From assembly GCA_963664405.1 (NCBI GenBank), contig OY761158.1, positions 5,088,001 through 5,152,000 on the forward strand: DNA of 64,000 nucleotides, in the 5' to 3' direction. Made by a program: the position numbers and the translations under genes. The number at the start of each line of letters is the position of its first letter. Positions within the stretch are counted from its first letter, which is position 1. Under the pieces are notes generated by a model, which was not told the DNA's origin, did no database searches, and saw only the letters and a list, made by a program, of their open reading frames with translations. This document shows positions 1 to 64,000 of this stretch, one piece after another. The stretch comes from Thermoanaerobaculia bacterium (lineage in GTDB: Bacteria > Acidobacteriota > Thermoanaerobaculia > Multivoradales > Multivoraceae).

Positions 1-139
1 ATCAGTCAGGAGCCCAATTCTCCTTCTCGTGGCGGGTCCAGGGCAAGTCCTACTTTTCTCTGCGATTGGCGCAGCACCTCGTGCGCGAAGCTATCAGGTA
101 GGATCGGCGGGACTCGAAGACTCCCCGAGGATCAATCGA

Positions 140-1780
140 ATGCTCTCGAAGGCTCTGCTCCGCACCCTCTTTCTCTCGCTGGTGGGATTGGCTCCGCTTA
201 CCCTGTCGGCTCAGCCTGATCTCGCACGAACGGATGATCGGGTCGACTACCGAACCCAGATCCGACCGCTCCTCGCCAGATACTGCTACGAATGTCACGG
301 CAGGGATCATGCCAAGCGAGAGGCCGATCTGAGGTTGGACGCTCAACGATACGCCTTCCGCGACCTCGGCGGCTATCGGACCATCGTGCCCGGAAAGCCG
401 CAGCAGAGCGAGCTCTACCTACGCGTGGCGTCCGAGTACGCCGAGACCCGAATGCCGCCTTACGAGGCCGGCACCCAGCTCGACGAGGAGGCCATCGATC
501 TCATCCGCCGCTGGATCGAAGAGGGAGCCGAATGGATCGACGACGATCGCGATCGGGTGCGGTCGAGCCAGCGGTCAGGGCGGCGGGCCGGCAAGCTGCC
601 CGACCAGCCCTTTCTCATCCACACCCACGACATCGCGGACGTGCGGGTGTCGGTGCTGGCTCGAGGTCTCTCCCACCCCTGGTCACTGGCCTTCCTGCCC
701 GGCGGTGACCTGCTGGTCACGGAGCGCAGCGGCAGCCTGCGTAGGGTCCACGACGGAGTGCTCGTGCCCGAGCCTGTCGCGGGATTGCCGACCGATGTGG
801 TCACCCAAGGTAGTGCCGGATTGATGGAGGTGGCGCTCCATCCCCGCTTCGACGACAACCGCTGGGTCTACCTGAGCTACACCCGCCAGCTCGACGAGAC
901 CACCGGCACGGTCGCCCTGATTCGCGGCCGTCTCGACGGCCTGGCTCTGCGTGACGTCGAAGACGTGTTCGTGGCCGAGCCTTGGCGCACCAGCGAGACT
1001 GGCGACACCGAGAGGCCGCAACGCCGCCTGCATCGCACAGCGGCGGCGCGGCTCGCCTTCGCACCGGACGGGACGCTCTTCATGACCATGGGCTGGACCT
1101 TCGGCGACCCGAGACCGAACGGAACAACCAGCCCCTCCGACTACCCCGTGCTCGCCCAGGATCTGAGCAGTCACGCCGGCAAGATCCTACGCCTCAACGA
1201 CGATGGCACAGTGCCGCGTGACAACCCCTTCGTTGGGCGCGAGGGAGCCAAGCCGGAGATCTACTCGATGGGGCATCGCAACCCGCAGGGGCTGGCCATC
1301 CATCCGCAGACCGGGGTGCTCTACGCCACCGAGCACGGAATGCAGGGCGGCGACGAGCTCAACGTCATCGAGGCGGGCGCCAACTATGGCTGGCCCCTCA
1401 TCTCCTACGGGCGCCTCTACGAAGGCCCGCGCATCTCCGAGCGGTTCTGGAAGGAGGGTATGAAGGAGCCGGCGGTGTTCTGGGTACCCTCGATCGGCCC
1501 GTCGGGTCTCGCCATTTACACCGGCGATCGCTTTCCCGACTGGAAGGGCAACCTCTTCGCCGGCTCCTTGAGGGAGGGCAGCATTTCGTACACCGGCCAC
1601 CTCGAGCGCATCGTCTTCAACAGAAGAGGCGAGGAGGTGAGGCGCGAGTCGCTCCTCACCGAGCTTCGTCAGCGCATCCGTGACGTGCGCCAGGGTCCCG
1701 ACGGACTGTTGTATCTGCTCACCGAAGAGAACGAAGCCGCGGTCCTGCGTCTCGAGCCAGTCGACAGCGGGGTCGAGTGA
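140..1780 (+). CDS. Secreted cytochrome c (planctomycete-type) fused to a PQQ-dependent glucose/sorbosone (aldose sugar) dehydrogenase
   Basis: Signal peptide from ATG 140; CYECH heme motif in VDYRTQIRPLL..CYECHG..DLRLD context; GSDH motifs GLSHPWSLAFLP, GKILRL, GHRNPQGL, GGDELN, GANYGWP, RIRDVRQGPDG. ORF track starts at 29. Confidence 0.88.
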   Translation: MLSKALLRTLFLSLVGLAPLTLSAQPDLARTDDRVDYRTQIRPLLARYCYECHGRDHAKREADLRLDAQRYAFRDLGGYRTIVPGKPQQSELYLRVASEYAETRMPPYEAGTQLDEEAIDLIRRWIEEGAEWIDDDRDRVRSSQRSGRRAGKLPDQPFLIHTHDIADVRVSVLARGLSHPWSLAFLPGGDLLVTERSGSLRRVHDGVLVPEPVAGLPTDVVTQGSAGLMEVALHPRFDDNRWVYLSYTRQLDETTGTVALIRGRLDGLALRDVEDVFVAEPWRTSETGDTERPQRRLHRTAAARLAFAPDGTLFMTMGWTFGDPRPNGTTSPSDYPVLAQDLSSHAGKILRLNDDGTVPRDNPFVGREGAKPEIYSMGHRNPQGLAIHPQTGVLYATEHGMQGGDELNVIEAGANYGWPLISYGRLYEGPRISERFWKEGMKEPAVFWVPSIGPSGLAIYTGDRFPDWKGNLFAGSLREGSISYTGHLERIVFNRRGEEVRRESLLTELRQRIRDVRQGPDGLLYLLTEENEAAVLRLEPVDSGVE

Positions 1781-1852
1781 GGAGGGCTGACCAGGCTGCC
1801 CGACTCGCGCTCGAGACCACGAAGCCCTGCTTCGCTGGTTGATTCGTCACGC

Positions 1853-3898
1853 TCAAGAGGAGGCGGGCAGCGCGAACGCCACCAACTGACCGATGACGCT
1901 GCCGCCACCGCCGGGGACTACGATGAACTGGCGGCCCTCGTGCATGTACGTGATGGGCACACTGTTGAGAGTGATGTCGGTCTTTACCTGCCCCAGCACT
2001 TTGCCCGTGAACTTGTCGTAGGCCACGAGGAAGCTCCCGTTCGGCCGGCTAGCGTCCCAACTCTCGAAGTTGCGCACATGAGTGATGAACAGGGTCTTGG
2101 TGAGGACGTGCCCACCGTAGGGGGTGCGCGGGACGATCTCGCCCAGAGGACCGAGATCGAGGTGCCGAATGGCGGGATGATCGGTCGGACCTCTACCCAA
2201 AGGAGCCTTCCAGAGATGCGCCCCCGTCTTCAGGTCGATCGCCGTGATCCGCCGCCAGGGAGGCTTGACCAGGGGCAGTCCCTGCGGCTTTCTGCTCCCA
2301 GGTTGCGAGTCCTTGACATATCTGAACTCGGTCCGCTCCGCGTCCGGCTTCACCACGCTCAGCGCCATGACCTTGGTGTGCGACTGCACGTATAGGATGC
2401 CAGTGAGGGGATCGACCGAAGCTCCCGGGTGACTGGATCCACCTGAGGCGCTGGGGAGTATGAGCGTCGCGATCTTGCCTCCTTCACCGGTGACGATCGT
2501 AGGGGCAAACATCGGCCCGAGAACGTACTGCTCGGCGATCTCGAGCGCCTCGCGGCGGAGCTCAGGAGTGAAGTCGATAAGATCGTCGACGCTCACCCCT
2601 TGGCGATCGAAGGCAGCCGGCTTGGTCGGAAAGGGCTGGGTCTTGGCGAGCCTCTCGCCCGGAACCGTGCTCTGCCCGACCGGTCGCTCTTCGATTGGCC
2701 ACAGAGGCTCGCCGGTCACCCGATCGAAGACATAGGCAAACGCCGTCTTCGACACCTGGGCCACCGCCTTTCTCAGCCGGCCGTCGACCACCACATCGAC
2801 GAGAACCGGAGCCGAGGCGATGTCGTAGTCCCAGATGCCGTGATGCACGGTCTGGAAGTGCCACACGCGCTCGCCCGTCTCCGCGTCGACACAGACCAGG
2901 CTCTCGGCGTAGACATTGTCGCCGTGACGGTCGCCGCCCCAATAGTCGCTCGACGGGGTGCTGGTGCCGAAATAGACATAGCCCAGCTCCTCGTCGGCGG
3001 CGAGCGGCGCCCAGACGTTGGTGTTGCCCATCCACTTCCACGAGTCGTTCTCCCAAGTCTCGGTGAACGCCTCGCCTTCCTCGGGGATGGTGTTGAAGCG
3101 CCACTTCTGCTCGCCGGTGCGTACATCGTAGGCACGCACGTGGCCCGGCGGAATGTTGTGCTTTTGCAGGGGAACGTCGAAGATCCTCGAGCCGACGATG
3201 TAGGTGTCGCCGACCACGATCCCCGGCGATCCGGCGCTGATGTTGGTCAGGAGGATCTGCTCACGTCCGAGAAAGTCTCGCGACATGTCGACGATGCCGT
3301 CCTCACCGAAGGCGGAGTCAGGTCGTCCGGTCTCGAGATCGACCGATACCAGCTGCTTGCCGGCGGTAGCAAAGAGAATGCGCTCTTCTCCACCGGCCTG
3401 GCCGGCGACCCCATCCGTCCAGTACGCGATGCCCCGCGGCGAAGTGTAGGCCCGCGCCTTCGGACGCTCGTAGCTCTTCGGGTCGTAAAGCCACAGCTCC
3501 TCACCGGTGCCGGCGTCGAGAGCCGCGAGCTGCCATCGGGTGGTGATCATGTAGACGCGACCACCGATCATCAGCGCTGAGCCCCCCAATCCCGGATGCC
3601 TAGGCGCCGATGCCGACCGCCCACCTGCCTCACGTCCTCTTCCTGCCGCCCGAGCTTCGCGGCCTCCACCGCGAGCCGGAGCTTGTCCTCGAGGAGTCTC
3701 CTCTAGGCGGCTATCGGCAGTCTCCCAGCGCCAGGCCACCTCGAGCTGCGAGAAGTTCGTGGCGTCGATCTGATGGAGCGGTGAGTAGCGGGTGAAGGAA
3801 GGGTCGCCGCCATGGTGCCGCCACTCGCCGCCGGCAGCACCTGGCTGCGCCGAAGCGGAGGTCGCCACCAAAGCACAGATCAAGACCAGCCTCAACAT
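1853..3898 (-). CDS. Periplasmic PQQ-dependent dehydrogenase (quinoprotein glucose dehydrogenase-like, no membrane anchor)
   Basis: RYSPLHQI, GHVRAYDVRTG, GNTNVWAP, WHFQTVHHGIWDYD, WPIEERPV, QPFPTKP; signal peptide MLRLVLICALVATSASA. Confidence 0.88.
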   Translation of the reverse strand: MLRLVLICALVATSASAQPGAAGGEWRHHGGDPSFTRYSPLHQIDATNFSQLEVAWRWETADSRLEETPRGQAPARGGGREARAAGRGREAGGRSASAPRHPGLGGSALMIGGRVYMITTRWQLAALDAGTGEELWLYDPKSYERPKARAYTSPRGIAYWTDGVAGQAGGEERILFATAGKQLVSVDLETGRPDSAFGEDGIVDMSRDFLGREQILLTNISAGSPGIVVGDTYIVGSRIFDVPLQKHNIPPGHVRAYDVRTGEQKWRFNTIPEEGEAFTETWENDSWKWMGNTNVWAPLAADEELGYVYFGTSTPSSDYWGGDRHGDNVYAESLVCVDAETGERVWHFQTVHHGIWDYDIASAPVLVDVVVDGRLRKAVAQVSKTAFAYVFDRVTGEPLWPIEERPVGQSTVPGERLAKTQPFPTKPAAFDRQGVSVDDLIDFTPELRREALEIAEQYVLGPMFAPTIVTGEGGKIATLILPSASGGSSHPGASVDPLTGILYVQSHTKVMALSVVKPDAERTEFRYVKDSQPGSRKPQGLPLVKPPWRRITAIDLKTGAHLWKAPLGRGPTDHPAIRHLDLGPLGEIVPRTPYGGHVLTKTLFITHVRNFESWDASRPNGSFLVAYDKFTGKVLGQVKTDITLNSVPITYMHEGRQFIVVPGGGGSVIGQLVAFALPASS

Positions 3899-4012
3899 GT
3901 ACCCCCGTTCGCGGACTTTGTCATGCAGACTGATGCATCCGTTGGCGAGGTATTGCATGCACTCGGTTTTGGCGAAAAGGGGACTGTGCCCTTGCCCAGA
4001 CTCGAGGCAAGT

Positions 4013-6238
4013 CTAGCGGTTTGTCAAAGGGTCGACCCGCTGCAGCGCCGCACGAGTGAGAATGCGCAACTGGTCCACGCCGTCGCCGCCTGCTCGAGTG
4101 TCGACGATGATCTTCTTCCCGCCCTCGAGCACCGCCCAGCCATCGAAGTCGGGCTCACCGACCAGCGTTCCTCGATCGCTCGAAGTCCCGAAGTCGGGGT
4201 TGGCAAAGGCGAGAAAGTCACTGCCGCTCAAGCTCGCCGAGCTCGCAGCCACACCCACGATCGGATCATCGAGCTCGATCTCCACTCCGTCGAGGTCGGT
4301 CGCAGCCTTCGGGGCGAAGTGAAAGAGATAGCTGTGCACGACCGTACCCGAAGGTATCGTCGCTCCCGCCGGAAGGTTACCGGCATCGTAAGCGGCGGCG
4401 GCACCGTCACTATCGACCCTCAGATCCTCCTCGAGGGTCGCGAACTGCCGCTCGACCACCAGCTCCGGCCGGTCGGCGGCGGTGCGGCGACTCGCCGATA
4501 GATCGTCGGGGACGGTCTCGTCGTCGGTGTCGCCGAGAATGTCTACGCCCTCCGCGGCCGCGATGCGGGTGTCGTAATCGGCACCGTCGCGACTGGCGGC
4601 GGACTCGACCTCGAACCAGACGGTGATGTCCTCCAGCAGCGACGCGAAGAGCTGCTGGACCTCCGCCTGCTTCGAGGCGATGTCGGCGCTGGTGGCGACA
4701 GGGGTCGTCTCCCGCGGATCTTCGATCAGATCGTAGAGCTCCCACTCCCTGCCGCTGGTCTCGGAGATCAGCTTGTAGCGATCATCGATGATCGAGCGTC
4801 CGCCGCCCACCCTCTGTACCGTTCCGCCACGTCCTGCCAGCCGGCTGTCGCAGTCGCGGGGCTCGTCGGGGCCGCGGTCGGTCGTCGAGTCCCCACAGTC
4901 TTCCCACTCGATTCGGTGGGAGCGCTTGGCCGAGCGATCACCGAAGAGCACCTCGGTCATCGACTCGCCGTCGAGCGGCCGGGCGTCGGGCATCTCCACT
5001 CCCCAGATATCCAATAACGTTGGCAAGTAATCGCTGGTGATCATCGGCGTATGAGTCTCCCCCGGGGCGATCTGCCCCGGCCACTCGATGATGCCGGGCA
5101 CCCGGACCCCACCCTCCCAGAGCTCGCCCTTGTGCCCGCGCAGGCGCCCGGTGCCCTCGCTGGGATCGTCGACTCTCACCGATCCCGACATACCGTTGTC
5201 CGAAGTGAAGGCCACGAGAGTTTCTCTTTCGATGCCGCGACTGCGCAGCTGCGAGCGCAGACGACCGATCTCCCTGTCTAGCGCGGTGATGCCCGAGTAG
5301 TACGGTCGCTCGTAATCATTCATCTCGTCGCGCTCTTCGGCCGCATAGAGCTCATTCAGAGTTTCCGGGTGGAGGCGGTGCGGCCCGTGCGGTGGATGGA
5401 ACCAGATGACGGCGAAGAAAGGCCGGTCGGCTGCCTTGGCATCGTCGATGAATTGCAGGGTCTCGCGGACGAGGATCGCCGAGGAGTCGCCCCGTAGCTC
5501 TTCCGAGTCGATGTCGACGTACTCCCGGTGGCCGGTAAAGTAATGACCCCCGTGAAAGTTGCCCTCACTGGGGAGCAGCCCTGCCGGATCCCTGCGCATC
5601 GGCTCGAAGGTCGGCAACGCCTGCGGGCTGGCGAAGCTACGGTCGTAGCCGTGGTGCCACGGCGCCGAATAGAACTGGCCACCGGTGGTACCTTGGCATC
5701 CAGGTGGCCTCGACCGGCGGCTGTCACCGGCGCAGCGGGCGAAGTCACCTCCGCCCCTCTCGCTTGCCTTGTCGAGATTGCCCAGGTGCCACTTGCCGAA
5801 GTGCCCGGTCATGTAGCCCTGGGTCTTGGCGACTTCGGCGATGGTCAGCTCGAGGTTGCGCAGGCCTCCATTGTAGGCCCAGTCGATTCCGGTTCTCCGT
5901 GAAGCACGACCGATGACGAAGGAGGCCCGCGTCGGGCTGCATACCGAGCCGCCGGAGTACATGCGATGGAATTGCAGCCCCTCTGCAGCCATCGCCCGGA
6001 GGTTAGGGGTTTTGACTTCGGTATGGCCCGGGTAGACATCACCGGGGGCGCGCTGCTGTGGGTACTCGACGTGGCCCCAGCCCTGATCGTCGCTCATCAT
6101 CAGAATCACGTTGGGCCGCGACGGCCGCGAGGGCGCCGGTTGCGATCGCGACGTCGCTTCCTCGGTCGGCGGAGCCGCGCAGCCCAGGAGAGAGAGACCG
6201 ACCGCAAGAATCGCCACCAGCGCCGGCACCTTCTTCAC
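4013..6238 (-). CDS. Lipoprotein sulfatase with extra C-terminal beta domain
   Basis: Lipobox LLGC; SDDQG, CSPTRAS (CxPxR), GKWHLG, TSDNG, EGGVRVP; GTGA overlap with upstream paralogue. Confidence 0.9.
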   Translation of the reverse strand: MKKVPALVAILAVGLSLLGCAAPPTEEATSRSQPAPSRPSRPNVILMMSDDQGWGHVEYPQQRAPGDVYPGHTEVKTPNLRAMAAEGLQFHRMYSGGSVCSPTRASFVIGRASRRTGIDWAYNGGLRNLELTIAEVAKTQGYMTGHFGKWHLGNLDKASERGGGDFARCAGDSRRSRPPGCQGTTGGQFYSAPWHHGYDRSFASPQALPTFEPMRRDPAGLLPSEGNFHGGHYFTGHREYVDIDSEELRGDSSAILVRETLQFIDDAKAADRPFFAVIWFHPPHGPHRLHPETLNELYAAEERDEMNDYERPYYSGITALDREIGRLRSQLRSRGIERETLVAFTSDNGMSGSVRVDDPSEGTGRLRGHKGELWEGGVRVPGIIEWPGQIAPGETHTPMITSDYLPTLLDIWGVEMPDARPLDGESMTEVLFGDRSAKRSHRIEWEDCGDSTTDRGPDEPRDCDSRLAGRGGTVQRVGGGRSIIDDRYKLISETSGREWELYDLIEDPRETTPVATSADIASKQAEVQQLFASLLEDITVWFEVESAASRDGADYDTRIAAAEGVDILGDTDDETVPDDLSASRRTAADRPELVVERQFATLEEDLRVDSDGAAAAYDAGNLPAGATIPSGTVVHSYLFHFAPKAATDLDGVEIELDDPIVGVAASSASLSGSDFLAFANPDFGTSSDRGTLVGEPDFDGWAVLEGGKKIIVDTRAGGDGVDQLRILTRAALQRVDPLTNR

Positions 6239-8388
6239 CTTACTCGCTGCAGCGCCGCACGGGTGAGAATGCGCAACTGGTCCACGCCGTCGCCGCCGGC
6301 TCGAGTATCGACGATGATCTTCTTCCCGCCCTCGAGCACCTTCCAGCCATCGAAGTCGGGCTCACCGACCAGCGTTCCGCGATCGCTCGAAGTCCCGAAG
6401 TCGGGGTCGGCAAAGGCGAGAAAGTCACTGCCGCTCAAGCTCGCCGCGCCCGCGGCCACGCCCACGATGGGATCATCGAGCTCGATCTCCACTCCGCCGA
6501 GGTCGGTCGCAGCCTTCGGGGCGAAGTGAAAGAGATAGCTGTGGACGACCGTACCCGAGGGTATCGTCGCTCCCGCCGGAAGGTTACCGGCATCGTAGGC
6601 GGTGGCGGTACCGTCGCTGTCGACCCTCAGGTCCTCTTCGAGGGTCGCGAACTGCCGTTCGACCACCAGCTCCGGCCGGTCGGCGGCGGTGCGGCGACTC
6701 GCCGACAGATCGTCGGGGACGGTAGGGTCGCCGATATCGCCAAGAATGTCGACGCTCTCGGCTGCCGCGATGCGGGTGTCGAAGTCGGCGCCGGCGTAGC
6801 TTGCGGCGGACTCGACTTCGAACCACCGGGTGATCTGCTCCTGGAGCGAGGCAAAGAGGCTCTGGATCTCCGCCGGCTTGGAGGCGATGTCGGCGCTGGT
6901 GGCGACAGGGGTATCCTCCCGCGGGTCTTCGAGCAGGTCGTAGAGCTCCCAATCCCTGCCGCTGGTCACGGAGATCAACTTGTAGCGCTCGTCCATGATC
7001 GAGCGATCGCCGCCGACCTGGCTCAAACCCCGCCCACCGCGACCCCGGCCGGCGCTGTCGCAGTCGTCGGGCTCGCCCTCGCCGCGCACGGGAACGCGGT
7101 CTCCACAGTTGTCGAACTCGATGCGCTTGGAGCGCCGCGCCGTACGATCGCCGAAAAGAACTTCGGTCATCGACTCGCCGTCCAGCGGGCGCGCGTCGGG
7201 CATCTCCACTCCCCAAATGTCCGCGAGCGTCGGCAGGTAGTCGCTGGTGATCATCGGCGTATCGGTAGTGCCGGGGGTGATGCGACCCGGCCACTCGATG
7301 ATGCCAGGCACCCGCACCCCACCCTCCCAGATCGAGCCCTTGAAACCACGAAGGCCACCCTTACCCTCGCTCTTGTAGTCCATCCTCACCGAGCCCGAGA
7401 GACCGTTGTCGGAGGTGAAGGTCACCAGGGTGTCTTTCTCGATGCCACGACTTCGCAGGTACGCCCGCAAGCGGCCGATCTCCTTATCCATGGCGGTGAT
7501 GCCGGAGTAGTAGCGGGCCTCGTACTCGTTCCACGTCGACTGCTCTTCGGGCGTGTAGAACTCGTCCAGGGTGGCCTGGTCGAGGCGATGCGGCACATGC
7601 GGGGGGTGAAACCAGATGACGGCGAGAAAGGGGCGGCCGGCGGCGGTGGCATCGTCGATGAATCGCATCGCTTCGCGCACCAGGATCGCCGAGGCGTCGC
7701 CGCGCAGCTCCGCGGCGTCGGGATCGACGTGCTCTCCCGGGCCGGTGTAGTAGCGACCGCCGTGAAAGTTACCTTCGCTGGGAAGGGGGCCCAGCGGATT
7801 CCCCTTCATCGGCTCGAAGGTCGGCAGTGCCTGCTCGCTGGCGAAGACGCGGTCATAGCCGTGGCTCCAGGGAGGCGAGTAGAACTCACCACCATTCCTG
7901 TCCTGGAGCGTCTTGGAGAGATCGCCGAGGTGCCACTTGCCGAAGTGCCCGGTCATATAGCCCTGCGTCTTGGCGATCTCGGCGAGGGTCAGCTCGAGGT
8001 TCCTCATCCCCCCGCTGTAGGCCATCTCGATGGCGTTGCGCCGCGGCGCGCGGCCGGTGATGAAAGAGGCGCGGGTCGGGCTGCAGTTCGACCCGGCCGA
8101 GTACATGCGATGAAACTTGAGCCCGGCTTGGGCCATCGCCGCCAGCTCGGGGGTCTTGAGCTCGGGGTGGCCCGGGTAGACATCGCCGGGGGCGCGCTCC
8201 TGGGCGTACTCGACATCACCCCAGCCCTGATCGTCGCTCAACATCAAGATGATGTTGGGCCGCGACAGAAGCGACGATGCCTGCTCGGACGAAGACGCAG
8301 CCTCCTCGGCCGGCGGCGCCGCGCAACAGGTGAGTGCGACGGCGAGCAACAGGATCAGCGACTGCAGAGGTGTGGTTCCAACGCGCAT
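6235..8388 (-). CDS. Lipoprotein sulfatase, tandem paralogue of 4013-6238
   Basis: Same motifs (CSPTRAS, GKWHLG); probable start MRVGTT 7 nt after the upstream stop, preceded by GAGGAAGG. Confidence 0.9.
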   Translation of the reverse strand: MRVGTTPLQSLILLLAVALTCCAAPPAEEAASSSEQASSLLSRPNIILMLSDDQGWGDVEYAQERAPGDVYPGHPELKTPELAAMAQAGLKFHRMYSAGSNCSPTRASFITGRAPRRNAIEMAYSGGMRNLELTLAEIAKTQGYMTGHFGKWHLGDLSKTLQDRNGGEFYSPPWSHGYDRVFASEQALPTFEPMKGNPLGPLPSEGNFHGGRYYTGPGEHVDPDAAELRGDASAILVREAMRFIDDATAAGRPFLAVIWFHPPHVPHRLDQATLDEFYTPEEQSTWNEYEARYYSGITAMDKEIGRLRAYLRSRGIEKDTLVTFTSDNGLSGSVRMDYKSEGKGGLRGFKGSIWEGGVRVPGIIEWPGRITPGTTDTPMITSDYLPTLADIWGVEMPDARPLDGESMTEVLFGDRTARRSKRIEFDNCGDRVPVRGEGEPDDCDSAGRGRGGRGLSQVGGDRSIMDERYKLISVTSGRDWELYDLLEDPREDTPVATSADIASKPAEIQSLFASLQEQITRWFEVESAASYAGADFDTRIAAAESVDILGDIGDPTVPDDLSASRRTAADRPELVVERQFATLEEDLRVDSDGTATAYDAGNLPAGATIPSGTVVHSYLFHFAPKAATDLGGVEIELDDPIVGVAAGAASLSGSDFLAFADPDFGTSSDRGTLVGEPDFDGWKVLEGGKKIIVDTRAGGDGVDQLRILTRAALQRVR

Positions 8389-8395
8389 GCCTTCC

Positions 8396-10420
8396 TCATT
8401 TCTCGTTCGGCAGGGCGAACGCCACCACCTGCGCGATTTCCGGCTCACCGCGCAATCCCCTGCCGCGCACCGTGCCACCCGCCGGCACGACGATGTACTG
8501 GCGGCCCTCCTGCATGTAGGTCATCGGCACGCCATGCAAGGTCGCCTCGGTCTCCACCTCCGCCAGCACCTTCCCGGTGGCCTTGTCGTAAGCCTGGAGG
8601 TAGCTGCCTTTGGCCCCCGGAGCGTCCCAGCTCGCCCACTTCGGCACATAGGTGATGAGCAGCGTGCGGGTGATCAGAAACCCGCCCTCCCGGTTGCCGC
8701 TCGAGTGGCGACTTCCCAGCGGGCCGAGATTCAGGTGCTTGATGGCAGGGTGGTCGGTCGGGCCCTCGCCGAGGGGCACCATCCAGGCGTGCTCACCGGT
8801 TTTGAGATCGATGGCCGTGATGCGCCGGTAGGGAGGCTTGAGGAGTGGCAGCCCCTGCGGCCCTCTCCCACCGCCACCACGGCTCACCCATCTCCACTCG
8901 CTGCGCGTCGGGTCCGGTGGCGCGACCGCCAGGGCGGTGGGCTGCGTCGCCGACTGTACGTAGAGGATGCCGGTCACGGGATCGAGAGAGGCCCCGGGAT
9001 GGTTCGCTCCGCCCGCCATTCCCGGCACCGACAGCGCCCCCGTCTTGCCCCCTTCCTCCTTGACGATGGGAGGAAGGAACATCGGTCCAAGCACGAGCTT
9101 CTTAGCGATCTCGAGCGCCTCCTGCCTCAGCTCGGGGGTGAAGTCGATCAGATCGTCGACGGTCGCGCCCTGGCGATCGAAAGCCGCCGGCTTGGTGGGA
9201 AAAGGTTGGGTGGCGGCCGTCCACTCACCTGGCACCGTGGTCTGGGGAACCGGACGCTCTTCGATCGGCCAGATCGGCTCCCCCGTAACCCGGTCGAAGA
9301 CGTAGGTGAACGCCGTTTTCGACACCTGGGCCACGATCTTGCGGAGCTTGCCCTCGATCACCACATCGAGGAGATTGGGGGCCGAGGCGATATCCCAGTC
9401 CCAGATACCGTGATGCACCCCCTGGAAGTGCCAGATGCGCTCGCCGGTCTCGGCGTCGAGGCAGAGCAGGCTCTCGGCGTAGAGGTTGTCGCCGGGTCGA
9501 TGGCCACCCCAGAGATTGCCGGTCGGCGTAGTGGTGGGGATGTAGACATAGCCTAGCTCTTCGTCGCCGGCCATCGCTCCCCACACGTTGGTGCCGCCCA
9601 GCCACTTCCAGGAATCGTTGTGCCAGGTCTCGGTGAACTCCTCGCCCTCTTGCGGAATGGTGTTGAAGCGCCACTTCTGCTTGCCGGTGCGCACGTCGTA
9701 AGCACGCACGTGTCCGGGAGGGAGGCCAGACTTATTGGCGGGCGCGTCGGCGATTCTCGAGCCTACGATGTAGGTGTCGCGGATCACGATCCCCGGCGAG
9801 CCGGCGCTGATGTCGCGCAGAACGATCTCTTCGCGCCCCAGCATGTCGCGCGACATGTCGACGATGCCGTCTTCGCCGAAGGCCGGGTCGGGTTTGCCGG
9901 TCGCAAGGTCAAGGGAGATCAGCTGCTTGCCACCGGTGGCGAAAATGAGGCGCTCCTCCTCGCCGTCGGTCCAGTACTCGAGGCCCCGGGGAGTGGCTCC
10001 ATAGCCCTGCGCCAGCTCATAGCTCTTCGGGTCGTAGACCCACAGCTCCTCACCCGTGCCGGCGTCGAGAGCAGCGATCAGCCAGCGATTGGTCGCCATG
10101 TAGACCCGGCCATCGATCATCAGCGCCGAGCCCCTGAAGGTGCCCGACCCGTCGTCTGCCCCGCCACGAGTGGGTGAGGATCCGGCGAGCGCGCTAAGGC
10201 GGTGATCGGCAGATTCCCAGGCCCAGGCCAGCTCGAGCTTGGGGAAGTTGGCTGCGTCGATCTGATCGAGCGCCGAGTAGCGGGTAAAGGCGTGGTCGCC
10301 ACCATGGTGACGCCATTCCGCGTCAGCCGCTCCTGGCTGCGCTGAAGCGGAAGTCGCCGTAAACACGCAGATCAGCGCGGGTATCAGCATGCCTCGCGTC
10401 GATGGTCGCCTCACGCTCAT
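8396..10420 (-). CDS. Periplasmic PQQ-dependent dehydrogenase
   Basis: RYSALDQI, HHGIWDWD, QPFPTKP; paralogue of 1853-3898; ATGA overlap (alternative start 10390). Confidence 0.88.
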   Translation of the reverse strand: MSVRRPSTRGMLIPALICVFTATSASAQPGAADAEWRHHGGDHAFTRYSALDQIDAANFPKLELAWAWESADHRLSALAGSSPTRGGADDGSGTFRGSALMIDGRVYMATNRWLIAALDAGTGEELWVYDPKSYELAQGYGATPRGLEYWTDGEEERLIFATGGKQLISLDLATGKPDPAFGEDGIVDMSRDMLGREEIVLRDISAGSPGIVIRDTYIVGSRIADAPANKSGLPPGHVRAYDVRTGKQKWRFNTIPQEGEEFTETWHNDSWKWLGGTNVWGAMAGDEELGYVYIPTTTPTGNLWGGHRPGDNLYAESLLCLDAETGERIWHFQGVHHGIWDWDIASAPNLLDVVIEGKLRKIVAQVSKTAFTYVFDRVTGEPIWPIEERPVPQTTVPGEWTAATQPFPTKPAAFDRQGATVDDLIDFTPELRQEALEIAKKLVLGPMFLPPIVKEEGGKTGALSVPGMAGGANHPGASLDPVTGILYVQSATQPTALAVAPPDPTRSEWRWVSRGGGGRGPQGLPLLKPPYRRITAIDLKTGEHAWMVPLGEGPTDHPAIKHLNLGPLGSRHSSGNREGGFLITRTLLITYVPKWASWDAPGAKGSYLQAYDKATGKVLAEVETEATLHGVPMTYMQEGRQYIVVPAGGTVRGRGLRGEPEIAQVVAFALPNEK

Positions 10421-12519
10421 CTACCCACCGGTAGGGCAAACGCCACCAGCTCCGCCGGTTCCGCTGTGACCGCTTGGCCCTCTCTGCCTCGACCCATCAG
10501 GGCTCTGCCGCCGGGCTTGCCGCCACCGGGAACCACGATGTACTGGCGACCTCGATGCCTGTAGCTGATAGGCACCCCGTGGAGCGTCATGTCGGTCTCA
10601 ACCTCCGCCAGCACCTTGCCGGTGGCTTTGTCATAAGCGGTGAGGTAGCTCCCATTCGCCGTCGGAGCGTCCCAGCTCTCCCACTTCGGCACGTGGGTGA
10701 TGACAAGAGTCTTGGTGACCAGAAGCCCGCCCTCTCGGGTGCCGCTCGAGATGCGGCTCCCCAGATAGCCGAGATCGAGATGGGCGATGGCCGGGTGGTC
10801 GGTCGGGCCCTCGCCCAAAGGCGCCTGCCACGCGTGCTCCCCGGTCTTGAGATCGATCGCCGTGATCCTCCGGTAGGGAGGCTTGAGCAGCGGCAACCCT
10901 TGAACTGCCGCACCGAAGAGTGAGTACTCCGTACCCCTGTTCAGCGGTGCATGCTTCTTGACATAGCGAAAATCGCTGCGCGCGGGATCCGATTCCCCCA
11001 GGCCCCAGGCGCCGGCCTGCGTCGTCGACTGCACATAGAGGACCCCGGTCTCCGGATCGTGAGAGGCGCCCGGGTGATTGGCTCCGCCGCCGGCGCTGGG
11101 CAGGACGATGGTACCGAGCTTGCCTCCCTCGCCGGTGAGGATGGTCGGAGTGAAGATCGGCCCGATGACGAAGTCCTTGACGATCTCGAGCGCCTCGGCT
11201 CTGAGCTCCGGGGTGAAGTCGATGAGATCGTCGACGGTTATGCCCTGCTGATCGAAGGCCGGCGGCTTGGTCGGAAAGGGCTGGGTCGGTGAGAGCTTCT
11301 CGCCGGGAACCGTCGACGGCGCCACCGGTCGCTCTTCGATCGGCCATATGGGCTCGCCGGTGACCCGATCGAAGATGTAGGCGAAAGCGGTCTTCGACAC
11401 CACCGCCACCACCTTTCTGAGTCGGCCGTCGACCACCACGTCGAGAACATTGGGTGCCGAGGCGATGTCGTAGTCCCAGATGCCGTGATGCACGGTTTGA
11501 AAGTGCCAGACACGCTTGCCCGTCTCCGCTTCGACGCACACCACGCTCTCGGCGAAGACATTGTCGCCGTGGCGGTCGCCGCCCCAGTAGTCGCTCGACG
11601 GGGTCGAGGTGGCGAAGTAGACATGGCCAAGCTCCTCGTCGGCAGCGAGCGGCGCCCACACATTGGAGTTGCCCATCCACTTCCAGGAGTCGTTCTCCCA
11701 GGTCTCGGTGAAGTCCTCGCCCTGTTCGGGGATGGTGTTGAAGCGCCACTTCTGCTCACCGGTTCGCACATCGTAGCCGCGCACGTGGCCGGGAGGGATA
11801 TTGTGCTTGCGCAGCGGAACATCGAAGATTCTCGAGCCGACGACGTAGGTATCGCCGACCACGATGCCGGGTGAGCCGGCGCTTATATTCTTGAGGAGGA
11901 TCTCTTTGCGACCGAGAAGATCGCGCGACATGTCGACGATACCGTCCTCGCCGAAGGTGGGATCGGGGCTGCCGGTGGCGAGGTCGATCGAGATCAACTG
12001 CTTGCCGACGGTGGCGAAGAGAATGCGCTCCTCGACCCCATCGGTCCAGTACTCGATACCGCGTGGGTTGCCATACCCCGCCTTGGGGAGCTCATAGCTC
12101 TTGGGGTCGTAGACCCACAGCTCCTCACCTGTGGCGGCATCGAGGGCCGCCAGCTGCCACATCGCAGTCATCATGTAGACCCGGCCGCCGATCATCAGCG
12201 CCGAGCCGGTGAAGCTGCCTGGGGTCTCGCGGATGCTGTGATCGGCGGACTTCCAGCGCCAGGCTACCTCGAGCTGCGGAAAATTTCCGGCGTCGATCTG
12301 GTCGAGCGGTGCGTAGCGGGAAAAGGAGCGGTCACGGCCGTGATGGCGCCACTCGACGTCGCCTTCGCCCGACTGGGCAACGGCACCGGTCGCCAACGAC
12401 GTGGCTACCAGTACCGTCAGCAGGGTACGCTGGCGGCGACGGCAAGCAGATTCCCAGGCCCGACTGGATCGCCGGGAAACGAGCGAAAGCATCAGAGCTA
12501 TTCCTGTCTTGCCGTTCAA
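10417..12519 (-). CDS. Periplasmic PQQ-dependent dehydrogenase
   Basis: RYAPLDQI, HHGIWDYD, QPFPTKP; exact start uncertain. Confidence 0.88.
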   Translation of the reverse strand: MNGKTGIALMLSLVSRRSSRAWESACRRRQRTLLTVLVATSLATGAVAQSGEGDVEWRHHGRDRSFSRYAPLDQIDAGNFPQLEVAWRWKSADHSIRETPGSFTGSALMIGGRVYMMTAMWQLAALDAATGEELWVYDPKSYELPKAGYGNPRGIEYWTDGVEERILFATVGKQLISIDLATGSPDPTFGEDGIVDMSRDLLGRKEILLKNISAGSPGIVVGDTYVVGSRIFDVPLRKHNIPPGHVRGYDVRTGEQKWRFNTIPEQGEDFTETWENDSWKWMGNSNVWAPLAADEELGHVYFATSTPSSDYWGGDRHGDNVFAESVVCVEAETGKRVWHFQTVHHGIWDYDIASAPNVLDVVVDGRLRKVVAVVSKTAFAYIFDRVTGEPIWPIEERPVAPSTVPGEKLSPTQPFPTKPPAFDQQGITVDDLIDFTPELRAEALEIVKDFVIGPIFTPTILTGEGGKLGTIVLPSAGGGANHPGASHDPETGVLYVQSTTQAGAWGLGESDPARSDFRYVKKHAPLNRGTEYSLFGAAVQGLPLLKPPYRRITAIDLKTGEHAWQAPLGEGPTDHPAIAHLDLGYLGSRISSGTREGGLLVTKTLVITHVPKWESWDAPTANGSYLTAYDKATGKVLAEVETDMTLHGVPISYRHRGRQYIVVPGGGKPGGRALMGRGREGQAVTAEPAELVAFALPVGR

Positions 12520-12953
12520 CGCCTGCCAGCCGGCTCGGTCACGTCAGCCCCGTCTCTCGGCGCGCCGGTGCCCGAAGACCCCACGAAGAGCTTTTTCCCG
12601 TCAGGGTAGGTCACGCTGCGCCCGTTCATCTTGTTCGAGCGATCCTTGGCGTGGAAGCCCTCGACCGTGATCTCGGTTCCCGGCGGCAGCGAGTTCTTGG
12701 TGAACCCGCGACGGAAGAGACTCGGCGGGCTGCCACTCTCGACCATCCAGCTCTCGACCGAGCCGTCTTCCCGAACGATGTCGAGATGGATCCAAGCATG
12801 GGGATTGATCCACTCCATCTTGGTGACCTTGCCGGTCAGCTCGACCGGGCTCTCGGCATCGAACTCGGCCGCGAACGCATGGTGCCCCAGAACCGGGACG
12901 GCGACCAGGGCGAGAAGCAGAGCAGCTGCAGCGATGATGGTGTTATTTCGCAC
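12516..12953 (-). CDS. DUF6152-like secreted small protein
   Basis: AAGGAGGT RBS before GTG 12953; signal peptide followed by HHAFAAEFD and GKVTKMEWINPHAWI. Confidence 0.75.
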   Translation of the reverse strand: MRNNTIIAAAALLLALVAVPVLGHHAFAAEFDAESPVELTGKVTKMEWINPHAWIHLDIVREDGSVESWMVESGSPPSLFRRGFTKNSLPPGTEITVEGFHAKDRSNKMNGRSVTYPDGKKLFVGSSGTGAPRDGADVTEPAGRR

Positions 12954-12970
12954 TTTCTTTACCTCCTTGT

Positions 12971-13801
12971 TCATTCGGAATCTCCGGCCTTCCACACACC
13001 CTTGCTCAGGTGCCCGAACATCAGCTCTTCCGCAAAGGGAACGCATTTGAACTCGAGCAGCTGCATATTGGGCTCGACCCGACGATAGAGCGGGAAGCTC
13101 ACCTTCCACGGGCGGGTATAGGTCTGCGGATCAGTGATCGTTGCCTCGTAGTGAATGTGGTTCGGGCCCCGCGCCGTATAGCGCTCGACGACGTGAATCT
13201 CGATGCTGTGGTGATTGCCCGAGCGATCGAGCCAGGTATCGGGGACCTGGGCGCTGACGTCGATCACCAGAGTCTCCCCCTCCCAATGACCGCGAGAGTG
13301 CCCCATCCAGTTGTCACCGGGGGCCTCGAAATCGGGTCGGTTCATGTACACGATGCGGCTGGCATCGGCGAACTCGTAAGCGAAGATGACGTTCTGCGCC
13401 GACTGGATGATCTGAAATGGGTAGGGCATGTAGTTGGCGCGTGGGATCCCAGGCATGAAGCATTTGATCGCCGGATCCAGCTTCCACCACCGCTTCAGGT
13501 TCTCCTGTTGCTTCGCTCGCGCCGCGGGGCTGTAGGGGATCTCCCCGCCTTCGACGATGCCCAGCCCAGCCGGAACGGCACCAAGTGCTCCGAGCTCGAC
13601 GATCGGGCCCATCCGAGCAGAGTGGCCTTCGATGTCCCAGTGCGCCGCGCCCATCGCCTGCCAGATACCGTTGAGGTCCGGCTCGCCTTCAGAGGTGCGC
13701 GGGGCTCTGTAGTCCTGGGCGAGAACGGACCCTGCGGCCATCACCAGCGCCAACGCCACTACCGCAGGAGCCATGTCTTCTCTGCGATTCGGTTTCTTCA
13801 T
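12971..13801 (-). CDS. Conserved uncharacterised secreted protein (PRTxxGxPDLxGxW family)
   Basis: Signal peptide; PRTSEGEPDLNGIW, DPAIKCFMPGIPR, GHSRGHWEGETLVID, EFKC. Confidence 0.8.
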   Translation of the reverse strand: MKKPNRREDMAPAVVALALVMAAGSVLAQDYRAPRTSEGEPDLNGIWQAMGAAHWDIEGHSARMGPIVELGALGAVPAGLGIVEGGEIPYSPAARAKQQENLKRWWKLDPAIKCFMPGIPRANYMPYPFQIIQSAQNVIFAYEFADASRIVYMNRPDFEAPGDNWMGHSRGHWEGETLVIDVSAQVPDTWLDRSGNHHSIEIHVVERYTARGPNHIHYEATITDPQTYTRPWKVSFPLYRRVEPNMQLLEFKCVPFAEELMFGHLSKGVWKAGDSE

Positions 13802-13812
13802 ATTCTCGTTTC

Positions 13813-14745
13813 TCACTTGGAATCAGCCTCCGCGGCGGCCGCCTCTTGCTCCGAGACCCGAGCGCCGGAGAGGATATTCGCAAGGTTGTAATTACCTTCG
13901 TGGCAGGCGAACTCGAAAAGCGGCTCGTTCTGCTTTTTGAGCGGTATCATCACCGTCCAGGGCCGGGCCCAGATCAGCGGATCGTCGATGGTCACGTCAT
14001 AGAAGATCAAGTCGGGGGCGATAAGGGTGAAGCGCTCGGTCACTACCAGCTCCTTCGAATTGAGGGAGTGAAACCACCCCTGCGGAGTTCCTCGCTGGTG
14101 GGTTCCGGCATACCCCTTGGGCAGGTAGTTGGTGGTCTCGACGACCAGTGATTCGCCCTCCCAGCGGCCGCGCGAGTCGCCGAGCCACAACTGGATGTCA
14201 GGATCGGGGTGGGGCGATCCATCGAGGAGAATGACGCGTGCCTCGTGAATCCACTCCATGACGATGACGACGTGGTCCTTGTTCTGGACCAGCTTGTAGT
14301 ACTGGTTGAAGTTCGCCCGGACCGGCGCTCCCAGGGTCACGCAACGCTCGCCCAAGGAGCGATCAGCCCAGGTGTCGGCCGGATGCTCCTCGAGATAGGC
14401 CTGGAGCGCATCCCAGTCCTCCTGTGCCTGCGCGGTGAGAGCTGGGATGCCACCCTCGGGCGGGTCGGTAAGCAACTCAGACAACTTGCGGCCGCCGCGG
14501 GGACCGCCAGGCTCGACCCACACTCCGCGCAGATCGGGATGGCCGTCCGAGGTGCGAGGTACCGTCCACCCAGGAGGCGCCCCGTGTCGTTGGGCCAAAG
14601 CGGCCCGGTCCTCCGCGGTGGCCCTGGCCGGCACGGTGATCCGCCCCTCGCCGCGGCCACGGCCGCGCTGAGCAGAGCTCAGGCCGGGCAGCAGTAGGAC
14701 GATGGCGACGGCGGCCGCTAGGAATCGTGAGAACCGTGGTCGCAT
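13813..14745 (-). CDS. Conserved uncharacterised secreted protein (same family)
   Basis: PRTSDGHPDLRGVW, ERCVTLG, GDSRGRWEGESLVVETTN, EFACHEGN; GAGGAG before ATG 14745 (alternative 14793). Confidence 0.8.
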   Translation of the reverse strand: MRPRFSRFLAAAVAIVLLLPGLSSAQRGRGRGEGRITVPARATAEDRAALAQRHGAPPGWTVPRTSDGHPDLRGVWVEPGGPRGGRKLSELLTDPPEGGIPALTAQAQEDWDALQAYLEEHPADTWADRSLGERCVTLGAPVRANFNQYYKLVQNKDHVVIVMEWIHEARVILLDGSPHPDPDIQLWLGDSRGRWEGESLVVETTNYLPKGYAGTHQRGTPQGWFHSLNSKELVVTERFTLIAPDLIFYDVTIDDPLIWARPWTVMIPLKKQNEPLFEFACHEGNYNLANILSGARVSEQEAAAAEADSK

Positions 14746-14789
14746 CGACGGTCTCCTCGGTACGAATAATGGCTTCATCAGCAAAGAAC

Positions 14790-15710
14790 TCATCTGGAGT
14801 CGGCGGCCGCGGCGGTCTTCGCGGCCATGGCCGCGGCGGCCTCTTGCTCGCTGACGCGAGCGCCATTGAGGATATTCGCCATGTTGTAGTTGCCCTCGTG
14901 GCAGGCGAACTCGAAGAGCGGCTGGTTCCGCTTGGTCATCGGAATCTTCAAGGTCCACGGCTTCGTCCAGATCGCGGGGTCGTCGATCGTCACTTCATAG
15001 AGCATCCACTCCGGACCGACCCGAGTCAGGCGCTCGGTCACCACCAGATCTTCCGAATTGAGAGAGTGAAACCAAGACTGCGGAGTTCCCCTTTGGTAGG
15101 TGCCGCGGGAGCCCTTGGCCAGATAATTGGTGGTTTCGACGACCAGCGAGTCGCCCTCCCAGCGGCCCCGCGAGTCGCCGAGCCACAGCTTGATGTCGGG
15201 ATCGGGGTGAGGAGACCCATCGAGTGGGATGACCCGCGCCTCGTGTATCCACTCCATGAGGAAGACGACATGGTCCTTGTTCTGGACCAGCTTGTAGTAC
15301 TGCGTAAAGTTCGCCCACATCGGCGCTCCCAGGGTCACGCAGCGCTCTCCCAGGGATCGATCCTTCCAGGTGTCTGCCGGATGCTCCTCGAGATACTGCT
15401 GGAGCTCATCCCAGTTCTTCTGCGCCTCGGGGGTGAGAGGCGGGATGCCCTCCGGAGGATCGATGACCATCTGACTCAGCGTGGGCCCGGTACGACCGTT
15501 GTCGGCCCATACCCCCCGAAGATCGGGATGGCCGTCAACGGTGCGCGGTACGCTCCAGCCGGCCGGCGGCGGGGGCGGGTAAACAGGTTCGCGCCCACGT
15601 CTCTGAGCTACGCCAAGGCCCGGCAGAAGTAGAGCGCCGGCGACCGCAGCCGCCAGACAAAGCACAAGGCCCTTACACACTTTGCTCGATCGCTGTTTCC
15701 GCCGAATCAT
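14790..15710 (-). CDS. Conserved uncharacterised secreted protein, close tandem paralogue of 13813-14745
   Basis: PRTVDGHPDLRGVW, ERCVTLG, EFACHEGN; start approximate. Confidence 0.8.
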   Translation of the reverse strand: MIRRKQRSSKVCKGLVLCLAAAVAGALLLPGLGVAQRRGREPVYPPPPPAGWSVPRTVDGHPDLRGVWADNGRTGPTLSQMVIDPPEGIPPLTPEAQKNWDELQQYLEEHPADTWKDRSLGERCVTLGAPMWANFTQYYKLVQNKDHVVFLMEWIHEARVIPLDGSPHPDPDIKLWLGDSRGRWEGDSLVVETTNYLAKGSRGTYQRGTPQSWFHSLNSEDLVVTERLTRVGPEWMLYEVTIDDPAIWTKPWTLKIPMTKRNQPLFEFACHEGNYNMANILNGARVSEQEAAAAMAAKTAAAADSR

Positions 15711-15855
15711 CAAATGCTCACCCCTCTCAGACGCAACCACACTCTGCGATGCCCTGCAGACGTCGTGGATCAGCCTCATTGTGGCGAAAGGTCCGGCGGC
15801 TGTCCTGCAGCGCGGATGACGCGGCGCTGGGATTTTCTTGCGCATTCTTTGGCGG

Positions 15856-17265
15856 TCAGCGCCCGAGAAACTCCACGCCGATGATCTCGAGCTCGGCCTC
15901 TCTTTCGTCGGTCATGCCGAACCAAGTGAATAGCTCCTTGCCCCAGCGCGACCCCTCGGAGCCGCGGAAATCGGCAAGCTGCACCACAATGTCGAACTCA
16001 TCTTCGACCCGGATCTGGCGACTCAGGTCTCGACCGCTGGCTCTTCCGCCAAGCTCGCCCAATCCCAGGCCGATCACCAGATCGGCAGGCTGCTTGACCC
16101 GCCCGCGGACACGGAAGCTGCCACCCTCGGCCAGCACGACGGGAGCCTGCTCGAGTGAGACATCCAGCACCGCCATGTAGCGAACATCCCACTCAGAATC
16201 AGGTCGAACACGCCGCGGGGCAGCGCGCAGCCCCCCCTCGTCCTCGAGCCGTGAAGCGTAGGCCTCGAACTCACGCCCGGCTTGATCACGGGTCATCCGG
16301 CCGGTCTCGACAGAGCGCGCGAGCCGGCGACGATATGCGGTCAGATAGTCGATCCACTCTCCGTGGGTCGCCTCTTCCTCGACATCCGCCCGCCAGAAGT
16401 GCGTCGCCTCATCGCGCTCCACAACACGGAGATCGTCTTCGACGTCAAGCGAGGCAACGGTCCGATGCGCGGCTGGCACGTCGACCGTGCGCCCGTCACT
16501 CAGGCGCTCGACGCGCACGCGGCCGTCGCTCACCGCCAGCGTCGTCCGTGAAGCGTCGGCCGACACCCGACACCGCGTGGACCCCAACCGCAGCTCCGCC
16601 GTCGGTGTCACCATGACCAGCGGCCGCCCCGCTGGCTGGGGCGTGACGTCGGCCGACAGACTGCCTCGGCGAAGATGCACGATCTTCTGTCGGTCTGCCG
16701 AAATCGTGATCGTCGACTGGCCGCTAATCGTCACGGCGGTTTTGTCGGGGAAGCGAACCGTCGCCCACGCATCCGGCGCCAGCGACTCCAGCGTGCCACC
16801 CGACAACCGCCGACCGCCGGTCGGCGCCGTATCGACCTGGCCGCCGTCGCCTGTCCACTGAATCGGTCCCGAGACCTCGGTCAGCTCGGCAACCGTCGCC
16901 TCCGCCGTGGTCTGCCAGAGCAGGCCTCCAGTACCGACGAAGCCGAGCAGCGCCGCCGCCGCGACACCCCAGGGCAACAGTCGCCGAGGCCGACGCAGAG
17001 AGCCGCCGCGTCGGATTCCCGCCCGCACCTCCGACACGAAAGGATCCTCGAGGATTCGGCCCTGCAGCGCGGAGACGAAAAGCGCGCTATCGCGAAGCTC
17101 ATCCTCGGCGAGCGCAATCATCTCCGAGGTCTCCAGCTGCTCCTGGATCTCCCGGAGACGCGCGGGATCCCCTTTCGACAGCCGGACCAGCTCGGTTATC
17201 TCGTCGGGCGAGATCTCGCCGTCGAGCAAAGATCCCATCAGATCTTGGAAGCGCTCGTCGCTCAT
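15856..17265 (-). CDS. FecR-type anti-sigma factor
   Basis: N-terminal anti-sigma-like helices, one TM segment (WGVAAAALLGFVG), FecR-like LRRGSLSADV..PLVMVTPTAE..LAVSDGRVRV; directly after the ECF sigma. Confidence 0.8.
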   Translation of the reverse strand: MSDERFQDLMGSLLDGEISPDEITELVRLSKGDPARLREIQEQLETSEMIALAEDELRDSALFVSALQGRILEDPFVSEVRAGIRRGGSLRRPRRLLPWGVAAAALLGFVGTGGLLWQTTAEATVAELTEVSGPIQWTGDGGQVDTAPTGGRRLSGGTLESLAPDAWATVRFPDKTAVTISGQSTITISADRQKIVHLRRGSLSADVTPQPAGRPLVMVTPTAELRLGSTRCRVSADASRTTLAVSDGRVRVERLSDGRTVDVPAAHRTVASLDVEDDLRVVERDEATHFWRADVEEEATHGEWIDYLTAYRRRLARSVETGRMTRDQAGREFEAYASRLEDEGGLRAAPRRVRPDSEWDVRYMAVLDVSLEQAPVVLAEGGSFRVRGRVKQPADLVIGLGLGELGGRASGRDLSRQIRVEDEFDIVVQLADFRGSEGSRWGKELFTWFGMTDEREAELEIIGVEFLGR

Positions 17266-17266
17266 C

Positions 17267-17797
17267 TCAGGTCTCAGTCGCCAACCTTTCCTCGACGCAG
17301 ATGCGAAGCTGACGGCGAACCCTCACTAGCATCTGGCGTACGGCGGCGGCCGACTTCCCCAACAGGCTCCCCAGCTCGGGCGCCGAGAGGCCGTCACGAT
17401 AGCGGCCCCGAACCACCTTCCGACTTGCCGGTGCTAGCTCACCCAGGCAGGCTCGAATGGCGTCGACGGCGAGCGGCTCGACGCGCTCCTCGGTGGCCTC
17501 TCTGTGCCGCCACAGCAACAGGTCGGTCAGTTCGGTATGCAGAATCCGTTGCCGTCGCGCATGTTTACGGATCTCGTTGCGCACGATGTTGGCGGCGATC
17601 CCTCGCACCCATTTTCCGAAGTCTCGCGATGGATCGAACGAGCTCCACTCGCGGTAGGCGGTCATGAAGGCTTCCTGAGCGATGTCGTCGACCCAGTCGG
17701 TGTCGACACCCAGCGAGCGAACGAAGGCCCGCACCCGCACGTGGTGCTCGCTCACCAGGAGCTCGAAACGATGATACTGCTCCGCCGACTCACCCAT
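17267..17797 (-). CDS. ECF RNA polymerase sigma factor
   Basis: DDIAQEAF, FDPSRDFGKWVRGIA (region 2); region 4.2 HTH LSAPELGSLLGKSAAAVRQMLVRVR. Confidence 0.92.
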   Translation of the reverse strand: MGESAEQYHRFELLVSEHHVRVRAFVRSLGVDTDWVDDIAQEAFMTAYREWSSFDPSRDFGKWVRGIAANIVRNEIRKHARRQRILHTELTDLLLWRHREATEERVEPLAVDAIRACLGELAPASRKVVRGRYRDGLSAPELGSLLGKSAAAVRQMLVRVRRQLRICVEERLATET

Positions 17798-17803
17798 CTC
17801 TTA

Positions 17804-17834
17804 GGTATTGTCCCCTGGGACCCGAAGTGTGACA
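17804..17834 (-). promoter_or_regulatory. Putative ECF promoter, copy 1 (autoregulatory, probably leaderless)
   Basis: + strand GGTATTGTCCCCTGGGACCCGAAGTGTGACA, 6 nt from the sigma ATG; matches the copies at 21666 and 25646. Confidence 0.7.
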
Positions 17835-17906
17835 AGGAGCCCAGATCGAAGCAGCGGGCATCGCCGCCTGAGAACTACTCGCCGGTCCGAATTCTCGGAC
17901 ACCCCG

Positions 17907-19247
17907 CTAGCGCCCACCGAGGGCGAAGAGATGCTCGTCGGAGCGAACAAGGATCCGGCCGCGAGAGATCGCCGGTGATGCGAGGATGCGCCCTCCGAGC
18001 TCGCTCCGTTCTACCAGCCGGAAACTACGCCCGGCCTCGATGACGAAGAGCTCTCCGTCCTCGTTGACGAGATAGACCATGCCATCGGCAGCTACTGGAG
18101 AGGCCGAAAAGAAACCGCCCACTCTCTCCTTCCACACCGTACTGCCATCCGCTATGTCGACCGCGCTGATCACACCGTTCTCGTCGGCCATATAGATCAG
18201 GCCCTGGTACTGCAGCAGCGATGAGATGCCGGGCGCTCCGGTAGGGATCCTCCACAGGACCTCGGGCTTTCGTGGCACCTCACGCTTTCGTAGCGCCTCA
18301 CCCTCTGGTAGCCGCAGCGCCGTAAAGGGACCGTTGTAACCGCGGCTGGCGTAGAGCACACCATTGGCCCACACTGGAGCGCCGATGGTGAGGCGCCCAC
18401 GCTCCCCGGCCGTAGAGAGGAGCTCCCCGCTGTTCGCGTCGTAGAACGCGATGTGCGCTTCTGAGCTGACCGCCAGCGCAGCGCCCGTCGCCGGCGGCAC
18501 CACGAAGGGAGTCGAATACCCCTGCACCCCCTCCCCACGCTCGGCTCGCCACTGGGGCTCGCCCGTCGTCTTATCAAGTGCGAGGAGATAGGCCTCCCGC
18601 TGGTGATCGCAGAGAAAGATCACTCTTTCGCGGTGGAGGACGGGCGAGCTTCCGTGGGCATAGAGGATCTCGAAAGGGCCGTAGTCCTCGGCCAGGTTGC
18701 GGCGCCAGATCTCTTTCCCCTCCAGATCCAGACACACGACCTGACCGGTTCCGAACCACACGATCAGTCTCTCGCCGTCGGTGACCGGGCTCGGCGTGGC
18801 CAGGTTGTGCTTCGCGTGCGCGGGCTCGAGCGCTCCTTCGGAGGGGCGCTCGAAGCGCCACAGCTCGCGACCGTCCTCGAGGTGAAAGGCCTGGACGACG
18901 AAGAGAATCCCTTCGTCACCCTCCTCCACGCGTCCGGACTGTCCGCCGCGACGAATGTCGCCGGCGCCTCGAGCCGCCCGCGAAACGACCGGCGACTTAC
19001 CGACCTGAGAAGTGACGAAGACGGCATCCTCCCAAACGATCGGCGTCGAGGTCGCGATCCCGGGCAGCTCGATCTTCCACGAGCCCTCCGCCTCCGGGTG
19101 CCAGCCGAGTGGCAGATTCTCTTCCGACGACACCCCGAGGGCGTTCGGCCCTCTCCACTGCGGCCAGTTCGACCAGGCCGGGGAAGCTAAAGAGAAGACC
19201 GCTATACAGCCGGCAATGAGGTCTCCTCGCAGTGAAGCGACCTTCAT
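17907..19247 (-). CDS. PQQ-like beta-propeller repeat protein (BamB-like, planctomycete/acidobacterial type)
   Basis: NWPQWRGP, STPIVW, TPSPVTDG, SSPVL, YSTP, SASPVAADG. Confidence 0.85.
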   Translation of the reverse strand: MKVASLRGDLIAGCIAVFSLASPAWSNWPQWRGPNALGVSSEENLPLGWHPEAEGSWKIELPGIATSTPIVWEDAVFVTSQVGKSPVVSRAARGAGDIRRGGQSGRVEEGDEGILFVVQAFHLEDGRELWRFERPSEGALEPAHAKHNLATPSPVTDGERLIVWFGTGQVVCLDLEGKEIWRRNLAEDYGPFEILYAHGSSPVLHRERVIFLCDHQREAYLLALDKTTGEPQWRAERGEGVQGYSTPFVVPPATGAALAVSSEAHIAFYDANSGELLSTAGERGRLTIGAPVWANGVLYASRGYNGPFTALRLPEGEALRKREVPRKPEVLWRIPTGAPGISSLLQYQGLIYMADENGVISAVDIADGSTVWKERVGGFFSASPVAADGMVYLVNEDGELFVIEAGRSFRLVERSELGGRILASPAISRGRILVRSDEHLFALGGR

Positions 19248-19284
19248 TTTCGTGGGCTTATTGGGTCAATTAGGTCTAGCATAT

Positions 19285-19575
19285 ATGAGCATGAAGACCA
19301 TATCGGTTTCCGACCTGAAGGCGCACCTCTCCGAGCAGCTCCGTTCGGTCAAAGGAGGCTCGCGCCTGTTGATCACCGATCGCGGCAAGCCGGTGGCCGA
19401 GCTCGGCCCACCGATATCAGCCGCGGACGAGACTCTTTCCGCCCTTCAGGGGCAAGGCATCTTACGGCTCGGAGCGCGCACCCCGTCACCCGACTTTTGG
19501 CAGCGAGACAGGCCACGAGACGCTCAGGGCTCCGTGCGCCAAGCGCTCCTGGAAGAGCGCGATGGGGGGCGATGA
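19285..19575 (+). CDS. Phd/YefM-family antitoxin
   Basis: MKTISVSDLKAHLSEQLRSVKGG..LITDRGKPVAEL; ATGA overlap with the PIN gene. Confidence 0.85.
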   Translation: MSMKTISVSDLKAHLSEQLRSVKGGSRLLITDRGKPVAELGPPISAADETLSALQGQGILRLGARTPSPDFWQRDRPRDAQGSVRQALLEERDGGR

Positions 19576-19995
19576 TTTTCTGGGACCCGTCTGTGATCGT
19601 GCCTTTGCTGGTCGACGAACCGGAGTCGTCAACTGTCGGTAGCATCGCGCGCGATGATCCAGTGCTCGTGGTCTGGTGGGGAACCCGAATCGAGTGCGCC
19701 TCGGCACTCTCCCGCCTCGAGCGAGAAGGCGGGCTTGCTGTAGAGGAGACCGAAATCGCCCGCGATCTCTTGAGCGAGGCTCTCCGAGTGCTGGGCGGAG
19801 GTGCTCCCGACGGACCCTCTCCGGCGCCAGGCCGAGAGGCTTCTACTCCGTCATCCCCTCCGCGCAGCTGACGCGCTCCAGCTGGCGGCGGCCACCGCCT
19901 GGGCCGAGTCAGAACCTGACCGACATCCCCTGTGCACACTCGACGATCGGCTGGCCGAGGCCGCGAGAGGCGAAGGCTTCAAGATATTGCCTTGA
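19572..19995 (+). pseudogene. vapC: VapC/PIN toxin with a +1 frameshift near 19779
   Basis: N-terminal MIFWDPSVIVPLL..IECASAL in one frame; C-terminal LSECWAEVLPTD..LRAADALQLAAA..TLDDRLAEAARGEGF in the next frame. Confidence 0.8.
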
Positions 19996-20039
19996 ACCGC
20001 AAGCCGCTCACTCACGGGATCTCGGGCGGTATCAGTCCG

Positions 20040-21608
20040 TCAACTCCTGCGTTGCCTCGGCCGCTCTGCCTCGAGTTTTTCTGTATCCATCTCACTCAAG
20101 AGCGGTGCCAACTGCTCGATCAGAAGTTCTTCACGCACCTGCGCCAGTCCAGGATCGTTGGCTAGATTCCGCAATTCGCGCGGATCACGAGCGAGATCGT
20201 ACAACTCAACGACGTCTCGCGACGCGGCGTCGATAGCCATCTTGTACCGATCACCGCGGACCATCGAGTAGCCCGCCAATTCGCTGAAGACAGCCGCCCT
20301 ACCCTCCTGAGCGTCTAAGGCCCTCGGACCCGCGGTGACCCTGGGCACAAGCGAGCGGCCGGGGCTATCCGCGAGGGGCTCAGCTCCGGCGATATCGATC
20401 AGAGTGGCGGCAATGTCGAGGTGATCGATCTGTGCCTTCGTGTGCCAGCCTTGCACCCTCCTCGGCGGCCTGACAAGGCAGGGAACATTGAGCGCACCTT
20501 CATAGAATACCGACTTACCCTCCAGACGGTGATCGCCAAGCAGCTCCCCATGATCGGAGGTGTAGATGATCCAGGTGTCATCCATCAGCCCTTTCGCCTC
20601 GAGGGCCGCAATGACCTGGCCGATGCCATCATCGATAAGGGTGACCTTGCCATAGTAGTTGGCTCGCAAGACCTGAGCCCGCGCCTTGCCCATGCTCGTC
20701 AGCCCTCTGCCCAGTCTCGTCTGAGCCTCAACCAGTGGTGGCGTCGGTCCAACCGGCGCATCCATGATCGGCAGGGGCATGTCATCGGCGTCGTATTTGG
20801 CGCGGTACTCCGACGGTGAATCGAACGGCGGATGCGGGCCGACCGGGCACACCTGCAGATAGAAAGGCTTATCGCTCGAATAGTTTCTTATCCATTGAGC
20901 CGACTCACGCAAGATAAACATATCCAGATGATCTTCCGGCGGCATGAGGCTCGGAGGTGTTTCCCAACTACGCCCACGCCCCCCCAGCTGTTTGTCGCCG
21001 ACGCGTACGCCCCGGCCACCGGACTTGTAACCCGCATTGTGGTGGGCCAGGTTGAGCTCCAGTAAGCCTTTTTCTGCCAGATAGTCCGTGTAGGGCGACA
21101 TCGTCGTGTTGCCGCCGCCGGTCTCTATGGCTTCCATATAACCCCAGTCCTCGAGATCTGGAGTACCTAGACGGGTGTGGCCTCTCGCCCGGTGGAGGTG
21201 GGTCTTCCCGATGACGGCAGTGTGGTACCCCGCGTCGCGGACGTTGCGAATGTGGCTCGGGCCTTCGCGGTCAGCGAGAACTCCGTTGCGCCAGGCGCCG
21301 TGCACATTGACATACTGTCCGCTCGCCAGCGAGGACCGGGCAGGCATACATAACGGCGAGTTGCAGATGCACCGCTCGGCCACCATCGCCTCGCTCGCCA
21401 GTTTGTCCAGGTGCGGCGTGATGACCACGTCGTCGCCCATGAAACCGAGCGCATCCGCACGCTGTTGGTCGGGCATGATCAGAATGATATTGGGCTTGCT
21501 CGCTGCCCTTGGCGCCTCACTTGCCACGACGCTCTGTGGGAGCGCTGCTGCGGTACCGAGCCCCGCGGTCGCTTTCAGGAATTCCCGACGGTTTGGATTC
21601 CGGCCCAT
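20040..21608 (-). CDS. Tat-exported sulfatase (choline-sulfatase-like)
   Basis: NRREFLK twin-arginine signal; PDQQRAD, CMPARSS, GKTHL, PHPPF, TSDHGE. Confidence 0.9.
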   Translation of the reverse strand: MGRNPNRREFLKATAGLGTAAALPQSVVASEAPRAASKPNIILIMPDQQRADALGFMGDDVVITPHLDKLASEAMVAERCICNSPLCMPARSSLASGQYVNVHGAWRNGVLADREGPSHIRNVRDAGYHTAVIGKTHLHRARGHTRLGTPDLEDWGYMEAIETGGGNTTMSPYTDYLAEKGLLELNLAHHNAGYKSGGRGVRVGDKQLGGRGRSWETPPSLMPPEDHLDMFILRESAQWIRNYSSDKPFYLQVCPVGPHPPFDSPSEYRAKYDADDMPLPIMDAPVGPTPPLVEAQTRLGRGLTSMGKARAQVLRANYYGKVTLIDDGIGQVIAALEAKGLMDDTWIIYTSDHGELLGDHRLEGKSVFYEGALNVPCLVRPPRRVQGWHTKAQIDHLDIAATLIDIAGAEPLADSPGRSLVPRVTAGPRALDAQEGRAAVFSELAGYSMVRGDRYKMAIDAASRDVVELYDLARDPRELRNLANDPGLAQVREELLIEQLAPLLSEMDTEKLEAERPRQRRS

Positions 21609-21665
21609 GGAAATGCTCCGTAATCAGAAGGGAGTCGGAGTAAGGCGATTCGCCACCCGTCATTG

Positions 21666-21696
21666 GGTATTGTCACCAGGGACAGAAAGTGTGACC
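21666..21696 (-). promoter_or_regulatory. Putative ECF promoter, copy 2
   Basis: GGTATTGTCACCAGGGACAGAAAGTGTGACC, 57 nt upstream of the Tat sulfatase. Confidence 0.7.
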
Positions 21697-21722
21697 GACG
21701 CTAGGCGTGCTCGCCCCTCCAC

Positions 21723-22118
21723 TCAGAGAAGAGTGAAACCTTCGTCGTCGCGCAGGTCTCGATCGAAGGTGTAGACGGTGCGTGCTCCAGCTTCGCTGGC
21801 TCGAAGTCCAACGAGGTAGTCTGACAAATCCCCTTTGCCCGTCTGGTAGAGGCGCAGTGCGTTGGTTAGCCGCGCCCGGTCCTCGAAGGCGAAACGAGAA
21901 TCGGCTAGCAGGGCCTGTATCGCTTGAAGAATGCTCTGACGAGGAACCTTGTAGGCACTCTCGAGGACCCACTCGATCTCGACGACCACGAGGTCGCTGA
22001 TGAACGCGAGCTCTTCCTCCTCGGCGGCCTGGTTCAGCAGTGCTCGTAGGCGCCCTAGCTGAGCTTTGTCATCTTCGACGAGAACGCGCACCAAGACGTT
22101 GGTGTCGAGCGCAATCAT
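21723..22118 (-). CDS. vapC: VapC/PIN-domain toxin
   Basis: MIALDTNVLVR, VVVEIEWVL, DLSDYL, YTFD. Confidence 0.9.
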   Translation of the reverse strand: MIALDTNVLVRVLVEDDKAQLGRLRALLNQAAEEEELAFISDLVVVEIEWVLESAYKVPRQSILQAIQALLADSRFAFEDRARLTNALRLYQTGKGDLSDYLVGLRASEAGARTVYTFDRDLRDDEGFTLL

Positions 22119-22124
22119 CGCGGC

Positions 22125-22373
22125 TCATCGAGCCTTCTTCTCAGCTCGCTCGCGGACAGCCTGCTTCATCTCCTCGACCGTTACCGGTGAGGAGGGGGCA
22201 AACTCCCGAAGAAAGCCGGATGCATCACCTCCAGGACGGCGGTGGCGGACCAGAATACGGCCCGACTCGTCTACTACAAACTCCAAGATATCTCCCTCTA
22301 GCAATCCGAACCGCTCTCGAATCGCCTTGGGGACGGTTATTTGTCCCTTGGATGTGAGGGTTGATGTGGGCAA
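22125..22373 (-). CDS. AbrB/MazE-family antitoxin
   Basis: STLTSKGQITVPKAIRERFGLLEGD; TTG start after TAAGGA. Confidence 0.88.
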   Translation of the reverse strand: MPTSTLTSKGQITVPKAIRERFGLLEGDILEFVVDESGRILVRHRRPGGDASGFLREFAPSSPVTVEEMKQAVRERAEKKAR

Positions 22374-22378
22374 AAAAT

Positions 22379-22416
22379 TCCTTACCCGATAGACACTATC
22401 ACCGAGATAGTAAGGA
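22379..22416. promoter_or_regulatory. Inverted repeat, probable antitoxin operator
   Basis: TCCTTAC-N24-GTAAGGA immediately upstream of the AbrB gene. Confidence 0.45.
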
Positions 22417-22540
22417 GGGGGGGGCCGCCAACTCACCGTGACGGGAGCTGTGCCTTGGTGAATGAGTAGATGCGAGTCAGTGCTCTAGCCCGGGTTGATC
22501 CAGGACGATGGGTCGCCCTCAAGTTCTCCTTCATCGCACC

Positions 22541-22571
22541 AAGAAAAAGGGGAGGGCCTAGGCCCTCCCCT
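22541..22571 (-). terminator. Intrinsic terminator of the TonB receptor gene
   Basis: AGGGGAGGGCC-TA-GGCCCTCCCCT palindrome with a U tract on the - strand. Confidence 0.85.
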
Positions 22572-22595
22572 GAACTGCCGCTCCGTTGTGCTACC

Positions 22596-25370
22596 TCAGA
22601 AGCGAAGAGCTACGTTGAAACGGTACTCCTGCGGCCTCTGGTAGGCAATGTCGCCGCCACCTCTTCCGGTCGGGCGGCCCGTAACTGTGTTGACAAACAG
22701 CTGGGAATCACCGTCGAGCGCGTTGGCAAGCTCGGCTCCCAGCTGAATCTCGTACTTCCCTCGGATCGGCGGGAAGATCCAGCTGGCATTGAGATTGAGC
22801 TCCGTCGAGGTGTCGAGCTGCTGAGAGGCCTGGGGTTGGAGGTACTCCGAGACACGAATCCGTGCGTTCGTCAGCGGATGGCGAAGCGAGGCGGTCCGTG
22901 TCATCTGCCATAGTCGGCCCGTGCGAGCGCGGTAGTGGGCACCCGTATTCAGCGTGTGCTTGCCGATCTGCCAGCGCTTGATGCCGAGGAGATTGAAGAC
23001 CTCCGGAAACTCCGAATTGTTGGCGAACTGGCCAGGTTTATTGAGGGTGTTCACATTGTTACGCCCGCCTTCGAGGCCGCCGATGCCGGCCAGGTAAGCG
23101 GTCCCTTCGGTGCCCTTCGCCTCGCCTACATAGAGGTTGGAGATCAGCGTCCAGTTGTTGCGGAAGTTGCGGTTGAGCTCGAGGATGAAGCCTTCGTGCT
23201 CGCGCGTCAGGCCCGAGCGGGTGGGCACTCCGTGCAGAGCGGATTGCGCCGCCACCTCCCCCGCGGTCCAGTTGCGCACGTCCAAGAAGATATTACCGTC
23301 CGCGTCATACTGTCGGTTCGTTTCCCAGACATCGTCATTCTCGCTGGCGGTGAACATGACTTTGGCGACCCAGTTGCGGTGGAACTGCCAATCGACACCG
23401 ATCGTGTAGGCGTCCATGTACTCGGGGTCGAGAAGCCTCGTCGCCTCCCGACCGGCACTGGCAACGATGCTGCTGACCAAGATGTCATACTCTTGTGTCA
23501 CCGGATTCCAATCGAAGACCTGGCGGGTGTTGGTGCCATTCGAACCTTGGTCGAAGTCATCCGACAGGCCCATGTTGAAGAGATTGAGGTAGCGCCCGGC
23601 GGTACCGCGCACCAGCAGGTTGCCGTCACCCTTGACGTCGTACACCACACTCAGCCGAGGCGCCAGCTCATCGTAGTCGTTGACCTGTTCCCCGAGGTTG
23701 TTGTCCATCGACTGACCCTCGAGACGCAGTCCCGCGGTAATGACCCATTTGTCTCCGATGTCGATGCGGTCCTGGACGAAGAGAGTGTTGAGCTCGCTCT
23801 CGCGGCTGAACAAGCCCCCATCCGGCGGCGCGTAGATCGTCGTGTCTCCGGGTGTCACAAAGCCGCCAGGCAAGTCATAGCCGAAGCCAAACCCGCGGAA
23901 CTCCTGCTCGGGCCAGTTTCGGGTATCGAGGCCCAATATGTGGCGCTCGGCGCCGACCCTGAGCTCGTGGCTGCCCAGAAAGATCGTCCCGTAGGCATTG
24001 AACTGCTCGCGGGGACCGTCCGTGAAGCGACCGGTTGTACCACCAACAGTGCAGCCGTTGAAAAAGAGGTCGGTGCCGTCGTCGAAATAGCGAAAGTTGT
24101 TGCTATCCGGGGTATTCGACGGTGCGCTGCTGTCGATCGACTTGGGATTGATGCAGTTGTCGTTGCGAACATCTTCGCTGTCGGCAGCCCGGAACTCCAG
24201 AAAGACTTTCGGGCTCACCGCCCAGTTCCACGACGCCGTATTCAACTCGGCCGTCTCCTGCCGCCCATTGAGAGTGTAAATGTCCCCCGTTCGGTTGCCC
24301 CCCCCGACGCGGAAGGCCGGCGTGCGAAGGTAGGTCGCAGCGATCTGATGCGCGTCGCCAGGCTGAAAGTTGACCTTGGCGAGCGTCGACTCGCCCTCGT
24401 AGCTCCAATCGAAAACAGGGTCCGAGATGACATCCGGATTGGAATTGCCGCTGGCCCCGCGGATCCTGTTGTCGGACAGGGCAGAGTGGGCGACGAAGAA
24501 CCACGCACGATCCTTGTAGATCGGGCCGCCGAGAGCGGTCTCGTAGTTGTTGATAATTTTATCGGGACCATTGAGATCGGGAAATTCTCGGAACTCACCG
24601 ACCCACGCCTGGTTCTGGGCGACATAGTAGAAGTCGCCGTGGAACTGATTGGTGCCCGACTTGATCACCGTATTGACGCTCGAAGTCTGGGTGCGCCCGT
24701 ACTCGGCGCCGCGCCCCTGGGTCTGCACCTCGGTCGAGGCGACCTGAGTCGTCGCCATTCTGAACTTGTACACCCCGTAGTTGGAGGTGACCTGACTGAC
24801 ATCGACGCCGTCGATGTTCACCGTGCCGCCGTCTCGAGGCCCACCCATGAAGCTGTTGAGCCAATCTTGCTGCTTGGAGCCGGAATTGCCAGGCAGAACC
24901 GCCAAGCTATTGACGTAATGACGGGAGATGAACGTCGTCAACTCCGCCACCTCTGCATCGATCCTTGCCACCGCCCCGGGCTCGTACTTGTTGATCATCG
25001 GCGCTTCGGAGGTGACGGTGATCTGCTCCGCGGTCCCACCGCCAAGGGTGAGGTTGACACCACGGCGCTGACCGGGGGACAGATTCAGCGAAGTCTCGGC
25101 TTCACCCAGCCCCTCCAGCTCGGCGTTGACGGTGTAGGCCCCATCTATCAGTAGGGTAAAGCGATACTTCCCGTCGGCATCGGAGCGCTCGGTTTTCTCG
25201 CCCTGCGGTCCCACCAAATTCACGGTGGCGCCGGGCAGGGCATCGCCCTGGGCGTCGATCACGCGGCCGTCGATGGTTCCGGTCCCCGGACCGTCCGCCC
25301 ATAGCGGCATGTTCACGCAGACGAGGATGGCGAAAAGCCAAATACTGGATCTGAGGGTGTTCCTATGCAT
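22596..25370 (-). CDS. TonB-dependent receptor with N-terminal carboxypeptidase-regulatory-like domain
   Basis: GTIDGRVIDAQGDALPGATV, AEYGR, KSGTNQFHG, LGGPIYKDRAWFF, FVQD, APRLSVVYD, C-terminal Phe. Confidence 0.9.
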   Translation of the reverse strand: MHRNTLRSSIWLFAILVCVNMPLWADGPGTGTIDGRVIDAQGDALPGATVNLVGPQGEKTERSDADGKYRFTLLIDGAYTVNAELEGLGEAETSLNLSPGQRRGVNLTLGGGTAEQITVTSEAPMINKYEPGAVARIDAEVAELTTFISRHYVNSLAVLPGNSGSKQQDWLNSFMGGPRDGGTVNIDGVDVSQVTSNYGVYKFRMATTQVASTEVQTQGRGAEYGRTQTSSVNTVIKSGTNQFHGDFYYVAQNQAWVGEFREFPDLNGPDKIINNYETALGGPIYKDRAWFFVAHSALSDNRIRGASGNSNPDVISDPVFDWSYEGESTLAKVNFQPGDAHQIAATYLRTPAFRVGGGNRTGDIYTLNGRQETAELNTASWNWAVSPKVFLEFRAADSEDVRNDNCINPKSIDSSAPSNTPDSNNFRYFDDGTDLFFNGCTVGGTTGRFTDGPREQFNAYGTIFLGSHELRVGAERHILGLDTRNWPEQEFRGFGFGYDLPGGFVTPGDTTIYAPPDGGLFSRESELNTLFVQDRIDIGDKWVITAGLRLEGQSMDNNLGEQVNDYDELAPRLSVVYDVKGDGNLLVRGTAGRYLNLFNMGLSDDFDQGSNGTNTRQVFDWNPVTQEYDILVSSIVASAGREATRLLDPEYMDAYTIGVDWQFHRNWVAKVMFTASENDDVWETNRQYDADGNIFLDVRNWTAGEVAAQSALHGVPTRSGLTREHEGFILELNRNFRNNWTLISNLYVGEAKGTEGTAYLAGIGGLEGGRNNVNTLNKPGQFANNSEFPEVFNLLGIKRWQIGKHTLNTGAHYRARTGRLWQMTRTASLRHPLTNARIRVSEYLQPQASQQLDTSTELNLNASWIFPPIRGKYEIQLGAELANALDGDSQLFVNTVTGRPTGRGGGDIAYQRPQEYRFNVALRF

Positions 25371-25645
25371 GTGTTACTTCTCCCGGATTCTCGACCCCGG
25401 AACAAGGTCTACGTCGAGCCTCACTGGCAAGCCGGCCGCAGCCTTGGCTTCGAAGTCAGTTTACGACAGCTGCCTCACTTCCTTGCAAAATCTATTCCTT
25501 AACAACATACGGTATACCGTGCCCTCATCAGGCTCCCTGAACACACTATGTTGTGGTTCGAGATTGAAACCATGGAACACAATATTGAACAATATTCATT
25601 GAGTTGAACCGACTCCGATCGCCGTATGCACTAACCCCTTTGCTA

Positions 25646-25676
25646 GGTATTGTCACGTGGAGCTCAAAGTGTGACA
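25646..25676 (-). promoter_or_regulatory. Putative ECF promoter, copy 3
   Basis: GGTATTGTCACGTGGAGCTCAAAGTGTGACA, 275 nt upstream of the TonB receptor. Confidence 0.68.
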
Positions 25677-25840
25677 TGCCCGTGCATTCCGACTGACGCG
25701 CGGGAGGAAGGCTGCAAGCAGAATTCTGCACGAACACCTGCGAGCGCGTCCTGAAACGACTGTGGTTCTTTCGGGGGAGTTCTTTGCAACACCTGGATTG
25801 AACTGTTCCATTCATGGGGTTTTGTTAAACTCTGTGAACT

Positions 25841-27616
25841 TTGCCCCCAACGTCTCGGACTCCTCGACGCCGGTCTTACAGCTTCGGCCCCTTTTCGCTG
25901 GATACCGCGGAGCGCTTGTTACGGCGTGAGGGACGCCCTCTTCCACTTCAATCGAAAGTCTTCGACACCCTGCTGGCCTTCGTCGAGAACACCGGTCGCC
26001 TGCTCGAGAAAGAGGAGCTGATGAGCCTGGTCTGGCCCCACTCGTCGGTCGAGCAGGGCAACCTCACCCACAACGTCTCGATCGTGCGCAAGACCCTTGG
26101 CGAAGCGGCCGGCGCCGCCCCCTACATCGTTACCGTCCCCGGCAAGGGGTACCGCTTCGCGGCGACCGTCGAGATCCAGATGGAGGCGTCGATCGCGGTG
26201 CTTCCCTTCGTCAACATGAGCCCGGAGCCGGCGCAGGATTTCTTCTGCGATGGAATGACCGAGGAGCTGATCAACGTGCTGACGCACGTCGAAGGACTGC
26301 GGGTCATCGGCCGAGCTTCTTCCTTCGAGCTCAGAGACAACGTCCTGGAAGCCTTGGAGGTGGGAGAGAAGCTCGGCGTGTCGGTCTTCTTGGAGGGCAG
26401 CGTTCGCAAAGCGGGCAACCGTGTGCGGGTCACCGCGCAGCTGGTCCGGACCTCGGACGGCGTGCACATCTGGTCGGAGCACTACGATCGGGATCTCGCC
26501 GATGTCTTCGACATCCAGGACGAGATCGCCCAGGCGATTGTCGGGCAGGTGCAGAAGAAGATGCTGACCCCGCCCGCTGTGCCCTTGGTGAAAAAGCTCA
26601 CCGACAATCAAGAGGTCTACAACCTCTACCTGGAAGCTCGGCACCACTGTTCAGACGAGTCCCGCGCCGGCATGGAACGGGCGATCGGGCTCCTCGACCG
26701 TGCGATCGAGCTGCAGCCGGACTTTGCAGCCGGCCATGCCCTGCTGGCGCTGATCTACACCAATCAGACGGTCTACGGGTTCGCGCCCGTCACCGAGACC
26801 CTCCCCAAGGCGGAGGAGGCGGTCGGCCGCGCCCTCGAGCTCGACGAGACTCTCTCCGATCCCCACCGCATTCTCGGGGTCATCCGCTCCACCTTCTACT
26901 GGGATTGGCTGGAGGCGAAGAGAGCGATCGAGCGCGCGGCGCAGCTCGACCCCGGCTCGTCCAGGGTGTCCCTGGCCCTCGCGAGTAACTTCCTGGCCCC
27001 GGTCGGCCGCCTCGACGAGGCCGAGCAGGCGATGAAGACAGCGGTCGATCTGGACCCGCGCTCGCCGATCATGAACCGAGTTCTGGGGCAGGTTCTTTTC
27101 TGGTCGCGTCAATACGATTCGGCTGTTGTCCAGCTTCGCCACACCCTCGAGCTCGACCCAGACCTCCCGATGGCGCGCACTCTGGTCGCTGCCACCTACA
27201 CCGCGATGGGCCGACCCGATGACGCGCTTCGAGAGCGGCTGCTTCACCTCGAGAGCGTGGGTCGGCAGGAAGAGGCGGACGAGCTGGGGCGCATCTATGA
27301 GACCGGCGGCGAGGAGGCCGTGCTCCGCTGGCTGGCCAAAAGACAGCTCCCGCGGGTCGAGGCGGGAAAGAGTCACCCCTTCAGCTTGGCGCTCCTCTAC
27401 TCCCAGCTCGACGAAAAGGGGGACGGTCTGCGCTGGTTGGAGAGGGCGGTCGACAGCAAAGGCGGGTTCGTTCGCTTCGCCAAGGTCCACCCCTGGCTCG
27501 ACAACCTACGCGAGGAGCCCCGCTTCAAAGCGCTTCTCGAGCGCATGGGAGTCAACGACCCCAGAGTGGCGACGCCAGGGGTGGTGGCGGCGCCGGGGGT
27601 GGTGGCGGCCTCGTAG
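25841..27616 (+). CDS. CadC/OmpR-type winged-helix regulator with TolB-N-like and TPR domains
   Basis: FGPFSLD..LLEKEELMSLVW..NLTHNVSIVRKTL..TVPGKGYRF; SIAVLPFVNMS..FCDGMTEELI; TPR helices. Confidence 0.88.
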   Translation: MPPTSRTPRRRSYSFGPFSLDTAERLLRREGRPLPLQSKVFDTLLAFVENTGRLLEKEELMSLVWPHSSVEQGNLTHNVSIVRKTLGEAAGAAPYIVTVPGKGYRFAATVEIQMEASIAVLPFVNMSPEPAQDFFCDGMTEELINVLTHVEGLRVIGRASSFELRDNVLEALEVGEKLGVSVFLEGSVRKAGNRVRVTAQLVRTSDGVHIWSEHYDRDLADVFDIQDEIAQAIVGQVQKKMLTPPAVPLVKKLTDNQEVYNLYLEARHHCSDESRAGMERAIGLLDRAIELQPDFAAGHALLALIYTNQTVYGFAPVTETLPKAEEAVGRALELDETLSDPHRILGVIRSTFYWDWLEAKRAIERAAQLDPGSSRVSLALASNFLAPVGRLDEAEQAMKTAVDLDPRSPIMNRVLGQVLFWSRQYDSAVVQLRHTLELDPDLPMARTLVAATYTAMGRPDDALRERLLHLESVGRQEEADELGRIYETGGEEAVLRWLAKRQLPRVEAGKSHPFSLALLYSQLDEKGDGLRWLERAVDSKGGFVRFAKVHPWLDNLREEPRFKALLERMGVNDPRVATPGVVAAPGVVAAS

Positions 27617-27766
27617 CTGCACCCTTAGGAGCGTGTCCGAGAATTCGTCCTGAGCCGCTTCCCGGAGGGAATAGGAAGCAAGGCCCAAGTGCGCCGTCCT
27701 CGGCGCCAAAAGACAACTAGGTGGGGCGCGCCTAGCGGAGGAAATGATAGCAATCATTTCTGGAGC

Positions 27767-28333
27767 CTAGTCCGTGGCGCCGGCTCGCAGTGCCAAGCTC
27801 CACTCATCGGCCAATCGCAGCCTTGCGACCCAGCCGGCGATGTAGTCGACGTCGATGTGGGCGGCTGAGACCCGCAGGACCCCGGCGATGTCTCGGATGT
27901 GCTTCTCCGATCCGCCCTCTCGGTAGTACTCGAGCTTCTTCAGGATGACGTCTTCGGGGGTTGCGAAGCAGACGGACGGGCCGTCCCCGAGTTCGAGTCG
28001 CATCGCGCGCTCGAAACGGCTCACATTGAAGGGAGAGTCGTCGGTCACCATGAAGTCGACCTTCAGCCCGGAGGCCGGATGAATGAGATTGAAGCTCGAG
28101 TGATCTCGAACCGCGCGCGCTGCGGACTCGGTCGACACGTAAAAGTCAGGAGACGGAAACGCCTCGCAGAGCGCTTCTGACTCGGTGACGTCGAGGCGAA
28201 CGGCGATATCGATGTCGTTGGTGAAGCGTGGCTCGCCGTAGGTGATCGTTGCGGTCGAGCCAGTCACGAAGTGAACGATGCCGAGACCGTCGAGAGTCGC
28301 GGCTACGAGCCGAAGAAGCTCACCAGGATCCAT
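27767..28333 (-). CDS. Pol-beta-like nucleotidyltransferase (DUF6036-like)
   Basis: TGS..YGEPRFTNDIDI (GS...DxD), KVDF, PEDVILKKL, KHIRDI. Confidence 0.75.
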   Translation of the reverse strand: MDPGELLRLVAATLDGLGIVHFVTGSTATITYGEPRFTNDIDIAVRLDVTESEALCEAFPSPDFYVSTESAARAVRDHSSFNLIHPASGLKVDFMVTDDSPFNVSRFERAMRLELGDGPSVCFATPEDVILKKLEYYREGGSEKHIRDIAGVLRVSAAHIDVDYIAGWVARLRLADEWSLALRAGATD

Positions 28334-28562
28334 CTGCCATTCGCCGAGCAACCTCGCGCGACCGTTGCTCCTCGGTCCAGTCCGGATGAGTCTGCTTCAG
28401 CCGAGCCTGAAGAAGATCCTCGGCGAAGTGCCACAGCTCGTTCGAGATCTCGAGGCGTTCGGCGGGGGACTTCCCTTGCAGGACGGTCACCATCTCAGGC
28501 GCCACGACCTCGAACCTCGCCGGGCCCGGTCTGGCCTCAGTCTCTTTCGAGCCGGTTTCCAT
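28320..28562 (-). CDS. Small helical partner protein of the nucleotidyltransferase
   Basis: KSPAERLEI..RLKQTHPDWTEEQ..EVARR; overlaps the NTase start. Confidence 0.7.
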   Translation of the reverse strand: METGSKETEARPGPARFEVVAPEMVTVLQGKSPAERLEISNELWHFAEDLLQARLKQTHPDWTEEQRSREVARRMADGSW

Positions 28563-28675
28563 ACTTCGGAGCATATCGGCTCCCTGGGCCAGACTACCAT
28601 CGGAGGCCTGCCGACCGGCCGCTCGCTAGCGCGCTAGACTAACGAGAAGCGCCAAGCCCCGAGAAGGGGTAGCCG

Positions 28676-29278
28676 ATGTCATCGAGACCCATACTCCTTC
28701 TGGCCTTCGGCCTGTCGATGTTCTCCTCCCTCGTCTACGAGGTGGCCTGGTCTCGGTCGCTCTCTCTGGTCTTCGGCACCACGATCTACGCCTTTTCTGC
28801 GGTTCTGACCGCGTTCATGGCGGGCCTCGCGCTCGGCGCGTACTTCTTCGGGAAGGTCGCCGACCACGCAAGCAAGCCCCGCCTTCTCTTCGCCAGGCTC
28901 GAGCTCGTCCTCGCTGCCTGTGCGCTTCTTCTCATCCCCCTCTTCAAGCTCACCTACCAGATCCGTCTGGCTCTTTTCAGTCAGCTCCAGGGTTCTTCGA
29001 CGATGGTGTTCATCATGTTCCTCATCGTCTTTGTGCTGCTCATCATCCCCACCGGAATCATCGGCGCCACCTTCCCGCTGATGAGCAAGATCTACTCCGA
29101 GCGCTTCGACACCGATATCTCGGATGTGTATGCGGTCGACACCCTCTGCGGCGGAGCCGGCGCCCTGTTTGCGGGATTCTTGTTCCTGCCCTACCTGGGC
29201 CTGTGGCAGACGATCGTCCTCGCCGCCGTCTTGAATCTCATGGTCGGCGCTCTCCTCTACGCGAGGCGCGAGCGATGA
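28676..29278 (+). CDS. Stand-alone membrane module of the fused MFS/spermidine-synthase-like family
   Basis: LVYEVAWSR, FMAGLALG, GATFPL, YAVDTLCG; about 6 TM segments. Confidence 0.8.
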   Translation: MSSRPILLLAFGLSMFSSLVYEVAWSRSLSLVFGTTIYAFSAVLTAFMAGLALGAYFFGKVADHASKPRLLFARLELVLAACALLLIPLFKLTYQIRLALFSQLQGSSTMVFIMFLIVFVLLIIPTGIIGATFPLMSKIYSERFDTDISDVYAVDTLCGGAGALFAGFLFLPYLGLWQTIVLAAVLNLMVGALLYARRER

Positions 29279-31419
29279 GACTCAGGCCTCTGCTCCTTAT
29301 GCTCTTCTTCTTCTCGGGTTTTGCGGCTCTCGTGTACGAAGTCATGTTCACGCACGGCTTGATCCTCATCGTGGGGGGAAGCGTCTTCGCCTACACCATC
29401 ATCTTGACCACCTTCCTCACCGGCATGGGGTTCGGAAGTCTGCTGGCAAAGAGATTCGTGAGCACGGATCTCGCCACGCTCTTCGCCTACGTCGAGCTCG
29501 GGATCGGCACCTTCGGCCTTCTTTTCGTTCCCATCGTCAACAACCTTGACCTCGCCTACCTTCAGATACACCTCGGCTCGAAGGGCAATTTTCTCACCTT
29601 CTATCTGCTTCTTCTCCTCCTGCTCTACACCGTTCTCCTCGCGCCGACGGTGCTGATGGGCATGACCTTCCCCATCGTGGCCCGCATGCTCACGCGCCTA
29701 GAGAACGTCGGTACCGACGTCGGAGCCGTGTTTTCCTTCAACACTCTCGGAGGTATGGTGGGCGCCTTCGTTGGTGGCTTCCTTCTGCTGCCCGGGATCG
29801 GGCTCGAGAAGTCGATCGTTGTGGCCGCCTCGGTCAACCTGCTCATCTCGGTCGTGATCTTCGTCCGCGCCGCAAAGGGCGCCGCCATCCCCTACTACGT
29901 CGCTCTCGGCGTGGTCCTTGTTCTGGGGGCGCGGCTCTTCGACACCCAGATCGACCCCTATCGTCTCGGCGTTTACCACCGACATGGGGAGTTCGAGAGC
30001 GTAGACGACTACAGACTGGCCGTCGCGAAAGACCGAGAGAACGCGGCCATCACCTTCTCAGACTACGGACTCTATGGGTCGGTCATCGTCAAAGAGGGCA
30101 CGCATAAGGTGCTGATGATCAACGGCAAAGTCGATGCCGGTACCGGGCTCGATGTGCCGACCGAGCTGCTCCTGGGGTACATCCCCGCCCTGATGCACCC
30201 GGACCCTAAGGACGTGGCCATCATCGGCCTCGGCAGCGGAATCACCCTCGCCGCGGTGGAGAGATTCCCGGTGGAGCACATCGACATGCTCGAGCTCAAC
30301 CCCACCGTCGTCGAAGCCGCCGAGCTCTTCCGTGAAGAGAACCGAGCGTCCCTCGACGATGAGAGGGTCGAGCTCACCGTCGGCGACGCGAGAGACTTTC
30401 TGGCGACCACGGATCGGGTCTACGACATCGTCATCTCCGAGCCTTCGAATCCCTGGATCGAGGGCGAAGTCTTTCTCTTCACCCGGGAGTTCTACGCTGT
30501 CGTGGCAGAGCATCTCGAGCCGGGAGGACTCTTCCTGCAATGGATCGGCGCCTACGACTTCAACCCCGAGGATCTGAAAGTCTCGCTCGCCACCGTCAAA
30601 ACCGCCTTCCGCCACGTTCAGGTGTGGGCGGAAGCAAGGGGCGTGGACTTCTTCATCCTCGCCTCCAAGGAACCGATCGTGGGGAGCTACACCAAGATCG
30701 CGACTGCGCTGCAAGACCCGGTGATCGCGTCGGATATGAGCAACATCGCCCTGATCTCGAACCGCAAGCCGCTGAGCGGAGCCGACCTATTCTTCTCGTT
30801 CTTCGTCGCCGCCGACGAGGCCGTCGACTCCTATGTCGTCGGATCGCCGATCAACACCGACAACCGCCCGATCATCGAGTTCAGGACGGCAAAGAATCGA
30901 GTGCGGCGCACCAAGAGCAACCTAGGGGCGCTCCTTGCGCATCTCAGCGCAGGAGGGGTGACGACCGAGATCTCACCTCCCGTCACCGACCAAATCTCGG
31001 GGGACGAGCTGTCTTTCCTCGGGCTGCACGCGAAGATCGACATGCCTCCGGCGGAGATCAAATACGAGTATCAATTCACTACTCGCGGAGAGGACCCCTA
31101 CAACCTGTTCCTCTCCCTCGACCTGGCGAAGTACGTCATTTTCCGCGACGAAGCCGGCTTGCTGGTCGTTCGTGCGCATCCGCGAGAAACAGAGCCGCCC
31201 GCCGAGGAGTTCGCCGGAATCGCAGACTCTCTCGACTCGAATCTTGTGGGCACGATCGAAGTCGATGGGCGAACGAGGTACCTGAGCCAGGGCGAGACCA
31301 TCACCGCACTGCTCTGGCACTGTAACCAGCATATCTACGTGACCTACTTCGAGTACCCGCGCGGCGGAGCGCTCCCGTCGATGGTTGACACCCTCGGAGG
31401 TATTCGCTGCGTTGACTGA
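29275..31419 (+). CDS. Membrane-anchored spermidine-synthase-like SAM-binding protein
   Basis: FFSGFAALVYEV, MGMTFP, FNTLGG; INGKVDA, IIGLGSGIT, GDAR, YDIVISEPSNPW, LFTREFY, NTDNRPIIEF. Confidence 0.85.
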   Translation: MRLRPLLLMLFFFSGFAALVYEVMFTHGLILIVGGSVFAYTIILTTFLTGMGFGSLLAKRFVSTDLATLFAYVELGIGTFGLLFVPIVNNLDLAYLQIHLGSKGNFLTFYLLLLLLLYTVLLAPTVLMGMTFPIVARMLTRLENVGTDVGAVFSFNTLGGMVGAFVGGFLLLPGIGLEKSIVVAASVNLLISVVIFVRAAKGAAIPYYVALGVVLVLGARLFDTQIDPYRLGVYHRHGEFESVDDYRLAVAKDRENAAITFSDYGLYGSVIVKEGTHKVLMINGKVDAGTGLDVPTELLLGYIPALMHPDPKDVAIIGLGSGITLAAVERFPVEHIDMLELNPTVVEAAELFREENRASLDDERVELTVGDARDFLATTDRVYDIVISEPSNPWIEGEVFLFTREFYAVVAEHLEPGGLFLQWIGAYDFNPEDLKVSLATVKTAFRHVQVWAEARGVDFFILASKEPIVGSYTKIATALQDPVIASDMSNIALISNRKPLSGADLFFSFFVAADEAVDSYVVGSPINTDNRPIIEFRTAKNRVRRTKSNLGALLAHLSAGGVTTEISPPVTDQISGDELSFLGLHAKIDMPPAEIKYEYQFTTRGEDPYNLFLSLDLAKYVIFRDEAGLLVVRAHPRETEPPAEEFAGIADSLDSNLVGTIEVDGRTRYLSQGETITALLWHCNQHIYVTYFEYPRGGALPSMVDTLGGIRCVD

Positions 31420-31520
31420 GCCCGCGCGGCCTCGGCCGTCAGACCGGGAAGTCCGCCGGGTCGATTCGAAGCGGTTGCCGGCGTCCGGCGCTTCTCGGTT
31501 CGCGAGCGTTCGAGGCGGAC

Positions 31521-32312
31521 TCAGACCGGCTTTCTGGCCAGGAAGGCGTAGCCGAAGACCTCGAACTGCCTGGCCTTGTCTTCGCCACCGGCTCCGCCGA
31601 AGGTGTCCACCGGAGGGCCGATCTCGATGTCGACAAAACCGCGCTCCTCGAGCAATCTCTGCCAGCCTGCACACGGCAGGCCGCCGGCGATTCAGGCGGT
31701 CCAGAGGTCAATGTCGCGGATGGCGGCCTCCGGCACCTCGGCTCCGTTGGCGATGTCGGCGAACTGGAGGGTACCTCCAGGTCGAAGCACTCGCCAGATC
31801 TCGGCGAAGATATGAGTCTTGTCGGCACATAGGTTGAAGACGCCGTTGCTGATGACGACGTCGGCCCATTCGTCGGTGACCGGAAGATCTTCGAGCAGGC
31901 CTTCGAGAAACTCGACGTGCTCGAGCTCCATCTGCTTTGCGGTGGTGCGAGACTTTGCCAGCATCTCCTCGGTCATGTCGATGCCGGCGACCTGCCCGCC
32001 GGGGCCGACCTGGCCCGCGGCGATGAAACTGTCGAAGCCGGCTCCGGAGCCGAGATCGACAACCCGCTCGCCTTTGGCCAAGCGGCGGAGGGCAAAGGGG
32101 TTGGCCACGCCCGCGAAGCTCTCGACAGCGACGTCGGGGAGCGAGTCCACGGTCGCCTGGTCGTAGCCAAGCCTGGCGGCGAGGGGTCGGCCGGTGTGAA
32201 AGTGGTAGGTCGCGTTGGGCTCGACCGCCACCTCGCGGTACTTCTGCTTGACCTGGTCCCGCAGTGCCTCCGCGTCGACCATGATCTCCTGCTCGAGGTT
32301 GGATGTGCTCAT
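31521..32312 (-). CDS. ArsM-like SAM methyltransferase, probable selenoprotein (UGA at 31692-31694)
   Basis: SFAGVANP, VVDLGSGAGFD, GIDMT, DVVISNGVFNL; reads on as LWTA-U-IAGGL..GFVDIEIG for 56 more codons to TGA at 31521. Confidence 0.82.
31661..31688 (-). promoter_or_regulatory. Putative bacterial SECIS hairpin
   Basis: mRNA GCCG-GCG-GCCUGC-CGUGU-GCAGGC-UGGC; the upper stem starts 10 nt after the UGA. Confidence 0.6.
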
Positions 32313-32360
32313 GATGCGGTTCACGCTACCGCACTGCGCGAGCTCTCGAAGCACGGCGCG

Positions 32361-32527
32361 CTAGTGTCCCGTGTGGGAAGTTCGTTGACCACCGAGAGCG
32401 TCGAGGCGCCCGCTGGGCAAGGCGCTCCGAGGCAGGCATAGCTGGGACTCTGTCGACGAGGAGCAACGCCGCCCAGCGGGATGCATCGGCGCTCGAATGG
32501 CAACGAACTTTCCGCACGGGACACTAG
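32361..32527. mobile_element. 167-nt palindromic MITE-like element
   Basis: Terminal inverted repeats CTAGTGTCCCGTGTGGGAAGTTCGTTG / CAACGAACTTTCCGCACGGGACACTAG (25/27); internal CCCGCTGGGC/GCCCAGCGGG stem. Confidence 0.75.
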
Positions 32528-33486
32528 GCCGTGGCTTCGATCGGTGGCGGCGGGGGAGGATCCTCGGAGGGCGGGCCTGCGGGCGCCTCCGCCGGCACCA
32601 GGTCGCCGTCGAACTGAGCAAGAAACTCGAGAGTGAAGCTGCGGTAAAAGACCGAGATCGGTAGCAGGACCACCGAGTTGATGTAGGGGATCATCAGCAG
32701 CAGGAAGCCGAGACAGCAGGTCATGCACCCGAAAGTGAAGACGAGGATCACGACCCCCACGCCGAGAACAAGCGCCAGCAGCCCGCACAGAATGAACGCC
32801 AGAGCGTTGTGCCGGAGCAGGTCGAAGAACTGGCGCCAACCGTCGAGGACTCCGAGGCCGTAGCGGTGCATCAAAGGTACGACGAAGGCGTCGAGGAAGA
32901 AAATGGCGTAGAAGATGGCGAGGATGAGCGCGACGAAGCTGCTGATCGCGAGGGCGACGATCGCGATCGAGGCGGTGGTGTCGACCTTGTCCCAGAAACT
33001 GAAGCCGACCGTACCCGCGATGGCGAGGCCGGTGCTGCCGATCAGGATGATGCAGCCCAGAAAAAAGAGGATTCGGAAGAAGAAGAGGGAGTTCCCCTGC
33101 ATGCGAAACCGCTTCCACGGATCGACAACCAACGCTCGGTTGAAGAGGACATTGTCGAGAAACATGAATTTACCGCGAGAGCTGACCCAGAGCGCGGCGA
33201 CGACAAGGGCGATCAGAATGACGCAGCCGAGAGCGACGAGGGTGATCCACAGGCTGTTGCCGACGATGGTTTCCCAAAGGTTGGCGAGGCCATCGCCGTT
33301 GCTCTTGTCTCCCGACGAGGGGCCGGCGCTCGAGCCTCCTCCGCCTCCGCCGCTGGCGAGCCCGGCGAGCCATGCCGTAAACCCGAGGACGAACCACTTC
33401 TTGATACTGAAGGGCCGAAACAAGGCGTCGGTCATGCGCTTCCAGGCGCGTGACAGTGGCTCGGAGAAGGAGAACTCAGTCGTCAT
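32524..33486 (-). CDS. Uncharacterised multi-pass membrane protein
   Basis: LFRPFSIKKWFVLGFTAWLA, WVSSRGKFMF, several TM segments, Pro-rich tail; family name not certain. Confidence 0.75.
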   Translation of the reverse strand: MTTEFSFSEPLSRAWKRMTDALFRPFSIKKWFVLGFTAWLAGLASGGGGGGSSAGPSSGDKSNGDGLANLWETIVGNSLWITLVALGCVILIALVVAALWVSSRGKFMFLDNVLFNRALVVDPWKRFRMQGNSLFFFRILFFLGCIILIGSTGLAIAGTVGFSFWDKVDTTASIAIVALAISSFVALILAIFYAIFFLDAFVVPLMHRYGLGVLDGWRQFFDLLRHNALAFILCGLLALVLGVGVVILVFTFGCMTCCLGFLLLMIPYINSVVLLPISVFYRSFTLEFLAQFDGDLVPAEAPAGPPSEDPPPPPPIEATA

Positions 33487-33529
33487 GGGCGTCCTCGGTC
33501 TTATTGCGCATCGGTCTACTGACTATTCA

Positions 33530-33554
33530 TACGTAACCGACGGCCTCTTGTTCG
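33530..33554 (-). promoter_or_regulatory. SigW/SigE-like ECF promoter
   Basis: CGAAC-N16-CGTA upstream of the membrane protein. Confidence 0.45.
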
Positions 33555-33581
33555 ATGCCTGCGCTCCCGGCCCCGGAGGGT

Positions 33582-34748
33582 TCAATCCTTTGCCACGAAG
33601 CGAATGCAGATCGGCGCCGGCATTTCTATCTTGGTGCCCGTGGCCGTCAACCTGCCTGTCTTCGGCTCGATTCGAAAGACGAAGACGTCGTTCGATCTTT
33701 GGTTCGCCGCCAGCAGATACTTTCCGCTGGGTCCGATACGGAAATTCCGCGGCCAATCGCCCCCGGTCTTGACCCGTTCGACTTCGGTCAAGAGACCGCT
33801 CGACTCCTCGAGCGCGAATACGGTCAAGCTGTTGTCGCCCCTGTTGGAGCCGTAGAGAACCCGGCCGTTGGGGTGGACCAGAACTTCAGCGGTCGTACTC
33901 TTTGGACCGGAATAGTCCGGGGGCAGCGTCGTAATCGTCTGGATGTGCCTCAGGTCCCCCGTGGCACCGAGGTATTCGAGAGCGGTGACCGTCGAGCCGA
34001 GCTCGTTGATGGCATAGGCCCAGCGTCCGTTGGGGTGAAAGGTGAAGTGTCGCGGGCCGGAGCCGGGGGCCATCATGACTTTGACGTCGTGATTACGTTT
34101 CAACTCGGCGGTGGCGGGATTGATCCGATAGACCACGAGCTCGTCGGTCCCCAGGTCGGGAACCACCACCCACTTGTCGTTGGGGCTGAAGTTCGAGGAA
34201 TGGGGATGGGGCTCCCCCTGGCGGTCAGGGTTGATGCTCGATCCCACATGCTGCTCTTTTGAAACCAGCCTGCCCAGACGTCCGTCCGATTCGAGGGTCA
34301 TGGAGACGACGTTGCCGTCGAAGTAGTTGGCGGCGACGAGGGCTCTGCCACGACTGTCGACGGCAACGTGGGCCGCACCGACTCCGGTGGTCGCGACGCG
34401 GTTCAATCTCCGCAGCGAGCCATCCTCTCTGTCGATCGTGTAGGCGTGGGCAAACCCTGTCGGTCGATCGCCGTCGCTCTCCTCTCGGCCGACTGCATAG
34501 AGGAATCGCTCACTGGGATGGATGGCCAGGAACCCTGGACGTCCGACCTTTGCGACCTGCCGCGGCGCCGACAGCATCCCGGTTTCGGTGTCGAAGGACG
34601 ACACGTAGATGTGCTCGGCGCTGGTGCCGAAGTAGACCCAATAGTCTTTAGCGCTGAGCGCCTGCGTCACGAGCAAGCCAAGGAGCCAACATCCCAGGAG
34701 GAGAGCGGTCCGCAGAGACCTCGATCGCGGCCTTTCGAGGTCATTCAC
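33582..34748 (-). CDS. Secreted lactonase (6-phosphogluconolactonase-like 7-bladed propeller)
   Basis: ANY, PHPHS, DLGTD, GSGPRHFTFHP, INEL, SNRG, WPRNF. Confidence 0.9.
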   Translation of the reverse strand: MNDLERPRSRSLRTALLLGCWLLGLLVTQALSAKDYWVYFGTSAEHIYVSSFDTETGMLSAPRQVAKVGRPGFLAIHPSERFLYAVGREESDGDRPTGFAHAYTIDREDGSLRRLNRVATTGVGAAHVAVDSRGRALVAANYFDGNVVSMTLESDGRLGRLVSKEQHVGSSINPDRQGEPHPHSSNFSPNDKWVVVPDLGTDELVVYRINPATAELKRNHDVKVMMAPGSGPRHFTFHPNGRWAYAINELGSTVTALEYLGATGDLRHIQTITTLPPDYSGPKSTTAEVLVHPNGRVLYGSNRGDNSLTVFALEESSGLLTEVERVKTGGDWPRNFRIGPSGKYLLAANQRSNDVFVFRIEPKTGRLTATGTKIEMPAPICIRFVAKD

Positions 34749-35145
34749 CCTTGATCACGAGACCCATCACCGCGCCTCCCAGAACCGAGGCGATGATATC
34801 CATCCCGCCATGGCACCAGGCCAGGTAGTAGGGGAAGCCGTTGTACACCAGAGCGTCATAGAAGTTGAGGAAGAAGGGGACTAGACCGGCGATGAGGCCG
34901 AAGGTCGCACCGCCCGCCAGGCCCGCCGCCCACGATCCGCGGGTTTTGGCGAAGAGGATCGCGAGGGCGATGCCGATCGCGATCGAGACGACGAAGAACC
35001 AGGCGACGCCACTACCGGTTTGGTCAAAGAGGTCGGGAAGACCGGTGTAGGCCGACCCCATGATGACGCCGTGCATCACGAAGTTGGCGATGTTCATAAC
35101 GACGCCGGCAATCACGCCGGCGAGAAGAGTCTTCGACCAGTTCAT
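34741..35145 (-). CDS. Small 4-TM membrane protein
   Basis: Hydrophobic ORF with GGGAGGA RBS, overlapping the lactonase start. Confidence 0.7.
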   Translation of the reverse strand: MNWSKTLLAGVIAGVVMNIANFVMHGVIMGSAYTGLPDLFDQTGSGVAWFFVVSIAIGIALAILFAKTRGSWAAGLAGGATFGLIAGLVPFFLNFYDALVYNGFPYYLAWCHGGMDIIASVLGGAVMGLVIKGE

Positions 35146-35205
35146 GGCGATCCTCCCGAGACCAAGTCAGAGTTGTGGGGGCCCGGCTAGTATACGCTGC
35201 CGCCC

Positions 35206-36819
35206 ATGAGTGACAGCGATGGCGCTTCGACGCCGGAAGCGGCGCCCGCGGCCATCGGGGCTGGCGTTACCAGCTACTCGTGGTACGCGCTCTCGATCCT
35301 GGTCGTCTGCAAGCTCTTCAACTACCTCGACCGCAACATCCTGTCGATCCTCGCCGAGGAGCTGAAGCTGGATCTGGGTCTGTCCGATGCCCAGATCGGC
35401 TTCCTCTACGGCACTGCCTTCGCCGTCTTCTTCGCCGTCTTCGGCATTCCCTTCGGACGCTTGGCTGACGCCTGGGTGCGCAAGAACCTCATCGCCTGGG
35501 GTCTGATGTCCTGGAGCTTGATGACGGCCCTCAGCGGAACGGCACGCAGCTTCGGGTCGTTGGCGGCGTACCGCATCGGAGTCGGGGTTGGAGAGTCGAC
35601 CCTGGCGCCTTCGGCCTACTCGATGCTCGTCGACCTCTTTCCCGCGCGACTGCGGGCGACGGCCCTGGCGCTCTACTCGAGCGGCACAACCATAGGCGCC
35701 GGTGTTGGGTTCTTTCTTGGCGGTTGGATTCTCGACACCTGGAATAGCTCCTTTCCGGATGGCTCAGCCCCCTTCGGCCTCCGGGCCTGGCAGGCAGCCT
35801 ACCTCTTGGTCGGCCTTCCGGGTGTGCTGATGGCGATGTGGGTGTTCACCCTCAGAGAGCCGGTGAGAGGACAACAGGATCCAGTGCTCGCCAAACCGAT
35901 GGATACGGTTCATCCTTGGCGCGAGTTCGCGACGGTCATTCCACCGCTGACCCTGTTCAATGTTTGGCGCGCTGGCGCCGGCGCCAAGGGGCTCGCGATC
36001 AACCTGGCGGTCGCCTCCGGCCTCAGTGTCACCGCATGGCAGATGACGGCCCGCCTCGGCGAGCCGGCGCAGTGGTGGGCTCTCGGCCTCGGACTCTACG
36101 CCGGCTTCTCGTGGGCGCAGGCTCTGCGCCTCCGCGATCCGGAGACCTTCCGTTGCATCTTCCTCAACCGCGCCTATCTGAGCGCCACCATCGGCTTCGC
36201 GGGACTCGCCTTTGTCACCAATGGTCTCGCCTTCTGGACCGCACCCTTCTTACTCCGCTCCTACGACACCACTCCGACGCGGGTGGGGTTGATGATGGCG
36301 GTCGGCTCGATCGTCGGCGGGTTCATCGGCATGTTCGTCGGCGGTGTCCTCTCCGACCGCCTCAAGGCTCGTCGGCCCACCGGTCGGGTCGACATGGGTT
36401 TGCTCTCCGCCGCCCTCGGTGTGCCTCTCTACATCTTGATGGTCCATGCCCCCAGCCTCGAGGCCGCCTTCGTCTATTTCATGCTGATGATCGCTTCGGC
36501 TTCGATCTGGCTGGGCCCTGGAGCGGCCAGCTCCACCGAGCTGGTACCCGCCGAGATGCGATCGACGGCGGCTGCGGTCTATCTCTATGTCGCTCTCTAT
36601 CTCGGTTTCGGATCGGGTCCGTACACGGTCGGCAAGGTGAGCGACTTGTTGGCGGCGGCCGGCCAGACGCCCGCCGAGTCGCTGGGTAATGCCATGCTTC
36701 TGAGCCTGCTCTTTTGGATCCTACCGGTGACCTTGCTATGGCGGTCTCGAAAACTGATCGGACCGGCCGAGGCCGCCCTGGCAGCGATGAATCGACCCGA
36801 TGAGTCGCAATCGCCATGA
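35206..36819 (+). CDS. Spinster-like MFS transporter
   Basis: NYLDRNILSIL, DLGLSDAQIG, GRLAD, RIGVGVGE, WQAAYLLVGLPG, REPVRG. Confidence 0.9.
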   Translation: MSDSDGASTPEAAPAAIGAGVTSYSWYALSILVVCKLFNYLDRNILSILAEELKLDLGLSDAQIGFLYGTAFAVFFAVFGIPFGRLADAWVRKNLIAWGLMSWSLMTALSGTARSFGSLAAYRIGVGVGESTLAPSAYSMLVDLFPARLRATALALYSSGTTIGAGVGFFLGGWILDTWNSSFPDGSAPFGLRAWQAAYLLVGLPGVLMAMWVFTLREPVRGQQDPVLAKPMDTVHPWREFATVIPPLTLFNVWRAGAGAKGLAINLAVASGLSVTAWQMTARLGEPAQWWALGLGLYAGFSWAQALRLRDPETFRCIFLNRAYLSATIGFAGLAFVTNGLAFWTAPFLLRSYDTTPTRVGLMMAVGSIVGGFIGMFVGGVLSDRLKARRPTGRVDMGLLSAALGVPLYILMVHAPSLEAAFVYFMLMIASASIWLGPGAASSTELVPAEMRSTAAAVYLYVALYLGFGSGPYTVGKVSDLLAAAGQTPAESLGNAMLLSLLFWILPVTLLWRSRKLIGPAEAALAAMNRPDESQSP

Positions 36820-36835
36820 TCGGAATCGGGGTCCC

Positions 36836-39800
36836 GTGAGCGCTCTCGACGATCTACATGTGCTCGACCTGACGACCTCGATGGCCGGTGCCTGGTGCAC
36901 TCGCCTGCTCGCCGATCTCGGCGCCGATGTCGTCTTGGTCGAGCCGCCGGCGGGGCATCCACTGCGCCGGCTGCGACCGCTGACGGCCGACGGCTCGAGC
37001 ATTCCCGCGCGCTACGTGCAGGCCAATAAGCGATCGTTGGCGGCCGACCTGGAGACCGATGACGGACGTCGAAGGGTGGCGTCAGTGGCGGCGACGAGCG
37101 ATGTCGTCGTCGACAGCCACTCGCCGGGGGAGCTCGCCCGCTTCGGGCTCGACTTCGAGACCCTGGAGCGGCAGCGGCCGGGTATCGTCGTCGCTTCGAT
37201 CACGCCGCATGGGCAGAGCGGCGAGCGACAGCGCCACGCCGGCAACGAGCTGACAGCCTTCGCACTCTCCGGTTGGGCGTCGATTAACGGCCGGGCCGAG
37301 GGTCCGCCGTTGAAGGGTGGTGGCCACCTGGGCTCGTACCTCGCCGGTACCGCCGCCTGCGGCGCTGTACTGGCGGCGCTGTGGGCGCGCGACGAGCGCG
37401 GCATTGGGCAAACCATCGATCTAGCCGAGACCGAGCTCCTCTTGGAGATGTTTGCTCCTGGTGTGCTGTCGGCGCTGCACAGCGGCCTGCAGTCGCGCGG
37501 GGGCAGACGGGATCTTCACGGCGGGGCGATGCTGAAAACCAAAGACGGCCACTTCGCCTTCTCTTTGACCCGTGGAGCACGCTGGGCGGAGGCGCTGGTG
37601 GCTCTCGGCCTCGAAGAGCTGGCTGCCGACGAGCGCTTCGGCTCCGAGGAGGGGCGCACCAGCGCCGACTTCATCGCCGCGGTCGAGGCCCGGGTCGCGG
37701 AGCTCGACAAAATGGAGATGTTCGAGAAGCTGGCGCCCGTGCGCACCGCCGGGGGGCCGGTCCTGAACCTAGCCGAGCTCGCCTCCAACGAGCATCTGCG
37801 GGCGAGGTGCTTCTTCGTGCGACCTGACGACAACGAAGACGGGCCCGAGTTTCCCGGCGCTCCTTTTCGCATGCCGCACTCACCTTGGCGTCTGCGGCGC
37901 TCCGCGCCGGCGCCGGGCGAGCACAGTGAAGAGGTGTTGGCGGAGCTCGAGGGGCGGGAGATGCGGTTGCCCAACGCATCGTCGCCGGCGGCTGAGCCCG
38001 TCTCGGACGACGCTCCGCCGCTGGCCGGCCTGCGCGTGATCGCCTTCACCCACGCCTGGGTGGGGCCCTTCTGCGCCGAGCTGCTGGCCCTGAACGGCGC
38101 CGACGTCGTCCAGGTCGAGTCGCGGCAGCGGCCGGATGAGTTCCGAGCCGGCATCTTCGAGGGCGAAGTGCCGCCCAAGCTGAGAGATGTGACGAGCGCG
38201 GTCAATTCGTGGAACTGCCAGCCGCAGTACAACGCCGTCAATCTCAACAAGCGTGCGATCACTCTCGATCTCAAGACGCCGGAGGGTGCCGATCTCTTAC
38301 AGCGCCTGGTCGCGGAGGCGGATGTCGTGGTCGAAAACTTCTCGGTGCGAGTGAAAGAGCGCCTCGGCATCGGCTACGAGGCGCTGCGTTGCACGAATCC
38401 CGACCTGGTGATGGTGAGCATCAGCGGCTATGGCCAGACCGGTCCGTGGCGGGAGCGCCTCGCCGGTGGCGGCCAGATTGAGGCGAGCTGCGGCATGTCG
38501 TCGCTGATGGGAGATGCCGAGGAGCCGATGAATTACAGCCGCACGATCGCAGATCCGACGGCCGGCTACTACGCCTTCGTGGCGGTGCTCGCCGCACTGC
38601 GCCATCGCCGGCGAACAGGGGAGGGGCAGCACGTCGACCTGGCGATGCAGGAGGCAAACCACTGTTGTGTCGGCGATGCCATGCTCGAGTACTTCGAGAC
38701 CGGCCGGGTGCGCGAGCGCATGGGCAACCGGCATCTGAGCTTCGCGCCACACGGCGTCTATCCGGCGCGGGGTGAGGAGCGCTGGGTGGCACTGGCGGCG
38801 GAGAACGAGGCGCAGTGGCGGGAGCTGTGTAGGATCGCGAAGCGGCCGCGGTGGCTGGAAGACCCTCGCTTCCTCGGCAACGGCGGGCGCAAGCATAACG
38901 AAGACGCCCTCGACGAGGCGATTGCCGAGTGGACGGTGACGCGAGGGCGAGACCGGCTGGCGCAGGAGCTAGCCGGTGCCGGGCTGCCGGCGGCGCCGGT
39001 TCTCGACGCCGTCGAGGTCTCGGCCGACACGGTCTTCCGGCAGCGAGGCGTCGTCGCCGACGTGGCTCACCCGGAGACCGGAAGCTGGCCCCAGGTCGGG
39101 ATCCCGTACCATTACTCGCGGACGCCGATTTGGGTCGACCGCCCGGCGCCGCTGCACGGCGAGCATTCGGCCGAGGTCTTCGCGGAGTGGGTGGGAATGG
39201 AGGAAGCAGCCTACCGGGAGCTGGAGGCGAAGGGAGTTACGGGAATGGGACCCCCGGAGGGGTGGAGAAGAGTGGTCTTCGAGGGTCGGTGGCGGAGGAT
39301 CGACTACAGTCGCCCGATCGCCAACGTTTCGATCCACGACGACGCCAAGGCGAGGGAGTACGGGTTTAGTCGCGGCTTCGGCTTCGGCGACGCGGCGATC
39401 GACGCCGTCATGCCGGCGATACTCTCCCGCTACGGTGCGCCGTGGCTGGAGGGCGGGTGGTTCGATCTCAAGCTGGTCGGTCCTCTCTACGGCGACGAGG
39501 AGGTGCGGGAGGTCGCCTACAGCGACGATCGCGAGAACGAGGCTCTGACCCTCGAGCTCGTCACCCGCGACGGACGGTTGATCTGCGTCGGTCACGCCGG
39601 GCTGGGCGTCAACCCACCCTGGGATGGATTGGAGGTCTCGCCGCAGAGCTCGGAGATCTTTCCTCAGGCTCGGCTCGGCCACAAGACCGAGGAGACAGAC
39701 TTCGCAATCCGCCGGGAGGACTACCTGGCTCTGCTCGATGCCTCCGGCAACGACTCAGCTTGGTTCCGTGAGGCCTCTCCCTGGGGCGACCCGGTGGCTC

Positions 39801-40069
39801 CACCGACAGCGCTGTTCTTCAAGATGCACGATCCCTGGCACGATCTGGGTGAGGGCATTATCGACTCTCCGCCGATCAACGCCGGCCTGCAAATGGTGAT
39901 CGATCGTCCGATCGCCCTCGGCGAGACTTGCCGAGCCAGAGGTGAGCTCGTCGACAAGGGAATATCTGGGCGGTGCTGGTTTCGGACCGTGGAGTTCGTC
40001 GTTCGTGATGCCGAAGGTCGCCGCTGCGCCGCTCTACGCCAAAAGGCCAAGTGGTTCGCGCCTGAGTAG
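36836..40069 (+). CDS. Tandem family III (CaiB/BaiF) CoA-transferase fused to a double hot-dog (MaoC-like) domain
   Basis: Two CaiB units (LLADLGADVVLVE..NKRS; LALNGADVVQVE..NLNKRAITLDLK..VVENF..SISGYGQTGP); C-terminal SIHDDAKAREYGF and SPWGDPVAPP; start could be 36800. Confidence 0.85.
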   Translation: MSALDDLHVLDLTTSMAGAWCTRLLADLGADVVLVEPPAGHPLRRLRPLTADGSSIPARYVQANKRSLAADLETDDGRRRVASVAATSDVVVDSHSPGELARFGLDFETLERQRPGIVVASITPHGQSGERQRHAGNELTAFALSGWASINGRAEGPPLKGGGHLGSYLAGTAACGAVLAALWARDERGIGQTIDLAETELLLEMFAPGVLSALHSGLQSRGGRRDLHGGAMLKTKDGHFAFSLTRGARWAEALVALGLEELAADERFGSEEGRTSADFIAAVEARVAELDKMEMFEKLAPVRTAGGPVLNLAELASNEHLRARCFFVRPDDNEDGPEFPGAPFRMPHSPWRLRRSAPAPGEHSEEVLAELEGREMRLPNASSPAAEPVSDDAPPLAGLRVIAFTHAWVGPFCAELLALNGADVVQVESRQRPDEFRAGIFEGEVPPKLRDVTSAVNSWNCQPQYNAVNLNKRAITLDLKTPEGADLLQRLVAEADVVVENFSVRVKERLGIGYEALRCTNPDLVMVSISGYGQTGPWRERLAGGGQIEASCGMSSLMGDAEEPMNYSRTIADPTAGYYAFVAVLAALRHRRRTGEGQHVDLAMQEANHCCVGDAMLEYFETGRVRERMGNRHLSFAPHGVYPARGEERWVALAAENEAQWRELCRIAKRPRWLEDPRFLGNGGRKHNEDALDEAIAEWTVTRGRDRLAQELAGAGLPAAPVLDAVEVSADTVFRQRGVVADVAHPETGSWPQVGIPYHYSRTPIWVDRPAPLHGEHSAEVFAEWVGMEEAAYRELEAKGVTGMGPPEGWRRVVFEGRWRRIDYSRPIANVSIHDDAKAREYGFSRGFGFGDAAIDAVMPAILSRYGAPWLEGGWFDLKLVGPLYGDEEVREVAYSDDRENEALTLELVTRDGRLICVGHAGLGVNPPWDGLEVSPQSSEIFPQARLGHKTEETDFAIRREDYLALLDASGNDSAWFREASPWGDPVAPPTALFFKMHDPWHDLGEGIIDSPPINAGLQMVIDRPIALGETCRARGELVDKGISGRCWFRTVEFVVRDAEGRRCAALRQKAKWFAPE

Positions 40070-40079
40070 GTTCACGATC

Positions 40080-40409
40080 CTCGAAGAAACGAGCGAGGTC
40101 GAAGCCTTGGGAGGGAACAACCTGTGCCAGGTTGCTGCCTTCCACCAGCTCCATCGTCAGGTAGCGGAGTCCATCACTCTCCTCGATCGAGTGCAGGATG
40201 ACGATATTGGGATGGTTGAGAGAAGCGACCGCCTTCGCCTCGCGCTCGAAGCGCTCGCACCGATCCGCGTCGTCGGCCAACTCTCTTGGGAGAATCTTCA
40301 GGGCCACCTTGCGATGGAGCTTGTCGTCCATCGCCGCGTAGACCTCACCCATGCCTCCTTCGCCGAGCTTGGCGAGGATCTCGTAGTGGTCGATGCGGCT
40401 ACCGATCAC
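40080..40409 (-). pseudogene. Truncated Ser/Thr kinase (N-lobe only)
   Basis: HYEILAKLGEGGMGEVY, VALK, FEREA, LNHPNIV, MELVEG; similarity ends before HRD/DFG; left end approximate. Confidence 0.85.
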
Positions 40410-41368
40410 TACAGTGCAAGCTTCAGCCACGCGGGATCGTGCTCGCTGCCGTTGCCTCCGTGCAGAGTACGGCGATCGATCCATGCCTCCTGGACGGTAT
40501 TGGCAAGTGCCGGGCTAACCCATATCTGGTCGTAGAGACTGAAGCTCGCCGGCTCTCCTGTCTCCTTGCTGCGATGGGTCCAGGCGGTCGTCAGCGGTCC
40601 GGGCCCACCCTTCTCCTCCTTGGCTGGGTTGGTCTCCTGCGGATTGGCGAGGGCGTCGACCAGTCCGAGCCCAGGAGCCCGCACCATCGGCGCCAGAGCG
40701 GTTGATCTCGGTGGATCTTCCATGTCGCCGAGAATGATGTAGCGACTGCCCTGGCCCATCCGCGCTCCTACGATTCGAGCGACGGTCTCGGCCTGGCGCC
40801 GCCTTCTCTGGTCATTGAGAGCTTCGGCTTCGGGGTCGTTCTTATGGTGCTGATAGTGGCTCTCCAGGTGATTGTTGTAGAGAGTGAAAAGCACGACCGA
40901 GCGGTTGGGGCTCAAGACCTCCACCTCCTGAAGGTCACGCCCGAAGACCGGCTGCCCGGGGGCGTCGGGATGGACCGCGCTGCGGTGAGAGGTGACGGCG
41001 CCGAGCGGAAGCTTCGAGAGTACGCCGAGGTCGATCAGGCGCGGATCGTTGCCTTCGAGCACCGAAATGTGGGAGTAGAGCCCACCGAGCTGGTTGCGGT
41101 TGAAATCTTCGAGGGTGTCGAGATTCTCGACCTCCTGTACCGCGAGGACATCGACGTCCATGGCCAGGATCCGGTCACGGATGCGCTCGGTGTCCAACGT
41201 CTTTCTGGCCTTGACGAGCTTTCCGTTGTAGGTGCGCAAGCGAAAGTCCATCGGGTCGCTGAACTCGTAGCGCAGAGTTAGGCCACCCTTGAGCTCTTCA
41301 GGGGTGGCTTTGAAGTGGAACCTCGAGTAGAGATTGTTGAGGTTGAAGGTACCGACGCTGACGTGCAT
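40409..41368 (-). CDS. Endonuclease/exonuclease/phosphatase family protein
   Basis: GTFNLNNL, LAVQEVE, GNDPR, NNHLES, GDMED, DQIW, SEHDP; AAGGAGG RBS. Confidence 0.85.
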   Translation of the reverse strand: MHVSVGTFNLNNLYSRFHFKATPEELKGGLTLRYEFSDPMDFRLRTYNGKLVKARKTLDTERIRDRILAMDVDVLAVQEVENLDTLEDFNRNQLGGLYSHISVLEGNDPRLIDLGVLSKLPLGAVTSHRSAVHPDAPGQPVFGRDLQEVEVLSPNRSVVLFTLYNNHLESHYQHHKNDPEAEALNDQRRRRQAETVARIVGARMGQGSRYIILGDMEDPPRSTALAPMVRAPGLGLVDALANPQETNPAKEEKGGPGPLTTAWTHRSKETGEPASFSLYDQIWVSPALANTVQEAWIDRRTLHGGNGSEHDPAWLKLAL

Positions 41369-41496
41369 GGAGTCCTCCTTACTCGAGGTCCTGGAGAGGA
41401 GCATCGCCGCGCAGGAACACCCGCCCTGCTCGAGGACGGCTTCTTCTCAAGGCTGGTTATTGACTAATCTGTCTAAGAGTATACGCCAAACAGGTG

Positions 41497-43761
41497 CTAG
41501 CGGTGATCTGCGCGTCCCAAGCTCACGTCCACGCCTAGGCGAATGGCGAAGGGAGCTCCGGGACTGAAGAAGCGAGGGTCGTCGAATTCTTTTCCCAGGA
41601 CTCCCTGGGGGTCGCCGAGGACGCCGAAAGTCTCGTAGTCGCGATCGAGGAGGTTGTTGAGGGTGAGGTTGACGGTCAGGCGGCGGTGAAGGGGTAGGGC
41701 CAGCCAGGCATCGGCGACGATGAAGCCGGGAACTCCATCGAGGAGGCCGGCTTCGTCGCCTCTCATCGTCCGCTCCGACGAGGCCCGCAGATCGAGCCCG
41801 ACATTGGCGCGCTTCAAGGAGATCGAGACTCCAGCCTTTACCAGGTGGCGAGGAATACCGGGCAGCGGGTCGCCGGGAAGCACCTGGATCTCACCGCCGT
41901 CAGCCAGTGGGTGGGTGGGGCTCTGGACTCGAAAGGGAGCCTCGAAGGTTGCGTCGACGTAGGTATAGCCACCATGCCACCGCAACCGACCTGTGCCTCC
42001 GCCGGCTGTAGCTTCGAGGCCTAGCCTGCGGGTCTCTTCGACGTTGGTGAAGTGGCCGGTGTTGGTCAGGCGGCCGCTCGAGATGAAGATGATGTCGTCG
42101 TCGCTGCGAGCTCCGAAGGCGGCAAGGCTCCATGAGTTGGCCCCTTGGCGACCGCGCAAGCCGAGCTCGAGGGTCGTGGTCACGACATCGGCGAGAGGTG
42201 GGTCGGCGACGAAGGCGTTGGGAAGGCGGCATGGATCTTCAGGGTCGGCGCAGGTCAGCTCCACTGGGTTGGGGGTGCGTGAAGATTGAGCCAGGCCGGC
42301 GAAGATCTGGAGTGAGCTCTCGCGCCCGGGCCGCGGCTTCCATACCAAGCCTGCAGCCGGGTGGATGCGCTCGAAGTCGTGATCGCCGTTGAGCTCGGTG
42401 CCGAGACGATCGCGGAGCTCGATGCGTGTCTCGTTGTAACGCACCTGGAAGTTGAGCGCCAGCGCTTTCCCGACAGTGGCGTTGTCGACCAGGTAGAGAG
42501 CCGTCCTCCGAACTCGCGTGTCGACATCGACGAAGCCATCTGGGTCGAAGAGCCCACTGCCGACGGTGGTGCGATCGGGGGTGAGGATGGCGAGCTCGGT
42601 CGAGGAGGCGAAGTCGGCATTGCCCTCCTCCCAGGAGGCGCCGGCGACGAAGAGGTTGCCCTCGCCCAGCCAGTCGACTCGGGTCATCTCCACTGTCAGG
42701 CCGAAGGACGACTGCTCGGTTCGGCTGCGATTGTCTGCCGCATTGAAGAAGTCGGGGCTCTCCTCTCCCTCGTCTTCCTCTTCGTTATCGAAGTCGTCGG
42801 CGTTGAGAGTTTCGATGTCGGAACGGCGATGAAAGGCGGTCGCTCGTAGGTAGTTGAGCCCGCCGAGCGATCGCTCGACGTAGAGCCGCGGGAAGACCAG
42901 CCGATTGTCGGTTTCGTCGGGGTAGGTGAAGATCTCCGATCGGTCGCGCTCGAGCAGTTGCACCGGGGCGGCTCCGTTGCCGGTCAGCTGATTGTCGGCG
43001 AAGTCGATCGCCAGCTCGACCCGGCTCTCCGTCCCCACGCGGCTCAGCTTCGTCGAAGCTTGTCGAGTGGTCGAGGGCGAGAAGTCTCTCCATCCGTCCT
43101 CGTCGAAGAGAGTGGCGGCGGCGAAGTAGGCCAACGCACCTTGCGACCCGCCGCTCTCGATGCCCAGCCGGCGCTGGCCCCATGATCCGCCGTCGAGAGC
43201 CAGCTGGTGGCCGGCTCGTCGGAAGCCATCGTCGGAGCGAAGGTGCACGGCTCCACCCAGAGTGTTTACGCCGTACCCTGCCTGACCGCCGGCGACGATC
43301 TCGAGCTCGCCGAGTGAGTCGAGCTGGATCAGGTCCCACTGCACGATGTCGCCGAAGACCTCGTTGATACGCACGCCGTCGTGAAAGATCGACAGACCTT
43401 GCGCCGCGCCGACCAAAGGCGAGGTGGAGAAGCCTCGGAAGAAGAGGTCGGGCTGCAGCGAGCTGCCCTGCACCTCGGTGAGATGAACTCCAGGCAGCTT
43501 CCGCTCGAGCACCGTGGTCAAGCTCGCCGAGCCCTCGAGATCCTCTCGGTCGAGGCGCCCCGAGCTCCAAGGCGCTCGGTCGCTCGGCAGATCCCGACCG
43601 AGCGGGGTCGAGGAGATGACGTCGATCTCCTCGCGGATCTCTGTCTTGGGCTGCTCGTTCGCCGCGGGGGGAGACTCCTCGGCGCCCTCGCCGGCGTCTT
43701 GGCCCTGACCCTTGGTTGGGCCTAGAGAGAGCAGAAGGCAGAGTGCTACGACAGTGCGCAT
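41497..43761 (-). CDS. TonB-dependent receptor
   Basis: QPDLFFRGF, DGVRINEVFGD, YGVNTLGG, ELTCADPEDPCRLPNAF, NNLLDRDYETFG, PGAP. Confidence 0.9.
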   Translation of the reverse strand: MRTVVALCLLLSLGPTKGQGQDAGEGAEESPPAANEQPKTEIREEIDVISSTPLGRDLPSDRAPWSSGRLDREDLEGSASLTTVLERKLPGVHLTEVQGSSLQPDLFFRGFSTSPLVGAAQGLSIFHDGVRINEVFGDIVQWDLIQLDSLGELEIVAGGQAGYGVNTLGGAVHLRSDDGFRRAGHQLALDGGSWGQRRLGIESGGSQGALAYFAAATLFDEDGWRDFSPSTTRQASTKLSRVGTESRVELAIDFADNQLTGNGAAPVQLLERDRSEIFTYPDETDNRLVFPRLYVERSLGGLNYLRATAFHRRSDIETLNADDFDNEEEDEGEESPDFFNAADNRSRTEQSSFGLTVEMTRVDWLGEGNLFVAGASWEEGNADFASSTELAILTPDRTTVGSGLFDPDGFVDVDTRVRRTALYLVDNATVGKALALNFQVRYNETRIELRDRLGTELNGDHDFERIHPAAGLVWKPRPGRESSLQIFAGLAQSSRTPNPVELTCADPEDPCRLPNAFVADPPLADVVTTTLELGLRGRQGANSWSLAAFGARSDDDIIFISSGRLTNTGHFTNVEETRRLGLEATAGGGTGRLRWHGGYTYVDATFEAPFRVQSPTHPLADGGEIQVLPGDPLPGIPRHLVKAGVSISLKRANVGLDLRASSERTMRGDEAGLLDGVPGFIVADAWLALPLHRRLTVNLTLNNLLDRDYETFGVLGDPQGVLGKEFDDPRFFSPGAPFAIRLGVDVSLGRADHR

Positions 43762-43807
43762 TTCGCTCGAGCTTCTGAGAGCCGTCCGCTGGTGTATGAG
43801 CAAGCGG

Positions 43808-46150
43808 TCAGAGAGGCCAGTAGATAGGCAGGAAAACGAGCACGACGAGCAACGTAACGATAGCCAGCGGCAGGCCGACCTTGACGTAGTCAACGAAGCG
43901 GTAACCCCCGGGACCCATAACCAGTACGTTGGCGGGGTGGGTGACTGGACTGATGAAGGAGGAGCTCGCGCCGACGGCGATCGCCATGACCATCGACAGC
44001 GGCGAGATGCCGACGCGAGTGGCGGTGTCCATGGCGATGGGTGCGAGTAGCAGAGCCACTGCAGGGGTTGGCATGATCTGCGCCCCGGCTAGCGCGAGGA
44101 CGAAGAGGCCGCCGACAATCGCTAGCGGGCCGAAACCACCCACGGCGCCGACTAACGCCTCGGTCACGTAGAGGGCCGCTCCGGTCTTCTCCATGGCGAT
44201 GCCAAGGGGCAGCATGCCGGCTATCAGGAAGACGGCTCGCCATTCGATCTCCCTGTAGGCCTCTTGGATCGAGATACAGCCGGTGAGAATCATGAGGGTG
44301 GCGCCGAGGATAGCTGCGATGTAAATCGGCAGCCAGTTCGACAGGGTCACGGCCAGCACCAAGGCCATGCTCAGCAGAGCCCAGGGCGCCCTGTCGACGC
44401 GCGGCGCCTGCTGCAGCTCCTCGGTGAGCACAAGGAAGTCGGGCTCCGCGGCCAGCACGGCGAGTTTCTCGCGGGCACCGTGGAGAAGAAGAGCATCCCC
44501 GAAGACGAGTTTCTCGCTGGCAAGGCCGGTGCGCAGTACGCGTCCCTGGCGCCAGATGGCGAGCACCGAGAGAGCGTATTTCTCACGAAAATGAAGCTGG
44601 CGGAGCGTCCTGCGCGCGATACCGCGGGCGTTCGGAGCAATGGCGACCACTGCCAGAGCGACTTGCTCCGACTCCAGGTCGTCTAGCGACTGCTCCACTC
44701 GGCGTTCCAGACGCAGGCCTTGAAGACCGAGCATGATGCGCAGGGCCCGCGAATCACCTTTCACCACCAGCGCGTCGCCGGCGCGAAAGACCTCGTCGGG
44801 AGCGGGTCGCTGGATCACGTTGCCGTCGCGCTGCAGAGTCAAGAGCATCAGGCCGAATGCGAGTCCGAGCCGCGTCTCGACCAGGGTCTTGTCGACCAGA
44901 AAAGAGTCCTGGGGTACTCGAAGCTTCATCAGCAGGCTGTCGAGCTCGGAGGCATCAGTCTCCTCCGCGTTGGCAGGCTCGAAGTCGCTGCTGCTGACCA
45001 GAGTCTCGATCTCGGCGGCACTGGCCTGCAGAAGCAGGAGGTCGCCGCCTTGGAGGGCAAGCTCATCAAAGCGAGTCGCGAGCAGCTTGTCGCGGCGGCG
45101 AATCGCGACCACGACGGCGCCGCCCGAACTGCGTCGAAAGTCGAGCTCGCGGAGAGTGCGCCCGATCAGCTCAGCCTGGTCCGCGACACGCACGCCGGCG
45201 AGATGAATGTTACCCAGACCCGTGGTTTCGACAGTGAGCTCGCTCTCTGCGAGCTTGAGAGCCGGAGAGTGGCGCAGCTCCTCGAGCTTCACCGGTCGCC
45301 CCTCCACCAACAGCTGGTCACCGGCCTGCAACAGGTCGTTCGGGGCGGGTGCTAGACGAGTTCGTCCGCCGCGTACGATGCCGATGACGGTCAAGCCCAG
45401 GGCCTGTTGAATGCGGCACTCGGCCACAGTGAAGCCATCCAGCTCGGAGTCTTTGGGGAGGCCCAGGATCAGGAGGCGTTTGTGCAAGCCGAAGAGACCG
45501 CGAAGATCGCCGCCAGCCGGAGTATCGAGTGCGAGATCACGCTCCGGTAGCAGGTGGCGCCCGATCAGCACCATGTAGACGATTCCGGCGAGGAGCACTG
45601 TGCCGCCGAGAGGAGTGAAGGCGAACATGCCGAGATCTCCGAGGCCGCGCTCCGAAACGGCCTCCGAGATCAAGATGTTCGGCGGCGTGCCGATGAGCGT
45701 CAACATGCCCCCGAGCAGGGAGCTGAACGACAGGGGAATCAGCAGCTTCGAGGCCGCAATGCCGGTGCGGCGCGCCAGGTCCATCACCACCGGCAGCAGC
45801 AGAGCCGTGGCACCAACGTTGTTCATGAAGGCCGAGAGCACGGCCGAAACAAGCATGATCAGTACCATCAGCCGGACTTCGCTCGTGCCGCCGACGCGTA
45901 ACAGTTGGCGCCCGAGCAGGTTGGCGACGCCGGTCTTCGACAGGCCACCGCTCAAGATGAAGACTGCCCAGACGGTGATGACCGCCGGGCTGGAGAATCC
46001 AGACAGGGCTTCGACTGGCTCGACGAGGCCGGTGACGGCGAGCCCACCAAGGAGCATCAGAGCAACGACGTCGGAGCGCGGCCGCTCGACGACGAAGAGA
46101 GCGACCGCGGTCGCCAGCATTCCCAGGACGAGGGCGATCTCGAAGGTCAC
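43808..46150 (-). CDS. SLC13/DASS permease with four TrkA-C domains
   Basis: SGFSSPAV, SAFMNN, GGMLTLIGTPPN, repeated RCK-C units, PVTHPANVLVMGPGGYRF. Confidence 0.9.
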   Translation of the reverse strand: MTFEIALVLGMLATAVALFVVERPRSDVVALMLLGGLAVTGLVEPVEALSGFSSPAVITVWAVFILSGGLSKTGVANLLGRQLLRVGGTSEVRLMVLIMLVSAVLSAFMNNVGATALLLPVVMDLARRTGIAASKLLIPLSFSSLLGGMLTLIGTPPNILISEAVSERGLGDLGMFAFTPLGGTVLLAGIVYMVLIGRHLLPERDLALDTPAGGDLRGLFGLHKRLLILGLPKDSELDGFTVAECRIQQALGLTVIGIVRGGRTRLAPAPNDLLQAGDQLLVEGRPVKLEELRHSPALKLAESELTVETTGLGNIHLAGVRVADQAELIGRTLRELDFRRSSGGAVVVAIRRRDKLLATRFDELALQGGDLLLLQASAAEIETLVSSSDFEPANAEETDASELDSLLMKLRVPQDSFLVDKTLVETRLGLAFGLMLLTLQRDGNVIQRPAPDEVFRAGDALVVKGDSRALRIMLGLQGLRLERRVEQSLDDLESEQVALAVVAIAPNARGIARRTLRQLHFREKYALSVLAIWRQGRVLRTGLASEKLVFGDALLLHGAREKLAVLAAEPDFLVLTEELQQAPRVDRAPWALLSMALVLAVTLSNWLPIYIAAILGATLMILTGCISIQEAYREIEWRAVFLIAGMLPLGIAMEKTGAALYVTEALVGAVGGFGPLAIVGGLFVLALAGAQIMPTPAVALLLAPIAMDTATRVGISPLSMVMAIAVGASSSFISPVTHPANVLVMGPGGYRFVDYVKVGLPLAIVTLLVVLVFLPIYWPL

Positions 46151-46169
46151 GGTTGGTGCGGCGCCCGGC

Positions 46170-46742
46170 TCAGTCGCCCACCTCGTGGGCCATGATCACC
46201 AGGTCGTGGGTGTCGCCCGCGGTATCGATCACCCAGTCGGCCAGCATGGACTCGAGGTCGAATCCCAATTTGCGAAAGACACCCCTGGCGGCCTCCTGGT
46301 CGCGAGGCATCTGCGCAATGATCTTGCGCAAGCTCGAGTGGCGAGCCACGTCGAGGATCTCGTCGGCGAGAAGAGAGCCAAGCCCGGTCCCCCGATAGCC
46401 GGGACCGACATTGAGGCGGATCTCACCCAGATGCCGCGACCATTGGGTGGGCTGACGATTGAGACTGCCGTAGCCGGCGAGGGTTTGCCCGTCGTAGGCC
46501 AGCACCGTGAAGGTCTGACCGGCTTCGATGTTTCTGACCCACTCCGCAACGACGTCCTGGCGAGTGATGTCCAGGGGCAGGAAGAGTAGATCCTCCTCCT
46601 GCAGCCCGCGCGCGAATTCGACGATATCACCGCATTCCGCCTCGGTCAGCGTCCTCAGCTCCAGATCCTTCCCTCGGGCTTTGACCGTGCGCGGGTAGGA
46701 ACGGCCGGCTTGGAGCGAGGGTATGATCGGCCTTGTCGTCAC
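46170..46742 (-). CDS. GNAT acetyltransferase
   Basis: GEIRLNVGPGYRGTGLG, FRKLGF. Confidence 0.85.
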   Translation of the reverse strand: MTTRPIIPSLQAGRSYPRTVKARGKDLELRTLTEAECGDIVEFARGLQEEDLLFLPLDITRQDVVAEWVRNIEAGQTFTVLAYDGQTLAGYGSLNRQPTQWSRHLGEIRLNVGPGYRGTGLGSLLADEILDVARHSSLRKIIAQMPRDQEAARGVFRKLGFDLESMLADWVIDTAGDTHDLVIMAHEVGD

Positions 46743-46798
46743 CCGAGAAAACTATCAGAACAACCGGCGCCTCACCTCCGCTCTGTTACGCTGCCGTT

Positions 46799-48748
46799 AT
46801 GGAAGAGCGGGTCTTCGGTCACTACCGCGTCGTCGAGGAGTTGGGCCGGGGTGGCATGGGTGTTGTCTACAAGGCCTTCGAGGAGTCGCTGAACCGCTCC
46901 GTCGCGATCAAGGTCCTTGCAGATCATCTCACTGAGGACGAGGATTTCGTCAAGCGCTTCAAGCGGGAGGCTCAGAGTGCGGCGGGCCTGTCGCACCCCA
47001 ATGTCATCCAGATCTTCTTGATCGGCGATGAGCAGGGGGTTCCGTACTTCGTCATGGAGTTCGTCGAAGGGCCGTCAGTGAAGGATGTTCTGAAGAAAGA
47101 GGGGCCCATGGCCTCGGGAGTAGCGGCGAGGCTTGCTCGCCAAGCGGCTTCTGGGCTCGCGGCGGCCCACGACCGGGGTCTGATCCATCGTGACATCAAG
47201 CCCGGAAACCTGATGGTCGCGAGGGGCAATCAGATCAAGATCGCCGACTTCGGCCTGGCCCTCCAGCCCGAGGACGCGGCGACACGATTGACCGCCACCG
47301 GCATGCTGATGGGTACGCCTGGATATCTCTCGCCGGAGCAGTGCGGAGGAGCCTCGCCGGACTCCCGCAGCGACATCTACTCGCTGGGCATGACTCTGTA
47401 CGAGATGCTGGCCGGCTCCGGCCCTTTCGAGGGCAACAGCCCGCTCGCCATCATTCGCCAGATTCTCTACGAGGAGCCGACGCCTCTGGATGAGCTCGAC
47501 ATCGGCGTCAGCCCGCAGCTGAACGAGATCGTGGCGAAGATGCTTGCCAAAGCGCCGTCAGAGAGGTACCAGAGCTGCCGTGAGGTGATGGATGCTCTCA
47601 AGGTCTACATCGAGCGGATTGCACCGTTGGAGGAAGCGAGCGGCCTGACGGTGCCGGTGACAATGCCGGCACTTTCCGGCTCTGCAGAGTTGCCTCCCCT
47701 CCCGGAGCTCCCGTCGGCCGCGAGCGCTGTTCGGGCGCCCACGACGCCGCTGCCGGCAGGTGCGACCCAGCGAGTCGAAGACATTCCTCCGTCCGGAGCT
47801 TACGGCTCGCCGGGTCGTCGTCGGCTGCTCCTGGTCGCTATCCTCGTGCTGCTCCTGCTCGCGGGCGCTGCAGGTATCGCCCTGGTGGCGGGCCCACGTC
47901 TGCAGTCGGCCTGGGCTGACTTCCGAGGAGAGAGAGAGAGGCTCGAAGAGCCCCTGGTCGAGGAAGCAGTCGCGGCCCAACCAGAGCGCCCGGTTGCCGG
48001 CGAGGTGGAGGAGGCGCCGGGACCCGAGCCCGCAGTGCTCGCGGAGCACGCAGACACGGCACCGCCATCCGTCACGGAGAGCCCGCTGGCGTCCGAAGCG
48101 CAACTCGCTGGAACGGCTGGGGAGTCCTCGGTGCAGGAGGCTCCTGGGGCACCTTCATCCCACAGTGGAGTGGTGGATGCCGGGGATCCGATGCCGACTC
48201 GCCTCCGCGCCGAGGCGGCTGTGGCTCCGACCACCCGCGAGAGCCGAGATCGTCCTCCGCCTCTACCCGCTCTTCCGCGGCTGATGGTACTCGGCACCGG
48301 TGAAGCCGCGCTGGCCACCGCCGTCGAGCAGGCGCTGGAAGAGGATCTCGGCCGCCGCGGCTTCGAAGTCGTGGATGAGCGCTCCATGCCCGAGATTGAC
48401 GACCTACTGAAATCGGGCAATGGGAGCGTGACCCACCTTGCCCCCTATCTCGCCGTCAACGATGTGCACGTCCTGGTGGTGGCGGAAGCTGAGTTCCTCG
48501 GAGAGCGAGAGCTCCGCTATTTGGGGCGCCGCAGTTTAGGGCTCAGCTCCGAGCTTCGAATCCACAGCTTTCTCACCGCCGGTCAGCGTGCCCTCGGGCA
48601 GGGTTGGAGAGAGCGCCTGGAGTACACCGGACTGACCGCAGCGAAAACTGCGGATCAGGCGTTGGAGGCCGCTGGCCCCGAGCTCGCCGATGCGATCCGA
48701 GACGGTTGGGCCCTCTTCCGCGAGGAGCGCGGCGCGCCCAGGCTCTAG
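46799..48748 (+). CDS. Membrane Ser/Thr protein kinase
   Basis: GRGGMG, VAIK, HRDIKPGN, DFG, GTPGYLSPE, DIYSLG; TM segment and extracytoplasmic C-terminal domain. Confidence 0.92.
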   Translation: MEERVFGHYRVVEELGRGGMGVVYKAFEESLNRSVAIKVLADHLTEDEDFVKRFKREAQSAAGLSHPNVIQIFLIGDEQGVPYFVMEFVEGPSVKDVLKKEGPMASGVAARLARQAASGLAAAHDRGLIHRDIKPGNLMVARGNQIKIADFGLALQPEDAATRLTATGMLMGTPGYLSPEQCGGASPDSRSDIYSLGMTLYEMLAGSGPFEGNSPLAIIRQILYEEPTPLDELDIGVSPQLNEIVAKMLAKAPSERYQSCREVMDALKVYIERIAPLEEASGLTVPVTMPALSGSAELPPLPELPSAASAVRAPTTPLPAGATQRVEDIPPSGAYGSPGRRRLLLVAILVLLLLAGAAGIALVAGPRLQSAWADFRGERERLEEPLVEEAVAAQPERPVAGEVEEAPGPEPAVLAEHADTAPPSVTESPLASEAQLAGTAGESSVQEAPGAPSSHSGVVDAGDPMPTRLRAEAAVAPTTRESRDRPPPLPALPRLMVLGTGEAALATAVEQALEEDLGRRGFEVVDERSMPEIDDLLKSGNGSVTHLAPYLAVNDVHVLVVAEAEFLGERELRYLGRRSLGLSSELRIHSFLTAGQRALGQGWRERLEYTGLTAAKTADQALEAAGPELADAIRDGWALFREERGAPRL

Positions 48749-49833
48749 AGCGACCCGACCTCATGCCCCATGGCGCGAAGTCGATTCGCCATATCGGGCT
48801 TGTCGACGGCCTTGTAGTAGGCGTCTTTCGGATCGGCGGCACCTTCGCGCACGAGACGTTGGAGATCGTCGTTGAGTAAGCGCATGCCGTGGCGTTGACC
48901 GACCTGCATGGCCGATGGCAGCTGGTGGGTCTTGGCCTCACGGATCTGATTTGCCACCGCCGGCGTACCGATCAAGATCTCCAAGGCCGCTACCCGGCCG
49001 CCACCGCCGGGGCGTCGAAGGAGGGTTTGAGAGATTACTGCGGCCAACGATTGCGACAGCATCGAGCGGATCTGCTCCTGTCGCTCGGCGGGGAACTGGC
49101 CGATGATGCGGTCGATACTCGAGGACGCGGTCGTCGTATGGAGGGTGCCTATCACCAGATGTCCGGTCTCGGCGGTGGTGATGGCGGTCTCGGTGGTTTC
49201 CAGATCCCGCATCTCGCCGATCATGACAATGTCGGGGTCCTGGCGCAGAGCCGCGCGTAGGGCACGCCTGAAGCTGGTTGCGTGGACTCCCACCTCACGT
49301 TGGTCGATCAAGCAGCGCTCGCTTTTGTGGACGAACTCGATCGGATCCTCGATGGTGATGATGTGATCGGAGCGGCTGCGGTTGATTCTGTCGATCATCG
49401 CAGCAACGGTTGTGGTCTTGCCGCAGCCGGTGGGCCCGGTGATCAAGACGAGACCCTTGTTGAGCTCGCAGAGCTCGGCGAGCACCGGTGGCATGCCGAG
49501 ATCCTCGAGAGTCAGGATCTTGCTTGCAATATGACGAAAGACGCCGCCCATGCCCAAGCGGTCGCGAAAGACGTTGACGCGGAAGCGTCCCAAGTCGGCT
49601 TGTTCGTAGCCGAAGTCGGTGTCCGCCTTCTCTTCCAGCTCCTTGGCGTTGCGCTCGGGCAGGATCTCTCGGAGCAGTCGCTCGGTCTCTTCCGCCGACA
49701 GCTTGGCGCCCGCCTCTCCGACGCCCACCATGCTACCCGAGACTCGGTAGACAGGTTGCTCCCCTGGGCTCAGATGAAGATCGGAGGCCTCGGTGGCGAC
49801 TTGGACCTTCAGGTATCGATCTATGTCCGGCAT
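48745..49833 (-). CDS. pilT: Type IV pilus retraction ATPase PilT family
   Basis: ASDLHL, RFRVNVF, GPTGCGKTT, TIEDPIE, QREVG, ALRQDPD, GEMRD, AETGHL, TLHT, AVANQIRE. Confidence 0.92.
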   Translation of the reverse strand: MPDIDRYLKVQVATEASDLHLSPGEQPVYRVSGSMVGVGEAGAKLSAEETERLLREILPERNAKELEEKADTDFGYEQADLGRFRVNVFRDRLGMGGVFRHIASKILTLEDLGMPPVLAELCELNKGLVLITGPTGCGKTTTVAAMIDRINRSRSDHIITIEDPIEFVHKSERCLIDQREVGVHATSFRRALRAALRQDPDIVMIGEMRDLETTETAITTAETGHLVIGTLHTTTASSSIDRIIGQFPAERQEQIRSMLSQSLAAVISQTLLRRPGGGGRVAALEILIGTPAVANQIREAKTHQLPSAMQVGQRHGMRLLNDDLQRLVREGAADPKDAYYKAVDKPDMANRLRAMGHEVGSL

Positions 49834-49840
49834 GTTCCCG

Positions 49841-50530
49841 TCACTTGATCCTGGGTGTCTCGGGGTGGGGCGTGATGCATAAGATTGCGTGATAGGGCAC
49901 GAGGTGCAAGCGGCCGTCGGCATCGCGAAGCCGTAACAGATGGCCGGCGGGACCGGGCTCGAAGCCCACCAGGTTGCCCTCGAGATCGCTGCCGTCAGCG
50001 AGACGCAGAGTCGCCTCGTTGTGACTGTCGACCAGCTCGCGGAGGCCTAGCTGGTCGAGACCCGACGTTTGCAGGTTCCACTCGATGCTGGCGCGAAGAA
50101 GGTCGAGAAGGAGTCGAGCATCCTTCGACATGAGACCGAGAAAGTGCTCGAGGAGGTGGTCCCTGGTCGCCGGCGAACGCTCTCGTAGCTCGCGAAAGGA
50201 CCCGGCATCGAAACGCAGGAGCCGGGTCGGCTCGATTGCCGTCGAGGTTGCGGCGGCTTGCTCCGAATCGATCGCGGAGGCCCAACCGAAGATGTCGCCG
50301 GCGCGCTTGGTCGCTAGAGTGCGATTGAGCTCGCCACCGGCGATAGGCATTACGATCTCGACCGCTCCCGACAGTACGACATAGACCGAACCGGCTGCCG
50401 CGTCCCCCGCGGTCTGGATTACTTCGCCTGTCGCTCGTTCCTCGGTCTGACTCAGAGAAAGGATGAGCTCGAGCTCATCGGATGCCATGCCTGAGAACAA
50501 GGGGTTGGTGCGGAGGTCGTCTGCCGTCAT
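49841..50530 (-). CDS. Cyclic-nucleotide-binding-fold protein with C-terminal Hfq/Sm-like domain
   Basis: PLFSGM, VYVVLSGAVEI, GDIFG, AIEPTRLL; C-terminal ATLRLADGSDLEGNLVGFE..LHLVPYHAILCITP. Confidence 0.75.
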   Translation of the reverse strand: MTADDLRTNPLFSGMASDELELILSLSQTEERATGEVIQTAGDAAAGSVYVVLSGAVEIVMPIAGGELNRTLATKRAGDIFGWASAIDSEQAAATSTAIEPTRLLRFDAGSFRELRERSPATRDHLLEHFLGLMSKDARLLLDLLRASIEWNLQTSGLDQLGLRELVDSHNEATLRLADGSDLEGNLVGFEPGPAGHLLRLRDADGRLHLVPYHAILCITPHPETPRIK

Positions 50531-50591
50531 CGGTGCGCCATCTTAACTCGTGCCGGTTCTAGGAGTGCTCAATGCGAGGCTTCCCGGCCGC

Positions 50592-50714
50592 GCCCGTGAG
50601 GCGTATTTGAACGGCATTACTTTGCAAGCGCGCTCCGGTTTCAACCCGTTTCAGTTCGGTCTGTCGGGCGCCTCCGACTACCATTCGGGTGTCTCGGCGA
50701 TCGAGGAAGACAAC
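50592..50714 (+). pseudogene. Internal fragment of a DUF3604-like metallohydrolase
   Basis: AREAYLNGITLQARSGFNPFQFGLSGASDYHSG..EEDN resembles the NP[FY]xFGxxxxxDxH motif; no start or rest of gene. Confidence 0.6.
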
Positions 50715-50807
50715 GCGTCGGTGTTCAGCGGCCCCTTTTCCGATAGCTCGGCGGAGCAGCGCATGTCGCGGGCGACGAGTGGTTGGGTAGCGCGGCCGAA
50801 ATAGCCT

Positions 50808-52154
50808 TCAGGCCCCCGGTGGTGAGTCCCCGCTGGTGCGGGTTGCGATTCTCTGTCGCCCATCGGGATAGAGGATCACGATCTGGGAACCTGCTCCCGC
50901 CTCCGACCTGAGCTCCAAGCGGCGGTCCTCCATCTCTTCGAAACAGAAGAGACCACCGCCGAGGTGCAATAAGCGCCGGGCCGGGCGGGAAGCAAGCCGA
51001 TACCAGAGGGCGCCGTCGCGGAGGCTGACCGTTTCGTCGCCGTAGGTTCCGACGTACTGGCGAAGAGTCGCTTCGTCGAGGGGAGTCTCCTCTCGGCTGA
51101 GAGTCTCGTGGACCCATTCCAGGGAGGTCGGGGCCTCACTGCCGTTGTTGGTGAGTAGAGTCGCGACGGCGTCCCGATGCGCGAAACGGAGTGCGTCTTT
51201 CTGTGGCAGATCAACGTCGGGAGCGACGCCTGTCCCTTCCCAGTTGGTGCCGGTGATCGGATTGATTGCGCGTCCGAATGGCATCGAGATCTCGATCCCC
51301 AACTTGGGGAAACGGCGCATCGTCACCGGGTGGGCGCCGCCGCCGGTCGTCTCTCCCACGATCTTCGCCCGCTTCAGATTCTTGAGGTTGTAGGTGAACT
51401 CTTCGGCGGCGGAAAAGGTAAAAGCGCTGGTGAGAACGTAGACAGGGATCTCCGTCATCCGTGGCCCGTCGACTTCCTCGTGGGTCCAGAACTCCTGGCG
51501 GCGATCGGTGGCGCGGATGTAGAAGGTATTGAGGTGCACCTTGCCTTCGAAGAGGTAGCTCGACAGCAGCTGGATCATCGAGGGTGAGCCGCCACCGTTG
51601 CGTCGCAGATCGAAGATCAGAGCGTCGCAACTGGCGAGAAAGTTCATTGCTCCGACGGCGGTAGCTCGGGCGCCTCCCATCTCTGCAGCGGCGAAAGAAC
51701 GCAGATCGACATAGCCGACATTCCCTGGCAGTCGCCGTACGCTCTCGAATCCGTAGTTCGTTCGCCTTGCCGCTTCGGCCGGCGACACCCGGGTCGTGCT
51801 GGAAGCCTCGGCCGACGGCTCCGCTGCCGGCGGTAGCTCGCGAACGCGGAGATGCTTGTCGTGGCTGATCGATTGCAGATCCGCAGTCAGGGTTTCCGCC
51901 AGTGGGCCGAGCTCCGCGATCTCTGCGTAGCGTCCGGCCTCGAGGTTGGCGGAGAGCAGCTCTCCCATCTCCGCGGCCTTGTCGGGGAAGACGTAGGTGG
52001 TGTCGAGCGCGGCGACGATGCTTTTCACGATCTCGGCGCGAGAGCCGTCCTCGACCGGCTGCGCCTGCGCAGCACCGGCCGAGATGAGGATCAGGGCGAG
52101 GGAGCAGAGACTGTGCGTCGGGGAAGGCCGGCGGTCGTGGTTCAAGCTCGACAT
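50808..52154 (-). CDS. S41-family peptidase (IRBP-like)
   Basis: YVFP, DKHL, GNVGY, DLRRNGGG, TFSAAEEF, GETTGGGA, WEGTGVAPD. Confidence 0.92.
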   Translation of the reverse strand: MSSLNHDRRPSPTHSLCSLALILISAGAAQAQPVEDGSRAEIVKSIVAALDTTYVFPDKAAEMGELLSANLEAGRYAEIAELGPLAETLTADLQSISHDKHLRVRELPPAAEPSAEASSTTRVSPAEAARRTNYGFESVRRLPGNVGYVDLRSFAAAEMGGARATAVGAMNFLASCDALIFDLRRNGGGSPSMIQLLSSYLFEGKVHLNTFYIRATDRRQEFWTHEEVDGPRMTEIPVYVLTSAFTFSAAEEFTYNLKNLKRAKIVGETTGGGAHPVTMRRFPKLGIEISMPFGRAINPITGTNWEGTGVAPDVDLPQKDALRFAHRDAVATLLTNNGSEAPTSLEWVHETLSREETPLDEATLRQYVGTYGDETVSLRDGALWYRLASRPARRLLHLGGGLFCFEEMEDRRLELRSEAGAGSQIVILYPDGRQRIATRTSGDSPPGA

Positions 52155-52173
52155 CGGTACGTCTTGGAGGTTA

Positions 52174-52199
52174 AACGAAGCGGCAGGCAGAAAGTTGCA
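52174..52199 (-). promoter_or_regulatory. SigW/SigE-like ECF promoter
   Basis: TGCAAC-N16-CGTT upstream of the S41 peptidase. Confidence 0.55.
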
Positions 52200-52342
52200 C
52201 TCGGAAGCACGGGATCGAAAGAGACAAGCGACGCCGCTCCCGCGATGACCGCAGAGAGAGGCCAGGGCGTCGTCGAAGAAGGCCAGAAGAGGGACCTATT
52301 GGAGACGGGCGGTGTGAGGGCCGCGGGTCCTGCCAAATACGA

Positions 52343-52609
52343 TCAGTACGCGTCTCCGCGGGGGAGCATCGCGTAGACCTGGAGCACCCGGGCCTTTCGA
52401 TCGGGCGTCAGGAGGATTCGCCAGCCACCCACCCTGACTCGGTAGTCCCCCTTGAGCTTTCCCGTGAGAGGGCGCACGCGGGGGTGGAGCAGGGGCTTGT
52501 CGGCGTTCTCGAGGCTGAGCAAGCTCTCCTTGACCCTGCGGCGAGTTGTTCTGTCGAGCTTGAGGTACTGCTTCTCGGCCGACGGCTTGACCTCAATCCG
52601 CCAGCTCAT
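52343..52609 (-). CDS. RelE/ParE-family toxin
   Basis: WRIEVKPSAEKQYLKLD, LTGKLKGDYRVRVGGWRI, PRGDAY. Confidence 0.9.
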   Translation of the reverse strand: MSWRIEVKPSAEKQYLKLDRTTRRRVKESLLSLENADKPLLHPRVRPLTGKLKGDYRVRVGGWRILLTPDRKARVLQVYAMLPRGDAY

Positions 52610-52832
52610 CGAGTCCTTTGCCCTCGACCCCCTCTGCGACCTCCTTCTTGCCACGAGCGATAATGTCGACCCATTCGGGCCGGGAAAGAAGGTCGAGCGT
52701 CTCCTGATGCCGCTCGATGTACTCGTCGATGAGCTCGGAGAGAATCTCCTTCATCTCGGTCTTCTCAACACCCGCGATGATTCGCAGGATGTCTCGCTTT
52801 TCCTCCGGAATTCTCACTGTTGCCGTCGCCAT
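52593..52832 (-). CDS. Antitoxin (RHH-like N-terminus, ETLDLLS motif)
   Basis: Overlaps the RelE start; AAAGGAG RBS. Confidence 0.8.
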   Translation of the reverse strand: MATATVRIPEEKRDILRIIAGVEKTEMKEILSELIDEYIERHQETLDLLSRPEWVDIIARGKKEVAEGVEGKGLDELAD

Positions 52833-52857
52833 GCATGCTCCTTTGCGGTCCACTAGT

Positions 52858-52886
52858 AGCCTAGGCGCCTGAGGGCATAGTGTCAA
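52858..52886 (-). promoter_or_regulatory. Sigma70 promoter of the TA operon
   Basis: TTGACA-N17-TAGGCT. Confidence 0.7.
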
Positions 52887-52999
52887 CCAGGGGCCCCTAG
52901 CTTTTCGGCTGAGCCAACCGCTCGGCGCCTTGGCCCGAGGCCGGGGTCGCTACCAGTCAGAGTAGCGCGACGTGGCGGCCGTCCGGGCTGGCACCGCCC

Positions 53000-54712
53000 T
53001 TATTCCTCGCGCCCGACCATGAACGAGAGGGTCGCCACCGAGTCCAAGCCCGACGTTCGATCGTGGACTCCGATCGCCAGAGTCTGTTGGCCCTCCCTCA
53101 TCGCCAGCTCGATCGGATAGCCGGCGGCATTACGCCGGGCTTCGTCCAGTCGTTCTGAGGGCACGACGATTGGAAGCAGGTCGCGGTGGGACTGCGAGGC
53201 GTTTCCGTCCGCGTCGACTGCGACAAGGACGAGGTCCAACTCCGCAACATGACCCTGTGCCGTTTGCTGGAATGTCAAGTTGGCCATCGGGATAGCCAGG
53301 ACCACCGACACCTGGTAGCCCTTCTTCTCACTTTTCGTCTGCAGTCGCTCCTGGATCAGCAGGCCGAGCGGATTGGTGTCGACTCCGTGGATGCCGGCTG
53401 CGGCGGCCAGCGCCTCGAGTCGAGCAGCGACTCCCTGGTTGGCGAAGCCGTCGACGTGTCGCAGGCGTACTCCCGGTCTCTTCTCCTTCAGCGAGGCTTT
53501 GATGTTCTTGTAATCCTCTCCCCAGTCGTCGGGTGCAGCAAAGCCCAAGGAGTAATAGTTCGAAAAGTCGCGACGAAGATCTGTCAAGAAGTTCGCCAGC
53601 CCCGCCGAGTTCGTCGACAGCCGTCCCCCGGTCTCGTCGGCAGCCATCAGTAGTGGTCCCATCAGGGTCTCTTCTTCTACAGACTGGCTGAAACGGCTGA
53701 CCGAGCGAGCCCCCGCCCCTTGCATTCTCGTACCGGCGCTCTCTACCGAGCTATGCACGATCGGGTAGAAGATTGCGCCGACCTCACTGGCCTGGCGGGT
53801 CAGAGTCTGCATCGCTTGCAATGTGGAAGTGAGGAACGCCGAGTCGAGCTCGTCACGTATCGGATCGGTACCGTTCTCACACTGATCCAACGCCCAGGGC
53901 TCGATCCTCTCCCTGTAGATCTCCACGAGCGAGTCGAGAGGTCTTTCGGGCAAGCCGTCGCTGACGAAGATGACGGCCTTTCGCCCGGGAATGCCGCGGA
54001 TCGAGGAGAGGAATCCACTCGTGGCCGAGAGTGTTCCAATGACCTGCCGGTATCGACGCTCGCCGAGGTGGTTGCGCCTCCCGGCCAGCTCGTGGGCAGC
54101 GGCTATCGATGACTCGTTACACGGCAGGAGCATCATGCCATCGAGACCTCGCAGGTACGCGGAGTGCTCGAGATCAAGGTTCCGCATCGGTGCCGGACCT
54201 GAAACGACTCGATCGATGGCGCGGGCGATCGCCACGCGATCCGAGGTAAAGCCCTGCACGATCTCGAGGCCTTGACGAATGCGAGCGACGAACACGCGAT
54301 CACCCGGTCGCAGAGTGCCGTCGAGCTCATCCTTGAGTTGTGCAAAGACCGCTGCTCGGCTGCGGTTGGTGATGTGCGTCTCGTCTACGATCACTGCCAA
54401 GTGGAGTCCTCGCGTACTGCCTGCAGGAGGAGCGATCGGCCCATCGACGTCCGACGCCGATTCCAGAATGCCTCCGCCGACTTCGAAGAAGTTGGCGATC
54501 TTCGTCGACTCACCTTCGACTTGCAGCTCGAAGTCTTCACGGGTCAAGCCCGGGACCGGGTTGTCGTGTGAGTCGGTCGCGACCACTTCGACATTGATGA
54601 TCCGCACCTCCACGATCTCGCCGAAAGTAGCGGCAGGCTCCTGTGCTCCTCCAGCAACTGGCGAAGCGATCAGCGCGGCGGCCAGAGACCATGTGAGTCG
54701 TCGCGGATTCAT
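53000..54712 (-). CDS. Acidobacterial-type VWA domain protein
   Basis: FGEIVEVRIINVEVVATD..PVPGLTREDF, GRKAVIFVSDG, ADETGG, YYSLGF. Confidence 0.85.
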   Translation of the reverse strand: MNPRRLTWSLAAALIASPVAGGAQEPAATFGEIVEVRIINVEVVATDSHDNPVPGLTREDFELQVEGESTKIANFFEVGGGILESASDVDGPIAPPAGSTRGLHLAVIVDETHITNRSRAAVFAQLKDELDGTLRPGDRVFVARIRQGLEIVQGFTSDRVAIARAIDRVVSGPAPMRNLDLEHSAYLRGLDGMMLLPCNESSIAAAHELAGRRNHLGERRYRQVIGTLSATSGFLSSIRGIPGRKAVIFVSDGLPERPLDSLVEIYRERIEPWALDQCENGTDPIRDELDSAFLTSTLQAMQTLTRQASEVGAIFYPIVHSSVESAGTRMQGAGARSVSRFSQSVEEETLMGPLLMAADETGGRLSTNSAGLANFLTDLRRDFSNYYSLGFAAPDDWGEDYKNIKASLKEKRPGVRLRHVDGFANQGVAARLEALAAAAGIHGVDTNPLGLLIQERLQTKSEKKGYQVSVVLAIPMANLTFQQTAQGHVAELDLVLVAVDADGNASQSHRDLLPIVVPSERLDEARRNAAGYPIELAMREGQQTLAIGVHDRTSGLDSVATLSFMVGREE

Positions 54713-54820
54713 CGGGGCTCCAAAAGTCGGGAGCGCAGCTGGCTCGAGGTGCATTCTACTCCGACCCCAATGCCGAGAAATCGACCCTTCCCCCCTTTCG
54801 ATGCGAATGATACTCCGGGT

Positions 54821-55855
54821 TCACTCGTCGATCGTGAGGCGCAGGCGAGCCATGCCGATGCCCTGCTCTCCGGCGACGGAGTAGAGCAGCCATAGGCGCT
54901 CCTTGTCCTCGAAGATGGCTGGATCTCGCAATTGGTGGGCCGGCCCGGTGACGTGCCCGGTTAACGAGGGCTCGATCGGCAGCTCGGCGCCCTCCCAGGG
55001 GTGCTCGGGCCGCAGCACTGACATTGGCGGCGACGACGTCCATTCGCTCCAGTCCGCCCGGAGGTCCACAGTCGACAGCAGGATGTGCTCGGGCGCGTCG
55101 CCGGACCGGCTGAAGAAAACGAATAGGGTGTGGCCTCGGACCACGACCCCTGCATGCCTCAGCCGAGGGTCGAAGAGCGTCGGCCCCACCTCGAAATCAC
55201 CTAGCCCGTCCGCCGAGCGGTAGAGCACCCCTGGCTTGGCCAGGCCGTACACATGTCCCTGCCAGCGGAAGACCCTCAGATAGGGCTGTGTCAGTACTTC
55301 TTCGCGGGCTTCGAAGCGCAGGCCGTCGCGCGACACCGCCACCCGAGTGGCCTGCCGGCCGTTGGGCAGGATGCCGTGGTAATAGAGTCGGATCTCGCGC
55401 CGCTCCTCGTCGACCACGGCGTCGGGTGAGGCGATATGGGGGATGGCGTTCTCGGGATTGCGGGCGACGGCGGCTTCATAGCGTCGCCGCGCCTCCTCCG
55501 ACAGGGTGGCCGGATCGGGCACCTCAGCCAGGAAGAGACTTTCCTCGAGCCGTAGGGAGCCAGGTGCATGAACGGTCCAGGGACCCTCGGGGTGCGAGGC
55601 CCAGGCCAGGCGGATGAAGGCGCCTTTGTGGTGCGCGAAGTAGAGGTAGTAGTCGCCCAGACGATCCTCCACCCAGTCGGGTACCCGGATCATCGACGGA
55701 CCGTTGATGTTGGTGCCGATCGACGCCTCCATCTGCGGCCGCACGATCGGATTGGCGCTCACCCGCTCGACCTCGACGCCCTGTCCCGCCACCTCGATGG
55801 CGCCCACCAGCGCGAGCGCCGCGAGGGCACCGAGGGTGCGCTTCACAGTGGTCAA
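54821..55855 (-). CDS. Secreted GH43/32-like five-bladed beta-propeller protein
   Basis: NINGPS, YYLYFAHHKG, HIASPD, LRDPAIF, YSVAGE. Confidence 0.75.
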   Translation of the reverse strand: MTTVKRTLGALAALALVGAIEVAGQGVEVERVSANPIVRPQMEASIGTNINGPSMIRVPDWVEDRLGDYYLYFAHHKGAFIRLAWASHPEGPWTVHAPGSLRLEESLFLAEVPDPATLSEEARRRYEAAVARNPENAIPHIASPDAVVDEERREIRLYYHGILPNGRQATRVAVSRDGLRFEAREEVLTQPYLRVFRWQGHVYGLAKPGVLYRSADGLGDFEVGPTLFDPRLRHAGVVVRGHTLFVFFSRSGDAPEHILLSTVDLRADWSEWTSSPPMSVLRPEHPWEGAELPIEPSLTGHVTGPAHQLRDPAIFEDKERLWLLYSVAGEQGIGMARLRLTIDE

Positions 55856-55900
55856 GCCGCGACCCTGCGTTATGCCCGAAGGCCTTGGCGAAGACCATGC

Positions 55901-55987
55901 GCGGGTCCTGCGAAGTACGATCAGTATGCGTCTCCGCGGGGAAGAATAGCGTAGACGTGGAGCACCCCGGACTCACGATCGGGTGTC
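55901..55987 (-). pseudogene. Remnant of a second relE 3' end plus downstream flank
   Basis: Diverged copy of 52323-52409; encodes TPDRESGVLHVYAILPRGDAY*. Confidence 0.8.
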
Positions 55988-56078
55988 TGAGGGCATCGTG
56001 TCAACCGTTGACGAAGACTTTCCCGTCGACTCGCCTGCGGCCTGCGTGGCCTGCGTGGTGTAGCGGAAGGGTGGGGTC

Positions 56079-57095
56079 TCAGGTACCGCCGCTCGAAACC
56101 GACAAGCGAATACTGCCGTCCGACGAACGTGCCCGGAGACGACCGCCGCCGCCGTTGAGCTCTCCTGCCCGGTACCCGCGACGCTCTTCTGTGATCGCTT
56201 CTTCGGGAGCGTCGACGACCAGGCGTCCGTCGTCGCTGGCAAGGGAGAAAGAGAGCGCTATCGACGAATCCAGCTCGACCTCGATTCGACCATCGTCGCT
56301 CTCGAGGTTCACATCGTTCGGCTTGCCGCCGACGAGCTCCAGGTAGATATTGCCGTCTTCGCTGCGTACGTCGAGCTTGGAAGTCTGCATCGATCGCATG
56401 CGCACGTCGCCGTCATCGCTCACCACGTCGAAGTCGCCGACACAGTCGCTCATCTCGAGATCCCCGTCTTCCATCCGCAGGCGCCCCGAGGAGACCTTGC
56501 AGTCAGAGATCGTCAGGTCGGAATCGTCCGCGGTCACGAACAACTCGGCCTCGAGACCTCGAATCTCGAGATCACCGTCCGCCATTTCGATCGTCACTCG
56601 CCCAGTCTGGATGTCTTCGAGTATCACGTCGCCGTCATCGACTACGGTTTCGACATCGGCTCGCCAGCCTCTGATTCGCACGTCGCCGTCTTCACCCAAT
56701 GACTCGAGCTCGAGGTAGCTCGGCGCCTTGATCGTGTAGGTGTACTCGTAGCGCCTCTTGGTGTTGATGCCGATCAAGATGCCGCCTTCGGCGGTCTCGC
56801 GACCGATTACCGAGATCTCGTCTCCACGCTCCCTGAAGTCGACGACGAAGTCGGCGTCAGTGCGACCGAAGCCGATGATCGTCACATCTCCGCGATAGTG
56901 CACCTCTATGTCGAGCACGTCCCGGTCCCAGGGCTCGACGCTGACGTCGCCGTCGCCGTGCTCGAGATGCAGGCGCATCCCCTCGCGGACATCGAAACTC
57001 TCGTGGAACTCCCGTTCGATCGTCTCAGCGAAGGCCGCCGAGCCCAACATTCCTAGTGCAAGCGTGGCAACGCACGCGGGCAGAAGCCTGGTCAT
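56079..57095 (-). CDS. DUF4097 beta-strand-repeat (putative adhesin) protein
   Basis: Signal peptide; repeated DGDV/DGDL/DGRI units; GELNGGGGRLRARSSDGSI; AAGGAGG RBS. Confidence 0.85.
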   Translation of the reverse strand: MTRLLPACVATLALGMLGSAAFAETIEREFHESFDVREGMRLHLEHGDGDVSVEPWDRDVLDIEVHYRGDVTIIGFGRTDADFVVDFRERGDEISVIGRETAEGGILIGINTKRRYEYTYTIKAPSYLELESLGEDGDVRIRGWRADVETVVDDGDVILEDIQTGRVTIEMADGDLEIRGLEAELFVTADDSDLTISDCKVSSGRLRMEDGDLEMSDCVGDFDVVSDDGDVRMRSMQTSKLDVRSEDGNIYLELVGGKPNDVNLESDDGRIEVELDSSIALSFSLASDDGRLVVDAPEEAITEERRGYRAGELNGGGGRLRARSSDGSIRLSVSSGGT

Positions 57096-57118
57096 GGGTA
57101 CACCTCCTTGCTAATCGA

Positions 57119-57144
57119 TACGACAACTGATCGAAAACGTTCCA
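57119..57144 (-). promoter_or_regulatory. SigW/SigE-like ECF promoter
   Basis: TGGAAC-N16-CGTA upstream of the DUF4097 gene. Confidence 0.6.
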
Positions 57145-57188
57145 ATGGATTGCGAGAACGCGGAGGAAGCGGAGCCACCCGGAGGGCC

Positions 57189-57220
57189 GGCCGGCCGAGA
57201 AGGTGGCCGGCCGAGAAGGT
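57189..57220. repeat. 16-bp tandem duplication
   Basis: GGCCGGCCGAGAAGGT x2. Confidence 0.85.
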
Positions 57221-57268
57221 GCCACCCGAATATTCTCGAGGCCGCTAGGGGACTGACCCGTGAGAGCC

Positions 57269-57679
57269 TCAACCGGTGCTTCGAAACCATATGGGTGTTC
57301 CGAGCCCGACGGCCACGAACAGCGCCGCTGCCAACACGAAGATCCCTGAGCCCAGCTTTGGGTAGAGCATCGCGCCGGCCAGCAGCCCGAGGATGCTGGC
57401 AACACTGCTGGCGCTGGTGATGGCTCCCTGGACGGCTCCCTGGTCGCGAACCCCGGCGGCTCGGGCTACCCGAGTCTGGAAGGTGGGCCAGGCGAGGCCA
57501 TTGCCCAAGGCGAAGAGGGAGGCTCCGGTGTAAAGCAGAGCACCAGAGTGGAATCGATAGCAGAGAAACGCTGCGGCCAGGGAGCTGATGCCAAGTGCGA
57601 AAACGGTTTTCGGGGCCCAGCGTCGACTGGCGTAGCGCAGAACTGGACCTTGGGCGATGATCATGGCGACGGCAGGCAC
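57269..57679 (-). pseudogene. C-terminal fragment of a TetA-like MFS transporter
   Basis: GNGLAWPT, DQGAVQGAITSASSVASILG; only the last 4-5 TM segments. Confidence 0.75.
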
Positions 57680-57814
57680 CGAAGGTTGCCCAGGCAGCCT
57701 GCGGCAGCCAAAGGGTGTCAGGCGTCAACCCGTCAGAGCCCTGCTGGACGCAGAGTTTTTCTGTAATAAGCGAACGACCAGGCAAGCATTAGAGGCGCGA
57801 ATACGAAGCGTTGC

Positions 57815-60116
57815 CTATTGCTTGGCCATGGCAATCTTGAGCTCCAATGCGGGGTCGTAATAACCCTTGCCGTCGGTCGTTACTGTCACACGGTCGATTT
57901 TTTCCGCTGAATTTGAAAGGTGATGAATAATCATCCACAACCGGGGACTGGCTGTTGTATCCGCAGCAGAAGCCGCTGTCCGCCAAGTGGTAGCGAACAC
58001 CGATCGTGCGCGGAATTCTCCCCTCGCCGACCTTCTTCCCATTGATCAACAACAGCCCTTGTCCACCGGGACCGATGCCTTCGACACTATCTTTCTCAAA
58101 CCTGAATTCTAGTTTCACTGCTCCTGACGGGATGACATCACTGGACACCATTCGGTGGCGTTCCATGTTCAAGAAGTTGTAGGCGTAGCGGAGCCGTTGG
58201 TCTTTCACATAGAACGTGTAGCCGCCGTATCTTCCTCCGTGGCACAGTAATACCCCTTCAGCACCGTCCGGTGGGATCTCCACCTCGGCCACGATAGTGT
58301 GAGACCGATTCTTTACATTAACCGCGACTCCTTCACCAATGGGCGCTCCATCGGGAAAGTAGATGTACTCCTGTTTATCCTCATAAGGCTTCGGACGTGG
58401 CTCGAACATACGTTCCATCGCCCTATCGTCCAAAGGCAGCACGTTGTACCGCCCTGCCTCAGCCCACCACAGGTCCTGCAATTCTCGAAGCCTGTCCGGG
58501 TACTCGCCCGCCAGGTCTCTATATTCTGAGAAATCCTCAGCGACGTGGTAGAGCTCCCAGACGTCATCATCAAATGACCTACCTTCCAGTCCGCGAATCG
58601 GAGCGGCTTTACGATGCCAGGTGACGGCCTTCCATCCACGGTGATAGATGGCCCGACATCCCATCATTTCGTAGTATTGAGTCAGGTGACGCCCGTCGGC
58701 TTCGGCCTCATCCAGTGAATAGCCGAAGCTTGTTCCTTCCAACGGTTTCTGGGCATGGCCGTCGAGATCGTCGGGTGCCTGCAATCCCAGCAACTCGAGC
58801 ACTGTTGGTACCAGATCAATGGCGTGGACGTACTGTCTTCTCATCTCTCCCTTTGCCTTGATGGCATTCGGCCATTGGACAATCATGGGGTCCGCTACGC
58901 CGCCCTCATGGGTCTCGGTCTTCCAGCGTTTCAGCGGCGCGTTTCCTGCCCACGTCCATCCCCAGGGATAGTTGCAGTAGGAATCGGGGCCGCCGAGCTT
59001 GTCGAGCTCGGCAAGGTTCTCATCGAGGGTAAACGGAACGGCATTGAAGAGCCGCGCCTCGCTGGTGGACCCGTCGGGCCCTCCTTCAGAGCTGGCTCCA
59101 TTGTCAGATACCAGCATGATGAGGGTGTTGTCGTATTGATCGATCTGCTTTAGATATTCAAGCAGTCTACCGATATGGAAATCCGTGTGCTCCAGAAAGC
59201 CGGCGTAAACTTCCATGAAGCGAGCGTAGACCCTTTTCTGAGTGCCAGACAAAGTCTCCCAGTCTTGAACCCATTTAGGCCGGGGCGGCAGCTGGGTGTT
59301 TTCCGGGATAACCCCATCCCTTAACTGACGTTGATAGATCTCTTCCCGCCATTTCTCCCAGCCGTGATCGAATTTCCCGCGATATTTTTCAATCCACTCG
59401 GCGGGGGCCTGGTGAGGAGCGTGCATGGCACCCGGTGCGAAGTACATGAAGAAGGGTTTGTCCGGCTCCACGTTCTTGAGGTCTGTAATAAACTCCTGGG
59501 CCTTCTCAACCATATCTTCCGTGAGGTGGTAGCCCTCCTCGGCGGTTCTTGGCGGCGTAACAGGATGATTGTCGTAGATCAGATTGGGGTCGAACTGATC
59601 TGAATGGCCGCCCAGAAAACCGTAAAAACGTTCGAATCCGCGTCCCAGGGGCCAGCGCTCCTTGGTGGCGGCCATATTGGTTTCCTCGTCCGGTGTCAGG
59701 TGCCACTTCCCGAGGGCAAAGCAGGAATAGCCTTCTTTTGACAGCGTCTCGCTGAGAAATCCGTTTTCTTTTGGGATGGTGCAGTTGTAGCCAGGGTAGC
59801 CCGTGGCGAACTCAGTGATGCAAGCCATGCCGTTGGAATGGTGATTGCGCCCCGTCAGTAAACAGGACCGGGTTGGCGAACACATGGCGGTGGTATGGAA
59901 GTTGGTATACATCAGACCTTCTTCGGCCATGCCATCCATATTTGGAGTGGCGATATCAGACCCATAGCAGCCCAATTGGGCAAACCCAACATCGTCAAGC
60001 ACGATGAAGAGGATGTTGGGTGAACCGGCGGGAGACTTTGGAGGCGGGTCCCAATGGGGTTTTGACTCTTCTCGGAGTCTACCGATTATTGCTTTGACTT
60101 CGGCTTGCTCTTCCAT
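57815..60116 (-). CDS. Cytoplasmic arylsulfatase (AtsA/AtsD-like) with a homopolymer frameshift near the 3' end
   Basis: LDDVGF, CSPTRSCLLTGRNHH, GKWHL, HAPH, SDNGAS; natural tail KIDRVTV..AMAKQ* is in another frame after a 6-A run at 57898-57903. Confidence 0.88.
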
Positions 60117-60385
60117 TTCCGCTCCTTCTCAATCGAGGCACTGTCAGATGTCGCTCGGCCAGGCCTGACCCCAACCGCCCCGCAGCTGCTCCGCGAGCCT
60201 CTCCTCCAGGGCGCCATGCTCGGTCCGACCGGCGATCGGTGCCGACAGATCCTTCGACTCGCTCATGTCCTCGTCGGCATCCTCTTGCTCGAGTGGGCTC
60301 TTGGGGCTCGTGCGGACAATAGACGGGCCCGCCTGGACTTTCAAGCGGACGCGCGAAGATCGGGTGTGAGAGTGTAAGGCACTGC

Positions 60386-61801
60386 ATGAGAACCCTGATC
60401 GGCTCCCTCTTCCTGTCGGCCGCCGCCGCATTCGCTGCGCCGCCCAACGTCCTCTTTGTCAGCGTCGACGACATGAACGACTGGGTAGGCGCGCTGGGCT
60501 ACGAGGCTGCGCACACGCCCAACATCGACCGCCTGGCGGCGCGCGGCACCCTGTTCACCAATGCGCACGCTCCCTCGCCCAAGTGCAATCCTTCTCGCAC
60601 CGCCATCCTCTCCGGTCTGCGGCCTTCGACCACCGGTGTCTACGGCAACGGCGAGTGGTGGAGGCCCAATCTTCCCGACGTCGTGATGCTGCCGCGTTAC
60701 TTCAAGGACAACGGCTATATCGCGGCCGGCGGGGGCAAAGTCTTTCATCACACGTCGGGCTTCAATCCCCCGGAGTCCTGGGACGAGTACTTCGACCTCG
60801 TAGACGACCTGAAGAGCGAAGGATTCCTCGTTCCCTATCGCCGCCCAGACCACATTTCGAGCTTCGACTGGGGACCGTTCGACAAGACCGACATGGAGAT
60901 GGGCGACGGCGCTACCGTGCGCTGGGCCGAAGAGTTCTTGCGACGGACGCACCCGCATCCCTTCTTTCTTGCCGTCGGGCTTTTCCAGCCGCATCTACCC
61001 TTCTATGCGCCGCGTGCGCACTACGACGCGGTCGGTCCCACGGGAGCGCCCATCCCCGAGGCGAAAGACGGTGATCTCGACGACGTGCCGCGAGCGGGTC
61101 GCAAGATGGCGGCCTCTCGCCGTAATGACCTCGAGCTGATCGAAGAGCACGGCGATCTCGGCGACGTCGTGCGCTCCTACGCGGCGGGCATTCGGCATGC
61201 CGACGCGCTTGTCGGCCGCGTTCTCGATGCTCTGGATGGGAGCAGGTACGCTGAGAACACCATCGTCGTCTTCTGGTCCGACCACGGCTACCACTTCGGC
61301 GAGAAGCGCCACTTCGCCAAGGACACACTGTGGGAGCGTGACTCCCACGTTCCGCTGGTAATCGTCGCCCCCGGTGTCACCGAGGCTGGCACCAAGAGCG
61401 CCCGTCCGGTGAGCTTGCTCGATCTCTACCCGACCTTGGTGGATCTCTGCGACCTACCGAACCGACCCGAGCTCGAGGGCGTCAGCCTGCGGCCACTACT
61501 CGAGAGCCCCTACCGCGAGTGGCGAAGACCCGCGCTCATGACCTTCGGGCGCGGCAACCACGCCGTGCGCTCGCAGCGTTACCGCTACATTCGCTATGCC
61601 GACGGTGGCGAAGAGCTCTACGATCACCAGCATGATCCGCACGAGTGGACCAACCTTGCCGGTACCCCTGCCTACGAAAGAGTGATTGCCGATCATGCCC
61701 GCTGGCTGCCGCAACGGAACGCACCGGGTGCGCTGCTGAAGTCTGCTTTCCATTTCGATGCGCAGAGCTACACCTGGCGCCGCAAGGCGGGAGAAGGGTG
61801 A
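60386..61801 (+). CDS. Secreted sulfatase (iduronate-2-sulfatase-like)
   Basis: VDDMND, CNPSRT, GKVFH, PHLP, WSDHGYHFGEK. Confidence 0.9.
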   Translation: MRTLIGSLFLSAAAAFAAPPNVLFVSVDDMNDWVGALGYEAAHTPNIDRLAARGTLFTNAHAPSPKCNPSRTAILSGLRPSTTGVYGNGEWWRPNLPDVVMLPRYFKDNGYIAAGGGKVFHHTSGFNPPESWDEYFDLVDDLKSEGFLVPYRRPDHISSFDWGPFDKTDMEMGDGATVRWAEEFLRRTHPHPFFLAVGLFQPHLPFYAPRAHYDAVGPTGAPIPEAKDGDLDDVPRAGRKMAASRRNDLELIEEHGDLGDVVRSYAAGIRHADALVGRVLDALDGSRYAENTIVVFWSDHGYHFGEKRHFAKDTLWERDSHVPLVIVAPGVTEAGTKSARPVSLLDLYPTLVDLCDLPNRPELEGVSLRPLLESPYREWRRPALMTFGRGNHAVRSQRYRYIRYADGGEELYDHQHDPHEWTNLAGTPAYERVIADHARWLPQRNAPGALLKSAFHFDAQSYTWRRKAGEG

Positions 61802-63426
61802 GGACCCTAGACCAGCGTTTCCAAAGTTCGTGCTGCATAGCTCGAGGTCATTCTGTTCGCTGGCTAGGCGCGCTGACGCAGGCATATTGGGCAATATGTC
61901 GAGGAGGCGAAACGACGCCAGCGGGCAGAAGGGCCCGAGATATGTGCGCGAACTTTGGAAACGCTGGTTTAGGGACGCTAGTCGTCGCCCTCGCGCTCGC
62001 AACTGCGGCGTTTGCCGACCGGCCCAACTTCGTCTTCATTCTCGCCGACGACCTGGGTTGGCGTGATCTGGGTGTCTACGGCAGCCAGTATCACGAGACG
62101 CCCCATCTCGACCGGCTGGCGGCGGAGGGTGCCCGCTTCACCGATGCCTATGCGGCGGGCAATTCGTGCTCGCCCACGCGGGCAAGCATACTCACCGGCA
62201 GGTATCCGGCGAGAACGCACCTGACCGATTGGATCCCCGGGCGCACCCCTCCGGGGGCAAAACTCTCGATCCCGCGTTGGACCAACTATCTGCGGCACGA
62301 AGAGACGACCATCGCGGAAGTGCTCGCCGATGCCGGCTACGTGACCGCCGAGATAGGGAAGTGGCATCTGGGCAAGGAGGGCTGGTGGGCGGAGGACCAT
62401 GGCTTCGACGTGAGCATCGGCGGCAGTCATGTTGGAGCGCACGGCAGCATGTTCCCGCCCTACTGGCCAGCCGACAAGGCTCATCGGCTTGGGTGGCGGC
62501 AGTTCCCCGAGGAGGACCGCGGCGAGTACTTGACCGATCGCCTCACCCGCGAGGCGGTTGGCTTCCTCGACCGCCACGGCCACGAGCCCTTCTTTCTCTA
62601 CCTCTCTCACTACGCCGTGCATACTCCGATTCAGAGCCGCCCGGAAGTCGCTGCAAAGTATCGCGCGAAGAAGGCGGTGGGACCCCAGAAGAACCCCGAG
62701 TACGCGGCAATGGTCGAAGGGCTCGACACCAGCGTGGGCACGGTGCTGACAAAGCTCGAAGAGCTGGGGATTGCGGACCGAACGGTGGTCGTCTTCTTCT
62801 CCGACAATGGCGGGCTGTCGAGAGGCAACACCCTCACCTCGAACGAGCCGCTGCGCGGAGAGAAGAGCACGCCCTGGGAGGGCGGTGTCAGAGTGCCTCT
62901 GATCGTCAAGTGGCCTGGGGTCACACGACCCGCAGCTGTGATCGAAGAACCGGTGACGAGCGTCGACTTGTTCCCGACAATGCTAGGTATGGCGCGTCTC
63001 GAGGTCGGCGACAACATCGACGGCCAAAGTCTCGTCTCTCTCCTGAGAGGCGACGCGGACTTCGAGCGCGGGCCGATCTACTGGCATTATCCGCACTACA
63101 ACGCCCACACGCCGGTCGTCACCTGTACGCCTTACGGTGCGGTGCGCGAGGGCCGCTTCAAGCTCGTTGAGCTCTACGAGGACGATCGTGTCGAGCTTTA
63201 CGATCTGCGTGCGGACATCGGAGAGACACGCAACCTCGCCACGGCGATGCCCGAGAAGGTGAGTGAGCTGCGTCGCAAGCTTCACAACTGGCGCGAATCG
63301 GTGGGTGCGCAGATGCCCACGTCCAACCCGAGTGCCGACCCGGCGAAGTACCGCGAGTACAAAGAGAAGCGATTGTGGAGGCCGGTGGGGCCCTACGATC
63401 AGCAGACCTCGTTCGACGTGCCGTAG
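61798..63426 (+). CDS. Secreted sulfatase (arylsulfatase A/GALNS-like) with an in-frame palindromic insertion in its signal peptide
   Basis: GTGA-coupled start at 61798 (alternative ATG 61942); ADDLGW, CSPTRAS, GKWHLG, HTPIQ, SDNGG, EGGVRVP. Confidence 0.88.
   Translation: MRTLDQRFQSSCCIARGHSVRWLGALTQAYWAICRGGETTPAGRRARDMCANFGNAGLGTLVVALALATAAFADRPNFVFILADDLGWRDLGVYGSQYHETPHLDRLAAEGARFTDAYAAGNSCSPTRASILTGRYPARTHLTDWIPGRTPPGAKLSIPRWTNYLRHEETTIAEVLADAGYVTAEIGKWHLGKEGWWAEDHGFDVSIGGSHVGAHGSMFPPYWPADKAHRLGWRQFPEEDRGEYLTDRLTREAVGFLDRHGHEPFFLYLSHYAVHTPIQSRPEVAAKYRAKKAVGPQKNPEYAAMVEGLDTSVGTVLTKLEELGIADRTVVVFFSDNGGLSRGNTLTSNEPLRGEKSTPWEGGVRVPLIVKWPGVTRPAAVIEEPVTSVDLFPTMLGMARLEVGDNIDGQSLVSLLRGDADFERGPIYWHYPHYNAHTPVVTCTPYGAVREGRFKLVELYEDDRVELYDLRADIGETRNLATAMPEKVSELRRKLHNWRESVGAQMPTSNPSADPAKYREYKEKRLWRPVGPYDQQTSFDVP
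61807..61972. mobile_element. 166-nt palindromic MITE-like element, same family as 32361-32527
   Basis: CTAGACCAGCGTTTCCAAAGTTCG / CGAACTTTGGAAACGCTGGTTTAG inverted ends; shared core AGGCGC..GCAGGCATA..TGTCGAnGAGG..AACGnCGCC. Confidence 0.78.
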
Positions 63427-63692
63427 CTGCGTGACGATCGACGGGCGGAATGAAACCGCCCCCAAAACCGCCTTCGCTGAGTGCCAGCCGAAGGGAATTG
63501 ACGCCGAGTGCGGCCGCCGCGTCTTCGGAATATTCGGGCGGCGCCATAGCAGCCGTAGGCTGGAAGGGCAGGCGCATCCAAGGCGCCAACGCCCGGCTTC
63601 GTCGGCTGCTCCGGCCGCTACTTGGAGAAATTTCGAGCTGCTATCATGCGAGTCCTCAACGTAGGACGAGCTGGAAACTAGATGAGAGTTGG

Positions 63693-63779
63693 ATGGGAGT
63701 CGCAGTTTTGGCGTTCGCGGCGGTCACCGCGCCGGCCTCAGGCCAGGATGCGGCAGGGTTGACGAAACAGCTAGCAAAT
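63693..63779 (+). pseudogene. N-terminal remnant of an 'LAKQLANP'-type secreted/outer-membrane protein
   Basis: Signal peptide then QDAAGLTKQLAN; similarity stops there. Confidence 0.4.
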
Positions 63780-63880
63780 CGATCGCTCGGCGTTCGGTCG
63801 ATGCCGATGCTGCTTTCGCAAGTGATCCCCTCAGATCTGTCGAGTCGGTGGCGCACCGCGTACTGAAGAGGTGCCTGGTG

Positions 63881-64000
63881 ATGCGTATTAGTTTGAAAGA
63901 CGTCCTTGCGTTCGTCGCCGTCGCTCTTGTTCTCGCTCTTTCGGGCGCCAGTAACGGTCTCGCTCAATCCCTGGACGATGGCCGCCCCGGCCCCGAAGGC
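63881..64000 (+). CDS. Secreted protein, 5' end only (runs off the window)
   Basis: GAGGTG RBS; MRISLKDVLAFVAVALVLALSGASNGLAQ signal peptide. Confidence 0.6.
   Translation, partial: MRISLKDVLAFVAVALVLALSGASNGLAQSLDDGRPGPEG

Follow-up and report, generated by a model that had tools for sequence, protein, structure and literature searches.

In the 64,000-nucleotide window analysed here, from contig OY761158.1 of a Thermoanaerobaculia bacterium, a gene encoding a cyclic nucleotide-binding (cNMP) fold joined to a predicted Sm/Hfq-like barrel lies directly upstream of a gene for a PilT-family ATPase (Table 1), and the same pairing was found in every informative locus from other genomes and metagenomes. 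The constant position of this sensor-Hfq-like protein 5' of its own PilT copy suggests an undescribed kind of motor regulator. We propose, with a probability of roughly 0.55, that the fusion is an Sm-like subunit with an attached sensor, which binds its dedicated PilT and regulates it.

Table 1. Position of the fusion gene, its domains and its neighbourhood in the window
Feature	Position	Strand	Basis
Fusion gene, cNMP-fold / Sm(Hfq)-like, 229 aa	49841..50530	minus	ORF list and sequence
cNMP-binding fold, residues 33-118	50177..50434	minus	PF00027
Degenerate phosphate-binding cassette, residues 81-95 (FGWASAIDSEQAAAT)	50246..50290	minus	column counts, alignment A1
Long helix, residues 120-160	50051..50173	minus	DSSP on AF2 model
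Putative Sm/Hfq-like domain, residues 163-221	49868..50044	minus	profile homology, predicted topology, structure matches
P212-Y213-H214-A215, the family's most conserved motif, aligning with Hfq Sm2 [FY]-K-H-A	49886..49897	minus	A3, A1, hhalign
Spacer of 7 nt (cgggaac) between fusion stop and pilT ATG at 49833	49834..49840	minus	sequence
Accessory PilT-family ATPase gene, 362 aa, putative dedicated partner	48745..49833	minus	TIGR01420
Intergenic region 5' of the fusion gene, expected site of the operon promoter	50531..50807	minus	none recognised

Domain architecture of the fusion protein

The fusion ORF is read from 50530 to 49841 and ends with a TGA stop codon at 49843-49841. Its product is organised as a cNMP-binding fold, a helix of about 40 residues and a C-terminal Sm/Hfq-like barrel, and the AF2 model of the full-length protein has a mean pLDDT of 90.7 and a pTM of 0.73. 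The N-terminal part matches PF00027 with an E-value of 6.7e-14 and 52.1 bits, passing the gathering cut-off of 27.5, and Foldseek with the full model ranks CRP/CAP-type cNMP domains of the beta-roll fold first (4ev0_A, E 3.8e-12). The long helix matches the CRP C-helix in position and terminates in a conserved W151-x-L-x-V-S-G157 hinge. Residues W151, G157 and L163 vary little or not at all in alignments A3 (10 rows) and A1 (70 full-length relatives), and the AF2 pLDDT falls to 69-79 across residues 151-170.

The C-terminal likeness to Hfq covers residues ~162-221 (49868-50047). A profile of 36 such domains, searched against 177,635 PDB sequences, returned Hfq first (4noy_D, E 4.9e-4; 3hfn_A, 7.8e-4; 3hfo_A, 6.5e-3). 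In a six-frame search of the 6.78-Mb genome, the best non-self match of the same profile was the Hfq ORF of the organism itself (E 0.0016), followed by a match at E 0.51. Comparison with 21 Hfq sequences of the phylum by hhalign gave a probability of 96.2% (E 2e-9, 59 columns); one reversed and 20 column-shuffled controls reached at most 2.1%. The AF2 models predict a helix (163-168) and strands at 172-177, 182-193, 196-202, 208-212 and 216-221, which would provide the helix and five bent antiparallel strands of the Sm/LSm/Hfq fold. Hfq chains occupy the top ranks when this model is searched with Foldseek (E 3.7e-4, TM by target 0.73-0.83), and VIA-align aligned 3hfo_A over 65/65 residues (Z 10.1, rmsd 2.7), with six Hfq chains at Z 10.1-9.4. 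The PYHA motif is invariant in A3, with P212 at least 90% conserved in A1, and hhalign sets lIPYHAI on lIFKHAI. By predicted fold and profile homology, the C-terminus resembles the Sm/Hfq domain far above chance. The initial annotation had assigned a cNMP domain and had aligned the last ~60 residues with Hfq by eye, suggesting profile and Foldseek comparison with Hfq/LSm as a check; both assignments are borne out.

The Pfam models capture the relationship in part of the family. Among the 70 relatives, Hfq_1 was matched by 12, Hfq by 9, LSM by 6, PRC_RimM by 8 and ROF by 2; the window protein itself had no match to the Hfq or LSM models at E-values up to 1, and whole-genome scans with PF17209 and PF21979 recovered two other loci only, the fusion gene not among them. 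The Sm-like domain was found solely in fusion with PF00027, as seen in 10/10 longer matches, with no stand-alone copy among 355 candidates.

The phosphate-binding cassette had initially been described as degenerate, which is correct for the window copy and does not extend to the family. The window protein reads FGW...QAAA, where W83 and A92, the latter followed by A93, take the places of Glu and Arg, the residues in contact with the cyclic phosphate; neither the Glu of FGE nor the Arg of R[ST]A, as expected in a functional cAMP/cGMP receptor cassette, is present. In A1, E occupies the Glu column in 42/70 relatives, R is found in 58/70 at the Arg position and S or T in 39/70 at the position after it, and FGE...RSA is retained in 4 of 28 pilT-linked loci. 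Judged from these columns, degeneracy is a trait of the window copy and its nearer lineages, not of the family. Since most relatives keep FGE...R[ST]A, the term "ligand-gated" suits the family better than the window protein. With Glu and Arg lost, the window copy is probably blind to cyclic nucleotides, and may be a constitutive partner or be tuned to another ligand.

Public annotation calls the fusion proteins only "CRP-like cAMP-binding protein", "cyclic nucleotide-binding domain-containing protein" or "hypothetical". Because these names mention neither the Sm-like domain nor the link to PilT, both are invisible in the databases. The protein Atlas contained no entry for the window protein or the homologue P0013.

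Conserved pairing with a PilT-family ATPase

The downstream ATPase scores 450.3 bits with TIGR01420 against a cut-off of 319.1, and 133 bits with the PilB model, for which the cut-off is 676. Its Walker A (GPTGCGKTT), Walker B, Asp and His boxes are intact, and DPDIVMIGEMRD and ETGHLVIGTLHT are present.

Motif scans blind to pilT recovered 34 further loci, 10 from genomes and 24 from metagenomes, of which one is non-informative, its contig stopping 13 nt past the gene. In all 33 informative loci, a count that covers the H-x-[IV]-PYHA members of the family, the fusion gene is paired with pilT on the same strand, with the pilT ATG after the fusion stop. The scans were built on A3 and retrieved all loci via one motif, [RQN][LVI]H[LFV][IV]PYHA[IVL]; approximately 40 family members without it stand outside the linkage count. 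The spacer is 1-12 nt in 32/33 of these loci and 53 nt in one, and a TAG stop codon often opens the TAGGAG ribosome-binding site of pilT. The 28 near-full-length homologues and the window protein cluster into 19 groups at 90% identity, into 9 at 70% and into 4 at 40%. By their record titles the loci belong to Acidobacteriota, Planctomycetota and proteobacterial MAGs, a phylum count that is soft because MAG labels may be wrong. No third gene was common to all pairing loci.

With the whole protein as query, a word-based homologue search yielded 2 proteins among 2313 candidates, and the relatives were supplied by an exhaustive search. When the A1 profile was run against 401 genomes from this phylum, ordinary cNMP domains dominated the output; of the 150 listed matches (1418 further), just two, in genomes G000 and G040, covered the whole length. 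The 401-genome sample includes three unpublished genomes (G083, G108 and G209), which were used in that count alone.

The genome has six PilT/PilU-family loci, among them the window pilT, as well as three PilB/GspE-like loci, and the core pilus cluster (pilT adjoining pilC, and pilM) is located 1.1 Mb from the cassette. In a tree of 32 proteins, one branch has all 10 cassette PilTs on the same side (UFboot 86, SH-aLRT 79; 87% of bootstrap trees), which gives moderate support to a single cassette-PilT clade. The nearest non-cassette PilT paralogues have no fusion-type gene within 1.5 kb. A cassette-specific docking tail at the PilT C-terminus, sought by analogy with PilB, was not discerned: the DMANxLRxxG tail of the window clade is not clearly distinct from that of its sister paralogues.

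The next gene upstream of the fusion gene encodes an S41 peptidase. A search of 48400-51000 gave no sigma-70-like site, and terminator-like sites occurred at chance level.

Several statements of the initial annotation could be followed up at this locus. The reported distance of 7 nt between the fusion stop and the pilT ATG is exact, and no other pil gene turned up among the 33 further ORFs of at least 200 aa that were scanned, in agreement with the absence reported for the window. Conserved linkage to pilT had been named beforehand as the observation on which the idea could fail, and it was seen throughout the informative loci. We likewise found no published description of a cNMP/Hfq-like fusion paired with pilT.

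A regulatory subunit of the motor and alternative readings

We suggest that the two genes constitute a conserved, translationally coupled cassette. The first follows the CRP plan, with a cNMP-type sensor fold, a long helix and a predicted Hfq-like Sm barrel in place of the DNA-binding helix-turn-helix, and the second encodes a putatively dedicated accessory ATPase of the PilT clade. The fusion protein is most likely a regulatory or adaptor subunit of its partner ATPase. Its Sm-like domain, probably oligomeric, would contact the PilT hexamer, and the sensor domain would govern the motor's activity, assembly or recruitment. For lineages whose phosphate-binding cassette is intact, cAMP or cGMP would serve as the signal. 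The data directly show the domain composition, the relationship to Hfq, a predicted fold, the recurrent gene pair and a separate PilT group; contact with PilT, oligomerisation, the nature of the ligand and any influence on pili are our inference. Conserved adjacency and coupling indicate that the two proteins share a function and are not proof that they bind.

Hfq is an RNA chaperone, and the fusion might instead be a ligand-regulated RNA-binding protein, in which the sensor controls an Hfq-type ring that binds RNA, possibly its own mRNA or pilus transcripts, and the link to pilT is post-transcriptional, not physical. The homology to Hfq over the helix and all five strands would fit such a role, as would the invariant Sm2 His of the uridine pocket (H214, within PYHA) and the stacking-Phe position, where H, Y, F or W predominate across the family. 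The remainder of the proximal pocket, as compared by hhalign and family columns, argues the other way: the Lys beside the His is replaced by Tyr and the Tyr/Phe before it by Pro, the basic rim patch is without counterpart in the consensus LNLxxLi, and the N-terminal Gln region fails to align. The roles of these residues (Gln, stacking Phe, Lys-His of KHAI, basic rim) we take to be those in E. coli Hfq. Furthermore, the genome already carries a separate canonical Hfq plus another Hfq-like ORF, and no Rfam match or conserved RNA structure was detected in 48000-51500. An RNA regulator would need no private PilT paralogue, yet each of the 33 loci has one. We regard this reading as unlikely, although with the His retained and an aromatic residue or His often at the stacking-Phe position the domain may bind some RNA.

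It is also improbable, in our estimation, that the fusion acts in the same pathway as PilT with no contact between them, by binding another component of the pilus base (PilB, PilC or PilM) or a different machine, PilT being recruited or opposed indirectly. In favour of such an indirect role, the known ATPase partner of an Sm protein at a pilus base is PilB, the extension motor, rather than PilT; the genome has three PilB/GspE-like and five other PilT/PilU loci, and the cassette is distant from the core pil genes. However, just two genes are common to all loci, the tight translational coupling is typical of subunits produced in fixed proportion, and the linked PilTs group separately, as expected under co-evolution with a partner.

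That the C-terminus is a generic small beta-barrel (PRC barrel, SH3-like or WYL), a dimerisation or stabilising appendage of a cNMP protein lying near pilT by chance, is very improbable: PRC_RimM is the sole C-terminal Pfam match of the window protein (E 0.15) and recurs in the relatives noted above, many small barrels reach Z 6.5-8 in VIA-align and the E-values against PDB sequences are modest (~5e-4), but Hfq came first by four independent routes (PDB sequences, the own genome, hhalign with its 21 scrambled controls, and two structure aligners) with PilZ, WYL and PRC-barrel identities ranking below it in every test, the alignments include the N-terminal helix besides the barrel, and the pairing with pilT is not accidental.

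Returning to a sensor-carrying subunit of PilT, a bolder form of this proposal is that of a new class of pilus-motor regulator, in which an Hfq-like Sm ring bearing a second-messenger sensor docks onto the hexamer of a dedicated PilT and turns retraction on or off. We offer it tentatively, as less probable than its general form. If true, the partnership of Sm rings and pilus ATPases, known only from cyanobacteria (Hfq-PilB), would be old and widespread and reach the retraction motor, Hfq-like rings would regulate proteins, outside RNA biology, and the puzzling cyanobacterial association would join a broader pattern. The control of PilT paralogues is poorly understood, and many bacteria have several, as does this genome with its six. 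A conserved private sensor partner gives a concrete handle on one class of them.

Comparison with known systems

The fusion shares with CRP/FNR regulators (Thermus CAP 4ev0, M. tuberculosis CRP) an N-terminal cNMP beta-roll, a long C-helix and a C-terminal effector domain, and these are the best structural matches of its N-terminal 140 residues. It differs from them in the loss of the cassette Glu and Arg in the window copy, and in its output domain, a predicted Sm barrel in place of the winged helix-turn-helix (no HTH Pfam match); CRP-type DNA binding is therefore unexpected.

With canonical Hfq (PF17209) it shares the predicted helix and five strands, an Sm1-like L..G....G.l..[FV][DE] and an Sm2-like hhPYHAI aligned on hh[FY]KHAI. 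Unlike canonical Hfq, the fusion domain has a 4-residue insertion between strands 2 and 3, a Tyr for the Lys of KHAI and no basic rim, scores below the Pfam model and is joined to a sensor.

The Rho inhibitor YaeO/Rof, likewise a small Sm-like barrel (6jie_A, Z 9.2; ROF Pfam model in two of the relatives), binds the hexameric RecA-type ATPase Rho rather than RNA. It lacks a sensor domain and acts on Rho, not PilT, and the sequence support is weaker than for Hfq; by analogy, it may nevertheless be a second precedent for an Sm-like barrel acting on a hexameric ATPase.

By the same kind of analogy, the fusion and its PilT would parallel cyanobacterial Hfq and PilB (Synechocystis Ssr3341, Anabaena Asl2047 and S. 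elongatus Hfq; PilB-EbsA-Hfq complex). According to two reports, cyanobacterial Hfq is tethered at the pilus base via the C-terminal extension of PilB, is needed for piliation and probably does not bind RNA (PMC12288463, PMC8092324). In both cases an Sm/Hfq fold is functionally tied, here putatively, to a pilus motor ATPase of the PilT/VirB11 superfamily, and the RNA-binding residues are largely changed. Furthermore, the cyanobacterial 3hfo_A is the best structural match of the fusion domain, and both 3hfn_A and 3hfo_A rank near the top of the profile search. Cyanobacterial Hfq is free-standing (~70 aa), whereas the present domain is joined to a cNMP sensor fold; its partner is the extension motor PilB, whereas the gene linked here encodes a PilT-clade ATPase. 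Cyanobacterial Hfq is not encoded beside its own ATPase as a two-gene cassette, as the present fusion is, and cyanobacteria are not among the sources of the present family, whose members come from Acidobacteriota, Planctomycetota and proteobacterial MAGs.

The cassette and its surroundings

The fusion gene and the pilT-family gene that follows it on the same strand form a tight cassette. The initial annotation had placed the pilT ATG 7 nt behind the fusion gene, and the junction indeed reads TGA, cgggaac, ATG. By TIGR01420 (450.3 bits, cut-off 319.1) the second gene encodes an ATPase of the PilT/PilU family; the PilB model yields 133 bits against a cut-off of 676. Residues 33–118 of the fusion protein are a cNMP-binding domain (PF00027, 52.1 bits vs 27.5), and in its C-terminus Pfam gives no more than a faint hint of PRC_RimM (E 0.15).

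The neighbours of the cassette in the window are unrelated to the pair. The kinase ORF and the pilT ORF share 4 nt at their 3' ends, and this kinase is not conserved beside the cassette in the other loci compared. The claim from the sequence that no other pil genes accompany the pair holds for ORFs of at least 200 aa, the 33 further ones of that size in the window including no pilus gene. Three PQQ-dependent dehydrogenase and five sulfatase genes suggest a region devoted to the breakdown of sulfated polymers or alcohols. The 202-aa ORF matches only the first 91–95 positions of protein kinase models; truncation of the gene or a wrongly called start may account for this.

Features of the window, and tailed PilT genes of cassettes at other loci (prefix L)
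Feature	Position	Strand	Remark
Fusion gene	50530 to 49841	minus	229-aa ORF, from the ORF list
pilT-family gene	48745-49833	minus	362-aa ORF; ATG 7 nt after fusion-gene TGA
S41 peptidase gene		as fusion gene	upstream of fusion gene, 277-nt gap
Ser/Thr protein kinase gene	46733-48748	plus	671 aa; converges on pilT
PQQ-dependent dehydrogenase gene	1856-3958		large
PQQ-dependent dehydrogenase gene	8399-10420		large
PQQ-dependent dehydrogenase gene	10420-12519		large
Sulfatase gene	4016-6238
Sulfatase gene	20043-21608
Sulfatase gene	57792-60116
Sulfatase gene	60386-61798
Sulfatase gene	61645-63423
Kinase-like ORF	39879-40484	minus	202 aa
Tailed cassette PilT	L071:4669-5934
Tailed cassette PilT	L072:4285-5412
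Tailed cassette PilT	L073:4686-5891
Tailed cassette PilT	L074:203-1498

The fusion protein family

A word-based homologue search with the window protein recovered 2 proteins among 2313 candidates. When 1.84 billion representatives were searched exhaustively, 4509 matches at E ≤1e-3 emerged, mostly ordinary cNMP domains; many of the 150 listed are single-stretch proteins of 219–250 aa that align with the query over its full length at 25–41% identity. The window protein and 69 end-to-end relatives from the exhaustive search were aligned (alignment A1), with every longer multi-domain protein excluded, as were fragments such as P0007, P0041, P0043, P0093 and P0117. The relatives are named 'CRP-like cAMP-binding protein', 'cyclic nucleotide-binding domain-containing protein' or 'hypothetical protein' in their sources, and their C-terminal 80 residues are conserved in A1 (W.L.VSGA..LNL..L......V...L..G....G.LL.VE.S..G.EL.L....G....IPYHAI..I.). 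In word-based searches of limited reach, the Sm-like domain was seen only as a PF00027 fusion (10 of 10 longer matches), and no stand-alone form turned up among 355 short candidates, none of which scored.

In the window protein, the phosphate-binding cassette has the sequence FGWASAIDSEQAAAT. The Gly column of A1 is invariant (70/70) and kept in the window protein. The Glu column holds E in 42/70, the Arg column R in 58/70 and the column after Arg S or T in 39/70 members; the window copy carries W, A and A at these positions, the degeneracy that the initial annotation described. Judged from these columns and substitutions, the family was probably a true cyclic-nucleotide receptor originally, and canonical binding of cAMP or cGMP by the window copy is improbable. 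FGE...RSA is kept in 4 of 28 pilT-linked loci (L071, L072, L073 and L128), and acidobacterial-type pilT-linked lineages have FGL...RPA or VG[AI]...R[DG]I. Members with the canonical motif are predicted to be cyclic-nucleotide binders, unlike the window protein.

Four lines of evidence concur that the C-terminus of the fusion family is Sm/Hfq-like, and predicted structures agree. Pfam scans of the 70 members singly matched Hfq_1 (12), Hfq (9), PRC_RimM (8), LSM (6) and ROF (2), with best E-values from 4e-5 to 9e-3, graded by E-value and not by cut-off. A2, a profile built from 36 C-terminal domains, was run against all PDB chain sequences and had Hfq of Listeria as its top match (4noy_D, E 4.9e-4), with further Hfq chains from Anabaena (3hfn_A, 7.8e-4), Synechocystis (3hfo_A, 6.5e-3) and B. 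subtilis (3ahu_A, 0.014), and Sm D1 after the Hfq chains; designed ankyrin repeats interspersed among these matches cover the helical LN..L part only. When A2 was searched against a six-frame translation of the whole 6.78-Mb genome, the fusion protein itself (92.3 bits) was followed by the canonical Hfq ORF at C1:6690749-6690922 (E 0.0016, 20.4 bits), and the best E-value beyond these was 0.51. Furthermore, hhalign of A2 with 21 Hfq sequences drawn from genomes of the phylum, the unpublished G083 excluded, gave a probability of 96.2% (E 2e-9) over 59 columns; these start where the N-terminal helix ends and take in everything up to and including strand 5, lIPYHAI falling on lIFKHAI. As controls, 20 Hfq profiles with shuffled columns and one reversed profile reached at most 2.1% (score 15 vs 47.7), and the cNMP part of A1 0.1%.

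The full-length AF2 model of the window protein (mean pLDDT 90.7, pTM 0.73) consists of a beta-roll, a helix across 120–160, a short helix at 163–168 and five strands, its N-terminal part resembling CRP/CAP-type domains (4ev0_A, E 3.8e-12). Modelled alone, the C-terminal domain has a pLDDT of 82.4 overall and above 90 in the barrel. Foldseek with this model returned 13 matches at E ≤1e-3, the listed ranks 1–11 all being Hfq chains (TM by target 0.72–0.83). A second, independent all-against-all aligner (48,161 chains) placed Synechocystis Hfq 3hfo_A on top (Z 10.1, rmsd 2.7, 65/65 residues), ahead of five Hfq chains (Z 9.6–9.4) and YaeO (9.2). The by-eye alignment with Hfq made at the outset was right by the profile searches, the controlled hhalign comparison and the fold searches alike.

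The C-terminus is not Hfq proper. The window protein misses the Pfam models, and in the hhalign alignment the family has four extra residues between strands 2 and 3, a Tyr in place of the KHAI Lys and no basic rim, the last two comparisons following the residue roles of E. coli Hfq. Besides the canonical Hfq, a second, divergent Hfq-like ORF lies outside the window in its genome (C1:3783738-3783890; PF17209 27.2 bits, PF21979 28.6 bits).

Linkage to pilT and the PilT paralogue

A full-length homologue was found in one of 60 relatives' genomes (G040), where pilT follows too. In a 401-genome sample of the phylum, a tally that takes in three unpublished genomes, full-length matches occur only in G040 and the window's own genome among the 150 matches listed, with 1418 further matches. 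Scans of public genome and metagenome contigs with the peptide pattern [RQN][LVI]H[LFV][IV]PYHA[IVL], which is blind to pilT, confirmed 10 genome-contig and 24 metagenome-contig loci. These loci represent carriers of the pattern, which about 40 family members, such as the Lentisphaerota cluster of P0046, lack. The pairing whose conservation the initial annotation had raised recurs in 33 of these 34, a same-strand PilT homologue following the stop; in the 34th the contig stops 13 nt past the fusion gene. The linked PilTs are 51–63% identical to that of the window, aligning from residue 1, and the spacer measures 1, 2, 8, 11 or 12 nt at 32 loci, with a single one of 53 nt.

At 20 of the 33 junctions that reach pilT (L065-L070, L119-L125, L134-L141), the stop TAG opens the hexamer TAGGAG, a Shine-Dalgarno site for pilT that overlaps the fusion stop 11–12 nt before the ATG; the window junction, with TGA and 7 nt, differs from this class. 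The loci are partly non-independent: 28 near-full-length homologues and the window protein, six partial matches being excluded, form 19 clusters at 90% identity, 9 at 70%, 5 at 50% and 4 at 40%. By title, which can be wrong, the genome-contig loci belong to Acidobacteriota/Thermoanaerobaculia (5), Planctomycetota (2), one proteobacterium, one 'Rickettsiales' MAG and one 'Polyangiaceae' MAG. All five PilT paralogues of the last (G444, genome of L070) pair at short distance with those of G040, a genome of the window's order, and the label or binning of G444 may be wrong. When ORFs of the window and of nine genome-contig loci (all but L066) were compared all-vs-all, no third gene proved to be shared by every locus.

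Six loci in the window's genome exceed the PilT/PilU cut-off; PilB/GspE-like loci number three. The paralogue at C1:4014922 adjoins pilC-like genes, with pilM 22 kb off, and the cassette lies 1.1 Mb from it. A maximum-likelihood tree of 32 PilT-family proteins (paralogues of the window's genome, G040, G444 and G445 plus cassette PilTs; five duplicates removed, several long branches flagged) separates the ten cassette PilTs from the rest by a branch with UFboot 86 and SH-aLRT 79 that recurs in 87% of bootstrap trees. Their sister is a non-cassette pair, with no Sm-like gene within 1.5 kb, and all 12 are joined with 100/99 support. Walker A, Walker B and the His box are retained in the cassette PilTs.

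Planctomycetota-type and proteobacterial-type cassette PilTs bear a long Pro/Ala-rich C-terminal tail with the conserved end KKKxWF[GS], which could be a docking peptide; the window's PilT is without it. In one PilT/PilU paralogue clade (L006 at C1:4564094-4565116 of the window's genome, L088 and L089) the C-terminus is extended by ~120 aa, a stretch with much Glu, Lys, Leu and Gln and the look of a coiled coil.

Proposed mechanism and known systems

The fusion protein has the layout of CRP with the DNA-binding domain exchanged for an Hfq-like barrel, and would be produced in step with its private PilT. Among known systems, cyanobacterial Hfq comes nearest: passages of two papers describe it as anchored at the pilus base via a C-terminal extension of PilB, needed for piliation and probably not binding RNA (PMC12288463, PMC8092324). 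Taken together, layout, coupled production and precedent make it most likely (probability about 0.55) that the Sm-like domain would bind the PilT hexamer directly and that the sensor domain would modulate this binding. An RNA-binding, ligand-controlled regulator, which we consider unlikely, draws its support from the invariant His and from an aromatic residue at the Phe position, and it is similarly doubtful that the protein shares one pathway with PilT and makes no contact. That the resemblance is a generic-barrel coincidence is highly improbable.

Full-text literature searches, most subscription journals being outside them, returned no description of the fusion or of its pairing with pilT; what came up included an unrelated review and papers on PilZ proteins and on Xylella vesicles. 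We regard the cassette as presenting a new Sm-like family whose architecture and proposed motor partner are likewise new. With direct binding of PilT as the preferred reading, the cassette would extend the principle seen in cyanobacterial Hfq, to our knowledge so far known from cyanobacteria only, beyond that phylum.
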